From assembly GCA_001724265.1 (NCBI GenBank), contig MEDY01000042.1:1-64000 (forward strand): DNA of 64,000 nt. Direction: 5' to 3'. Of the stretch, positions 1-64,000 are shown piece after piece. Both the position numbers and the translations under genes were made by a program. The notes below the pieces were generated by a model that was not told the origin of the DNA, did no database searches, and saw nothing but the letters and a program-made list of their open reading frames with translations. The first letter of the stretch is position 1. The number at the start of each line of letters is the position of its first letter. The DNA is from Rhizaria sp. SCN 62-66. Taxonomy: Eukaryota.

Positions 1-94
1 CCTAATAACCCTAATAACCCTAATAACCCTAATAACCCTAATAACCCTAATAACCCTAATAACCCTAATAACCCTAATAACCCTAATAACCCTA
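1..94. repeat. Telomeric repeat array (CCCTAATAA)n, i.e. TTATTAGGG on the G-rich strand
   Basis: About 10 perfect 9-bp units from position 1, ending in a partial CCCTA at 90-94. The C-rich strand runs 5'->3' from the window start, as expected at a left chromosome end. Confidence 0.93.
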
Positions 95-95
95 G

Positions 96-1208
96 CTCGC
101 CAATAACGCCCCTGCCCGCGCCAGCGCCAACGTCAATAAGAGCGCGGCGGCCTCTCGCGCGGGCTCCATTGCGGGCTCGAGCGGCGGCTTTAGTCTGGTG
201 TCCAACATGAGCGCGCAGAGCGTCAGCAGCCTTGGCTTCGGCTGCATCGCGTCGTCGTCGATGCAGTTTGTGTCGCGACAGCCCGCGGCGCTGGTGGCGC
301 CCGCGGCCGGCTCCCGCGCCGCCCGCGCCGCCGCCGCCGCCAAGCGCGCCCGTCTCGCCAGCAACAGCAACAACGCGAGTGGCACCAGTCAGAGCACCGG
401 TCGCAGCAGCGGCAACGGCGTCTCGCTGCGCGACAGCTGCGTGGACTTCGACCTGAACGAGAGCTGGGTGGACGGGCTGGAGCTGGCGCTCACGCTCACG
501 CCCTCAGGCGCGGAGCGCGCGATGAGCAGCGAGGCCCCCAGTGACACGCTCAGCCGTGAACTCTGCCGCGCCGTAAGCGGCGACGCTGACGTCGACACCG
601 ACGCCGACGCTGACGCTTCCGCTGCGGTGGCGGTGGTGCGCGAGACTGCGGTTGCTGCGGGCTCCAGGGTCAAGGTTGCTCCAACCGCCGGTACTGCGGC
701 CGCTGCGCCTGCGCCTGCGACTGCGCCTGCGAGTGCGAGTGCGGCTGCGCAGGTGACTGCGACGGCGACTGCGAGTGCGACTTCGACCGCGACCGCGACA
801 GCGACAGCGCCTGCGACCGCTTCCCCGGTTCCTGAGGATGACGACGAGGATGGGCAGGGGACTGACTTTGAGTTCGATGCCATCAGCTTGACTGGCAGTG
901 TTGGCTCTCAGAAGAAGATCACGGCGACCGCGACGGTTGCTGCGCGTGACGCTCCGACGCCCAGGGCTGAGTCGGCTGAGTGTGAGTCTGACTCTGACTC
1001 CGGCGCTGTCGAGGCTGAGGCCAATGTTGTGAAGACTGGCGCTGACGGCGGCGTTGCGGGCGTGTTTGCGCCGCGCACGTGGATGGACGCGCCACTGTGG
1101 AACGCGGGCGCGGCGAAGCTGGCCGTGTTCGAGCCCTTCAAGGACTGGGATCCGATCGAGTGCGTCGCCGGCAACAGTGTCGGCGACGAGTTTGAGTTGC
1201 TGGAGTAA
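96..1208 (+). CDS. Ala/Ser/Thr-rich hypothetical protein, probably 5'-truncated at the telomere
   Basis: The frame of ORF 198..1208 is open back to 96 (LANNAPARASANVNKS...). First ATG is at 207. GC-rich, coding-like codons end at TAA 1206-1208, followed by an AT-rich spacer. No recognisable domain. Confidence 0.6.
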   Translation, partial: LANNAPARASANVNKSAAASRAGSIAGSSGGFSLVSNMSAQSVSSLGFGCIASSSMQFVSRQPAALVAPAAGSRAARAAAAAKRARLASNSNNASGTSQSTGRSSGNGVSLRDSCVDFDLNESWVDGLELALTLTPSGAERAMSSEAPSDTLSRELCRAVSGDADVDTDADADASAAVAVVRETAVAAGSRVKVAPTAGTAAAAPAPATAPASASAAAQVTATATASATSTATATATAPATASPVPEDDDEDGQGTDFEFDAISLTGSVGSQKKITATATVAARDAPTPRAESAECESDSDSGAVEAEANVVKTGADGGVAGVFAPRTWMDAPLWNAGAAKLAVFEPFKDWDPIECVAGNSVGDEFELLE

Positions 1209-1325
1209 GCAGCATACATGGATTACTGTACTCAGGACGATTTATTTTAGTGACCTCAATAGTATGACGAGATCTGGTGCGATCGGCACATATACACATA
1301 AAGATATTCACTCTTCAGTCACGAC

Positions 1326-1355
1326 TTCAATCGATCGAAGTTCAATCGATCGAAG
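1326..1355. repeat. 15-bp tandem duplication TTCAATCGATCGAAG x2
   Basis: Exact copies at 1326-1340 and 1341-1355, each with a palindromic TCGATCGA core. Confidence 0.8.
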
Positions 1356-2485
1356 TTAAAAGTGCGAAGCTTGCGACGAGGGCAGAATTGATGTGAGAAT
1401 TTGCAAGGAAAGACAGTAACAGGATGGTATATAATTTATGCATCAAATACATTATTCCGTGTAAGACACGGAACCTCGCACAAAGGCGCACTGACGCCAT
1501 ATGTATCTTTAAAGTTCTTCATTTTGACCGAGCTCAACTTTAAGCTCGAACAGTGGATACTTCAAATCTCTGACATACGAAGTAGACTGAAGGCAAGTCG
1601 GATTTGAAAGACTGACTTGCTGCAGGGAACGCTAACACAGAGGTACTTGGTATATTCTTAGCGACTGTACATGTGCTTCCGTTCTTCGCATGCTCACTCG
1701 AGATTCCTGCGCAATCACGTCGCATCACAAACCGTGCTTCTCTTTCCTTACATTGTTTCTTTTTTAATCTAGTTATACCATCTCCACGCATCCAAGCGCT
1801 CGGTGGGAATCCTGAATCCACAGACTATGGAGTGGTTCCGTTGGCAGGCGGGTCAAGGTGCGTGTACTAGTATCAAGCATGATGATGCACGTCCTTCGTA
1901 TTTAATATAGTACAAATGTATTTGGTTTGACAATGAACATTTGTTTGATGATTGAAGCTACCTGCATGCTACGAGTGTCTACGCTTGCTAATTTTATTGT
2001 CATTGGTGCATTTGTGCTTTTGTTTGTTGGGAGTTTATTGTACAAATGTACATTGTACGTGTAATTCAGTTTTCACGCAGCACACTGCTGAGTGACGTCG
2101 TACGTCTGTCTGGTGTGCTGAAGTTCAGACAAGACAGTCCCTAGAAACGGTTTTATTTTGCTGGTAACTTATCTTTATCTAAGTTACGAAGTTGTGATTG
2201 GTACCTCGTCTGTTTCAATCGTAATCTTCATCTACTTCGACGATTTGCAATGTTCATGTCACGCGAACGTGACGATTTAAGTAATTATATCAATACATAT
2301 ACACGGTGGAGATGTGAGAACAACGCTCTTATGCGTATCTTACATGAAGACATGATTATTCTGGTCGGATTCTGCTAGGTTGCGTTGCGTCTGGCAGACG
2401 CACGATATTTTATCTTAATCTGACGGCATCATCCGTTTCTCTTCAGGCAGCGTCCAACCACATACAGTGAGCGGCAAACTAATCG

Positions 2486-3371
2486 ATGCCCCAGCAGAGC
2501 CCTAGCGTCGTCAATAAACGTGCACCATTAACCACGTATAGATATATCTGTGTTCGCTACTATATTTTTATAAGCATCTTGGATGGATTTCTTTATGGCG
2601 CGATATCGCCTATCTCCCTCTCTCGGTTTTTGAACTCTTGCATCTCCTCCTCTCGCTCACTTGTCATGCCGCTGCACAATACCTCTTGTACATTGTCGAC
2701 GCTAACACGGCTAAATACGAACAACTGCAATTATAGTTTAGGAAAGGCTTCTTCATTTAGCCACAACCCTTATTCGATACCTAATTACCGGTCCCAGGTT
2801 CGACCGTATCAAGCACCCATGCAACAGGCGCAGGCCGGCTCCTTCCGAGGCGGCCCTATGGCGACCACCGCGGCTGCATCGACTTCGCGAGACAGCCGTG
2901 GCTACGAGAGTGGTTATAATGTGGCGTACGAGCGCACGGCACCCAGCGCGCCTTCGTCGCAACACGCGAGCACCGCGGATCTGAACCAGCCCCAGTTAGC
3001 GTCGGCAGCGCGGCCGCCCCGGCTCTCTGACGAGTCCAAGGCCTACGTCAAGCGCATCTACGCCTCAGACACGGGTCGCGTGGCGGTGAAGCCTGCGAAT
3101 CACATGTGGATCCACGCCTGGTCCCGCGCGTACCAAACGCGCGCCCAGGCCCGCGGCCAGCCGAAGCAAGAGCCCCAGCCCGAACTCGGACACGGACACG
3201 GACACGGAGAGCGGCAGGAGCAGTCGCATAGCGGCGAGGGCGAGGGCGAGGGCGAGAATGAGGCCGCACACGACCGCACTGCACCCGCGCACACATCTTT
3301 GCCGGGAGACTCCGCCGACGCACTTGCTGCTGAAGCCGCTGACGCCAGCGAGAAGAAACAACATAAGCAAC

Positions 3372-3420
<49 letters not shown>

Positions 3421-6400
3421 ACCTCCGCTGTCGCTCACTGCACTGGCTCCTCTGCTTAACGTCCGCCCCGGCCCCAGCTCTAGCTTCAATGCTAGCACGG
3501 GCACCGCCGAGTCAGGCGCGCAGCAGCACGGCGACCACGCGAGCGCTGCGCCCGCGGACGGCAATGGCGGCGCGGGAGCCGGCACTCCTGGCGGCGCTCC
3601 CGGCGGCGGCCGGTGGGGCGCTCGGTGGGCCGCGTTCGTGAGCCGGCACGCGCACGAGCAGGCGTTGTGCGCGGCGCAGGAGCGCGCGCGCGCTCTCGCG
3701 GCGGACTCGGCGAGCTACCAGCGGCGACAGGCCGCCGAGGGCCGCGGCACCGACCTGGATGAGGCCGCCGCAGCCGCCGCGGCAGAGTACGGCCCCGGCA
3801 ACGACTTCCCCACGGCCTCGGCCGCGGGCTCGCTCGCCACGGCCGTGGGCGGGCGGGCGGGCGTGCCCTCGCACAAGGCGTCGTACACGTTGCTGGCCAC
3901 GGCGCCTGCCACAGCGACGGCGTCGGCGGCCGCGCAGACGCACAACGCCGCTACATCAACGCTCGCGGGCCCCGCGCGCGGCGCCGCGCGCGGGCGCTCC
4001 GGCGCGATCGTGCCCGCCGGCAGCAACGACGTCGGCTCCGCCGCGCTCACGGCGCGGGAAGTGCGCGCCGCGGTCGCCGGCTCGGCCGTCGCCGTCGCAG
4101 TCTCGGTCGCGGGCCCCGTCGCGGGACCCGCCGCGGCCACGGCGTCCGCGCACTCGGCGTCCGCGCAGCCTTCGGCCACGCAGTCGTCGGAGACGCGCGA
4201 TCAGCAGAGCGCGGGCGCGCAGAGCGCGGGCGCGGCCGGCGAAGACACGCTGCTGGGCGTGACCGCGTTCGCGCCGTACCCAGGGCAGCCCACGGACGCC
4301 TTCTCGCGGCTGCTCATGACCGCGGCCTCAGCCAAGGAGGACGCCGCTGCGCTTGCTGCGGCGCGCGCTGACGCCGACGCTTACGCTCACGCCGACGTCA
4401 GGCGTGCCGACGGCTTCTCGTCGCCGTCCAAGAAGCACCCCTCGGGCAAGCAGCAGCAGCGTGGCGCGCAGCGCGCGCAGGGCGGCGAGTTCTCGATTGG
4501 GACCTCGACCGTGGCGCTGCCGCGCGGCGCGGCGACCGTGTCTGGGACCTCGTACCCGTTCCGCACGCTGCCGCCCTCGCGTGCGGCGGCCGCGGCTGCG
4601 GCTGAGGCCACGGAGCGGCGCCGCCCCGTCGCGCCGCAGGTCGCGTGGCACGAGCTCATGGGGCCCAACCGCGTGCGCCGCGGCGGCGGTTTCGGCTTCG
4701 TGCGGCCCGGACAGCTCTTCGCGGGCGCCGGTAGCACTGCGGCGGCGCTCGACGTGCTGGCTGCGGCAGCTGAGCTCGTGAACGCAACGCAGCAGGCAGA
4801 TAACAACAGCAATAACCGCGAGCGGCGTCAGCGCCGCGACGAGGACGGCGATGATTATAACAGTCACGACGACACGCACGGCGACGCGGAGAACTCTGCC
4901 CCGGACGCAGACTCGGCGCTTGTGCGCGGGCGCGGGCGCGGGGCTGCGCGCAAGAGCGGCACCGAGTCCGCTGGCGCTGCCTCCGCGGCGGCGAGCGCGA
5001 GCGTGGGCGACGACACGCCGCTGGCGTGGGCCGCTGACGGCCACGGCATCGTGGACCCTGCGCTCATCACGGGCGAGGCGCTCGCCGCCGCGCGCAAACG
5101 TATCCGTCGCAACCGCCGCAAGCGCGTGGCCGTGGAGAACGCCGAGGCCGCGGGCGGAGAGGCCACCGATGGCAGTGAGGATGGCGAGGACGAGGACGAC
5201 GAGGACCAGCAGGGCGAGTTTAGCCGCGTCGCGACGCTCGACTCGGCGATCGACGAGGCGGGCTCCGAGGCCGCGGCGCGCGCGCGGGGCCGCCACGCCG
5301 CGGGTGCGACGCTCAGCGAGACGCACGCGCGCGCGCTGGCGCCGTCGATCCCGCCGCGCGTGCAGCCGCCGCCGCCGGCGAGCACTGCCGTGCCCACGCC
5401 CAACAACGCGTGGACCGCGCGCGCGCCGTTTTCACTCGACTTCCCCGCCGCGCCGCTGACCAACGTGCTGCCGGGCCGCGGGCGACGCGACCGCGACCCT
5501 TGGCTGGCATGCGCGCCCGCGGCGGGCGCTGAGGCGGGCGCGGTGGCGCCGGTCGTGCTTGTCGACGATAGACAGCCTTACGCCGACCTGAGTCGCATGC
5601 GCGCGCGCGCTGTGCAGGTGATTCATCTCTACCGCGAGGAGCGCGCTGCAGCTGCGCGCGCGGCGGCGGAGGCGCACGGTGGCGGCGGCGGCGCGGGCTC
5701 CCGAGCACAGCAGCAGCATCAACAGCAACAACAACAGCAGCAGCAGCAGTCGCAGCGCAACTGGTCTGGCATGCCGAGCAGCGCGGCGGGGGGCACGACG
5801 CCGCGCCGCGCGGGCACTCCGGCCACTGCGCACGCGCACGCGCACAATGATGAAGGCCGCAACCCGTACATCGCGGCCGAGTCGCAGTCGCGCTCGCACC
5901 GCGTGCCGCAGCCGGGACACGGCCGGCCCGCCACGGCGCCGCAGCAGGGCGGACTGCATCCCGCCGTCGCGATGCAAAACGCGCGGTTCCGCTCCGAGCT
6001 GGCGGCGCGAACACGGCGCGGGCGGCGGCCTCGCGTTGAGGCCGCGGTGTCGCACTACGTGGACATTGCGCGCGAGGGCCGCATGGCCGCTGCGGGCCCG
6101 CAGACGCCCAGCGAGGTCCTCGAGTCGCTGCGCAACGAAATCGACAAGGTTATGGACGCCAGCAACGAGGCGAACGAAGACGACGAGGATGACTGCAACG
6201 AAGACAGTAAAGACAACGCGGACGATGACAGCGAGCACAAGCAGCAGAGCGGCAGCAAGAGCGGCCGCGGCTTCGTGGCGGGCAAGATGCCGCTGGTGCC
6301 GGCAACGCCCGAGCTGTTTGAGTCTTTGACGCGGCCCGAGGACCGCGCCGCAGTGCTCACGTGGCTTGTCTCGGCGGACCGCCGCCGCGCGCCGCTGGTG

Positions 6401-9400
6401 CCGCGCGCGCTGGACGCGCGCCCCGTGGCGCCGCTGTACCCGGACCTGCCGCTGCCGCCGCGCGTGATGCCTGCGTCCGACATCGCGGCAGCGGCGGCGG
6501 CGGCCGTGCCGGTGCGCAACCAGGACCTGGTGCAGCTGCTCGCGGTCGGCGGCCAGCGCAAGACGGCGCTGCACCTACTGGGCGTGCTTGAGGCGCAGCG
6601 CGCGGCGGCCGAGGCCGAGCCGCTGCCGACGCTCACGGCCGTCGTCGCCGAGCTCACCGCGCTACGCGACGAGTACATCGCTGCCGAGAAGGAGGTCTAC
6701 GCCTTTTTGTCCGCACCGGACTGCGCCTTCTTTGCGCTCGCGCCGCGCAAGGTGACGGTGACACCCGCGACGGCGCACAAGCTCGTGCTGCGCGTGTCGG
6801 CGCCGATCGCTGTGGTACCGCGATACCTGGTCGAGTTTGCGCAGAGCGAGGCGCGGTTCGACCACGCCGCGCAGCTCGCCGCCGCGGTCGACGCGTACCA
6901 CAAGCACTGTCTGGCCGAGGAGAGCCGTGCCCGCGAGTGGGAGCGCCAGGTCAGGGCGCGTGACCACAACGGCGGCCACAGTGGCGACGACGGCGTCGAC
7001 GAGCACGAGCGCGCTGTCATCGGTGGTGGCAGCGGCGACGGCGCCGACGGCGAAGGCGGCGATGGCGGCGATGGCGGCGATGACAACAACTGCGACTTTG
7101 CGCCCCCTGCCGGCCGCCCGCGGTTCACCCCGCTGTGTCCGCCGCCGATCCTGGCGCGCGACCGGCTGGCCGTGTTCCGCTGGCTGCGGTCCCCCGAGTG
7201 CGTGCTGTTCGCGACCGCGGGCGAGGTCACCGCCGACGCGCGCGCGCTGGACGAGCTTATCCGCGCAGCGTGGGTTGACGCCGACGGCTTCGAGATCGCG
7301 GCTGAGGCTCCGGCCTCCGGCTCAGGCTCGCTCCCCGGCAGCGACGACGAGGACGGGGCCCCGCAGCGGCGCCCGCGCAGGCGCGAGGACGTCGCCCCGG
7401 GCGGCGATGACGGCGACGACGTGCCCAGCGACGCCGACGCCGAGGACGAGGAAGAGGACGCGGATTTCTGCCGTCTCGACGACGTCGACGCGGAGGAAGA
7501 AGGCACCTGCGTGCCGTGGCTCGCCGCGCGCACCATCTCGATGCTGCGCAACGTCAACGGCGGCATGCTCGCCTCGCTCATCCTCGCGCACCGCCGCGCT
7601 GCGCACCTGGCCGCCGGCGGCGTCGCGGCGCGGCCCGGCTCGCGCGGTCCCGTGCGGCTGCCGCACGCACACGCGCTGTCGACGCTGCCAGACCAGGTCC
7701 GCGCTGTCGCCGCGCACGCCGCCGTGGCCGCTCGTCGCGTGCGCGATTATCTGGCCTCGGCGCACTGCGTCCTCTGGCCGCCGGGCCCCGACGGACGGCC
7801 CCTGCGCCGAAAGATCTCCACTTCGGCCGTCGTGCGCTTTTTCGCGGCCTCGGACGCCGGCATGGCGTGTCCGTTCCTGCTTTCGGCGCTCATTGCGTAT
7901 CTCACGTCCACGCCGGAAGTCGCCACCGCGTCCGCGGCAGAGTCTGCGGTTTCCGCTGCGGTGTCCGCGGCTGTCGGCAGCGCGCGCAACTTCGCGTGCC
8001 TCGCGGACCTCGCTGCGGCCGTCAAGGGCATCAAGATGGTCCTGGTCGCGCCGTTTGCTTTCACCAACACTGCCAGCAATAGTAGCGGCTCTTTCTCTGG
8101 GTCGCTGCCCGCCGCCCGCAGCGCCCGCGGTGAGACGACGTTGACTGTGCTGTCGTCGCTGCTCGCGGCCTGCCCGCTCTCTGCATCGCCGCCGCTGAGC
8201 ATCCGCTTTATCCCGCCCTCGCACGCGCCGCAGCCGCACAAGCAGCTGCTGACGACGCTTGCGCGCGTAGATGTCTTTGCACCCGACGCGCTGCAGCCGC
8301 TGCCGCAGCCGACCTTCACGCTTGCCGGCGGGCCAAGCGGCGGGAACCGGCGCGCCAACTGGCAAGGCAGCGTCGACGGCGTCAGCTCGGTGCAGCAGTG
8401 GCCCGACTCTGGCCGTCGCGCGCCGCCCACAGTCACGGGCTCGTTTTCCGTCTTCTCAAGCGGACCGTCCGCGCTGCCCGCGCCGTCGGTGACCTCAGCC
8501 CGCGGACTCGCCGGCAGTGTGTCTGGCCGCTTCGACACCTCCCCCTCGCGCGCCGACTCGGGCCACTCGCCCGCGCCGCGCCAGTCGCCCTCAGTCTCGG
8601 GCTCGCTGCTGTCGGCGCCGCTGTCGCCGCTGCGGGAGAGCGTCCCCGTCACCGTGCGCGGCAGGCTGCTCACGTCGCTGATGGACCTGGACCTGCTTCT
8701 TTGGGCCGGAGACCACGACCTGACGCGCATCGCTGTCGTGCTGGGTTACTTCGAGCAGCTGGGCGCGCGCTTCTCCGGCATCGACGCGCTCATCGAGGCC
8801 GTCTACTGCACGGTCTGGACCGCGGGCATCCTCCGCAACGACGCCAAGACCTGGACTTCGAGTCCGCCCGCGCTGACTGCCACGCTGTCGGACGCCGACG
8901 CGGTGGCCGTGTGCGACGCTGACGGCGACAGCGTCGTCGCGATGGTGCGCGTCGGCCACGCCGCACCAGTCAGCTCCACAATCGCGACCGCCACGGTCAT
9001 CTCGCTCGACACGGGCGCGCCGGCCGGCGGAAGCGATGATTCCGCGAGTGCGAACAAGGGCGGCGCTCACAAACGCGGCAAGAGTATCAGCGGGGACGCG
9101 CAGGCCGACGCTGACCACGGCGCTGAGCTCGACGCGGACTCGGTCGGCGATACTGGCAGTTCCGACACCAACAGCGCTGGCGCTGACAAGACCACCGCGG
9201 CCGCTGGTGAGGTCTCGCCCGCGCTCGCGGCCGCGCGCGACTTCATGCAAAAGAAGTGGTCGATCTTTCCCAGCGCGCTGCTCTCGGCGCCGTCGGCCGA
9301 GGCTCGCCTGTGCGCGCGCGTCGACGCGCGGCTGCGGCGGCGTCCTGGCCAGCAGACGGAGGAGCAGCGCGGACAGGGCCTGTCTTCCTCTGACGAAGAC

Positions 9401-12400
9401 TCAGCCACCGTGGCCGCGGCCGAGGAGGAGGCCGAGGACGACGACGCAGTGGACGAGACCGAGCTGATGGAGGAGGCGCTCACGGCCGTCGAGGCCGAGG
9501 CGCACGGCACCGCGGTCACCGCGCCCGCCACGCCGCTATCGCAGGACGCGTCAGCGGAGCGCTCCACGGCGACGCTATTCGCGGACTTCTACGCCGCGCT
9601 GGCCGTGCTGGATCACCACTCGCGCCACAACCCCGACGCGGCGACCGAGGCCGCGGTCGCCAAGGCTCTCCGCGTGCGCGCGCTGCGCTCCGCCGACGGC
9701 CCCGGTGTCGGTAGCGGCGGCGGCGGCGGTGCGGGTGGTGCTGGTGCGATGTCGATGCCCTCGCGCACGCGCACACTGCACGCCGCCACCGCAGCAGGGC
9801 CCGACGACAGCGCTGTGGCAGGCGGCGAGATGGGTCAGGCCGTCGTCTTCTCGGTCACGCCGGTGCTCGCGACGGCCGTCGTCAAGGTCGGCCCCGCGAC
9901 ACGCACGCCCACCGTGCCCTCCGCGTCCCCGCCTTCGAGTCCCGCTGCGCCGCGCCGCGCTGCCCCCACGCGCGCGGCGCCAAGCCGGTCCGCGCCCACC
10001 CGCGCCGCGCCGACCGCCCCTGGGGCTCCTGCCTCCGCGGTGTTCGAGGGCGCTAGTGCGGCTGGTGGCGAGCCGCCACAGAGTGACTTGTGGAAGGATG
10101 ATCTCATCATGTGGTCCTCATCGGCGCGCAACGCTCTGCCGCCTCCGCTCGGTGCGACGGACGCGGCGCTGGCGCTGCTGTGCGCGCCAGAGTGCCCGTG
10201 GCTTACGGCGGCGGCCAAGGCGCAGCTGAGCGCGACGCACCCGTCGCCCGAGCTTGTGCTGCTGCTGCGTCTGCTCGTGTTTGTCTACCACCACTGGACG
10301 CCCCCCGCTGCCGAGCCCGCCGCTGCCGAGCCCGCCGCTGCCGAGCCCGCCGCTGCCGAGCCCGCCGCTGCCGAGCCCGCCGCTGCCGAGCCCGCCGCTT
10401 GGGCCCCGTGTTCGTGCTCGACCCTGAGGCCGCTGCGCCGCTGATGCGGCTGCTCGCGCCGCTGCTCGCGCCCGACGAGTCCGACCTGGTCGCGCGCGCA
10501 GTCAGCCCCGGCACATGGCACAGCGAGTGCGCGCGCTTTGCCTTTGCGTATCCGCCGCTTGATGTCGCGGCTAGCGCCACACGCCGCGACGTCCACTCGC
10601 GGAGTGACTCTGATATCGCCGCCACAACTGCTGAGGCAGTCGGCTCTTCAGCCGAAGGAAAGACTGACAAGACAGATGATGCATGGATTCGCGCAACGTC
10701 TGCAGCCGTGTTGCGGCCGTATAGCTCTATTGGCGACCTGTTTTTGGCAGTGTCGCTGCGCCTCACGCTTCTTTCTACTGTCGGCGCTCCAGTCGCCGCT
10801 GCAATCACCGCCCAGCTCGGCGCGTGCACGCCGCTCCTGGCCGTTGCACGCCGCCTGATCGCGCGCGCTGCTGCAGCGCAGCAGGCGATGTTGCTGGGCG
10901 TTACGGATCCAGTCGCGGCCACGCTCGAGGACGGCACGCTGATGAGTCCTGTCGTGCCCTCTGACGTGAGCATCGTCGCTGCAGTGCTCCAAGGCTGTCT
11001 GTCCAAGCCGGATATTCTCCCCGCGCTCTTTGCCTACATCTCGACCACTCCCTACGCGCTTCCGGCACCGGCGTTGCTCTGTGCACCCTCGTCCACTGCA
11101 GGTGCTGGCGCCTTGGTGACGGTAAGTGTCACTGACTACATGTTCATGCTTATCCGTGGACTGACGTCACAGTTCGCGCGCACCGCTGAACACGCTCTTG
11201 CGATGCTGCACGCGCCCGGTTGCCCGCTGCTGTTGGGCTCGGGCGCTGTTAGCGCTGTCGCGCACTCGGCCGCTCAGCGTGCCGGCCGCGCCCGGGCCCG
11301 CGCGATCCGCCGCGCTGGTGCTGGCGCTGGCACTGCTGCTGCGTCGCCTGCGCGCAGCACTTCAACAGCGCCCCCGGGGGCGAATGACCGCGTGGCACCG
11401 GCTCTGCTGGCGACTCCTGTGGCGCCCTCCAACGGCCGCAGTCGGCGCCTCTCGCTCACAGTTGCACTTGCAACCCCGCGTGCGACGATGGGCGATGACA
11501 ACTTGCACACGCAGTCTCAGTCCGCGCTGCTTATGCCTCCCGAGCCCGCGGTTGGTGCCAACGGTGTTTCCCTCTCCGACTCTGTCGCTGAGTCGTATGG
11601 TGCATCAGAGCGTCGCCTTCGGTCATCGGCTACTGAGTCCTCTGGCACACTCGGCATTGAGGCGCTGGGTCCGGCGGACTTCGAATCTAACGACTCTGGC
11701 GCCGTCGACCCTATCGCGCTTGCTCTGACACTGCTGCGTGCTCACGCAGCCGCGCTGCCGTCGACGCAGCATAGTTCTCGCACCACTGATATCGGCGCGA
11801 CTGCCGCGTTCGAGTTCACGGGATTCGCACCGCTGCCATCAATGCCTGCTATTCTCCTCACGGAGCTCACTATTGATGAGCCCGCAACGTCTGTTGCGCC
11901 CAAGCGTGCACCTCGTCGCTCTCACAACGCCACAAACAAAACCTCCGCTAGTGCGCCTTCGAATGACTCTCTGATGAGTCACAGACACGCTGCGGCTGCC
12001 AAGGGCGACTTGACGTCGCGTCTGTGGGCCGCTCTCAGCGACGTGCTATCTGACGCCGCTTCGTCCGTGGCAGTGATGACGTACTCGCCCACCGCGTCTC
12101 ACCACGACGTTGCACCACCCGGAATCACGCCTGGCACTGCCGCCGCGGCCACGCGCACTCTCGTCGCCGAGCGCCGCGCTCTGCTGCGCTTGGCTACTGA
12201 GGTCCGCGACGGTTCTGCGACGTGGCAGGGCCGCGAGCCGCTGCTGCTGGCGTCGCTGTGGCAGACCGCGGCCTTCGCACGTCACTGCATGTCGATGGGC
12301 CGCGCTCTCTCACGCCGTATCCGCGCGCAAGCGGCTGCGGCTGCGGCTGCGGGCCCCGCTCTGGCGCCTCTGTCGCGCCCGATGCGCCGCTGGCTGCGCT

Positions 12401-15400
12401 ACTACCCCGCAGTGCACTTCCTGACTGCCTACACGCTGCACGTATTGCCGCTGGTGATGCGCGCGCCCGTCTCGGCCTTGCACCCTACGTTAGCGCTCAC
12501 CACGGCCGTCGCGCCTCAGACAGCTTCTGCGGCGATGGACGATTCCTCCGCTGCGCCCGGCTCGCACTCGCGCTCCGGATTCCTCTCGCCGCCCCCGCGC
12601 CGCGCTGCGCCCGCGCTGCCCCCGGCCCGCGCGGCGCCGCGCCCCGCCGCTGCGAGCGATGTCGCCGCCGATCCCATCCAGGCCGCTGCAGCTGCGGAGG
12701 AGCAGCGCAAGCGTGCTGACGCTGTCGCGGCGACTCAGCTGACCGCGCGCCGCGTGGCTGCGCGTGCCGCAGTGTTGGCGAACCCGCCGCCGCCGCTGCC
12801 CGTCGTGCCGCCCTCGTCTTTGGGTAACACCGAGACGCCGGTGATCTGCGCCTCGCACGTGTACTCGCTAATGGTTGCGTCCGGCGCTGGAATGGTGCTG
12901 CCGCGCGTGCTGGCGGCTTTCGGTGAGCTTGCGGAGTACGCTGCATCGCTTGAGCGCCACACCGCGGCGATCACGGCTCTGGAGGCGTCGGTGTCTGACA
13001 CGCGTGCGCGCAACAACGCACTGCTGGTTCGCCTGCAGCGCGCGACAAGAGACGCACAGACTGCCCGTGTGCGCCATCTCGCCTACGTTCACGGTGGCGG
13101 CGCCGCCGTGGCCTCGTCTGATGTTCCGGACACGCCTGCTGCGCGCCGTCGCCGGTCGCTGTTCGGCACGCTTTCGTCCGACGACAACAATGCTGCCGCG
13201 AACGCGACTCAAGGCGACGTGCGCACGTCGGACGGCGGGACCGTTCAGGTGTCGCTGTTGCCGTCATCGTCTGTGCACTCGTTCGGCGGGCCGACCGTCG
13301 TCACGCCCATGTCGTCTGCCTCTCAGGCGACTCTGGCGGTCTCCGACGAAGAGTCTCGCCTTGCTGCTGCTGTGGCTGAAGCGACCGAGGCTGCGGAGGC
13401 GCTTGCACATGAGTTTCAGTTGCGGCCCAAGATCAGCGACGTCGTTGCCCGCGGTATCGCTGCGTTGCCCCCGCTGCCGCCCACGCCCGCGCTCGCGATG
13501 CTGCCCGCCGCGCTGCGCCCCCCGTGGGTCTCGATCGAGCAGATGAACGCCGCGGTCGGCCGTGCCACGGCAATTCTCGCTCCTCCGGCTGCGTACGCTG
13601 GTGATGCAGACTCTGCTGCTGTCCCTGTTTCTGACGTTGTTGTTGATGCGGAGACTGGTGCTGTGACTATCACACTCGCCTCTGAACCTGCTGCACACGT
13701 CGATTATGAATGCCGCGCGGATAAGAACGTTAAGGATCAGCTTGTGCGTGCCGAAGAGGCCGCGCTCCCCGCAGCGCCTGAGGTAATGTCCGACGCTCTG
13801 TCCACAACATCTGATCTCGCTTCGAATCGTAGTGCATTGAGTCACTCGGCGCCGTCAGCGTCGCCGACTGCGGCTGAAGTTGCACTGAGCCCCATGGCGA
13901 GCAGTGCGCCTTCGTTCCGCGCGGGCGTCGATCTCGCGCCGCCTCCGCAGCACCTGGAGCCCGCCGTCTCTTCTGCGCCGTTCCATCACAGCAGGGCGCA
14001 GCATCGTGCGCAGGCGCCGGTGTGGAACGCGACGTGGGCGTCGAGCTCGCGCTGCTTTGCCGCTGGCCACGCACTCTGGCTCCGCACGGCGGTGATGTCG
14101 GCCGAGGATGCCGCAACGTCTCCGTTGTCGCTCCACGGGTACGTCTGCAGTCACCCGCTGCACCGCCCCTCGGCAGACGCCCAGCCGGCCGCGGCGCTCA
14201 CCACGGAAGTCGCAGAGGCGTACCACGGCTCGGCTGCGCTCCCGCTGATGTCGCTGCTGTGTCCCGCGGCGCCGCTGCTGGCGTTCGTGGCCCCGGCTGT
14301 GCCGGGCTCGCCCACGTGGTCCACACGCGTCCCCTTGGCGCCGACCGTGTTGTCGTCCTCCGCCAGCGGCGGCAGCTCGGCGCCCGCCGCGGAGGCCGCG
14401 GACATGATGCGCGCTGCCGCTGACCAGTCGTCGCTCCCGTCGCTAGTGTTGCACCGCGCCGCCACCGCTGCCGCTGGTGGCGACGAGGCGGTCGACGTGG
14501 AGGAAGGCGCGCGGTCGCTGTCGTTTTTGCTCGCAGTCCTCGATGCGGCCGCCACTGTGGCCGCCGCCGTGGGCAGCACGATCGACGCCTGGGGCCCCGC
14601 GATGTGGACTGCGGCCGGCGTGTCGCTGCTCGACCCCGTGTTCATCAGCTCGGCTCAACCCGACTCCGATATGAACACGCCGATATCCATCGCAATCGGG
14701 CTTGACACGGTGCCCAGCGTCGATGAGGATCCCGTGGCCGGTGGCACGCTGCTGCTGCCGTCCACGTTTGATATCGCGCCCCGGGCGGCAGCTCGCAGTG
14801 CGCTGCGCGAGTCTGTTGCCACGGGTCTTGTGTTCGGCCCCGGTGGTGCCGGTCTCCAGCTTGCGCTGCGCAGCCTTGCCATGGGCATCAACATGCTCTC
14901 GCGCCGCTCTCCCTTGGATGGACCGTCGTCTGTGCTGCCCAACTCTCTCGTTGCTGCCGCGACTGCGCATCTCTCCGTGCTGGCCGAGTCCGCCGCCCTG
15001 CGTCCCCCCGTCGCGCTGCACTCCATGTCGTCGGCGTCCTCACTGGTGTCCGCGAGTGAGAGCAGTCTTCTCCCTCCGCTGTCTGAGCATTTCATTGACA
15101 ACATGTGGCGCCACTCAGCGCTGGTCTCGGGCGCGCTCTACTCAGCTTCATCGGCGCTGCCCTACCTCTTCCAGTCGACGCCAGGAGCTACGCTGGCTGC
15201 CGCGATGGCTCTCGTTAACGCTGCCTCCTTCGAAAGTTCCGCGAGCAACGCCACCCGGACCCTCACGCTGCCGATTGCGCACCCGATTTTTAGCGCGTCG
15301 CCCTCTCTCACCGTGCCTCCGCTGCTTCCCCGCGCTGCGCTGGCCGCGAGCTTCACGCATGCCGCCGCGGCTAACATCGAGGGCACGTTTGTCGCGCCCC

Positions 15401-18400
15401 CGACGGTGGCCATTGCGGCCGCGTTGGCGTCCGCGCTCGAAGTGCGGGAGAGAGAGAACGCGGCGCGCGTGGGCCTTTTCGCTCGCGCCGCCTCGTCTTC
15501 CGCGGCCCTGCTGCATGAAGCGACTCCGCGTGCGAGCTTCTCGGGCCCCGCCAGTGTCGGCCACCACAGCGCGCACTCGTCCCAGGATTGGGGCGCAATG
15601 GCCGCTGCAGCCAGTCACGAATTCGATTGTGACAGCCCCGGCGGTAACCTCGCCCTCACGCTTGCGAATGCGATCAAGAACCACCGCGCCGGCATCGCAG
15701 CGGGCGCGTTGGCGTTGACGCCATTTGTCGGAACGGAAGGCTCTCTGCCCGCTGGCTGCGCTGAACCCGTCACAGGTCTTATGGCGACGACAGCTTCGTG
15801 CGCCGCTGCGCTGCTGTCTTCGGTTCCGCGTGTACTTTCGTCGTCCCCTGCCGTGGCCGCGGTTGAGTCCGCCGCTGTGCGGGGCGCTGTGCTCTCGCAC
15901 CCGCGTCTGCTCGCCCGCGCGCTCCGTGGCGACGAGGCTGCTCTTGCGGACGACTTGCTCGCCGTGTCCGAGGCCGCGCTGCTCGGCGGCTCGCTCAACT
16001 TCATTCCGCTCGAGGCCTACGCGGTGTCGGCGGCGGAGGGGCTCGCCGCCGAGGCTGACGCCGACGCGCACATCGCCGCGCTCAAGGCTGCGGCTATTGC
16101 GGCTGAGTTTATCCACGGCGACGGCAATGTTTCACCGGCTGCTGCGGCTACGGCTGCTGTGAATGCGGTTGGACTGCCGCTCTGGGCGCAGGCCGGCGTG
16201 CCGAATGTCCCGCTTCCGCAGTCTTTAGCGCTCAGCGACCCTGTGGACCCACCCATGGGCCCTGCTGTGTCGGGGCTGCTGCCGTTGTACGATCTCGGCC
16301 GTGGCGCGCGCGTGCGCGGGCCCAGTGCTGGTGTTGCGGTGTACGCGCTCGCGAACTCCGCGGACGGCGCTGCGCCCGAGGCCGATGTGCTTCTGCATCT
16401 GCGGTTGCTGCCTGACTGGAGCATCCCTTCCGCAGCTGGCGCTCCGCGCGCGGTTGGCCGCGCTGCGGCGCACGCTACTGCGTTGGCGACACCGTCGCTT
16501 CTGCTGCCGCCGCCGCTGCCCCGCGACGTCATGGTCGACTTGCTCACGCACCCTGCTCGCGTTCCAGCGGTCGCCAGCGCCGCTGCTGCGGTTGCCGCTG
16601 CTATGGGTCCGACTGCTAGTGCGGTTAACAGCGCATCTAGCGCACTTGCGTTCACGGAAAGCGGCGCACGCGAGATTTCTGAGGACTCTGCTGATTCGCA
16701 TGTCGAGGATTTTTCCGAGGATATGCCCGCTTTCCTGTGTGGTGACGGCGCGCATGCTTTGATGGCGCTCTCTTCCAGTACCGCGACTACCCCCGCGCAT
16801 TGCCTTACCGATGCCCCGCGCACCGCTTCGCGCCCATCGCTGCGCGCGCCGACGACGGGCCTCCTGCCCGGCGCAGTGGGCGCTGGCATGGGTGCGACCA
16901 CGGTCGGCGGCGTCCTTGCGTTTGCTGAAAAGAACTGCTCCGGCGCAGCTCCGTCGGCGCGCTGCGAGCGTTTCTGGTACGAAGCACCTGCGGCCTTGGC
17001 GAATGCGCGCAGTGTCAACAGTGTGACGACGACAACCACGACGACTGTGCTCGGTGGGTCTATGACGACGACCACCTCAACCACAACCACGATCACCACG
17101 GTCACGTCCACGCCCGTTGCGAAGACATTTTCGCTCTCGCGCGGCTATGGCCTTGCGCTGCCTCAATGCGACGCGAGCGCCGCCAAAGCGGCCCCGCTTC
17201 TGCGCCAAGGCCTTGCTGCGCCCCCACCCGCGACACGCATGGCGTTCCCGGCCGCCACTGTCTCCGCGTTGCTCGCGCACGTCTCGCGCCTGGCGCCAAC
17301 TCTCTTTGGTGCCGTGCGCGGAGTCGCGGCGCTCGCCCCCTGCGCCTGCACTGACGGCGCGTGCGCTGGGTCGCCATGGGAACGCGTTGTGAAGCGTGAG
17401 AACGGAGTCTGGGTTGACGCTGATCCTGCGTCGACTGATGCCGCCTCGTGTGCTGAGGCAACGGGGCTGTCGCAGTGGCTTTCGAGTGAACTGCAGGAGC
17501 TGCTGCATGTCGGTGGCGGACTCGCACGCACATGCCGGTTTGTGTCTGCGGTTGCACGATCGCGCTCGCGGACATTGCCGCATGCGGGCAATGCTGCTGT
17601 GCGCGCCGTCGCGGAGCTGGCTGCGCAACTTCCAGAAACGTACCCGTGCTTGCATGCCTTGCGCCGAGCTGTGTTGACTCTGTCGTGTGCCGAGAACGCG
17701 TTGATCTTACGCGCCGGGGTTGCCCTGCAGCCTGTCACCTCGCGCATCGCTGCGCGTGGCAAGGGTTTACAGCCCCATGCTGTTCCCGCACCTGCGCCTG
17801 CACCGCAAGGACGTGCGGACGCGGAGCAGACTGCTGCTGCTCTTGCTGGCCTTGCCGGGGCGCCGGCGCACATCACAGCGACGGCTCCGCTGGTGCGCGC
17901 CCAGGCGGCACACGCTCTGGCAGCGCTCGCGCAGGCGCAACACAGCGCATATGGTGTCGAAACGAATAACTCGCTGCCACTGGGTGCGCCTGGCGACTCC
18001 AGCCCACGCACCGCGGCTGCAGGCTGTCTCTTCGATGTTGCCTCCGGTGTAATGACTGTGGGTGCAATCCCGCATCAGGCTGAGAGCTCGCAGAACATGT
18101 TAAATACTCCCAGCGACGCTGCGGCTGCACTCCTGACGCTCATGTTCCCGCCTGCGGCCTCTGCACTCGCGTGTGTGCGCCACAGCTCTTCACAGAAGGC
18201 TGCTGCTCTCGCAACCGCAAACCGCCGACGTGCGTCGTCGGCGACGGGCCGCGGCAGTGGCGCCAACAGCCCTGTGCATGGCGTCCCTTCCTCGCCGAAG
18301 ACGACTGTCAACGAGGGCTCTATCCTTGCGCTGGCCACTGCAGCCGCCGCAGCCGCCGGCTCCCTCCGCATGGGATTTCGTCGCCCTCTGTCTGCGGTTA

Positions 18401-21400
18401 ACGACGATGCCGCGTCCGCCGGTGCCGGTGCTGCGGATGCCGTGTTCCTGGGCTACCGTGGTCCGTCATCGCCGCCTCAAATGCACGCGGACCTCACGTC
18501 CGCCGCTGCTGTTGCGGCGTCCTCCGCTGCGGGTGCCAGCAGAGCATCGCGGTCACGCCGCGTCCGCGCTGTGCGCGCGCGTGCCCGCATGCGCCAGCGT
18601 GCGCGTGCATCGGGCACTGGCGCTCTGAACGTGCATGGGAGCGCTGCGAACCCTTTGGCGAGCTCCGTTGGTTCCGCCGCCTCCATCCAGACCGCGGCGA
18701 CGTACATCAACCGCCAGCGCGCGCGTGCCCGTGGCGGTGCGGTACAGCGCCAGAACCCGGCCGCATCGCCCGCAGACTGCGCGGTCGGGATGTCGGAGCC
18801 GCGCCGGTGGGCCGCTGGTGCGGACGCGCAGACGTGGCTCGAGTCGGTGGCGTTGGACGCTCCTCACGCTTCAGCCGATGGCTCTGCTGCAGCGGCGGAA
18901 AATGCGCCCATTACGACTCCTAGAGATGGGACTGGGGATGTCGGCGAGGTCTTTGTGATGCAGGATAAGGACACGGTTATCGCGTTGGTGCGGTCCTTGC
19001 CGACTGGCCCCATGCCACCCGTTCTCCTCGCGCGCGCGCAGGCGATTGCGTTGGCTGCCGCGCAGTCGTGGATCTCGCCTACTTCATCTGCAGTCGCTGC
19101 AGCGCCGGTTTCGGCCGCCGTAACAGTGGTTGCTTCCGCGCCTACCACAGGAGCCGCAAACCCGCGCCCTGCCGCTTCTACGACGACGATTGCGAGCGCT
19201 GCTGGTGCTGGGGCTTCATCTTCCAACTCAGTTCGTCCCGCGAGTGCTGTGGTTGCCGAAGCAGACGTGAGCCGGACACCTGCACCGAGCTCTGCGGCTG
19301 CAGCCCTTGTGAAGCAGCTTTCCTACGGTGGTTCGACCGCTTTTGTCGCCACTCGCCCGCCGCGTCAGCGTGCGTCCGAGAGCGGCACTGCGTTTGTTCC
19401 CGCTCCATCGGCCGACGTGTCTGCATATGCACTGGCCCAAGCTCAGGAGTTTCTTGCTAATCGTGAAGTCACGCGCTCCCGTCGCGTTGTCCGTGCTGTG
19501 CGCACACTCCGCCGCGCGCGTGCGCGGGCTGCGGCTGCGGCGGCTGCGGCTGCGGCGGCTGATGCTGCAGAGGCTGGATCGGCGCCGGTCGCCGCGCAGA
19601 GCGCGTCTGCTCCGGCGTTGGCGGACTGGGGCGAGTCATTTTTTACCGCGCTGGCTCCTGCACTGGCACACAGTGTGCATGGCCTGCTCGCTGCGAGCGC
19701 AGGCTATGCAGCACCGCTCGCGCTCCTCACATCTGTTGTTGCACCGAGCCTTGTTGAGGCAACGGACTTTATCATGCCACCGCCAGTGCCTGTGAGCGCG
19801 GCTGTTCAGGAGCGGCGTGCGTACCCTGACGTTAGCACTGACATCGCTTCGATTGCCGTCGAGATTGAGACGCCATTTACTGTCAGCACGACGAATAACG
19901 GCGATGATGATGATGACGAGGATGACGAAGAGTACGATGACACCGCTGCCAAGGCGTTATCTGCGCGTCCCGCTGCAAATACGCCTGCTCAGCCCTCACA
20001 CAAGCGTCAGGCGAGCATTGCGAAGTCGACAGTTAAGATAGAGGTGCTCTCAGAATTGGGCAGTGAAGAAAGTACTGCTGCAACCGCCCTGGGATGCAAC
20101 ATAGAGCCCTTCTGGACGCCTACCACCGCTCAGCCCTCTTTTGCGGCTTCGACACCGGCATCCGGCAGGAAAAAGCACCGGCACCACGTCGCTGACCTGT
20201 TACTGCTGCTGGCGCTGCATCCGCCTGTGCACACCAACACCGGCGGCGTGGCAGCAGACGTGCCTGCGGCGCAGGCTGCCAGCGCGAGCTCGCCTGCCGC
20301 GTCGCCCGCGCCAGGCCCGCGCCGGACCGCGCTGCTCTCGGCGCCAAGCACCCCGCACGGTGGAGCTGCCTGCGGTGCGGCTGCGGGCTTGAATGCCGGC
20401 GTCGGCGCTGGTGCGAGTGGCAACAACGCGCTTTGGGGTGCCACTGCGCATGGCAGTGTTGGCGGTGCGATGGACGGTGACTGGACTCCGCCGGTCGTGT
20501 CGACGTTGCTGTCCCTCGCCGCGCTCTCGCCACTTGCGCTGGCGAACCGCTCGCGCCCGCACTTCTATCTGCCGCTGCTCGTTGCGCTCGCGCTGCCCGT
20601 GCGTTCTCTGCTGTCTCCGCACGGACTGCCGTCCTCAGCCGCGCTGGCACCTCTATCTGGCGTGCTCACGGCCGCGGACCGCGCCTCTGCGCTGCCGCAG
20701 TGCGCGCTGCCGCCGCAGCTGTTGGCGTTACTGTTCACCGGCGCGACCGCGCCTGGTAGCAGCTCTGCGGCCGCGAGTGGAACGCCGTCCACTGCACCCA
20801 GCCCCAGCCACGGAGCACCACCAGTGCCCTCAGTGGCAGTAGTCATTGCGGCGGCCCTGGAGCCCGTAGCGGCAGCGCTAGAGTACCCTGTTTTCTCAGG
20901 CACCACGGCCGCGACGTGCTTCGGTGGATTCGATGGCAGCCGCACTGGGACGTGGCTGCCAGGCACCGGCCTTAATGTGGTCGGTGGCGGCAGTTGCGCT
21001 GATGACGGCAGTGTCAGCAGTATCATGCGGCCTCAGTCTGTGGCAAGTGGCGATTCAGCAGCTGGCGAGAGCGAAACTGGCACACCGTTTGGTTTACCTT
21101 CTGTGACACTGCAATTTTCCACTGCTGCCGGCGGCGCGGTCACGCCAGGATATGCACGGAACAAGGTTGCTGCTCGTGCGGCGTCGCGCATTGCGCGTCA
21201 GATGTCGATGACGACTCAGCAACACAGCGGTGGCGCGCAGGAGCTGGGTACCAGTGAAGTTGCTCAACAGGCGCCAACAGTTGTTGTTGTCGCTCCAACA
21301 GCGAACTATGGTGGCAGCACGCGCATGGGAGACTCTGTCTCCATTGCCGCCTCATCAGCGGCTCATGGTGGCGCAGTGACAATGGTTGCTGAGTTGGCTG

Positions 21401-21516
21401 CTGCGGTGGAGCGGCTTGTGCGCCACACAGAGTCAGCTAATGATTGGGATGCTGCGGTCCACTTTAACCCAGTTAAGTATCTGCACAAGATTCTACAACA
21501 CACAGGCATGATGTGA
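2486..21516 (+). CDS. Giant (~6,270 aa) Ala-rich protein of unknown function with dispersed repeats and a possible C-terminal Dpy-30/RIIa-like D/D motif; one apparent frameshift at ~10397-10399
   Basis: ORFs 2486..10444 and 10111..21516 overlap and the coding-like frame switches right after a 15-bp tandem repeat. A shared LxxPxC motif occurs on both sides. Probable intron 2536..2760 (GTATAG...TTTAG, phase 2). Ends TGA 21514-21516 before an AT-rich spacer. Confidence 0.65.
3374..3418 (+). repeat. (CAG)15 microsatellite encoding poly-Gln
   Basis: 15 perfect CAG units in frame. Confidence 0.9.
10307..10396 (+). repeat. Coding minisatellite (GCTGCCGAGCCCGCC)x6, encoding AAEPA x6
   Basis: Six exact 15-bp units ending immediately before the frame switch. 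Confidence 0.9.
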
Positions 21517-22317
21517 CCGCCTGCATTTTTACTGTGATGATATATTTTCTGTGAAAACAAAATAAGCAGCGTTTTTATTTCCTAATTCAGATGCGTCTAC
21601 ATATCAGACTTCGGCGTTTGTGCAAGGTTACGTTACCATCTATTCTCGTGACCGCACTGTAAGAGTCGAAATGAAATACGCATCAGCAATGTTTGAGAAG
21701 TAAAAAATAAGTGTATGATGTGACAACGGCAAGATCTGGAGAAGAAACTCAAAATAGACTCGCTATTCAACACGACAAGCAAGAGTGGTAGGAAGTAGGT
21801 AAAGGCAGCAACAAAGCAACAGATAAACTGACAGGGTGATGTCGCGATTTGCTTCTTCGACTTATTAAACCTATGGTGGGTGCACGGGCTCTGGTGACCT
21901 GTTCTCTATTAAACTTGGAGAGGTTGTCCTTCTTGGCATTAATGAATGCAGCCGAGTTAGTGAAGGTGACGCCAATCCTTGTCAAGAAGCCCAGCACCGC
22001 CAAGCGTGGCTGGTGCTGCACAGAGCGTGTTCTCCGTCTTAATAGGGAAGTCTCAGCCGTTGTGGCATCTATACACGAGGCAGGTAAAGCGTAACATAGC
22101 GCTCAAGGAAAACTTTACGGCTTTCACACCGCAGGCGACTAAAAAGCCGTGAAACTCAATATTTTCGGAGAAATCAACTATTGAGGAGTGCACGAATAGC
22201 GCGCATCAACTCAAGAACTGCATTCGCAATCTCGGGCCAAGCCATGATATCGCGGTCAGGTCAGAAGAAGACATATTTTTCTGCGCAATTTTTATCATAT
22301 TGTTCCTCACCTCGATA

Positions 22318-23258
22318 TCATTGAGATGATTCCGGCGTCGTACTCGTACTTGCTAGCAGTGCCGCCGAAGAGCTCCTGCTCGCTGAAGATTCGTGCACAG
22401 TTGCGTCCGTGTTGACAGGGCTGTAGCCAGCGGCGGCGAAGAGGTCGCGCAGCAACGCGCGGTCAAGCGGGCAGCGGCACTGCAGCTCGTCAAGCACGTG
22501 CCTTAGCTCGGGCTCCGCGGGCTCCACGAAACCGACCGACATCGGCAGGTCCAGCAGCAGCTAGTATGCTGCGCCGCTGAGCGCAACGACGGACAGACAT
22601 TCCCCGAGGATGTGTTGGTGTGGCTCTTGCAAGCAGGGGATATTGTCTGCGTCGACCTGCGAATATATCGTGTTGGGCTTGGGCTCCCTCGGGTACACAG
22701 GCTTGGCGTCAGGCGCATAGAGATGAGCGGGCGTGCGTGCACGGGCCTCATAAGGGCGCGTCGCGGCCTGTAGGTGGCGCGGACCGTCAATGAAGAACAA
22801 CACAGCGTTTGCAACCTGCCACATCACAGTATCAGCGGCGCCTCCCTAACAAGGAAGGAGGCCAGCTTCCTCCTCCTCCTCCTTACCCTCAGGCGCAGCA
22901 GGCGTGGGCTTCTCACCCGATACCGGCTGTGCCTCGTCCGCCTCCTCGTAAAGCGCCGCGTTCTTGTCGTCAACAAAAAAAGCAAACGACTTCGAGTGCA
23001 TCGGTGTCGGACAACTGATTCACGCTGTCCACGGGCTCCTGCACCGGCAAGGCAAGACTGGGTAGGGTCGCGGCGCGCTGGCACAGCTTGGAGCCCCGCC
23101 TTGAGTCTGGGATGGCCAGCTCCAGCCTAAGCACGTCTCTTCAGCATCAGCACTCTTAGGCGCCACCATCCACGTGCGAGCGCCGCGCTGCATACCCTGT
23201 ATTTCGCCTTCACCATCTGTGCGTCACCGTGCCGAGCATCCTTGTTAACGTCGCCACT

Positions 23259-23290
<32 letters not shown>

Positions 23291-23435
23291 TGTTGTCGTT
23301 GTTGTTGCTGCTGCATCGACAACTGTAAGGTTTTTGTCGTTGTCATCGTCAGAGTCGCAGTCACGGTTCCTCGTAAGAATAAAGTTACTAACGACAGCCG
23401 AAGCAAGCGTGCGTTGAGCTGCAGCTGTTTGACAT
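22318..23435 (-). pseudogene. Degenerate or mis-assembled gene, unknown product
   Basis: GC-rich island. Protein-like frame 22980->22318 (FVDDKNAALYEEADEAQP...LDRALLRDLFAAAGY...) contains two TAGs. Upstream, the protein-like text changes frame several times (near the A7 run at 22975-22981, ~23138, ~23222, and in the GTC/GTT repeat ~23259-23316). Upstream boundary approximate. Confidence 0.45.
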
Positions 23436-24258
23436 ATTGTATTTCATTCTTCGGCAGACTGTGAGATATCTCGAAGGCCATCAACAAAACTCTCACACCT
23501 AACCAAATCTACAAATACTTATATCATATTCATACTGAAATATATACAAACATAAACTGCATAATCATTGATGAAAATACAGTACACATAAATCACAATA
23601 TCTTGATTTGGTAAGCTAAAAGCAACATACAATGGATGTGTACAAATAATATAAGCTCACAAACAAATGCGTGAACTTTACAACAACTCTTGGATGCTAT
23701 ATCGGCGAGTATATGCTCTAAATCGAGTTGCAAGCAAGAAATACATGTTTCTCATATACAAGATGTTATAACAATTACATTTTCAAACATTAATACGTGA
23801 GAGTCATGTTTGCCAGAGATATCGTTAGATTTGTGCTTAAATCCAGCCCATTGCTCCGTGCTGTGGTAGTTCTCAGTGGTCTCGGCTTTGTCAGTCAAGA
23901 CGAAGCGGGACTCTAGTCCAAGTTATCCAGATGACTCGACGTCAAATAGCATTAGATTCTGTTCATTTATAGATATATATAATGACGCATTGCATTATTT
24001 TATGAACACATTTAGGCAGTGTCTATGAGATGTACGAGGTCAGGTTTTAGAGACTCAGTCTGTTCGATTCAACCGTGACAATCCATTTCTTGGAGAAATG
24101 GCCCTGCAGACTCAAATGACATCTTGTTCGAAATTTAGGCGCTCTGACGTGTTTTATCTCTTGCCTCACACATTATACTTTACTGGTGCGCTGGATTGAT
24201 CTTATTTTGTCACGGTAAGCTCTTCTTTTGAGCTGCTCGCTAAACTCACGGTTGCATC

Positions 24259-27200
24259 ATGAGCACAATCGGAGGCAATTCAAGCGCGGTAACACCTGTA
24301 CAGACAGTCGCTAAGCTCCAGGTGCCACATGCAGCACCCATCCCACCTGTGGATGAGCAACGGCGCTTGATTGACGCGACGCTGACGACCGTGTCGTGGC
24401 CTCCCGCGCCGTACTCGCCGGTGCCCCTGCTTCCGCTCCGCTGGCTCGCGCGGCTCGGCGCCCACCTCGGCCTCCAGTGGCAGAGCGCGGACACGATCGG
24501 GATTGCGCTTGCGTTTCCGCCCACGCGCTCCGCGGCTTAGGTTAAGGCTGCGCAAGAGGCCGCTTGCGCACAGCTGACCGCCGTGAACAAAGCGCGCCGT
24601 GAGCTCAATCTCAAACCACTGACCCCTGTCTCCGTGCTGCCCGGCTCCGGCGCTGACGACTACGAGCCCGGTCCCGCGGACCCCGATGTGGACATGTTGT
24701 ATGAGGCTGCGTGGGGCGATGCGGGGCCTTCCGCGGCCGGCGCAGTCCTCTCGCCCGGTCCGATCGACTTCAACCATCTCTTTGCTGTCGCGGACCCCTC
24801 TGCGGCCGCGACTGATGGCGATCTGCTCGCACCGCACGTGCTATCGGGCTCGTTCCGCTTTTCTGCTGCCAGTGGTGTTACTGCACATGCCGATACTACT
24901 GCTCAGACTGCCGTTGGCTCTAACTCGCCAGGCGCGGCTTATGAGAGCAGCGAGGGTTTTGACGGCGAGAGTGTGAACGGCTCCACAAGCTCGCCCAGCG
25001 TCGCCAGTGTTGAGGGCGGACACCGCACCAGCAACAAAAGCATCAAGAACAGCAAGGAGACTGATTTCCCAAATCGCCGCACTGCTCACTCGCGCTCAGT
25101 GTCCGACGCACAGCCAGTAACCTCACGGCAACAACGCGGCGGCGCGTGCTTGAACACAGAGAGTGATCAGTAGACACACCAGTCGCATCAGCTTGCGACA
25201 CTCACGCTGGCTGCGCCCGCGTTCATTGCAATTGCGCCGCAAGATTCAGTTGTATCTCAGGAACATTTGTTGCCCGATGCAACGGTACGTTCGACACAAC
25301 GTGCTTCATTCGATTTTTCGTATATTCGACTCTTTCATATCGTTATTTCGGGGACTTGTCACACCATCTCATTTTGCTCATTTCTTTTCTACATGTACAA
25401 TTTCTATAGAAGTTCCCACTGTGCTGGCGCAAGCACCTGCCCGTGCCGCGCGGCCGCACTGCGCTGCTATACGGCTGCGTGGGTGTGCCAGCGCCGCTGT
25501 TCCACTTGCTCAGCGGCTGGTACGGACTCGCCTCGTGCCCCGCGCTTGCCTCCTCAGTGCCACTTGCCACGACGCGCATCGGCGGCGCACTCGCGCGCAC
25601 GATCACGCTCGACCACACAGCATTCGTGCCACTTGCAGTGCCCGCAGCACCCACTGGGGGACCCACGCCATTCTTGCTCACGCGCGTGGCGCCAGCGAAG
25701 TCAGCTTCGGATAAATCGACCAGTCACAACGGATTGCCTGGGAGCTTTCGCGAGGAAGACGAAGATCACCACGGGGGCGATGACTCTGACGTACACAAAC
25801 GCCGTCGTACCGAGAGTCACAGCGATGTATTGGACGCGGCGTATGGCGGTACTAACTACAACCATGGCTTTCGTCACAACGATGCGCGCTTGCCACGGCA
25901 GCAACCCGTTCCGTCTACAGCGCCGCTGGTGCTGCCGCGTCTGGGTCCCGCCGCGCTGGTCGCGCTCACGGTCACCAGCCGCCCACAGCCCGAGATGACT
26001 GCGGCGGGCCCTGAGTCTGTCCCTGTTAACAGAGACGTTAACGACGTGTACACTGCGGCCGCCGCGACGCCGATGCCGCTGGAGGCCTTCTTGCGTGGGG
26101 CCGCGCAGGCCGTGCGCTTTGTTGTGCCCGCCGCTGCGTTGCATACGCGGCCCGCCGTGTCCGCGACGCGCGCTGCCGTCAAGCAGGCCGCCAAGGCCGC
26201 CGCGCCCCCCGTGGCGTGCTGGCCGTACCGACGCGTCGAGAGCGACAATGACGAGGAAACTGACAGCGGTGACAGCAACGATCCAGACTTCGATCTCTCG
26301 AAGGAGCTTTCCGCGGATGCTGCACAAGCGGCGGCCGCGGCGGTGCTGACCGACATTCCAGTGCTCACGCCGCGCGCGCTCGCCAGTCTGTTCCGCGCGC
26401 ACTCCGCGCTGCTATCTGCTCTTGCCGCCGCGTGTGACCCCGACGAGGAGGGCCGGAGCAGGGCCAGCGACGCTACAGTCACTGCGAACACGGCTCCGCG
26501 CGTGCTCGCCGCACTGGCCGCTTCCGACGATGCTGCCCAGGACGTCAAACATCCCTGGATTGAATCCGTGATTGCGTACGCACGCGTTCTTGCCTCGGCG
26601 GGCGGCGCGGTGTCGCCCGCAGTCACCGCCGCTGCGGCCGCCACGACGCTTACCCGCGCCCGACGCAGCGCTGAGACGGACAAGACGGCCGCCGCTGTGG
26701 CCGCTGCGCTTGACGAAGCCGCGCACCCAGTCAAGGCGATTACCGTCTGCTGGTGCAGTGCTGTGCGCGGCGCCAATGCTGAGCGCACGCTGCCCGCGCT
26801 ATTGCGAGCACTGCCGCGGTCCTCTGAGGCATCCGCAGCGACGGATACAGTGCTCACACTTGGCAATAACAGGTTTGCGGTGCGCGTTCCGGTGACAGAG
26901 GGCGCGAACACAGGCACGCCCTTGGTGCCAGCGCTGCTGAACGCGACGCTGCGCGCCATTGGCACTGTGTCGGTCGCAATAGACGACGACACGCTCGTTA
27001 GCGATCGTGGCCAACTCACGCTTGTCGTGTCCACAGAGCAGGTCACCAGTTAGCCCTCGCGACTTTCAGCTTGTGATTTGTCTGCACTTTCGTGGCTGCG
27101 CGCACCTACTGTGGCCCCAGGCGCGAACACACATGCAACCTCGGACATCGTTGTTGAGGGCTCGAGCAATGTACACTTAACCTTGGATCGCGCTGTGGCC

Positions 27201-30200
27201 GAGCTTGCTCGCCGGCGCCGGTGTCTGCATCCGCTGCTGCAGGCGAACTTCTCACGACCATCATATCAGGAAGTTTAGTCGCAGGTGGCAAAGCTGCGCG
27301 GCGTGCGCGGGCTACGCAATATCGGCAACACGTGCTATATGAACTCCATTCTGCAAGGTCTTCTCAACTCCCCAGCACTCACCGCGGCGCTTGCACGACC
27401 CGGAGTCGCTGGCGCGTTCAATTACGTCAGTGCCATGGGCGCCAAGGGTGAGCTTGCAGTTGCGTGGAGCAAGCTTGCCACACGCATTTGGCGGGCACCC
27501 AAAGCCGACACTTCGCGCGACTCTCAGGCTGTCACGTCGAGTCCGCAGCTGGTTGATATTGCGCTGAGGTGGAATGACCTGATTGTGACTGGACGGAATG
27601 AAATCACAGCAGCTAAACGCATTGATAAGAATGACCGTGCTCGTGCTGAGCGGGCACATAACTTCCTGGAGCAACAAAAGGAGCAGCAGCAAGAGGGCGG
27701 CGCCGCTGCTGGAGCTGTTGCAGTGGCAGCATCGGACGTGGTTCAGCTATTGCTGCAGCCCCCTGTACCGAAGACCCACGAGCCCATCACGGCAGTGGCA
27801 CCCCTGGACGTTAAGACACAATTGGGTGACATTGCTGAACAATTTAAGGGCAGTCGTCAGCACGACTCGTCAGAGCTTCTGACGGTGCTGCTGGACGGGC
27901 TTCAGGAAGACACGAACGCCGTTGTGTCGAAGCCCTATACGTCAAGTAACGACGCTTTGCAGAAGGACGGACTCAAAGTGTTTGCACTGGCCGAGTGGCG
28001 TCGGCACCTGATGCGCATTAACTCCCCGCTTGTGCGCACTTTTTACGGCCAGACATGCTCAATGCTGCGCTGCCTTGTCTGCGGCTCCGAGTCACGGACA
28101 GTTGAACCTTTCTCGTCGCTCGTCGTCCCACTCCCATCGCCACGCGTGCGCCTTGTGCTCACAGTCGTGCGCACGCGCGACCTTCCCGCACACGGCGCTG
28201 CGGCGGCCTCGACAGCGTCTGCCGCGTGGTCGCGCCGGGTCAGTGAGCTGGTGCTGTTCGTGCCTTCGCAGCTCACCGTCGCTCACATCCGCGCTGCGAT
28301 TGCCGCCCGCAACAAGTCGCAAACCTCGGCGCCAACTGAGAGCGCCGAGTGGTTTACGCCCGCACTTGACATGAAGCGCTCCGTGTTTGGCTACACGCGC
28401 GTGCACAAGCGCCACAGTTACGGAGGCATGCACAGCGCGGGCCACTTTTCTTCACGGTCACCAGTCTATTCCTATTCCGGCGGCGCGCGCAGTCGCAATG
28501 GCAGTAGTTTTGACGATGACGACGAGGATGGGAGTCATAAGAAGGACGACAATGGCCCGTTGGCTAGCTATCCTTCCTCAAGCGCCCCCGTCAAGAGCAT
28601 ATCATCTGCCATCGGCGCTGGTGCTGGTGCCGGCATGCGTCGTGAGGTCGCGCTGGTTGGCGACGATGACACGCTGGATGCCGTGATCACAGGCTTAGGC
28701 GCTGGCGATGATGACAATGATATAGACGACGATGACACCGGCAGTACCATTGGGTGTGGCAGGACACAACGCACATGTCGCCTGACTTTGTGGGAGCTGG
28801 AACGCTCCCCACTTGTCGACGTCCTCTTCACGCCCTCCGCTACAGGTTCGCGCTCTATCGTGTTGCTGCCTCTCGATATCGCACTTCCTTCTATCATCCC
28901 GAGTGGCGGTGACTCCGGCGCGTACGCTAAGAGCGCTCACACCGTTGCCGATCTGGACGGTCACCGCTGGGCCGCGCGTGCTGTGCCGCCGCTGCTGGTC
29001 CCGCTGCCGACTGAGATCACGCCAGCTGAGCTTATTGGTGCAATGCAACCATTTGCGCTCAAGTCGCTTAACGCTGCGGACGCAACTGCTGCCGCAGCCG
29101 CCGCAGCTGCTGCGGCGCAACGCAAGCTTACTGTTGCCGACGCAGTGCCATCTTTCGATGCAGCTGCAGACTCTGCGGCGACGATGAACGCGCAGACAGC
29201 TTTGCTGGCAGAGCGCTTGCGCGTTGAAAAGGCGAAAAAGGAGGCGGCTGCCGCGCGTGAGGCGAAGGCCCTTAAGCGCGAGCGCAAGGCGCGCGCCGCG
29301 GTCGATGAAATCAAGACTGCTGCTGCGAAGGAGGACCAAGATGCAGCCGCGTTCGTGAGCGGCGTTATCTCAGTCGCCGACCGCCACTGCCTGGCCGGCC
29401 TACCTGAGCCTGTGATTGCGTTTGCCGCCGCACACGCGTTGCGCAACTTCTGCGTTTCACTCACTTCTGCTGTTCCCACGCCCGATGAGCCGGCTTTGCC
29501 ACCCTGGCTGGCGCCGGCGCTTGCTGCCGTGGCTCTGTCGCTGCCTGCTGGCGCATTGACCATGGGTGCCCCATCCAACACCACCGAAGATTGGGCCAAG
29601 GCGTCGAGTTGGGCCAAGGTGTCGAGTTGGCAGCACGCGACAACCGACATCCTCGAGCGTCTTTGCCGGCGGGACGGCAGCGGCTACGGCTGCGCGCTGC
29701 CTGTTCCCGCTGCAGCGATTAACACCACGATCACTGCAAGTGGTGACGCCGAGCATGATTCCGCTCCGCGTGTGCCGCAGGTGCAGGCGCCATACAGCGG
29801 CGTGCCGCTGGTGCGTTGCGTTGGCGACAGCGTGCGCGCGCGACTGGCACTGCCCGCGGCGACGCCTGAGGGCGTGCGTGCCGCGCCTGTCGTGTTGCTT
29901 GGTCCCACGCTGCACACCACGCTTAGGACTATCAGCTGGCCCGCCATTGACTCCGCCTCGGCCTCTGCTTCCGCGTCTCCGAAGCGAGATGTGCTTTCAA
30001 TGGTGGAGTTGTGCCGGGAAAAGCTCAAGCTTGAGCGCGATAAGGAGCTCGATCGGATCGAGCGCGAAGCTGAGACAGAGTATGACAAAAAAAAGCGAGA
30101 TGAGGACGAACAAGCAATCGCAACGCTTTCGGAGCTCAACAATGTGTCTGTGTCTGTGTCCGTGGCTCGTCCCAAGCTCAACAAGTCCGCGGTCGCGTTC

Positions 30201-32696
30201 ATGTTCGGCGGCGCCTCCAGGTACCAACCCTCCGCTTCTGTGTCGAACCCAAGCCCCGCTTGTTCTGGCGCAAGTGGGACGTGCTTCCCTGCGCCAGGGG
30301 CCCCGTCAGCTGGCGATTCGCCGGGACAGTCGTTTTCGAGTGGCAATGCGCCGCTGACGGTGCCCGAGCACAGCCTGGCGCTGCCAACAGGCGACATGTC
30401 ACTCGCAGTGGCCACGCGTGCCGCGAATCGGCTTCCGTGGGGGGCTGGGGATTTTGTCGCTTTGTCGGGTGCCGCTGCTACTGCTGCCGCGGCTGCGTCT
30501 ACTATGAACACAGTTGAGCATACGTCTCGTCCATCCGCGGATGAAAGCATCGACATGGGGCTGACAAGCAGTATGATCTTCCCAAATACCGACCGCGACG
30601 ACGATGACTCCAACGACAATGACAACTACTCCGATTGTTATGACTACGACCGCCACAACGAGAGCGATGAGAGGGACGATGATCACGTCGACAACGACGA
30701 GATCAATGTCAATGCTAACGCTATTTTGGCCGCTAAGAATGCGGCCCAGGCGTGGCGCGCACGGACAGCAGGCGAGATCGCCGCCGCGCTCTCCGCGCTG
30801 CTGCCCTCCGCCGCCGGCGCCGCTGCTGTCAGTGGCGTCGCCGACAGGGTCGAGGCGATCCTCGCACGCGCGCTCTCAGCAGCTCCGGGCACCGGCTTGA
30901 ACGCTGGCGCTGGCGCTGGCGCTGGCGCTGCTGGCTGCTGGGAGGATCCCGTTGCTGCACGCTTCGCTGCCTACACTGCGGCGAACACGGCTTCCCAGCC
31001 GTGCGATGCTGTTCCTACTGTTGCTTCTGACACTGTCTTTATTGGGTCTCAGCCTAGCGGGCTCACTGTGCCCACTGCGGCGAGTAGCGTTGCGGCGACT
31101 GAAGGCACACCAGTCGTCTCGCGTCAAACCTCCGTGGAGGTCAATCCGCAAGACGCGTTCCGATTGGCCGCCGACGCCGCGGTCGCCGCGAATGCGGAGT
31201 TCGAACAGCTGAGTGCGACAGCCGACTCTCTCGCCAAGACCGAGCAGGGTATGGCAGCGGTTGTCGCTGGGGCGGTTGCTGACTTAGCTGTAGTCGCACG
31301 CCGCCGCGCAGCAGCTGTTGCTGCGTTAGCCGCGGCAAAGCGCAAGTCAGACGATGCACAGCGAAAGAAAAAGGCTGCGGCTTCGGTGCTGGCGGGCCCT
31401 CTGGACCCCTCATGGCTTGTCGTCGGTGATACAGCCAGAACCGAAGCAAAGGCCGGCGCGGCGTTGTGTGGTGCATACGCTCTGGCGCGCGCCGCGCCGC
31501 TGATGTGTCCCACAGCGTTTTACGTAACTACTGGCGCCGCGGCCGCCGACTCCGACGCCGAAGCCGGTGGTGAGGCTGAGGGCCAGAGTGAAGGCCAGAA
31601 TCAAAGCAACAACGAACATACTGAGGGCGATGCAAGCTGCAACGGTGGTGACATTGCCGCTGTTCTTGAGCCGATGAGTTCTGACCAACTCAAGGATCTC
31701 GTGTCCAATAAGCGTGCATTCGCGGCGCTGCAGGGTCGGCCCATTCCCACTCAGTCTGCGCAGAACCCCCACAACGCCGGATTCGATCATGACGCTTACA
31801 GCGAGGCTCGTGAGGGCGTGAACCCCAGCCCCGCTGCTGAGGCGGCTGCTGCGATTGGCGCCAACGCGAGTGCGGAGGCTGCCGAGTGCACGTACGTGCT
31901 CCAGCGCGTCCACGCTCGTGTGGACAAGGCCTTGCCTGAAAACCACACTCTTGCACAGTGTCTCGCTGCCTTCGTGGCGCCCGAGCGGATGGTCGGCGAC
32001 AACCAGCCGCGCTGTCGCAAGTGCGCGGACTCGTGTCCGGCGATCAAGACGCTTACGGTCGTCCGCTTACCGCCCGTGCTGGCTGTCGTGCTGAAGCGCT
32101 TTGACCCCATCGACCGGACCAAGTGCAACACACCTGTGACGTATCCGCTGCAGCTCGACATGACGCCCTACTGCGACGCGTCGGCGGGCGCGGGGGTATC
32201 GTCTCCGCAAAACAGTCACGATGCTGACAACGACAACGCGATGTATGATCTCACAGGCGCGTCCCTGCACTCTGGTAGTGTGTCGGGCGGCCATTACACG
32301 GCCATCGGGCGCAATCCCCTGTCGGGGCAGTGGTTTGACTACAACGACAGCTCGGTGTGCGCACTCGACTGCGCGGACGAAGCCGCGCTGCAGCGACGAG
32401 ATGCGTACGTGCTGTTTTACCACCGCCGCGGAGCCTACCAGGCACTGCAGGCGCGCTGGGGGCTTGCACCCGCGGGCGTCAGGGTCGCCGACAGCGCAGA
32501 CGATGTCGCGAAGGTCTGGGGTGCAGACGAGGACGTCAACGGCGATGACGAGAGTGGTGAGAACGGCCTATTTGAAGATGCTGGGGCCAGCAATCCTGGT
32601 GATAATCCAGTTGAAGATATTGTTGAGTTTAATCTTGATGACCCAGTAGATGAGCCGAACGAGTTTAGCGAGACTGCGAGTAACGCCTTCCAGTGA
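24259..32696 (+). CDS. Ubiquitin-specific protease (peptidase C19), DUSP-containing USP4/11/15-like, ~2,770 aa, with four in-frame TAG codons
   Basis: Cys box GLRNIGNTCYMNS (Cys 27333-27335), RQHDSSELL, CLVC/CRKC zinc pairs, LPPVLAVVLKRF, His box GGHY (32292-32294), WFDYNDS, DAYVLFY. DUSP-like pieces PLLPLRWLARLG, SPGPIDFNHLF, VPAPLFHLLSGWYG. Exons 24259..25284 and 25410..32696 (intron GTACGT...TATAG, phase 0). Internal TAGs at 24538, 25171, 27051, 27276; terminal TGA. Confidence 0.8.
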
Positions 32697-33278
32697 CTTC
32701 TTGTGAGTCTGCATTTTGACCACTTTTTACAGATTAAAACATGTTTTATTTTGAAATACACTTGCTCTATCCATTGATATCGCTCTTGGCTCCTCGACCA
32801 GGGGTACATTCATCCAACTATCTCCGACACGCTTATTCACTCGCCAACAGCCACAGGGACCATAACATTGTTACATGGTCGCCTAATCAGGAATGACAGA
32901 TACACGAATTTAAAGAAATAAACAAACAATGTCAATATAACATACACCTTGAAAGCATAGCTGTTGACGATTGCTAGAACACGTAATTCCTTTACGAGGA
33001 TGAGCGTCGACCGACAAGCTGAGTGTGGAATATTTGAAGGAGGAGACATAGAACAAGGAGGTATACTTTGTCGACTTGCACCATTGATAAAAAACCAAGA
33101 TATTTGTCTGCAAATTTACGCGTTCTATTGTTTTCTTGAAAATTGTTTCTCATAGTGCCTATTCTGTCTTGATATCCACGATTGGCATTAGCGACCACAA
33201 CTCGAGAGCTTCCAACCCTCAAGGAGCATTTCGGAGTAGCCAGACGCAGCTCGTCATTGGCGTTCGATTCAAATATCA

Positions 33279-36200
33279 ATGGCCGACCGCAACCAGGCAA
33301 AGCCTACCTCGCCTTCCGCAGCGCCGGCGGTCGATGCGCCAACCACTGCGGCTCCCGCGGGTAGGCATATTCCCGTTCCATCGTATCTGCCAACAGCTCC
33401 GCAGTCCGGACGCGCGGCCCCCACGTCGCCTTCCTACGTTGGACCACGCTCGCTGCAGCACCCGGCGACTGTCTCACGCCCGGGGCCAGTGTCTGTGGCG
33501 TCGCTGCTTCCGTCCTCGATGCTTGGCCCCGCGCAGCCTCCCTACGGGCACGCACAGCCTTCGTCGTGGCAGCTCTCTACCGCCTCCATCCCCGTCTCTG
33601 TTTCCGCCGTGGCGTCTTCCGCGGCGCAGGCCACAACAGGGCCGTACCACCCGCCCTTATACACCGCGCAGACGGGCGCACATGGACCGAGTTTTGCCCC
33701 AACCACACCAAGCTACACTATGAACTTCGCGAATAGCAGCAGTACGCACACAGGCAGCAATGCGTACAACAATGTCAGCAGCAGCAGTGTCGCACAGCCC
33801 GCGACAGTTGCGACGTATACCGGCTACGGCCCAGCGTACACAGTGCCTTTGTACCACTCTGCAGCCGGCGCAGGCGCCGCGTATGTCTCAACTGCCGCCG
33901 CCGCAGCGTCGTCATCGTCATCGTCGTCTGCGATGTATGCCGCGGGCGCTGCTGCCAATGCGTCACACACAGTGCCGGGACCGGGCTCTCTGCAGCTATC
34001 AGTAAATGCGCCACCCGCGTTGCCCTATGCACCCGCGGGAGGTTCATTCTTTGGCGCATCGAACCCAAGCAGCAGCCACAACTCGAACTCTGTTGCCAAT
34101 GCTGGCAGCTCTAGCGGTGCGGTGGGCATGTCGTCGCATCCAACAGGACCGTCATTTTCATTTCATTCCTCTGCGCCTGCTGTCTCCGGTGGCGCTGCAT
34201 TGGGGAGTGCTAATCAAGGCTCGTTCAATGCGAACTCATCGTACACCGGCGCTGCGTACAATCACGCTGCAGCGTACGGTGGCACTGGCGCAGGATACAC
34301 TGGAGCGCACACGCCTGGATTCGCGAGCCAACCACAGTATCACTACCCATATCAATATCAACCGTCTCAGCAGCAACAGCAGCAGCAGTATCAACAATAC
34401 CAGCAGTATCAACAGTATCAACATCAGCATCAGATACAGCAAGGTGGAGTGCAACCATTATCATCCCCCTTCACATCTTCTGCATCGTTTGCACCCCAAT
34501 CTCCTTACGTTCCCACAGCGACTGGCCCCAGCAGTCCTGTATTTACATTCTCCGCGCAACCCGCAACCGCTTTCGTGCAGTCTTTTTCTCACACCGCACA
34601 ATCGCCGTCGCAGCCCTTTCTGTTCCCTGCGCCAGCCTTTCTCGCCAGTCTGCGGCGCGGCCCGCCCGCGGCGCTTGCGTTGCCTTCTGAGGCCGCCGTC
34701 GCGCAGTGCGGCCTCTTTGTCCGCGCATGTCGCGCGCACATGCGGTCGCTGGTGAGCGCGCGCGCGCTGGACCCTTATCCACGACTCCCGCTTCACTTGC
34801 GCACCGCCGCGCTTGCCAGTGGTCGTGTGACTGCTGCGCGTGACTCAGCGCAACACACGCTGCCTGCACACGCACATTGGCCGATGATCTCGGCGTCGGA
34901 CGCATGCACTGTGATGGAAACGAAAGACGCAGCTGGGAAGCGTCATGAGTCTAATACGGCGTCGGTGTTAGCGGATGATGCCCAGTTCACGCTGTCTGCT
35001 GCGATGTCGGAGCTATCATCGATGTTTTCCCGCGCAACAGCCTCACGCATGCAGACTGCCGTACTTCAGGCCACTGAGACTGCATTTGCCTCTGCTTCAT
35101 CTGCGGTTAACACGACGCTCAGTTCGAGTGCGCCGCAGTGGCCCGCGAAAGGCGCCGCGCCGCCACGGGCACTGACGACTGCGCTGTCGATTGTATGCAC
35201 GTTGATGGCTCTGTCTGAGTCTTTCACCGAGTCACAGTCCGAATGCATCGCGACCGTGCCCCGCGTCATGACGCAAAGAGCTTTACTGCACCAGAGCAGC
35301 GGCCACAGCAATGATGCCGAGAAACCACGCAACGATGCGGTGGCAACCGCAGCAATTTACGTTCATGCCTTCCGTGGACTGTCCGCACTTCCGCCGCGCG
35401 CATTGCCGCGACCGGCGCGTTTTCCTTCTCTTTCCGACCCCGACGTAGACGGAGACAACTCTGTGACTGAGCTCGAAGGCGACACCGAATCCGCGACGGA
35501 CACCGCTGGCGGCGACACCCGCAGGCTGCCGGCGCTGCCTGCTCCACGCACGACGGGTGTTGATGGCGACTGCACAGACAATGAGGCTGACTTCAGCTCG
35601 ATTGGCGGAGTGTCGGCTGCGCGCACTATTGGTGCAACGCGGCGCCAACGCAATAGACGCGACGAGGCTGACGATACTATGGGCAAGGAGGATGAATTAT
35701 TGAAGCATGAGGAACCGCTTGAGGCTGATGAGCCAAGTGTTTACACGCTGCCGCCGCCGCTGCCGCCCCGCGGCTACCATCCTGCCGCGCTCGCCGCCTC
35801 GCTGCTGGCCGACGCGCGCTCTTAGCTGCCCCAGCTCTCCGAGTCGCCCAGCGCGGTCCGCTTTGGCTGCTTTGCGCCGGCGGTGCGCGACTCGACGCTG
35901 CGGCTTGTGCGCGCGGACCCCGCGGTGCTGGCGCTGGGTTGCGACGGCGCGCTCCCACCCTCGTCGCTCGCAACGCTGCTCTCGCGCCGCGGCGGGCTCT
36001 CGCGCGCCGCGGTGGCTGAGCTCGTGCGCTCCGGCGCGCTGACGCTGCCAGAGCTTGAGGCGCTTGACGCGCGCCGTACCGCACGCCGCGATGAGCGCCG
36101 CGCCGCGCGCTACGAGCGCCACGCTGCTCGACGCGCTGCAAAAGCAGAACCCGCTGCGAGTGCTAGTGCGAGTGCGAGTGCTGACGAGAGCAAGGTCGAT

Positions 36201-39200
36201 GTGGGAGCTGCTGTCGCACGCGAGAGGGCCCGCGAGAGCGCAGATGCCGCTGTGGTGGCTGAAGCCGCTGCTGTGGCGATGCGTGAGAGCGATCCCATGG
36301 CTGTTTTAGGCCGTGGTATGGCTCTTATCGCGATCACAGCCGCTTTACCGCGTCTGCGTGCACGGGCGCAACAGCTTCACTCGAACGCAGAGTCCGTTGA
36401 GAAGAACTCAGGCGAGAGTGTGACTGCAAGCAACTCTACCCCGAGCACGGGAGTCGTTCCGGAGGCGAAGCACCGTGACGCGAGCGTCAGCGCAGCTGAA
36501 ACCGTAACGACAGACTCGAATGCCGCACTTAGTGTGGAACAAGCCCGTGCAATGTTTTCTGCAGTGCTCCATCGTATGGTATCCCCGTCCCCGCCAATGT
36601 CATTGCCATTTGCACCGGCGACAGCAACTCAGCTTACGACCAGTGCGAAGGTTGGCGTGGCGACCTGGGCAGCAGCGGCACGCTTCCTACCTCTGGGCCC
36701 TCTCTCCCTCCACCGGCCGCCAGTATCTCCATTGCTTGCTGCTGATGCGTTGTTGCGGCGTTCTCGCGCAATCGCGATGCTGGGCCCCGGTACTGTTGTG
36801 CGGGGCATTGTAGTCGCGATCGAGCCCATCAAGGAAGTCAAGCCGCGTGCGAGCAAAGACACTGCTGCCACAACTGCGGCAACGACGGAAGTGAAGAGCG
36901 CCACATCAACTGATGTCAAGGCTGCATCTGACGCCGCCAAAGACGCTGCCGCCGCCGCCGCTGCCGCTGCTGCAGCTGCTGCTGCGGCGCCCGCGACGAA
37001 GGGGAAGAGCAAGGCAAATACTGCGGCGGCCCGCAAGCGCGCTGCTGCAGCAGAGGCCGCCGCGGCCGCCGCTGCCACGGCCGCCGCCGCTGCCGCCACT
37101 ACGGCTGCAGCCGCCGCCCCCGCAGCGACGGAGCCAGCCGCTGCCCCGCGCCCCGCGCCGCGATGCCGAGTGCGGCTGCTGCTGGTGAAGGCGTACCCCA
37201 CGCCCGCTGCGCTGCACGCGATGGGTCCTCTGGCCGCCGCGGCCGCCGACGCCGCGTCAGCGCCGGTGCCCGGACTGGAGCAGTGGGCACTGGCGTCGAC
37301 ACCCTTTGCATCAGGCACGATTCGCGCTCCGTTTGGCCCCATGTACCCCATGCACCCGATTCCGACCACTTCGCAGCCGCAGGACGCCATGGCGCGCGGC
37401 GGCGCGAGCGCGGAGGACTGCCCGCCCGCGCTCACTGCTTCCAGCGCGAGTGCGGCGGCGAGCGCCGCCACTGTCGCGCCGCCCCGGCGCGCGGGCTGGC
37501 CGACCGCGGCGGGCGCGGCGGCCGCGGCTTGCGCGCTGCAGAGGCTGGCCATGGGCTCGGCGGCCGCGGCGACAGCGGCGCTCAACGACTACACACCCAA
37601 ACACGCGCTCTCGGCTGCGGCCACGGCGGCGGCGTTTGCGGCATCGCGGGCGGCGACAGCGGCAGCTCGCGCTGCTGCAGCCGCGGACTGCCAGCTTTGG
37701 GGCATTGCTTTGCGAGACACGCGCAAACTAGCATCTTCTGTGAGTAAAATCGAGATTGCAGCAGCCCCTGCAGCGACTGCGCGGGCCGTCACTGCAACAT
37801 TGCCAGTGTGGTCTGTGTCTGTCGCAGCACAAGGTGGCCTTTGCGAACTCCTTGATGCTGAGACTTCATTACTGCCGCGAGATCCTCTGTACTTGCCGAT
37901 GCCTGCGCTTCCAGAGAGCTTGACGACTGACGCTGTGGCTCCTGCTGAGTTCTTACCCACTGAGTTGTTACCACAATCATCCGTGTCTAGTCGAGGCGCA
38001 GCAACGCTGCTTGTGCTTCCATGCTCACTTCCTCGTTTCACACTCGCAGACCCCACCGTGACCGTGCTTCCACCGCCACTATCAACATTCTCGTCACCGC
38101 GCGCCCTTGCGCTGCACGCCGCGCGCCCCGCCGTGTTTTGGCGCGCTGGCTGGTGGTTTGTTGAACGCGGTGCGCGCGCACATACCAGCGCACTCTCCGG
38201 TAGCGCGCTTTACAGCAGCGACGCTGCTTCAAGTGCGTCCCCATTTTGCGCCGAAACAGAACTTGCAGCGATGCTCGATGCAGCCGCGGCACCCACAACC
38301 GATGACCTTGCTTACTGGGGTGTGTTTCCGCTCTCTTCAGGACATGCAGCTGCAGCGGTCAATTCTCTCACAAGTCTCTCTCCCTCTGCTTCAGGCTTAC
38401 ACAATACTGGACAAGCACCAGCGAATGCCAGCAGCGACACTGGTAGGTTGAAGCGTGAGTTCGGCCGCCCTCCTGGTCACGCTTGGCGCGATGTCCCGGG
38501 CCTGACTGCAGGCGCAGGTGCCGCCGCGAGCGCTGCCGCTGCGGCCGCGTGGTGCGCCGCGTTCGACGGCGTCCACGAGCTGGGAATTGAAGTCACCTTC
38601 GACATCACGGCTGCACCGGAGCCTGTGGCACCGGTATCGCTTGCAGTTGACGCCGCAGGCGAGAACGACACCAACGCTGGCGGAGTTAAGTCACCCCGTG
38701 GTGGAAGGCGCGCGGGATCGCCGGCCAAGCGCCAGGCGTCGCCCGCTTCGGCCTCTGCGACTGCGACGCCGCAGGCAACACCCACTGGGGGCGTGGCTGG
38801 CGGCAGGAAGAAGCGTGCGAACAACTCAGCGGCCGTCGCTAACGCGGCTGTTTCTGCGGCCGCTGCCGTCGCTGACACTGAAGCCGCTGACGGCACGATA
38901 CCTGTTGACAATGCACCGGATCCAAGCGATGATGCGTGCGCTGCGCCTCTGTGGGACAGCACCGCCGTATCACAGCCCTTGCGTGTGCGCATGCCCAGTG
39001 GTGGAGTGTTGACTGTGGGGTGCCAGGCTAAGGCGCTCGTTGTCGCCACTGATACGCTCACTGGTATTGTCGCCGCCACCGTGGCCAGCGAAAGCCTGGT
39101 TTGGCTCGGAGCCCGCCACAAGCTTGGGCAATACCCCCAAGCGCGCCTTGCTTCGTTAACAGCGCAGCGCGGCGCGGCGAGTACGATGGGTGACAAAGAC

Positions 39201-42200
39201 CCCAGCGAGAACGCTTCTCTTGCGCCAGCGCCTGTGCCTGTGGTCGTGGTAACGCCTGCTCGTGGCTGCGGACAGCAGGAACAGCCCACGACTGCGGAGT
39301 ATCCCGCCCCGGCATCCCCGCCCGCTTTGGCCACAGATTCGCCTTCGTCGCCGCCACAGGTGCCGCAGTGGCTGCCTCGCTGGGCCGCAGCGCGCTACAC
39401 GGCAGTGTTTGCTCTGTGCCGCGCCGTTGTTGACGCGGAGGTTCGCGCACTTCTGCGTTCCGGCACGCTGACTGAGACGACGTTTCTTTGCTGTGGTGGG
39501 GACTGCTGCCAGCGGCATGAGAACGAGGTTCTCGCCGCGATCGCCAATGAAAACGCGCTTTCATCATCAAACAAGCAGCTTCCACAGTCTTTGCTCCCCG
39601 GCTTTGCCCCGGCTGCCGCTCTGAACGCGGCCACGAGCGCCGCAGTCGTCACTGACGCCGCTGGCAGGCCTGCGCTCTCGTCATTGCCAGTTCTCCCGCG
39701 CGCCCACGCGTTTCCCCCACCCCCCGTCCAGTCTCCTCCGCCGTTAGACTCCACTGAGGCCCAGACCGCGCTGGCCGCGCTGCTGCCCGATAGCCGCGCT
39801 GCGCTGCGGCTATCGAAGCTTTGGAAGCTGCTCGCTCCGACTCATGCTCCTGCTCCTGCTGTAGTGTCTGCCGCACCTGCTTCATCGAGTGCCGCGGAGG
39901 CACTGAACGCACAAGCAAAGCCTCCCGCAGATACGCCGCTTGCGCGCGTGCTGCCGACTGCGACTGTCACTCCGAACGCAAACGCCTGCACAGTGTCGGC
40001 GTGTACCGGTGGCTGCGGTGGCTGCACAGGTCATGTTGCAGTTCCACAGTCAATCTTGACTAAGATGCGCGCTGCGGCTGCGAATGTGGTTGCACTGGAG
40101 CTGGCTGCGGTTGTTCAATACTCACATCTTTCCACGGTTTCAACAACAGTTACGACGGGACTGCTTGCGTCCGCCGTCACGCTTGCCCTTTCCGCACCTG
40201 CAACTGCACTTGCAACAGCAACTTGCGCCGAGACACGTAACCACGCGAGTGTAGGAACCACGAACGAACACGCGAGTGCGAGTGCTAATGCTACTGCGAG
40301 CGCAATGACTGTGAGGAGTGCTTCGACACAAATTGTGCCAGCATTGTGCACAGCACCACGCGTGTCGCTGCATGTTGGTGCCGGACTGGCGCTGCCGGTG
40401 GCCGCATGCACGGGCGAGCTCTACAACGTCACGTCGCTTGCAGGGGCTGCACTTGGGTTTGAACCCCCACGCACTCTGCAGCAACAACAACAGCAGCATC
40501 AGTTGCTACAGGCGCACGCGTTCCACAGCTCGCGAATGCCAGTCGGCAGCGTGACCGCAACGTCGCCGTTCTACAGCGGTCCATCAATGCGTACTTCGAC
40601 CGCAGCCGCTGAGGTTGCGCAGTCCCCACATGGCCCCGTCGCGAATCGCGGTTACGGCGCGAGCGCCGCCGCCCAGAGCTCGATGTCGTTGTCGATGATC
40701 GGCACTGTTCCCGTCACCGCTGCGACGGCTGCGTCGCCGTTTTACCTCCCCCCCGCGCCGTACCCGACCGTTGGCAACACGAACAACGGCCCTAACGCAG
40801 GTGGCGCTGGCAGTAGCAGCTCGTGGCGCGGACCGGGCGGCACGCCTGCTGCCACGATGCGCTCGACTATCCCAATGCCGTCCCCACACTCGCAAATGAC
40901 AACGCTGCTAACGGGAGGTGTGCCAACGATGCCGCTGGTCCCGGCCGCGCGCGTGAGTCTTGCATTGCCACCCGCTGCGCTGTTAGCGCGCGTGCGCGCG
41001 AGCGTGTTTTTCCGGAATCTCGACGGCGTTGCACTTCTCACCGAGGCTGCAGGCGCCACGCCGTACGCATCGCTGTTAGACGCGCCGTTCTTGTTTTTTG
41101 GCCCGCAAGAGTCGTTTAACGCCTTGCGCACCGCGCAGTTTTCGTCGTGGGCTTTGGTGTCGTTCTTCAAGGGACTGACGAACATCGCACTTGCTGTGGC
41201 ACAGCTTGTCAACACAGCAAGCACCGCTGGTAACGAGGCTGTGACTGTAAACACTGTGACTTCAGCCGTCACCTCGTTCAATCACGCACGCGAGTCCGAG
41301 CCGGAATTCTTGGCAGCAAAGCTGGGCCAACTCGCGGCAACAGTGCTACCTGCTGTGCACCTGTTTGCTGCCGCGCCCGCCGGTGGCATTCAGGCCACCG
41401 ACAACGCAGCCGCTTCCACTGCCAATTCTGCGAACCGCGATGGCGGCGACGTCGCTGCGCCCGTGACAGCAGCTACCGAGCCGCCAGCGTCAGGTGCTGT
41501 TGCAGCGACTGCTGCAGCGACAAAAGCACTCAACCAGATGTTCGACCACTTTGCGTCTGCACTTGCGCCATCAGCGACGCCTGTGCTGCCCCCGGCACAG
41601 GTCCGCCGCGCACAACGCTGGCTTTCACTTGCACGCCGGCTTTTGCGCATTGCACCGTGCGCATCCGAGCCCGCTTCGCTTTACGCGACAGAGATGAACG
41701 ACGAGGTGATCAGTGCTGAAGCAGATGCGTGCGCTGTCGTTGCCGCTCTTGTGCCGGATCTAGCCCAATGTGCTGCGACGTCTTCGACCGCGGCGGCGTG
41801 TCCCGCTCCATCCACCGTTGTGCCGACTCTGGCACCACTGCCACTGCCGCTGCAGTCAAGCGTGCTCCACGGATTGCTTCCCCCACTCACGTCATCGACG
41901 GCCACGCTTCCGTCACTTGCGCCTCTCGCGTCCATTCCGTTGCCAGGATCAGCCCCTGTCTCTATCACGACACAGGCGTCTGCGACTGTTACAGCGCATG
42001 CCGAGCAGCGCGCACGCTTGGCGACACACTCAAGGCTGGCTGTCGGCGCAACTCCGACCACAGGCCCTATTGCGACGCGAATGCAGCGCTTATCATCATT
42101 GACGCGGTCAATTCAAATGGAAGACCGTCTCATCACTGCGGCGCGTGCGAGTTCAGGCTCAGGGCTTCCGCCCGCAGCTGCCAGCTCTACTAACGCACCT

Positions 42201-45200
42201 GCGGGCGCAGGGACCGCAGTCGCAGGGTCGCACGCGTCCACGTCCGCTGCTGGCAAGGCGGCTGCTGCCCGAGCGGACGGCTCAGCTCCGGCGGGCCGCA
42301 GCGGGGCGACTGCGACTCTCGCCGCAACCACTTCAGGCGCCCGTGCTGCTGCCGCCTCCGCCGCCGCCGCTGCTGGTTCTGTGGGAGCGGATGGCGTCAA
42401 GCTGCAGTCTCGTGACGGCGCTGGCGCGGTGTCAAGCGGAGGCTTCCATCCTCCCCCGCTGCGGACCTCTGCCGCCGCTGCAGCAGCCGCTGCAGCGCCA
42501 GGCACTAGCGCGCAGGGCCTTGGCCCGTGGCCGCACGCGAACGGCGCCGCTGGAGCCCCACTCTCAACTGGCGCGGCCGCAGCGAACGCGCTGAGCTTTG
42601 CGGCCGCGCACGCGCGTACGACACAGGTCGCCGGCGCGGGCGCACGTGGCGTGAGTGCAGGCGGCACTCTTAGCGCGGCTAATGACAGCTTGACGCGTGG
42701 GTTTGGCGCGATTGACAGTGACTTGCACCGATGGCTGAACCCTTCTCCGATCCCCGCAGTGACTTTGGCGACGCTGCTGCCCGACCCGACGCTCGCGCCA
42801 CCGGGCGCCGTCCACGGGGGCCGTTCGTTACTGCCGCAGTCAAGCTCATTCGTGCAAATCCCAGGTGCGCACGCACAAACTGCAGCAGGAATGCAGCAAC
42901 AGCTGCCTCACCAGCAGACATTTCTCGGCTACCAGCAGCAAACTGTTCCCGTCGCGACGACAACGACAGCTGGATTTTTCGGTCCTGCAGTCGCTGTGCC
43001 GACCGAGCCCAAGTCGCCGTTGCTCCGGCTGCTGTCGCCGCGTCTCCCGGGACATGAGTCGCCCACGTCGCTGCCGCCGCTGGACTCGCCGCGCCGCAAC
43101 CGCGGGCGCGACAACGGCGACGACAACGGCGACGACGGGCTGTTGCCGATGGATGACGCGCCTGGAGCGTTCTCGCCGCTGATCGGACCGCAGCTCGCCG
43201 GAGCCAATGCGAGTCCGATCGCGCCCGGTAGCAGCGGCGGCGCGGGCGGGCCGGCGCGCACTGTGGCCGTGCCGCCCCCGCTGGAGCTGCCCACGCTGTC
43301 GCAACGCAGAGCCACCGCAGGTCCCGGCTTCTCTGCGGCGGCGGCATCGGGCCCTGCGCGGGCGGGCGAGTCAGCTGCAGAGCGTGCGAGCGCGACTGCG
43401 TTCGACGGTGTTGATCGTCAGGTGCAGGCGGGTGGATTGGCTCTCATGCGGAACGCAGCTGAATCAGCCGCTGCAGCTACGGCTTATGCGACTAGCTCGC
43501 GTGGGCTCAAACGTGGTCTAGACCAGCAAAATGCAACATCTGTGGTTGCTAATAGTAGCATTGAGACATCCGAGCACATTCAACAGCACCAAAAACGTCC
43601 GCGTGCTGCCAACGAAGTTTCCCCGACTGGCGGCGTTCCATTTGAACTTCCCGCGATTGTAGTTAATACCACCGCTGATGCGGCATCTGTTGCCGTGACT
43701 GAAGATACTGGTCCCCGCGCTGTGCGGTTTGCGGACACCGTTGTGACTGTGGCCCCTCGGCCGCGCTACCCCGATCTTGACTCGCCGCTTCCCGTGCGCG
43801 ACACACAGGGTGACGCGGCCACGGTTTCACGCTCTGAACCCGCTGCATCACCAACCCCTGTGGCCGCGCTTGCGTTTTCTGACAGCACCCGTGACGACGG
43901 GTTCGCCATTCGAGAGGCTCCTACCGGAGCATGTCACAGTCGGTCACACAGCCGTACTTCTATCATCGGCTTTGCCTGCAACGACAGTGTTGCTGCGGGC
44001 GATACACGAGAGCAGGCTCCTGTGTCTCATGAGCAGACTGCTGCGATCCGCCTTTCTGCAGCTACGACTGGTTCAGATAACACGGCTGGGAGTCCGGCTG
44101 CGGGCAACGGTGTTAATACGCTTACGACGCGCACTGTGGACGACACGTTTATCCCGCTCATCGGTCCGCGTCGCACAGCGTCCATGGTATCTGTTCCTGT
44201 CTCCGGTGCCGATAAGGGCGGTGCATGCGGTGGCACTAGCGGTGTCCATGATGACGACGACGACGATGATGACGATGACGATGACGCAAACACTGCTGCG
44301 GCGTTGCCACCGCGAAGCCCGCGCGTTGTTCGTGAAAGAGGCGTTTTGGCGTCAGCTTCAAGAACATCGGCTCTTGATTTAGATGCAGTGTCAGCGTTGA
44401 TGCCACGCCCTGTCTCTGCAGCACTGCTTGCTGCCACACAGAGTGACCACCACCTCTCACACTCACAAGGAGAGAGTTGTGACAATGATGACGACGGTGC
44501 AAGCATGCGGTTTCCTCCATCACAGGGGGTGTCGCGCGCACAATCACGTGCATCTTCGCGCCACGGCACGCATGCGAATGTCGGAAATGAAGATGAGACG
44601 GGGTATGACGGAGATTCGGTGACAGCTGTTGCCCTTGACATTGATTCAGCGCAAAAACGAGCAGCAACGCGTGCGGCGCGTGGATCGCACGCGCCGAGCA
44701 ACATATCGCGACTTAGCTTTGATACTGGCGCCGCGATCTTGGCTTCTGAGTGCTCTCAGTCTCCTGATGGGCGCTCGAGGCAGCAGTTACCTGTACACTC
44801 TCTTCCGATCCCCCATGTGTTGCCGGCTTCACAGGCTCAATCACGCGCGCAGTCGCGTGTTCAGTCGCGGGCAGAGTCACCAGCTGCGCGCACAGTGACG
44901 ATCGCGAGTGGTGCAGCTGTCCCCGCTGCAGTGTCAATGTCTGGTGGTGTTGTGCGCGCGTCTCCGCCCGCATCTCAGCCGCTCTCGCGCTCTCATTCGC
45001 GGACTCACTCGCGCTCGCAGTCCGCAGTGTGGTCGATTGCGGCGGCGCTCGACGTTAACGACGATGACGATGATACCAAGAGCAGCGTCGGGAACAAAAG
45101 GGTTCAGCGGCCCATGCGCGACAGCGATGACGGCATTAAACTGGAGTACTCGCGCAACACCAACACTGATTGTGTCGCTGCCGCTACCACTGATGCAATC

Positions 45201-48200
45201 GTCCCAATGGGAGATAGTCACACAGACTTAGACGGAGCATGCAGGAGTGGCGATGCCCCCCGCATTGTTCATGCTCATGCTGCCGTGCCATCGGCAAAAC
45301 TTGAGGGCACGTCCAATTCAGCTGGTGCTGCTGCTCAAACGTCGACTATCCCTGCAACGGCGTCCGCCTCTGAAGCAGCAGATGTGGTCGATGAGAGGGC
45401 CTTTGAAGGCGACCCAGCTCTTGATGCCACTGCGAGCGCGACTGACGCTGCTGCTGCAGCTGCCACCGCTGCAGTTGCTGCTGCTGAAGCTGCTGCTGCC
45501 GCTGCTGACGCTGCGATCACCGAGAACAACCTCCTTTTCCCACTAGACCCAGTGTCACCGCAACTGTACTCCCCCATCGACGAGGGCGACGACGGGGATC
45601 TCGGCTTTGCCGCGCACCGCGCTAGGGACAGATCCGACGACTCTGGTGGCGGCAGCGGTAGCGGCGGCGACGGCAACGGCACTTTCGTGTTTCCCTACAA
45701 TTTGCACCACCACCACGGCAGCCAGCAACCGCAGCAGCACCAACCGATGTACGGCGGGATCCATGCGCTGCACTATGACAGCAGCGGCTCGCGAAGCGGA
45801 CTGGGCACGCGCAGCGGCAGCGGCGCTGGCGCCGGGCTAGGCGCGGTTCCAGGCACCTTAACGCACGCTGCTTTGCACGCCAAAAGCGGCGGTCGTGATG
45901 AGAGCGGCAGCGGCCGGGACTCGATTCCGCTTCCCCGTGCTGACTCTGCCACAGGTACTGCTGTGACACATCGCACTCTGCTCCCTTCTTCCGCTGCTGC
46001 TGCCGCCGTGGCAGCAGGTGTGGCTGCAACTGCGGTCGGCGGGGGCCCGTCTGTCACCGGTACGGCGGGTGACAGCGCGACAGCTGCCGCGGCCGCCGCG
46101 GAGGCACAGGCGCAGCAGCAGCGTCGCGCCGCCGCGGTCGCCCGTCGCCAGGCGAGTTCGCGCTCTCCGTGCGTGCTGTTTGACAGCGCGGACGTCGCGG
46201 CAATGCACGCCGACCGCGCGGCGCTGTACGCAGACCGCGCCGGCGCCACTGCGCAATTCCTTCGCGGCCCCGCAGTCGAGCGGCTGAGCGACGGTCAAAC
46301 CGCCACGGAGACTGGAAGCAGCGGTGCCGCGCAGGGCGGCGCTGCAGCTGCAGATGGCTCTGGTGGTGGTGTGGCGCGCCAAGGTCGCTACGGACCGTAC
46401 TCGCTTGCGAGCGCGTTGCCCGACTTGTCGCTGATGGGCGCGAGCGACGTGACGCGCACACTGGAGAGCATGCGTGTCGGCGTGCACCAACAACCGCATT
46501 TGCAATCTCACGTTCACCCACAATCTCAGACCAGTCAACTTGTTGCACCTTTGCCAGTGCCGCTGACAAGCTCTGCTGCAACTGCGTTATCGGCTCCGCT
46601 TCCGTTGCCGCTGCCGGTACCACTAACAGCCTCAACTTCTTCGCTTGCAGCGCAGTCACTGCCTGCCCCGTTACCAGTGCCGTTGATGGCCTCCATCCGC
46701 ACAGCAGCGGCGCCTCAACAACAGATGCATAAGCCGCAGCAAGAGCAGCAGCCTCCAGCGCAAGTCCCATTCACTTCTCTCGCACTGAACAACCGCTTCT
46801 CGTTCGAAAGCTCCGGTGACAGCGACGGTGCGCGGCTCACAGACGCATCTACTGCTGTTGCCGCGTTGGTCACCGAGGTCGGCTCAGAGAGGACAGCCGC
46901 TCCACCGGCTCTGTTGGCGATGACTGACACTGATGGCATCAATGCAGCGGCTAGAAGCAGTCCGGGTGCAGCAGCTGCTGCCATTATTGCTGCTGGAGAT
47001 CAAAACGTTAACATGCAGCACCAAAGCAATCGTCGCACGGTCGACGACGTCGGTGTTGCGAATGATGCGGACTCTGCTGCAGGCGACAACGATTCCCTTG
47101 CACCTCTCGGTTTCGACGGCAGCCGCGAGACGTCACACGGCGACGACGATGACGACGATGACAACGGCGGACACGGCTTTGCTGGTGATTTCGCGCAGCT
47201 TCGGTATGCGCAGAACCAGCCACATGGACAACATGGCTCCTTTGGCCTCCGCCGATCGTTCACAAACAGGCCTCCTGCCCCGCCAACGCTTGATTCGTCA
47301 CCGCCGCTGACCAACGCAGTCGCACCAGCGGTAGTGCCGCCGCCAGTGGGCGGAGCGGCGACTGACGTGACTCGTGCAAACGCCGCCGGTGAACACGGGT
47401 CGCAGACGGGTGTGAGTTCGCAGACTGCACCCCTTATTGCTTCGCACCTGGTGCGCCGCGGCACTGGCAACAGCACAGGTGCTTCTAACGCGAACAACGG
47501 CGGGCATAGCAAGGTCCCTCCAATCGTACCGACTTTTAGTCCTACTTTGCCCGGCCGCCGCATTGTTGCCGCCGTGTCCTCAGCGTCGCAGGCATCAATC
47601 CCAAGCGGTCCGCTTTCGCTGAGTACCAGCGCCCTTAATATGACTGTTTCCGCACGTGATATGAACCAATCTGCTGCCGAAACTGCTAATGCTAGCGGTG
47701 ACAGCAGCGGTAACGGCAGCACGCCTGTTGACGGTAATGGTGAGCTTCCTTGGCCACCGCTGTCGTTCGAATGGTCGCGCGAGGGCAGCGGAGACAGTAT
47801 GCGTGCAATGCCAGACTCTGAAGCACGCGCTCGGTTGTTACCACTGCTTGACCTGTCCGCAATGCCAGAGCCAGCGACTGTGGTGATGAGCAACGGGGAT
47901 ACAACCGCAAACAATGCGAACGACATTGCGACGGTAGGCCATGTTGCGGCGCTTGCAGACGGAGTTGGGACGACGCACACCGTTGCTAGCACTGCGCCGA
48001 CTGCGTCAAACACGACACTCACTGCCCCTGTTGGCGCTGGGACGTTGTCTGCGATGGTCGGAAGCGAGACACCGGCCGTGTCGACAGTATTGGCTCCGGG
48101 ACTGAGCGCCCTCATGTCGTTAATGCGCGACAGCACTGCGACTGCTCTGGCAACAAACAATAGCAACGCAAACCACACGGTCACACCGACCGTCAACACG

Positions 48201-48308
48201 AACACTGTGTCGACACAGGCGAGCAACACTGCGGGTGACGCTGCTGCCAGCGCTCATGCTGCCGTTGACGATCCTCATCCGACGTCATCTCAGGAGACCC
48301 ACAAGTAA
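33279..48308 (+). CDS. TTC14-like (S1 domain + TPR) protein expanded to ~5,009 aa, one in-frame TAG
   Basis: ORFs 33279..35825 and 35883..48308 share a frame, separated only by TAG 35823-35825. Blocks resembling my recollection of TTC14 occur in order: PPVSPLL..RR..LGPGTVVRGIVVAI (~36714-36822), GVHELGIEVTFDI (~38568), LTVGCQAKALVVATD..SESL..KLG (~39009-39135), FFRNLDGVALL..SL..ALRTAQFSSWAL..FKG (~41007-41174), AVTSFNHARESEPEF. Ends TAA. Family call is from memory, not a search. Confidence 0.6.
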
Positions 48309-48793
48309 TGAGCAATCTCATTCCACGAACCACGCACAGACATACTCAATTCGATCCTTTTTATTTAGTCGTCTTAAGCAATACATACTCGATATTTATC
48401 TTTTCAATGAAGATATGACAATGCCGTGAATTAAATCCGTATTAGCTGTATTTGTTCGAGTACAAAACAATACGAAGGTATACAATCACATGAGTAACAA
48501 TAAACTAGCAGAGCTTCGATCGAGTCACACTAGACTATGTGTTGTCGTGCAAGTGTCTTGAAAGGACTAAAATAGGTAGTTAAGTAACTTCCGGCAGTAT
48601 GACGCTAATGATTACTTATAGAAACAAACTCACGACTCACAGCGAACGACACGGCCATCAAACAAACATATCAAGAAAACAACAACAAATGAAATGGAGA
48701 GACTCTCGTTTAAAGAGCAACCACAGAGAGACAGCAAAACACACAACACTAAGAGCTGCGTTGCAAAGTCAAGAGAACGAGTAAGCAGCGCGC

Positions 48794-49875
48794 TTACTCG
48801 TCGTTGGCATCCTCGATCTTGGGGGCGAGGAAGTAACGGAGGTGGCCGAGCTCGCCGAACTTGAACTCGACGACGAAGGGCACGGCCTCGGAGAGCATCA
48901 GGGTCACAGTCTCGGAGACGGACGCGGCCTTGGCAAAGTTGTTGAGGTAGCGGAGACCGAACTGCTGCTCGATGGGGTCCTCGACCTTGATCTGGACGTT
49001 GGAGCCCTTGCCATCCTCGCTCGCCTCGGTGGGCTTGCAAGTGATGGTGCCGTTGCCAGAGTTGCCCTCAACAGCGAACTGGATGCCCGCCTTGGAGACG
49101 GAGATCTTGACGGACTCACCCATGGTAGAGAGCTCGCGGCAGATGCGCTGGAACTCGGCCGAGGGCATGCGGACGATGCACTTGTAGGTCGTGGCGGGGA
49201 TGCCGAAGTTGTCGGTGTCGATGTCCATAAGCTTGAGGTCGAAGGTCGAGACGCGGTCCTGCTCCGGGGACTCGAGGGTGATGCTCAGCTTGTTGCTCGA
49301 CTCGTTGGAGGACAGAGTGAGCTTGTCGTTGTTGCCACCGCACTTAAGAATCTTGACGAAGTTCTCGAGGTCAATGCCGAGGTTCATGTTGTGGTCAACA
49401 CGGTAGTCCTCGAAGCCACCCGCGGAGAGGGTGAGCTGGATCAGCGCAACGAAGGCGGAGTCAACGCCCTGAAGGGAGATGCCGGAGGAAGAGCAGTCAA
49501 AGTTGCCCTGCTTAATGAGCTCACGGAGACACTCCATGATCTAAACAAGGGAAGATCGCGACAAGACGAGTGAATATGTGAGAGGCAAGAGAAGGAACGC
49601 GCGAGAACGAGGTGAGGGATAAATATAACACACAAGATCGACCATAGAAGAATAAATAACACAAGCACATGATACAAAAACAAGAATTCTGTCGTAACAA
49701 ACGGTACGACACGTTGTTGACGATATATATAGGACTGAAACCCGATGCCAAGAACAACGATGAGTTGGGCGCGAACTTGGGGTTCGAGATTTAGCAATGT
49801 GTGTTGGGAAGGTATGAAGGCAGATATACGTACCTTGCGAATAGTGCTAGCCTGCTTGACAACAGCCTCAAACAT
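48794..49875 (-). CDS. PCNA: Proliferating cell nuclear antigen, 262 aa
   Basis: Exon 1 49875..49834 (MFEAVVKQASTIRK), intron 49833..49541 (GTACGT...TTTAG), exon 2 49540..48794 (IMECLRELIKQGNFDCSSSGISLQGVDS...MPSAEFQRICRELSTMG...LRYFLAPKIEDANDE). Ends TAA. Confidence 0.97.
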
Positions 49876-49947
49876 TTTTGATTTCTTAGACGGGTATAAC
49901 CTCGCTAATACGCAGAATCAATCAAAACTCAGGCTGCTCAAGAACGG

Positions 49948-49997
49948 GCGCGAAAGGCGCCAACCAACCAGGGTTTGTCGGCCAGCTTAGCGCCAAA
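49948..49997 (-). promoter_or_regulatory. Two E2F-type sites (TTTCGCGC, TTTGGCGC) upstream of PCNA
   Basis: GCGCGAAA at 49948-49955 and GCGCCAAA at 49990-49997 on + match TTTSSCGC on -, 73-122 bp upstream of the PCNA ATG. Confidence 0.55.
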
Positions 49998-50498
49998 GTT
50001 AGGCCGCTGGCGACTGTTTCACGCGCCCTAAAACGAGCTTAAATGACCGGATAATTTCCATATTTCAAATATATATTTCTACTATGCACGTTCAATTGAT
50101 GCAATCTACGACATTATTTTGTTTGTTTTGTGTTAAGCTCTGCTTATATTGAGTTATCGCTGCTTGGATACTAGCGCGTAACTTAAAGTCGTTCGTGGTG
50201 AGACAAGAAAGGCATGTTTATCAATGCAGATTGGAGTTTTATTCACCAAATTCGGTCTTGCAGATGGACAATATCGTATTTTTCAATCATTCAAACCAAC
50301 AGAAACGTTGGGTTACAAATATACGTTCAAAAAAGATCCGAGAGAAATAATTACGAGAGGTCAAGCCTCACTGGCAGCAGATCATATCACATGACGCGAA
50401 CGCAATTGATGACAGACAGAAATGCAGGCGTATACAAGATGGAATCATGGAATTGTTATTGTGTACTTGCCCTCTCATACCACGGCAGTACAGCGTAC

Positions 50499-52293
50499 TT
50501 ACTGCGAGATCTTGGCGAAGAAGGGGCTAGACTGGAGGTGCTTCCAGAGCACAGAGAAGATGAGACCCTGGGTGCCGTTGGCGAGCAGACGCGTCGACAG
50601 GCCGCGGCCGAAGAGGCCCTTGAGGCCGTCGGAGGCGATGATGTTCTTCACAGCCTGCGGGTACGACACCATCTCGGTGCTGGTCTGGCGGTACGTCTTG
50701 ACGACGCGGACCGAGTTCGACACGGTGTCGGACACGACGGAGGAGCAGAAACCGACGAGCGCGTTACGAGCAAGCTTGTGGAGAGTCTCCTCGGGCACCG
50801 GGAGACGGTGGTCGAGGTAGTTGAAGGTGGCGAACCAGGGGTAGTGGCCGACGAGGGTGGCGAGCCACGTCGCCATCGCTCCGTGGAACAGCACAGAAGG
50901 ACCGTGAGCACGGAACTTCTTCTGAAGAGCGGACATGGCGTTGGCGCCCTCGACCTGGTAGATGGTCTTGACGGTGTCGATGGGCATCAGCAAGATGCGG
51001 AACGCGGCGGCGGTACCGGACGCCGCGAGCGTCTTGACCGCGACGGGCAGATCCGCTGTGCCCGGCTGCGAGTTGAGCAGAGCGAGAACACCGGCATTGG
51101 CGGCAGTGTCACCGAAGCGCGACAGCGGGCCCTGCAGCAGCGCGGGCACGAGACCCTTGTAGAAGCGGCGGATACCGCCCTGCGCCCAGAGCGTCTTGAC
51201 GGCCTCCTTCATGCTGGTGCCGTAGCGGTACTGGTAGTTCATCGTCGTGCGAAGCGACATGAGGAGAAACACCTGCATCGCCATGGCCGTGGCGCCGGCG
51301 AGACCGCCACCGAGAGCGCGCTTGGCGGCCTTGTGCATCGCAGTCTTGAAGTCGGCGTCCGAGGCCTTCTTGGCGGCGTTGGCGTTGGCGCTCGAGACGG
51401 CAGCGGCCGCGGCGGCGCCGGAGATGGTGGCGGCAGCGACGCCCGCAGCCGCGGCGGAGTCGGAGGCGGCGGCGGGAAGCGCGGAGGACGCGGTGGGCTC
51501 GGCCGTGGAGACGTGGGGCGCGCGGGCAGAGGCAGAGAGGGAAGGGTTCGAGGCCAGGAGCTGGTTGATCTGGTCCTGGAGCTCGGCAGCACGGACGAAG
51601 TCCTAAGAAGAACGCAATAGTCAACAAAAGTGAGATGATGAGAATTTAGAAGCGAGACGAATCACACAAGAACAAATTCAGCAGATATCAACACAGCTCA
51701 AGTGACGACAACATCGAAGAGTGTCAACTTGTCAAAATAAATTTCGTTGCGCTGTGTAAACATACCTGGCGGGCGACGGCCTCCTTGATCTGGCTGTTAA
51801 GCTCCTGAAGCTGCACAGAGGCGTCACGGGCGTTGGCAATCTGCTGCTGGAGCGAGTGCGCAAGACGGAAGTCGCGGCGGTAGACGGCCTCCTTGAGCTG
51901 GGTCTGGAGACTCTGCATCGCCTCGGAGCTCTTGGAGTGCAGGAACTGGGGGTCGTACTGCTCGGCGTCGAGCTCGAACGCGAACGAGCCGTAGTTGAGC
52001 GAGTTGTCGTTATCATAAGGGGAGATCAGAGTCTCAAACTCGGCCTTAGAAAAGCGCTTGAAGCCGCCGTCAGCGTAACGGATCTTGACGGACTCGTCGC
52101 CACGGATGTCAACGACCTTGGCGAGGAAGTTGCGGCCGCCCCACCAGGAGCCGGTGCCCTTGACGAGCACGTTCTCGCCGACGCTGTACGGCACCTTGGA
52201 GGGCACAGGGGCAGCAACGGGGGCAGGCGCAGGGGCGGGCGCAGGAGAGGCAGCCACGATGGGCGTGGTGGGTTCCTTCGACTCAGTCGACAT
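50499..52293 (-). CDS. Mitochondrial carrier family (SLC25) protein with N-terminal Tudor/Agenet-like domain and two UVR (UvrB/C) motifs, 543 aa
   Basis: Exon 1 52293..51766, intron 51765..51603 (GTATGT...CTTAG, phase 0), exon 2 51602..50499, in frame with ORF 50499..51338. Three carrier repeats (MSLRTTMNYQ, MPIDTVKTIYQ, NSVRVVKTYRQ; GGIRRFYKGL, DGLKGLFGRG). Ends TAA. Confidence 0.88.
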
Positions 52294-53796
52294 AGGTACT
52301 CTGTGTGTGCAAGAGAAAGACCGGAATGCAACATCGTGGTGGGAAGGAAATAGGAATTAGAGAGATACAGATACACGTATGCGAATTATAGTCAAAAGGA
52401 AACTGAACTATATCAAGTCTAGATCATGCGCAAATTAACATATTCCTGAAACAGGCATGTCAATGTGGTGAAACTACCACATCAAAGTTTGTCCGGAGCT
52501 TCGCTTTAGTTTAAGCAGGAGCGCAATACGAACGAGGCCATTGTGCAGTATAGATCACACCATAAGACGTAGAATTAAGTTCTCTATATATTATAGAACT
52601 TTGAAAATCTATAATACTCGATTATTATCTACTGTACGCTGCATTGACATGACGAAGTTGGTTTTCCCAAGTTGCGACGGAGGACCGACCCCACCAGATT
52701 TTGTGGCTTGTGGTACAGCAGACGTAACGATGGGCGACGACGCGCTTCACGAAAACATCATTCTATGCGCTTCAAACCGCACACACATATTATCTTTGTA
52801 GCGGTGATGCGAAATTAATTGCGGTGACTTCAAATGCGCCCTCACACCACCAGGACAGCAAGCATGCCGTTTCAGTGCATGCTCATTCGAGAAGAAGCGG
52901 GAGAGTAAGAAAAACTGTATTAGCATCTCAAGGCGATATGGCATTTTTCGTTAAGCTTAACGACTCTCCTTAGGTGGCTTGCGGCAACGTCACCCGGCCG
53001 GATCTGTCGGCCTGAGTCACAGAGACTGGCTTGAGGTGTAATATGTATGATTGAAGACAAGACAAATTTGGTATACACAATGGGCTTGACCCGACTACGC
53101 AGGTATTTGTCTTTCCTCGCAGTATGCATATTTACGTGTATTATATGTCGTTTCATCTATTGAAGCACCATCAAGATACTGTCTGAGACGCCTTCTGAGC
53201 TCTGCAGACAAGCTGTATAATGCGATACGACATTGATACCAACTAAGAAAAACACAAACTACACTTGCGCTACAATAACGAATAGTATGTCCCATGTATG
53301 CTCTCTAATCTACTTTGATTCAGCCTAAACGAGCCACAGACATGCATTCAATCGTTGTTACCTCGACTCTTTGTGTTTCGATTACAGATATTAAATCGCA
53401 TCGTAAGAACGCGAAATTTTCAGCCAATACCGAAAACGTCAAATATACCAAATAAACACCACCATTATGCCTCTAAGCAAATGGTATAACGATTTGTATT
53501 CGTGTTTCTCTTCCTGCGAGTGAGACAAGTCTCACACGCAGGTCAGAGCCTCGACTGGTGAAACGGCAAATCGTATATTTGAAACCAAGAATTCACGTGA
53601 CCCCATCGTGGCAAGGAGCTCACGCCTGTTTTTTGCATGCTTTTATGAGTTTTGTTTTTGTACACTTAATTAAATCTTTGGAAATATTCATATGCATCTT
53701 GCACATGCACTTTTGTCTTCCTCCTGTAGAAAGTCTCTCCTCTTCGGTTACTTTCCCGTCTCGTCCAGCGCCGTTTCCTGCTCTGCACCTGAGACC

Positions 53797-56700
53797 ATGC
53801 GCCGTGCCGGTCGCGTCAATGACAACACCGCCCAGCGCGTGTTTGGCATCGAGCCCGCCACACCGCTGGGCCCTGCGCCCCCGCCCATGTACGGCGGCGC
53901 CCCCACTGGCCCCATGCAATCCCAAGCCTCCTACGCCGCAGTTAGCAACAACAACAACAACAACAACATTTTCTCCCCAAACCCGAATGCCGTTGTGTCC
54001 GCCGACGGCCCCACTGTTGCGTCCTACGACGCCGCGTACGCGCACTCCGAGGCGGACACCGTGCCGTACGGTCAGGTCGCCGCTTCCCCCGCAATGCCAA
54101 CGGCAGCTCGTTATGCGCCACAGCCGCCACAGAGCGCTGCCCCCAGCGTGCTCCCGCCCATCACCGCGCGCCACCAATACAATGCAGGCTACAACGTCAA
54201 TATCAACACGAACAACAATAACAACGGTTCTGCGACGCCGTTGCCGCTCTCAGTTCAGGCATACGCTGCGCCTCTGTCGGCCGCGACTCCCATCGCGCCC
54301 GCCGCTGCCGTCCCCGGCGTGTCCCCTGACGCCGCCGCGCTGGCCGCGCTGGCACGCGTGCAACACGATTCTCTTGCGCGCGAGATGGGTTTTCTGGCCA
54401 AAGAGCAAGGTTTCCTCGCCAAAGAGCAGGATCTCACCCGCGAGCGCGACTTCGAGCGGCAGCGCGCCGAGGCCGCCACGCGTGAACACGCGCGGCAGAT
54501 GGAGCTCGAGCGCATGCGCGCCGACGCCGCGGCCGTGGAGCGCGCTCGCGAGCGCGAACGCGACTCGACCGCGATGGCAATGAACCGGCAGCGCGACGCC
54601 GCGTTGTCACGGGAACTCGAGACCACGCGTGCCGCGATCGCCGAGCTGCGCGCCGCGGTCCGCAGTGAAGGCGATCACCGGCGCGCCGCGGAGGCGCAGT
54701 TGGCAGCGCTCACCGCGGCGTTGATCGCGCAGCAGGAGGCCGCGGCGACGGCGCGCGCGCAGAGTGACGCCGCGATGGCGGCCGTCGCCGCGCGGTTGCG
54801 GGAGCTGGAGAGCTCCGTGCAGGTCGATGCGCGTGTGCAGCAAGAGGCTGCGCGCGCCAGGGAGGCCGCGCAGAGGGCGGAGCAGGAGGCTGTGCGCAGG
54901 TGGGTCGGGGAAGTCCAGGCGCAGGCCGAGGCCAAGAGCTCCGCCGCTGCTGACGAAGCACGGTACGCATAGTAAAACTTGAAGCTTTGCAAGTGACTAG
55001 AAGCAACATATTTGTTTGTTTTAGAGAACACTTTGATGCTACCTTTTTCACAATACTACATGCAATTAAAGTACCTAACGCTATTCAAAACTGTGTCCAT
55101 GTATATTTATTCTCACTTCTGTGTTTTCTCTAATGTGTATCTCTTTGCTTGCTCCTTTTCAGGGCTGCTGCTCGTGAGACAGCCCGCGCGCGCGCCGAGC
55201 TCGCCGGTCTGCACGAGACTGTGACTGGCGTCGCCGCCGCTGCTGCTCAGGGAGCTACCGCGACGACCCGCGGCACCGCGATTGACGAGCGCGACCTGAA
55301 GCAGCTCGCCGGCAAAGTCCGCACTCTTGAGGACGCGGCTAAACATATGGCGCTGTACCAAGCCGCGCAACAGGCCGTGACGCCCGAAAACGAGTGGATC
55401 CGGACGTTCCTGGCCGAATCGCAGCAGCAGCAACAGCGCGCCGCCGACGCCCGCGCCGAGGAGCACCGCCAGGCTCTGTCGCGTGTCGAAGCCGCCCAGC
55501 GCGCCAGCGAAAACGCACTGCGCCACGAGGTCTCGGCCGTTGCAGACCGGGCCTCGGCGCAGACGCGCGCGCTGGGAGAGCGCGTCGACGCGTCGGGCGC
55601 GCAGCTGCGCCAGGTGCTGACGCAGGCGCACGCGGAGCTGGGCCGCACGGTCGCGGACGCCGTCGCCTCGGTGCGTGCGGAGACCGACGCGGTGCGACAC
55701 ATGGCGACTGAGTCGGTCGCCGCGCTGCAAGAGGGTCAGCGCGCCGCCAACGCCGCGGCTGTGGAGGCGCACGGCCGGCTTGTGGCACGGCTGGGCGCCG
55801 TGGCGACGCGCGCGGCGGCTGCGGAGGGCCGCGGGCGCGAGCTGGAGACGGTGTTGCGCGCGGAGATCGAGAATCGGCTCGCGATGGCGCGCAAGACACA
55901 ACAGTGGAACGCGCAGGCGCACGCCAAGGCGGCGGAGCAGCACCATTTGCTTACGGCGCGGACTGCGGCGGCGGAGGAGCGCGCCGCTGAGGCGGAGATT
56001 GCGACGTGTATGGAGAATATGCTCGCGCTGGTAGCTGAGGCTGACGATGACCGGGACAAGGGACACCTGCTCGACCACCTTCAGGTACGATTCTTTATCA
56101 ACAAAGATTTCACAAACCATGATTTGACTCAATTATCAAATTCAATCTTGACTTATTATTATAAACTTGTTTTTATTTGTTGTCATTGCATCACTAGCGC
56201 CACGACTACTCGATTGCGCACGTGCAGAACGCGGCCGCGACCGCCGCCAATGAGGCGCGCGAGCTCTCGCGCTCCGTGGCCGCCGAGTGGGCTGCTCGCG
56301 ACGCGCGCGCTCTGGCCGAGGCCGCTGAGGCGCGCGCCGTCGCTGAGGCCGCACAGTCGCAGCGCGAAGTGACGCTCACGATGGAAGCGATGCTGACCGC
56401 GCTTGATTTAGCCGAGCAAGACGCACACTTGGCGCAGGCGACGGCGACGCTTATGGAGCACGTCAACGCGTCGGTGCAAGACGCCGTGGAGTTTGCGGAG
56501 ACCGTGGCGCGCAAGGAGGCCCGTCGCGCGGAGGACGCCGTGCGCGGCGCGATGAGCGAGGTTGAGCGCAAGTTTAATCAGGTGCTGAGTGACCGCGAGC
56601 GGGAGGCCGCGGTGAGGGCCACGATGGACGCGATGCTCGACAAGGTCGAGGACCAAATGGTACGAAACAACAACAAGAAGCAACATTATTATGCAGTATT

Positions 56701-57449
56701 ATCCTTTATGCATTTGTAATTTGTCCTGGTCACTCACATTTTACTACTTTGTCATTGACTTTGTTTCGATTTTGTTGTTGTTTCAGGACGGCAACATGGA
56801 CGCCGTGCTTGCGCGTCTGACCGCAGCCGAGGCGCTCGTGGCCGCTGACGCCGCCGCCACGGCCGCGCGCGTGGCCGCCGTCGAGTCCCGCGTTGCCGCA
56901 CAGGGCGCGCAGTCACAACAGGCCACGGAGAAGCTCTCCAAGGCCGTGGACGAGCTGACGGCGCAGTTGACTGGCGATGAGGCCGATGCCGCGCGCACAG
57001 CGCAAGCGCTGGTGCAGGAGCAGCTTGCGATCGAGCTCGATGAGGTGCAGGGCCGCGTTATTGCGCTTGAGGAGAAGAGCGGAGGCGCGAACAGCAAGAA
57101 CAATGCCAACGACGAGGAGGAGGAGGATGCCGTTTCTAAACCTGCTTCTACCCCTGCTGTTGCTCCTGCTGTAGCCGCTGACAAGAAAGCGGGTGCGAAG
57201 GCTGCTACGCCTCAGCACGGTGAGAGCGAGGCCAAGGGCGGCGACGACGGCAACCACGGTGATAAGAATGACCACAGTGACGCTCCGACTGCTCCGGCGT
57301 CCCCCAGTGCTAAACCTACTGACAAGCAGACTGACAAGCAGCCCTCTGCCGCCGCGAGCCCCAACAATGCGAGTGACAAGTCTGCCGGTGACAACGAGGT
57401 CAAGAACAGGGCGAGCGACACCGGTGCTGTCGCCGCTCACGGTCACTAA
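53797..57449 (+). CDS. Coiled-coil protein of unknown function, ~1,070 aa, 4 exons
   Basis: Exons 53797..54962, 55163..56084, 56198..56659, 56787..57449. AT-rich introns with GTACGC/GTACGA donors and YAG acceptors, phases compatible. E/A/R/Q-rich helical sequence. Ends TAA. Confidence 0.8.
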
Positions 57450-57847
57450 GCGCTATCTTCGTCCAGCTTCAGTCACAGTCACAGCGTGTCGCACTCAAAG
57501 CTACCTTAATGCGCGCGCACAGTAACTGAGTCCACCAGTGACATTTAACAACACTTTTTTTCTGTTTTGATTTCGACTACGTATCATGATCTACTTTTAT
57601 TTTGTCATAATGTGTTTTTGTATTTGTTAACTTGTTAACAAGAGGTATCTTTTCTTGTTTCTGATTCGTCGGTATTCTTCGCTATTGTCTCGCGTATCGC
57701 CACTGTGTGTATTGAAGCTATCATCGACTTTTCACATAGTGTCACACGCACCCGGTTTATCGTGTTTTTAATAACTATCGTTACATACATCACTTTACCT
57801 TAAGCCACTTCAACATCCATCGTAACCGGTAGCCATGCTTATATTGT

Positions 57848-59721
57848 TTACTTGTTGGCGTTTGTGTTGCTGTTTGCAGCGCCGATCGCTGGGAACACGA
57901 CCGCATTGAACTTACTCCCGGTAAATGCCGCCATCGGCATTGCGCTTAACGGCTGCTGCTGTTGCTGTTGCTGTTGCTGTGGCGGCGCCAGAGACGGGCG
58001 CTGCTGTGAACCGCCGGCGTCCTGCTCAGCCTTCGCACTCGCACTCGCGGCTGCGGGGCCAGCGCCAGGGCCGGTGCCGGCGATGCCAGCGCTAAGGCGG
58101 GGGTCGGTCACACCCCCAGCGTTGTTGCCGGTGCTGGCGCTGGTGCCGCTGCCATAGAGGCCGCCGCGGCCCGGCCCAGTTTGTTGTTGTTGCTGCTGCT
58201 GCTGCTGCTGCTTCTGAGGCTGAGGCTGAAGCTGGGGCGCAAACGGGCGGGCTGCGGACAGTCCCGCAGTTGCAGTCCCAGCAGCGTTAGGAACCGCACT
58301 TGCAGCCGCGCCAGCGAAGCTTGCACTGTGACTAGCGCCGCCAAACTGCTGCTGCTGCTGCTGCGGTGGGAAGAACATGTGCTGCTTTTGCTGTGGCTGC
58401 GGCTGCTGCGACTGACACTGAGCGTGGCCGCGCGCCCCGTGCATCTGCTGCTGCATCTGGTGTTGTTGCTGTTGCTGCTGCATATTCGGGTACGCGTGGT
58501 GCGACCCCACGAGTGACCCATGTGTTCCCTGCGCATTCGGCGGCGGTCCGTACCCCTGCACCATGGTCGACTTGAGCGCGAGCTCTGTGACCAGCGCAGC
58601 CAGCTCCCTCTCTCGCTGCGCGTTCTCCTCGAGAACATGTGCGAGCTCTGCGGATAGACCGGAGCGCAGGGCGCGCATGTCGCCCAGCACGGCCTTGGAC
58701 AGCGTGTCGGTGAGCAGACCGGCAAGCGCGGAGCCGATCACTTCGCTGTCGCCGGCGACGCTGTCCAGCACGGCGTGAAAGCGTGCGCAGACGTCGTCAT
58801 CGCTGTCGCCAGTATGCGGAGCGTGATTGCTGCTGTTCGCGTTGAGGTTAAGGTTGGTGTTGACGTTAGCGTTGGTATTGTTGCTAGCAGAGTCGCCGGG
58901 CAGTGATGCGATGATGATGTTGCTGCCGGCAGAGTGCGAGTGCGCACGCGCAGAGAGGGGCTTGACGCCGGGACCGTCGAACGCAGATTGAGACTGAGGC
59001 TGAGGTTGCGGTTGCCCAGTGACAGCGGACTGCTTGGCGTTGTCCGAGACCGGCTTGATCATCGTTGCAGCAGGGACGGTGGGCTTAGAGAAAAGTGCAG
59101 CCGCGCCAGAGCCACTGTTGCTAGTGATGCTGTTATTGTTGGTGTTGTTGTTGTTTTTGTTGCTGTTGCTGGAGAGGCCAGAGCGGGCGAAGAGCGACGA
59201 CGAGGGCGCAGGCACACTCACAGCAAGGGGCGCCGCGACACTCTCAGCCGTTGAGCTTCCCGCCGAGTCTGCGGCGGCGTCAACAGCGACTGCGGTGGGG
59301 ACACGTGCTTCGTTGAGCGCGGTTGCGGTGTTCTCATGCTCGTGGTCGAGGTCAGCAGCACCAGCAGTGGCGGCAGCGGCAGCGGCTGCGGCGGCGGCGG
59401 CGGCACTTGCGCTAGATTCGGGCTTGAGAGAGCGCGATGAGGCGCGTTCCTTGGACGCCGTTCGGTGATCAGAGCTGTTTGAGGCGGCGGCGCTGAGGAA
59501 AGCGAAGAGGTGCAAATAGAGAAAAATGTGAGGGTGACGGTGGGTTGGCGTTGTAGGTGACTAACTTCTGAAATGGCGCGAGTGTAGACGTACCGCTTGA
59601 GGGAATCACCACGGGACTTGTCAGATGAGCCGCGAATCGAGGTGGAAGACGGCTGCTGAGCCGTAGAGTCGTCGTTAGCGGCGCGCTGGCGCTGTTGCTG
59701 CGCACCTCCGAGAGACGACAT
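57848..59721 (-). CDS. Gln/Asn/Ala-rich protein with a short central coiled coil, ~590 aa
   Basis: Exon 1 59721..59594, intron 59593..59493 (GTACGT...CTCAG, phase 2), exon 2 59492..57848. Ends TAA. Confidence 0.72.
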
Positions 59722-60646
59722 GGCGCTATTGTTGAGGTTGGACAAAGTGGGTTGGTGTGAGATGATGTCGTCGTCAAGTTGTCACGACAAATTTAATTCT
59801 GAAAAAATAATGCTGACGTTTCTAAAATATATTGCCAACGTGTTTTGTCATTGGGCATGCAACCCTGTAATTAGATTGAAACCGATCCAGGCTGCGTGCT
59901 GTTAACTTGAAAAAAAATTGGCTACTGTTGGCCTCCTACGGCGGAGACCGTTATTGAGAGGTCTTCCGTATTTTCATGCATACAAGACGCAATATAGCCA
60001 AATTTAAATTCAACAAGCCCAGCATGACCCTTGGAACAAACGTATTCATGTCTAGACTCAAGACATTCTTAACATCAGTTGATGGGACTCTCCAAGGACA
60101 CTTAAGCGAATATACGTTCATATGTGGTGCACTTACGTCAGCTCGATGCGAATACGCATGCAGCTACCTGTATTAGCTTCTGCTGTGGTTGATTTTCTTG
60201 ATAGTGTGTCATATCTCTAAATTTTCGAAGGCTGGAATCGCAACTTGAAGTGGTAGCCCGCTCATTTTAAGTTAAATAGAACACGTTTTTCAACTTCCGA
60301 AGATATTCACAGGGCACTCTTTATGCCTTGTAGTCTACAAGGCTGATGATGCTGCAATATTTATATGGGTGACGTTCAGTGTGACACTCTAGTGTTTGAT
60401 GACTCATCGAACCACAAACCGTTTTCCCCCCGTGGCCCAGTCTGGTTCTGTCGAACGATGGGACTGACTCTCAATGCCATCACGAAATCAGACCTATTTC
60501 CTTCTTCAGCGCCTTCGTGCTTTTAAATGTTTGACGATGTTTACGTAATGTCATCAATTAATCTGCTGTAGAATTCAATTATATGCATTGAAACTAACTT
60601 TATGACTCGCTGTCTCTCTTTTCTAATCTGATCTTTGCTTCAGACC

Positions 60647-63600
60647 ATGCTTCCGGCGCCCTCCCCTGACGATGGCCGGCAAGCCTTCATGCAAACCGAC
60701 TCTGGTTCTGCCCGTGCTCGATTCGAGGAGTCCAAGTACGTATCTTTGTTATACTTGCGAGTTGCTAGCATGAACGTTTGTTGCAGTCCTGTACATCCAC
60801 TCTCATTTCCATCATCTCCCTCTTCACTTCGCGCCCTCTTCGTTTCCCCACAGTGCTGCGCTCGTCGCTTCCCAGAACCTCGCTCGCAAGCGCATATACC
60901 CAGGCCGCAACATGTCAGAGAGCGTTTGGAGCACGCTCTGCTGGGACGCCGACCTGAACCAGACTTCGCCGCATGAGGCCGCTGCCCCCGCCCCGCCGGT
61001 TCACACGCATAGCCACATCACCGGCCACGAGTACACCCACTTCTTCCAGGCGTCCGGCGCCGTCCTCGCGCCCTCCGTCCCTTCCGCTCCCGCCGATCTC
61101 ACTGCCGCACAGCAGGGTGACTGCGGCGGCGCGTTGGGACAGGTTGAAGCGTTGCGTGCGCGGCTGCGGGAGACACTCGTCACCACAGCTGCTGCGTCGT
61201 ACACTGCTCCGCCCGCAGCTGCGTACCGTGACGCCGCTGTTGCGGCGACCGCAGCTTACGCTCACTCGGTGCAGCAGCACCAGCACCAGTACCAGCACCA
61301 GTATCAGACGCAATACCAACCGCAAATGTACGAACAACAACAGCAACAACAGCACCAGCACCAGCAGCAACAGTTTTCCACGGCTGCTTGTTGCGGCCTC
61401 TCACACAGCGCGCAGCCCCAACCTCAGCCTCAGCCTCCGTTTCAGTCACAGCAGCCACAACCGCAGTTTGTGACTCAGACCGTGTACCTGCCGCCGACTG
61501 CGCACAGTACTGATGCCAAGAGCACCGCGAAGATGGTGCAGAAAGCTCGTCCCAACTCGTTCGTCTTCACAGCCACCGTCCCCGTTCCTTCTCCCAGCAG
61601 CGCTGAGAGCAGGAGTACTGCGAGTGCGAGCGTTGCCAGTGGGTCATGCGATAGCTCTCCGTGCTCACATTCGCCCGTCGCCATCCCCGTCGCCCCAGTC
61701 GCTGTTTCCGCGCCCTCCGCTCTCCCTTCTCAGTCACCCGCAGCTGCCACAGCCGCTGCAACAACGAGCAGCAGCCGGGGTAACGCAGTGACTGTGAGCC
61801 ACGCTTTGCACACGGCGCGCGAGACTGCGACCGCGTTTGAGTCCGCCCAGTCGGGCTACGTCTCCAGCGGGAACACCGTCGACGCTGCTGGCTACGCCGC
61901 TCAGGGTCAGTCTGGTGCTGCTGGTCAGAGTAGCTTTGTGCCGGCTGAGAGCCTGGAACGCCGCGCCAAGTGCCGCGCTCAGCTCGATGAGGACCGACTG
62001 GAGCGCGATCCTCAGTTACATGCACGCGCTGCTGCTGCCACCGCGCGCGCCACTGCCACCGCTGCCTCTCAGACCGAGTCGTCGTCTTTTAAGAGTAGCA
62101 GCAGCCTAGCGAACGCTGCTGCGAGCAAGGACGGTGGTGTCGTCGGAGCGACTCTTGCGCGCGCTTTCACGCCCGGACAGCTGACTGCGCTGGAGCGCGC
62201 GGACCCGCTGCTGCAGAGCCGCGTGGAAGAGCTGCTCTCGCTGCGGGCCGATGCGCTGACGAGCAAGGACATCCGCGAGAACCAGACTCTGCTCGACCAG
62301 GTACTTTTCACTTCTCATTTGAAACGACTAGTACAATAAGTTACCCCTTGTTTAAAATTAATGTTGTGACATGAGCTACAAAATTACATACTCTAACTTT
62401 GCTTATGTTGATTTTTCTTGAATGTTCATTTTTTGTTTTGCTAATATTTTAGCGTGCAGTTCTGCGCAGGCGGAAGCTCCTTGCGGTGGCCAAGCTCCGG
62501 TCCCTTCGCGAGCGCCGCGCTGCCGAGGCCGTTCTTGCCCATGCCATCTCGCACCCTGTCTGCCACACGCGCCACGCAGTCCCTGGCGCCAGTGCCGACG
62601 GCGATGCCGCTCTGGCGCTGTCCAACGGCGGCGGCGTCGTCTCAGCAGCGTCACACCGTCTTTTCGAGTCCACCCGCCTCCGCTCGGACACAACCGCGGC
62701 GACTCTGTTCCAGAAGCCTCCGTTCCACAACTTTGGCGCCGGCAACATCTCGCAGCCTGCCGTACTGCCGCGCCCGCGCACTGCCGCCGCCGCGGGAGCC
62801 TGCGCCGCCGCGTCCCGCTCCGTCTCCGGCGGCGTCTGCGCCTATGAGGGCGACTGCGGTCGGTCGAGCTGCGGCTTCCTGCGCGCTCCCACCGTGCCCG
62901 GCCGCTCGCAGTCGGCGCGTGCGCTGCGGCAGGTGCAGGGCAGCGGCGACAACTATCTCGTCTCCCACAACGCTTACGCTGACGGCGCGTCTGCTGCCGC
63001 GATCGCGGCCGCAGCGTCCCAGGGCGGCAGCAGCGGCGGTGGCATCCACAGCAGCGTCACGGGCGCCGGCGCCGTCGTCACCGGCGGGCCCAAGAAGGCG
63101 ACGATGGCGGGCACGCGCCAAGTGTACCAGTCGGTGCGCCGCGCAGTGCGCAACCGCGTCGCCGCTGCTGCGAGTGATGAGCGGTACATCGCGCTCATGG
63201 TCGAGCCGCGGATGCGTCAGACGGTGGCTGCGGAGAAGCTGAGGCAGGGCGCTGAGCGGGCCAAGAAGGATGGGGAGATCGCGGGGTACGTGCCCGAGAG
63301 CTACTACATTGGCAGCAACTTTAGCCACGACAAGAATAACGATGGGAAGGCTGGGACGAGTGTGAGCGGGCTCACGGTCACTGATGGCTCCGGCAACACC
63401 TACAGCAGTCATTGCCTCGACGCAGGCACCGCGAATAGCGGCGCTAACTCCAGTGGCTTTGTCGGCGGCTCTAGCGGCAGCACTGCCGTGTTCGTCCCTT
63501 TATCGCCGTCGCACACTGTCGCCGCCGCGGGCAACCCTGCTGTGCGCAAGCCTCCGCGCGCGGCCAGGCCCGCCTCTGCACAGCCGCTGCGCGTGCCGCG

Positions 63601-64000
63601 CGGCGCCGGCGTGCTCAAAGTCAAGACGCAGGCGGACGAAGTTAAATCGCATGCGGGCGAAGTCAAGCCGCCCCGGTCCACGTCGCGCCCTAAGACGGGC
63701 CGCGGCGGCGGTGCTGCTGCTGTTCAGAAGACTGCGAACATCTGTCAGAAGAAGACAGTGCATTGGGACGACGAAAGCAACAGCAACAGGAACACGAACA
63801 CTGAGAGCAGTGCCACATGCGGTGGGGCGAGCACCGCGACTGAGCCTGCGCCTAGCCCCACAGCTTCTGCCGCAGCTCCCCAGTCACAGCTGCCGTCACG
63901 GTCGCAGACTCAGACGCTGGCACAGAGTCAGGACGCGACTTTGGCTGCGTTAATGGCTCTACTGCAGCAGCCGCAGCCTCCCGCGGTTGCCGCTGCTTTG
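60647..64000 (+). CDS. Low-complexity hypothetical protein, >1,028 aa, runs off the window
   Basis: Exons 60647..60735, 60854..62300, 62453..>64000. Introns GTACGT...CACAG (phase 2) and GTACTT...TTTAG (phase 0, CTAAT branch-like site). The last exon (RAVLRRRKLLAVAKLRS...) is open to the window end and absent from the ORF track. Confidence 0.72.

Follow-up and report, generated by a model that had tools for sequence, protein, structure and literature searches.

Only a few eukaryotic lineages are known in which UAG, alone among the stop codons, has turned into a sense codon of the nuclear code, judging from those parts of two reports that deal with such codes (PMC5304391, PMC11687900). In the rhizarian exLh UAG specifies leucine and in Iotanema spirale glutamine; as the sections on these two organisms describe them, in-frame stops are exclusively UAG, only UAA and UGA serve as terminators, with UAA dominant, and the amino acid could be identified from many conserved positions among 384 UAGs in 71 genes and 204 UAGs in 126 genes, respectively (PMC5304391). 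UAG-only codes also occur in phyllopharyngean ciliates, Protocruzia tuzeti and Scotinosphaera (serine), according to the portion of PMC11687900 that lists them.

We analyzed a window of 64,000 nucleotides from contig MEDY01000042.1 of Rhizaria sp. SCN 62-66. As in exLh and I. spirale, to the extent that those sections of the source describe them, in-frame stops here are only UAG and gene ends only UAA or UGA, with UAA commoner; unlike in those organisms, the evidence comes from seven UAGs in three genes, none at a conserved position, in a GC-rich organism. UAG would be uncoupled from UAA, as reported in the listed ciliates and in Scotinosphaera, but the window carries no ciliate or green-alga signs, and its contig (397 kb in the cluster record) is GC-rich with canonical GTACG introns. 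The best explanation, to which we give about an even chance, is a UAG-only stop-to-sense nuclear code in an uncultured wastewater eukaryote, in which UAG is read as an amino acid and UAA and UGA terminate. A single window may show such a change as a possibility, not as proof.

Table 1. Positions of the genes, introns and in-frame TAGs discussed in the text.
Feature	Position	Strand	Remarks
G4, orphan gene, 227 codons	22318..23001	-	TGA end; minus strand favored by GC periodicity and coding score
Second in-frame TAG in G4	22561..22563	-	reads CTA on +
In-frame TAG in G4	22846..22848	-	reads CTA on +
USP exon 1, 342 codons	24259..25284	+	ATG after AT-rich spacer; phase 0 end at GTACGT donor
In-frame TAG no. 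1, USP exon 1, codon 94	24538..24540	+	unchanged in X3 and X4 contigs
In-frame TAG no. 2, USP exon 1, 37 codons 5' of intron donor	25171..25173	+	same in X4
USP intron, 125 nt, GC 0.37, GTACGT...TATAG	25285..25409	+	exon frames joined exactly
USP exon 2, UCH catalytic domain	25410..32696	+	TGA end; Pfam PF00443, E = 3.6e-51
In-frame TAG no. 3, USP exon 2	27051..27053	+	X4 contig 26969-27814, 0 differences
In-frame TAG no. 4, USP exon 2, 10 codons 5' of catalytic Cys box	27276..27278	+	
G6, giant low-complexity gene, 5009 codons, Ala/Ser/Thr/Gln-rich	33279..48308	+	TAA end
In-frame TAG in G6, codon 849 of 5009	35823..35825	+	X4 contig 35792-36753, 0 differences
PCNA gene	48794..49875	-	intron 49541-49833; 0 TAG; TAA end
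Mitochondrial-carrier gene	50499..52293	-	intron 51603-51765; 0 TAG; TAA end

All seven in-frame TAGs reported in the initial annotation were recovered in GC-rich coding sequence on the strands assigned there, and the same frame continues past each of them. Across 11 CDS pieces (16,059 codons), the in-frame tally was seven TAG, no TAA and no TGA. The 37 codons on each side of every TAG were scored by codon log-odds, using a model that had been trained on the window's TAG-free CDS; the threshold of 0.2 corresponds to the 5th percentile among true CDS windows. None of the 14 flanks contained an in-frame stop, and 12 scored above the threshold in the frame of the TAG and higher than in both other frames; the weak flanks were the upstream ones at 25171 (-0.7) and 27276 (-6.3), the latter with a non-coding score in all three frames. 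The TAGs are genuine DNA, in frame and with coding sequence on both sides, and we infer that they are translated.

The USP deubiquitinase gene holds four of them, all of which must be read before the intact catalytic domain is reached, and no ATG lies between TAG no. 4 and the Cys box. Its translation runs for 2770 codons (8.3 kb) with no frameshift, and the Cys, QQD-like, zinc-ribbon and His boxes are all legible. G4 and G6 are likewise free of frameshifts. G4 had no match in Pfam or the ESM Atlas and its predicted fold is poor; a plus-strand reading of its region resembled antisense junk and was rejected. No known domain was found in G6. Pfam reported no DUSP domain in the USP gene. A profile was also made from seven USP homologues that contain DUSP, of which six are named fungal proteins of UBP12 type and one comes from a metagenome; its sole match to exon 1 was a GPIDxxxL motif, with 0 bits.

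Sequencing mistakes at the TAGs, against which the initial annotation had argued, fail as an explanation: the five plus-strand TAGs recur identically in the X4 contigs, whose study and year differ from those of the likely source runs, and base errors are thereby excluded. Elsewhere in 15 kb, X4 departs from the window at four single letters and by a deletion of 5 bases. X4 is DNA-like, since it covers the unspliced USP intron.

Ten gene ends could be defined in the window, six with TAA, four with TGA and none with TAG. The eight ends listed earlier proved correct, and two were added, TGA 22318-22320 of the minus-strand gene and TGA 10442-10444. An AT-rich spacer follows nine of the ten, where GC falls to 0.35-0.49 and at least one further in-frame stop appears within 37 codons, but not TGA 10442-10444, where coding continues in another frame. 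One hallmark of a UAG-only code, UAG never used as terminator while UAA and UGA are kept, is seen at 10/10 ends; if 20-25% of genes would ordinarily have a TAG end, a sample this small would lack one with a probability of ~0.06-0.11. The PCNA gene served as a control for splicing and terminator use. TAA 62337-62339 and TAG-TAA 54970-54975 lie in introns. A possible frameshift was noted at 10400, between ORFs 2483-10444 and 10102-21516, where a repeat of 15 nt x 6.7 ends.

How surprising an all-TAG set is depends on the null. The value of 1/1287 given initially is arithmetically right, yet its null is poor and it overstates the significance. Off-frame stops on the sense strand number 813, of which 107 (13%) are TAG; among the 967 antisense stops there are 227 (23%). 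A compositional null with these shares gives P(7/7) of ~6e-7 to 3e-5; with so small a share of off-frame stops, the observed set is unlike what composition predicts. If stops arise by one-step mutation, the null assigns TAG a share of 0.58-0.60, with P(5/5) ~0.07 and P(7/7) ~0.025, and a set made up of TAG alone is then just mildly improbable.

The mutation spectrum bears on a rival that we consider rather unlikely, namely that the code is standard and the TAGs are nonsense mutations fixed in a clonal population, in three dispensable or decaying neighbor genes. Besides that TAG-favoring spectrum, it draws on the grouping of all seven TAGs in three adjacent genes, on the orphan status and poor predicted fold of G4, on the conserved domains holding no TAG, and on the possible frameshift near 10400, by which ORF disruption of another kind may occur on the contig. 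The TAGs are confined to 3 of ~11 genes, all within 13 kb, in a block with 3,846 of 16,073 counted codons (scan approximation p ~1.3e-3), and none was found in the other ~12,200 counted codons, PCNA and mitochondrial carrier included, nor specifically in G2 and G3 (6,342 codons) or in G6 after 35826 (4,160 codons). Against decay, the USP gene would have taken four nonsense hits while staying free of TGA, TAA and frameshifts over 8.3 kb, its catalytic motifs and intron phase intact; so many hits would imply ~1% neutral divergence, at which several indels would be expected. The pseudogene hallmarks of mixed stops, frameshifts and motif loss are absent, the only in-frame stop being TAG and the UCH domain matching at E = 3.6e-51. 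The nonsense reading also sits poorly with the lack of TAG at any of the ten gene ends, with the constancy of the TAGs across samples of different studies and years, and with the presence in a polyA library of sequence upstream of two TAGs (two contigs, 25866-26276 and 26468-26891, both located after TAG no. 2 and before no. 3). Two mutational footprints were looked for as well: there was no RIP signature (TpA/ApT 0.48-0.90; (CpA+TpG)/(ApC+GpT) 1.08-1.33) and no synonymous TpC-to-TpT footprint of deaminase hypermutation (xTT|W share 49/147 in the block vs 93/259 outside).

Programmed readthrough, eukaryotic or viral, usually concerns a single terminal stop in a defined context or structure. 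In the candidate here a ribosome would likewise pass UAG, but the sites are internal, as many as four to a gene, and have no common downstream context or structure. The bases 3' of the seven TAGs are G, A, C, T, C, G and C, with no common motif, and none of the seven downstream 80-nt stretches folds unusually (z -0.99 to +1.35), so that this alternative from the initial annotation found no support. A broader version, in which UAG remains a stop in principle and is efficiently suppressed or read through here thanks to a tRNA that is near-cognate or a natural suppressor, strikes us as improbable. It would accommodate the very low and uneven use of UAG among genes, and the T that precedes five of the seven TAGs might reflect an effect of context (P 0.001-0.016, tested post hoc); yet, beyond the varied following base and the ordinary downstream folds, each of the four USP sites would demand near-complete suppression, and TAG terminates none of the window's genes.

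We regard it as very improbable that the TAGs are lost or altered in the mRNA, through unrecognized introns with a TAG acceptor or through RNA editing. TAG is legal as a YAG acceptor, TTAG stands at five of the seven sites as in several real acceptors of the window, and no TAG is bridged by RNA contigs: those of X9 (a polyA library) and X7 span neither a TAG nor the USP intron, a gap in cover that is itself uninformative. Real introns look different, however. The ten in the window are AT-rich, 125-293 nt long where measured, with GC of 0.28-0.43 and donors of the form GTACG(T/A/C), GTATGT or GTACTT, whereas the five donor-like sites within 600 nt upstream of the TAGs imply introns with GC of 0.56-0.73 and lengths that are all non-multiples of 3. 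A GTACG-type donor followed by an AT-rich body is absent upstream, one continuous coding frame runs across the flanks, and the cryptic introns proposed initially are unsupported by donor, GC and length alike; placement of the TAGs inside such introns is unlikely. As for editing, protists are not known to have nuclear A-to-I or U-to-C recoding of such a kind.

The case for reassignment of UAG alone, as the initial annotation put it, is therefore partly sustained: in-frame TAGs in intact ORFs, no TAG at ten gene ends and the failure of several rivals speak for it, while the sample is seven codons in three genes, and none of the seven TAGs lies at a conserved alignment position or in a Pfam-matched segment. 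Mechanistically, a tRNA with anticodon CUA would decode UAG, and if the release factor also recognizes UAG poorly, ribosomes would be able to pass all seven TAGs. Searches of the window with Rfam and ARAGORN returned no RNA genes, tRNA genes included. TAG usage is ~0.4 per 1000 codons, ~25 times below expectation for a neutral synonym of CAG, as one would expect if the reassignment were recent or its use still weak. We tentatively extend the UAG-only reading to an early-stage code, a snapshot of codon capture in which the terminator role of UAG has gone and its sense use is at that low level, preferentially after U; this is possible but on balance doubtful. Part of the same tentative joint reading is that the bearer is an uncultured eukaryote that wastewater and bioreactors commonly harbor and that has no close sequenced relatives. 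If UAG is indeed reassigned, the window would add a further case, from a lineage without a close sequenced relative for which a long-contig metagenome assembly already exists, and its very low UAG usage would help to test the uncoupling of UAG from UAA and the nearly-unused-codon stage of reassignment.

Relatives covering the TAG sites were sought widely. Word-based protein searches with the USP region, run for proteins of near and of shorter length, returned only the organism's own fragments and distant USPs, leaving the TAG sites uncovered; when 1.84 billion representatives were scanned in full with HMMER, P0136 and P0002 alone reached E <= 1e-30, and a metagenome scan with the USP protein, in which low-complexity patterns formed the query, gave no match. 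P0020 and an exact 38-base pattern from the window are absent from the prokaryote genome collection. A literature search for UAG as a sense codon in a wastewater protist found no match. PCNA is at most 53% identical to that of any named species; the closest, P0015 (85% identity), lies on a 21-kb contig. In practice, the genes of this organism are currently broken at TAG by gene callers. The database ORF fragments P0136 and P0158 terminate at TAG no. 3, and the USP gene is split at TAG into database fragments of 536 and 1803 residues.

All seven in-frame TAG codons listed in the initial annotation are present as stated, five on the plus strand (24538, 25171, 27051, 27276 and 35823) and two on the minus strand (22846-22848 and 22561-22563). 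They fall in USP, a deubiquitinase gene with a UCH catalytic domain, in the giant low-complexity gene G6, and in the small orphan gene G4. Across 11 CDS pieces (16,059 codons), in-frame stops comprise seven TAG and no TAA or TGA; this count omits the exons of the gene models G9 and G11/12, whose sole TAGs are intronic or at acceptors. A model of codon usage, trained on CDS without TAG, detected coding signal in the TAG's own frame in 12 of 14 flanks, weak flanks lying 5′ of 25171 and, more clearly, 5′ of 27276, and all 14 flanks are free of in-frame stops of any type within 37 codons. As a control, nine of ten TAA/TGA gene ends lead into sequence of GC 0.35-0.49 with more in-frame stops.

Coordinates of TAG-bearing gene models and intron-related sites
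Feature	Position	Strand	Remarks
USP	ATG 24259, exon 1 to 25284; exon 2 from 25410 to TGA 32694-32696	+	four TAGs
USP intron	25285-25409	+	phase 0, keeps frame
G6	ATG 33279 to TAA 48306-48308	+	5009 codons, one TAG
G4	23001 down to TGA 22320-22318	-	227 codons, two TAGs
Intron-related sites	25285, 54963, ~56085, ~56662, 60736, 62301		
Intron-related sites	49833, 51765, 59593	-	

The in-frame TAGs are not due to base error. Contigs of X4, a metagenome run from a study and year other than those of the likely source runs, span all five plus-strand and both minus-strand TAGs with no differences listed at these sites; elsewhere in 15 kb they show four differing positions and one 5-base deletion, and the contig at 24407-25934 carries one unlisted difference whose position is not placeable. 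X4 is DNA-like, as its contigs span spacers and the unspliced USP intron. A second database copy of ORF 25410-27053, from another source, stops at the same residue.

The window is eukaryotic nuclear DNA, with Pfam matches to a USP/UCH deubiquitinase (E = 3.6e-51), PCNA and a mitochondrial carrier, gene GC of 0.6-0.75 and AT-rich spacers between genes. Ten spliceosomal introns are directly readable; the five measured are 125-293 nt long and have a GC of 0.28-0.43. Eight of ten carry the donor GTACG(T/A/C) and the rest GTATGT or GTACTT; acceptors are YAG. Loss of the TAGs by splicing or editing is highly improbable. Only five donor-like sites occur within 600 nt 5′ of the seven TAGs, and the introns they imply all have lengths that are not multiples of 3 and a GC of 0.56-0.73, unlike every real intron in the window.

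Could the standard code instead apply, with the TAGs as nonsense alleles that became fixed? We consider this possible but unlikely, given that USP has no frameshift, TGA or TAA, its intron phase is correct and its catalytic boxes are readable. Because no ATG lies between its last TAG and the Cys box, a working USP enzyme must pass four TAGs. PolyA-library contigs map between the second and third USP TAGs, although such libraries can contain DNA. RIP indices are normal. T precedes five of seven TAGs (T share 0.13-0.26 in reference sets; P 0.001-0.016, post hoc), and deamination of T-CAG to T-TAG was therefore considered; the model implies conversion of ~25% of T-preceded CAG sites in the TAG block. 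It was rejected, since synonymous xTT|W codons have a share of 49/147 within the block, where ~0.5 would be expected under deamination, and of 93/259 elsewhere; the model thus leaves the T preference unaccounted for. Ambiguous or suppressed UAG is less probable still: none of seven 80-nt stretches 3′ of the TAGs is more stably folded than its shuffled versions (z from -0.99 to +1.35), and the base 3′ of TAG varies between sites.

The chances are, in our view, even that UAG is translated through UAG-only reassignment. The initial annotation proposed such a code, with UAA and UGA as stops; its TAG pattern holds, and its reading of the code is supported in part. Against a simple genome-wide sense codon, the seven TAGs are confined to a block that accounts for 3,846 of the 16,073 codons counted (p ~1.3e-3 by a scan approximation), and TAG is absent from the gene models G2 and G3 (6,342 codons), the final 4,160 codons of G6, PCNA and the carrier. 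TAG usage is 0.34-0.44 per 1000 codons versus 24.8 for CAG, none of the seven sites lies in a conserved segment, and the window contains no tRNA genes. TAG-bearing regions have no homologue among the collections searched, so the encoded amino acid is not inferable. As a side observation, TAG+CTA (5-13 per kb), counted in all frames of coding regions, is 3-4 times rarer than TGA+TCA (16-33 per kb), even though base composition is equal.

Whether the all-TAG set exceeds chance depends on the null chosen. Single substitutions from observed codon usage give an expected TAG share of 58-60%, with P(5/5) ~0.07 and P(7/7) ~0.025. Under local composition, where TAG makes up 107/813 off-frame sense-strand stops (13%) and 227/967 antisense stops (23%), P(7/7) is ~6e-7 to 3e-5. 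For zero TAG among ten terminators, P is ~0.06-0.11, assuming that TAG normally ends 20-25% of genes. The earlier figure of 1/1287 conflates these separate questions.

Nuclear reassignment of UAG alone is described in PMC5304391 for the rhizarian exLh, as Leu (384 UAG in 71 genes; ends UAA 56, UGA 15), and for Iotanema spirale, as Gln (204 UAG in 126 genes; ends UAA 104, UGA 15); PMC11687900 adds Scotinosphaera, several phyllopharyngean ciliates and Protocruzia tuzeti. Qualitatively the window has the pattern of these cases, but its sites are far fewer and lack support from alignments. If true, UAG-only reassignment here would be another such variant, in a lineage without a close sequenced relative. 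The organism lacks close sequenced relatives: the closest PCNA match is a metagenome protein (85% identity), and the closest from a named species reaches 53% (Aphanomyces). At least part of the window is present in 13 metagenome runs from 8 studies, which sampled bioreactors, wastewater and microbial fuel cells.

The introns are short and AT-rich, many lie close to gene 5′ ends, and their donors are strikingly uniform (GTACG in 8/10). Apparent gene ends at 62337 (TAA) and 54970 (TAG-TAA) are intronic, in G11/12 and G9, respectively; G9 (53797-57449) and G11/12 (60647-64000, leaving the window) are multi-exon and match no Pfam family. Exon 1 of the mitochondrial-carrier gene (51766-52293, minus strand; 176 codons) provides an N-terminal extension without known family, and a homologue search with the pre-catalytic part of USP gave matches confined to the organism itself. 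Giant ORFs rich in Ala/Ser/Thr/Gln (2483-21516 and 33279-48308; 2653, ~3689 and 5009 codons) contain no Pfam domains. Between ORFs 2483-10444 and 10102-21516 the frame switches without an AT-rich spacer, and this junction (10102-10446) may reflect a frameshift, an indel introduced during assembly, or two genes that abut. The switch falls exactly where a 15-nt x 6.7 tandem repeat (10300-10399) ends, TGA 10442-10444 and ATG 10444-10446 overlap, and GC3, 0.84 before the junction, is only 0.69 after it.

Follow-up and report, generated by a model that had tools for sequence, protein, structure and literature searches.

The in-frame TAG triplets found in the window (the whole stretch of 64,000 nucleotides that was analysed) are best explained if UAG is decoded as sense in the source organism, which is GC-rich, uncultured and from wastewater; we give this reading a probability of about 0.5. 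The TAGs are real DNA, they lie in frame between coding-like flanks, and no other stop interrupts the frames that carry them; we infer that they are translated. They occur in a USP gene and in two genes without detectable relatives:

24259..32696, forward strand: USP gene, from ATG 24259 to TGA 32696, 2,770 codons in two exons with one canonical intron
24259..25284, forward strand: USP exon 1, 342 codons, opening at the earliest ATG in its open frame and with the best coding score in frame; TAG1, TAG2, the motif PLLPLRWLARLG and the motif SPGPIDFNHLF lie within it
24538..24540, forward strand: TAG1, codon 94 (GCT TAG GTT), in the exon-1 frame
25171..25173, forward strand: TAG2, codon 305 (CAG TAG ACA), in the exon-1 frame
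25285..25409, forward strand: USP intron, canonical, GTACGT..TATAG, 125 nt, GC 0.37
25410..32696, forward strand: USP exon 2, ending in TGA 32694-32696; carries TAG3 and TAG4 as well as the UCH catalytic domain, which is split
27051..27053, forward strand: TAG3, codon 890 (AGT TAG CCC), in the exon-2 frame
27276..27278, forward strand: TAG4, codon 965 (GTT TAG TCG), 18 codons 5' of the catalytic Cys
27333..27335, forward strand: catalytic Cys codon, within NIGNTCYMNS
32292..32348, forward strand: His box GGHYTA (His 32292) and YNDSSV (Asp 32346), by alignment to USP2
33279..48308, forward strand: 5,009-codon gene with a TAA end, without detectable relatives
35823..35825, forward strand: in-frame TAG of the 5,009-codon gene, codon 849 (TCT TAG CTG)
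22318..23001, reverse strand: 227-codon gene (ATG 23001, TGA 22318), without detectable relatives
22848..22846 and 22563..22561, reverse strand: the two in-frame TAGs of the 227-codon gene

The TAGs are not sequencing errors, since they recur unchanged in another public record (L001; 6,118 nt, equal to window positions 22808-28925 with no mismatches) and TAG2 is also present in a contig of run X3, from a separate study, which spans 25106-25264 and is identical to the window, X3 possibly being DNA. The reading frame was the same on either side of each USP TAG, as the earlier note had claimed, and all the coordinates given there were confirmed. Codon-usage score and GC periodicity favoured the same frame on the two sides of every TAG, and the codon-usage scores of the USP N-terminus (0.18-0.26) were like those of live genes; the coding score of the segment between TAG3 and TAG4 fell under the 1st percentile for coding windows, a point against decoding, yet its own frame was still the best. 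Before its terminal TGA the USP frame contains four TAGs and neither TAA nor TGA. The stretch between the ATG and the Cys box, 986 codons with all four TAGs, contained no TAA or TGA, as compared to 6.1 expected from position-specific base frequencies (P = 0.002) and 16.4 expected from off-frame triplet frequencies (P = 7.5e-8), and the number of TAGs expected there without constraint was 3.8 to 9.2.

The same restriction to TAG was found over all gene models. Seven in-frame TAGs, no TAA and no TGA were counted in 17,618 codons, in three of 11 genes (15 model rows, which we grouped into genes), and this count favours UAG as a sense codon. The 227-codon gene displayed a coding score of 0.244, a GC content by codon position of 0.67/0.48/0.69 and neither TAA nor TGA inside, and around TAG 35823 of the 5,009-codon gene there was neither an AT-rich spacer nor an ATG. 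These stop counts on explicit gene models replaced a search for stops in coding-like flanks on both strands, whose 11 TGA matches were all antisense (open antisense frames in GC-rich genes). Among nine gene ends, seven were TAA, two TGA and none TAG, a weak result (P = 0.08-0.13 under ordinary usage). A TAG-TAA at 54970 was rejected as a gene end, as it lies inside the intron 54963-55162.

The Pfam search suggested in the earlier note gave a strong match of exon 2 to UCH (PF00443, peptidase C19; E = 3.2e-51, 174.8 bits, cut-off 23.9), in two stretches. For the initial part of this domain, the best matches among PDB chains were USP4 (E = 3.3e-30), USP15 (5.4e-29) and USP11 (7.9e-28). NTCYMNS aligned with NTCFMNS of a USP4 chain of solved structure, and GGHYTA and NDSSV with the solved USP2. 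An insert of ~1,500 low-complexity residues separates the Cys-box and His-box parts, and an ESM Atlas look-alike search with the USP C-terminus returned generic USP clusters only. No ATG occurs from TAG3 up to the Cys codon. Just as had been described before, the Cys/His/Asp triad is intact, and the next in-frame ATG 3' of TAG4 (27339) lies beyond the Cys codon at 27333. The USP product can contain this residue only when translation continues through all four TAGs, and a restart would be unable to rescue the enzyme because no such ATG comes before the Cys. The public protein for the USP gene covers no more than the 536 residues from one stop to the next; standard gene callers truncate the proteins of the source organism at TAG.

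It had also been claimed that four UAGs must be passed to link a DUSP domain to the catalytic Cys; the part on the Cys stood, whereas the DUSP domain was left unsupported. The motifs lie where they had been placed (PLLPLRWLARLG at 24424-24459, SPGPIDFNHLF at 24751-24783 and VGVPAPLFHLLSGWYG at 25479-25526). The anticipated Pfam DUSP match (PF06337) across the TAGs failed to appear on any of eight separately searched pieces (two at E ≤ 1 and six even at E ≤ 10), the putative domain being interrupted by TAG1 and TAG2, by the intron and by long inserts. A phmmer comparison with the PDB, which includes solved DUSP chains, gave chance matches (caspase-8, E = 0.6) or nothing, and an AlphaFold model of the residues from 25410-26009 had a mean pLDDT of 46, unusable as a test of the DUSP fold. 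The DUSP assignment is thus unconfirmed and putative, drawn from the motifs and from a catalytic domain closest to USP4, USP15 and USP11, which we take to be DUSP-bearing USPs with an N-terminal DUSP-UBL region. As in these three proteins, the PGPID and W-YG motifs lie 5' of the catalytic domain in the expected order; in contrast to them, DUSP and UBL went undetected here by Pfam or PDB sequence search, and the motifs are ~100 and ~210 residues apart instead of tens.

If UAG is decoded as sense, it would not be a reliable end of translation, and an amino acid would be inserted at in-frame UAG either by a dedicated tRNA with a CUA anticodon or by efficient near-cognate decoding together with weakened release-factor recognition, whereas TAA and TGA would keep their terminator role. 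UAG would then be a rare codon, tolerated chiefly in fast-evolving sequence without detectable relatives, and the full-length USP would have ~2,770 residues, running from the N-terminal region through the Cys box and the long low-complexity insert to the His box. Natural UAG suppression and most reassignments yield Gln; solely because of this preference, our guess for the inserted amino acid is Gln.

The abundance and the distribution of the TAGs count against UAG decoding. In-frame TAG is far rarer here (~4 per 10,000 codons, with none in the ~12,800 codons of other genes) than UAG in published UAG-sense lineages, where it is frequent (384 in 71 genes, PMC5304391). Clustering by gene is also unfavourable, because a uniform sense codon would spread evenly: four TAGs fell in the N-terminal part of the USP, within 986 codons (Poisson P = 7e-4), and two in the small gene, within 227 codons (P = 0.004). 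Use of a reassigned codon is described as varying strongly from gene to gene in organisms with variant codes (PMC5304391, PMC6394959), with 0 to 157 such codons per gene in the dynein genes of Amoebophrya (PMC6394959).

Nuclear code changes that affect UAG alone are known from few lineages, among them the rhizarian exLh (Leu), Iotanema spirale (Gln) and phyllopharyngean ciliates (Leu) (PMC5304391, PMC11687900). As described for these, the window presents in-frame UAG in several genes, UAA as the main terminator and an uneven UAG density. The published descriptions place UAG at conserved Leu or Gln positions, whereas here it was found only in sequence without detectable relatives, and CUA-anticodon tRNAs, reported for some of those lineages, were absent from the 64-kb window. 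Ambiguous stop/sense codes have been described for Condylostoma, Parduczia, karyorelict ciliates, Blastocrithidia nonstop and Amoebophrya sp. ex Karlodinium veneficum (PMC4967479, 10.1101/2022.04.12.488043, PMC12153298, PMC6394959), in which a stop is read as sense inside the ORF; the five TAGs of the two long genes here (USP and 5,009-codon) also lie far from the 3' end, all within the first 35% of the ORF. In those accounts the organisms are AT-rich ciliates, trypanosomatids and syndineans with two or three stops affected, in contrast to UAG only in a GC-rich genome here, and TAG ended none of our nine genes, so that a dual meaning of UAG lacks an example.

The transition of a codon from stop to sense is still debated between codon-capture and ambiguous-intermediate models (PMC11687900). 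Should UAG indeed be decoded, the combination of rare and uneven in-frame UAG with gene ends that are mostly TAA and, in the window, never UAG would make the source organism a useful test case. A more specific version, which we put forward tentatively and regard as doubtful, is a previously unsampled lineage in which the reassignment of UAG is still early and ambiguous. Ribosomes would pass a UAG that is distant from the 3' end of the mRNA, most genes would remain under selection to avoid UAG, and termination would no longer rely on it; if true, this GC-rich genome would offer a naturally occurring 'ambiguous intermediate'.

The TAGs could instead be nonsense lesions, UAG being an ordinary stop; the small gene and the N-terminal part of the USP would then have been inactivated recently, or the entire USP gene would be a young pseudogene. 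We consider this explanation unlikely. With the codon usage of the window, nonsense mutation yields TAG more often than the other stops (share 0.61-0.64), the grouping of TAGs by gene is as expected of dead genes, T precedes five of the seven TAGs (P = 0.005, post hoc), which fits C-to-T change of CAG at TpC, and a frameshift-like break near 10395 indicates that broken frames do exist in the assembly. Under this model, however, seven nonsense changes that are all TAG, with no TAA or TGA, have a probability of only 0.03-0.04. Decaying genes collect frameshifting indels at least as quickly as nonsense changes, and the three TAG-bearing genes contained no frameshift. The 1,785 codons 3' of the Cys box are intact, all four USP TAGs falling by chance within the first 35% with P = 0.015. 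Also arguing against lesions are the live-gene level of the N-terminal codon-usage scores, the presence of the same sequence in two more data sets, and an enzyme that restart could not restore.

An explanation by mRNA editing appears improbable. A-to-I editing, possibly stage-specific, would convert UAG to UIG, which is decoded like UGG (Trp); restorative editing of this type is described for filamentous ascomycetes. Since the mechanism acts on UAG alone (UAA would become UGA, still a stop; PMC11156358), it explains why only TAG interrupts the genes, and it also accounts for the clustering of TAGs by gene; A-to-I editing is described as preferring a U 5' of the edited A (PMC11156358). Accounts of the ascomycete system likewise present intact genes with in-frame UAG and no other stop type (PMC11156358, PMC10776026, PMC4817773), and in Fusarium graminearum 71 genes are reported to need UAG correction, one of them PUK1, which has two UAGs in tandem (PMC11156358, PMC4817773). 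Such editing is so far known from filamentous ascomycetes only, whereas the source organism is not recognisable as an ascomycete, its best named PCNA match being an oomycete (53% identity). The system as described is fungal, sexual-stage and has a hairpin-loop preference; this preference was absent here, a predicted hairpin loop holding three of the seven TAGs vs. 47% of 93 out-of-frame TAG controls. The X3 contig carried the genomic A at TAG2, although X3 may be DNA. Restorative UAG-to-UGG editing outside fungi would be a bold reading.

Splicing out of the USP TAGs seems unlikely from intron sequence features, and we give very little credit to cryptic in-frame introns as an explanation (25117-25409, 27042 to either 27278 or 27284, and comparable GT..AG pairs at other sites). 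In-phase GT..AG pairs do occur; TAG1, TAG4, TAG5 and TAG6 (the last two outside the USP gene) resemble YTTAG acceptors, three of the eight real introns ending in TAG; the weakest N-terminal coding scores were at 27054-27275 and 25117-25284, and a TTCTCAC ~24 nt 5' of TAG4 resembles motifs that real introns have close to their 3' ends. However, the eight real introns had a GTAYG donor in all cases, GC of 0.27-0.50, at least 13 of 20 pyrimidines before AG and never a length that is a multiple of three, whereas the five candidates listed (four donors: GTAACC, GTCACC, GTTTAC and GTATCG) had no GTAYG, GC of 0.48-0.76 and lengths that were multiples of three in every case except 25117-25409, with only 9-10 of 20 pyrimidines before AG in candidate B. 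The earlier judgement that the donors at 25117 and 27042 are unlike those of real introns therefore held, as both depart from the rules of the real introns. By manual check, no GTAYG or GCAYG in phase was able to excise a TAG, and TAG1 had no candidate. The candidate segments lack in-frame TAA and TGA, although off-frame TGA is 3.5 times commoner than TAG, and their own reading frame was top-scoring in each. The candidate 25117-25409 (293 nt) has the same acceptor and phase as the real 125-nt intron.

Exhaustive phmmer with 25410-27341 as query returned the window's own protein only, and homologue searches with the TAG5 region and the 227-codon gene gave no match; hence, no homologue was aligned at any TAG. 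The conserved genes of the window (PCNA, carrier and USP core) contained no TAG. Scans for related DNA found one identical contig and otherwise nothing, and no paralogues of the TAG flanks were present inside the window. No signal of readthrough-stimulating RNA structure was obtained 3' of the TAGs (z-scores -0.87 to +1.17), no tRNA genes were found in the window, 14 other ORFs matched no Pfam family, and Rfam gave no matches. Four runs (X1-X4) were compared with positions 23500-36500, uncovered parts being uninformative. X1, a poly(A) RNA run, had contigs at 25866-26276, at 26468-26891 and at positions further 3', none of which bridged a TAG or the intron. Run X4 behaved as DNA, since intergenic DNA and the unspliced intron were covered, and X2 and X3 may also be DNA. 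Loose ends and joints near 34.4 kb and 35.75 kb came from low-complexity repeats. The source organism recurs across wastewater data sets.

The four TAG codons (TAG1 to TAG4) that the earlier note had described in frame in the USP gene were confirmed, all its coordinates being correct on recheck, and the observation was extended, as the phenomenon reaches past this gene. The USP gene is organised as follows:

24259, plus strand: first ATG of the open frame
to 25284, plus strand: exon 1, carrying TAG1 (24538) and TAG2 (25171)
25285-25409, plus strand: AT-rich intron, GTACGT..TATAG, which changes the frame
to TGA 32694-96, plus strand: exon 2, carrying TAG3 (27051) and TAG4 (27276)
27333, plus strand: catalytic Cys codon, within the Cys box NIGNTCYMNS

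The product matched the Pfam UCH profile (E = 3.2e-51), and solved structures could be aligned at the Cys box (USP4) and at the His box and Asp (USP2). No in-frame ATG was present between TAG3 and 27339, which lies past the Cys codon; restart at an ATG would thus give no active enzyme, as previously proposed. A second public record (L001) was identical over 6,118 bases, including all four TAGs, and TAG2 was unchanged in a contig from a different study, so the USP TAGs are not sequencing errors. The catalytic domain is split over 27333-32348, with around 1,650 codons from Cys box to His box and Ala/Ser-rich low-complexity sequence between its conserved blocks.

To the extent that statistics on the sequence can tell, the USP N-terminal region is coding. 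In every segment between TAGs the reading frame was favoured by GC per codon position and by a codon-usage log-odds score trained on the other genes of the window; the TAG3-TAG4 segment was the weakest (score -0.03, under the 1st percentile of coding windows but higher than the 95th percentile of those off frame). Not one TAA or TGA occurred in the 986 codons leading up to the Cys box, where 6.1 would be expected on position-specific base frequencies (P = 0.002) and 16.4 on off-frame triplet frequencies (P = 7.5e-8).

Two further genes carried in-frame TAGs:

33279-48308, plus strand: 5,009-codon gene, one in-frame TAG at 35823, ending TAA TGA
23001-22318, minus strand: 227-codon gene, in-frame TAGs at 22848 and 22563

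Flanks of the TAG at 35823 were coding-like on both sides, with no AT-rich spacer and no nearby ATG. The 227-codon gene scored 0.244, with GC of 0.67/0.48/0.69 per codon position. Over the 17,618 codons of explicit gene models, in-frame stops amounted to seven TAG, no TAA and no TGA, and the nine definable gene ends were TAA (seven) or TGA (two), never TAG. Termination is dominated by TAA despite the GC-rich third codon position of coding sequence. A TAG-TAA at 54970 was rejected as a gene end, being inside an intron that begins GTACGC.

On the likeliest reading of these results, to which we give a probability of about 0.5, this organism would decode UAG as a codon of low frequency, and USP would therefore be made at full length. 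Compared with the lineages described in PMC5304391 and PMC11687900, where UAG is a sense codon, UAG is here much rarer and more unevenly spread; strong gene-to-gene variation in the use of reassigned codons is documented in variant-code organisms, according to PMC5304391 and PMC6394959. Protein collections searched contained no relatives of the USP N-terminal region, the region around the TAG at 35823 or the 227-codon gene, and consequently no residue can be assigned to UAG. The 64-kb window held no tRNA genes, and none of the RNA contigs bridged a TAG.

The strongest rival, that the TAGs are nonsense lesions, appears unlikely. In its favour, TAG makes up 0.61-0.64 of the possible nonsense changes in the window's codon usage, so that seven TAGs out of seven have P = 0.03-0.04; the TAGs are clustered by gene (P = 7e-4 and 0.004); five of the seven have a T before them (P = 0.005, post hoc, relative to a T3 frequency of 0.20), a possible trace of C-to-T changes of CAG; and near 10395, directly behind six copies of a 15-base repeat, the frame switches, which indicates that the assembly does contain broken frames. 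However, the three TAG-bearing genes had no frameshifts, the 1,785 USP codons past the Cys box were free of stops, the codon-usage score of the USP N-terminus resembled that of live genes, and an active enzyme was not obtainable from any restart.

Restorative A-to-I editing of the mRNA, as in ascomycetes, would account for interruptions by TAG only and for their clustering per gene (PMC11156358), but is a rather improbable explanation: the hairpin-loop preference of ascomycete editing was absent (3/7 TAGs vs. 47% of 93 controls) and the organism is not recognisable as an ascomycete. No RNA structure was found downstream of the TAGs.

Regarding splicing, eight introns were defined from frame breaks beside conserved or clearly coding exons:

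25285-25409, plus strand: intron
49541-49833, minus strand: intron
51603-51765, minus strand: intron
54963-55162, plus strand: intron
56085-56197, plus strand: intron
56660-56786, plus strand: intron
59493-59593, minus strand: intron
60736-60853, plus strand: intron

They were AT-rich (GC 0.27-0.50), 101-293 nt long and never divisible by three in length, with 13-18 pyrimidines in the 20 bases before AG; all donors were GTAYG (GTACGT in four, GTATGT in one, GTACGC in one, GTACGA in two). The genome has few introns, and their 5' splice sites are very strict. Since every TAG is flanked by one unchanged frame, a lone intron removing it would need a length divisible by three; this does not apply to 25117-25409 (293 nt), whose acceptor and phase are those of the real intron. 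Removal of the TAGs by cryptic introns is unlikely, with barely a slight chance left to it: candidates start GTAACC, GTCACC, GTTTAC or GTATCG, have GC of 0.48-0.76 and lack in-frame TAA/TGA, though outside the reading frame TGA outnumbers TAG 3.5-fold, and no GTAYG/GCAYG motif occurs in usable phase in the region (phases checked by hand). The alternative donors at 25117 (GTAACC) and 27042 (GTCACC) are indeed unlike those of the real introns, as had been argued, their candidates also being more GC-rich.

The DUSP domain that the earlier note placed across the TAGs did not find such backing, as the Pfam DUSP profile gave no match on eight separate pieces of the protein. PDB sequence searches for DUSP returned nothing meaningful, and the predicted structure model was unusable. 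The proteins that the catalytic domain resembles most are USP4, USP15 and USP11, the DUSP-UBL USPs, and DUSP-like motifs occur in the right order, but around 100 and 210 residues apart; kinship and motif order are in favour of a putative DUSP.

The window is a eukaryotic contig rich in GC (0.48-0.75), whose genes are set apart by AT-rich spacers. Its very long ORFs showed no Pfam domain in the profile search, and conserved genes were few (USP, PCNA and a mitochondrial-carrier-like gene). Other gene models comprised:

48794-49917, minus strand: PCNA gene, 293-nt intron after codon 15
50499-52356, minus strand: putative mitochondrial-carrier-like exon, read from sequence, linked by an intron of 163 nt with an N-terminal exon
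53800-57449, plus strand: coiled-coil gene of four exons, true stop TAA at 57447

The N-terminal exon of the carrier-like gene has around 175 codons, without a recognised domain. The public protein closest to PCNA (85% identical) came from a metagenome, on a 21-kb contig, and named relatives reached at most 53% identity, the best being from an oomycete; judging by the 85% match, a related species exists. Near-identical sequence was present in activated-sludge and wastewater runs.

All five TAGs of the two long genes lie within the first 35% of the ORF; this 5' placement, or the preceding-T excess, could be a mutational or decoding-context signal. ORFs 2483-10444 (2,653 codons) and 10102-21516 (3,804 codons) overlap, and at 10300-10450 there was no AT-rich spacer or GTAYG donor. 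Coding potential changes frame directly past the six repeat copies (PAAAE), and both ORFs are probably one gene of around 6,300 codons split by a frameshift, by an error of assembly or by programmed -1 shifting.
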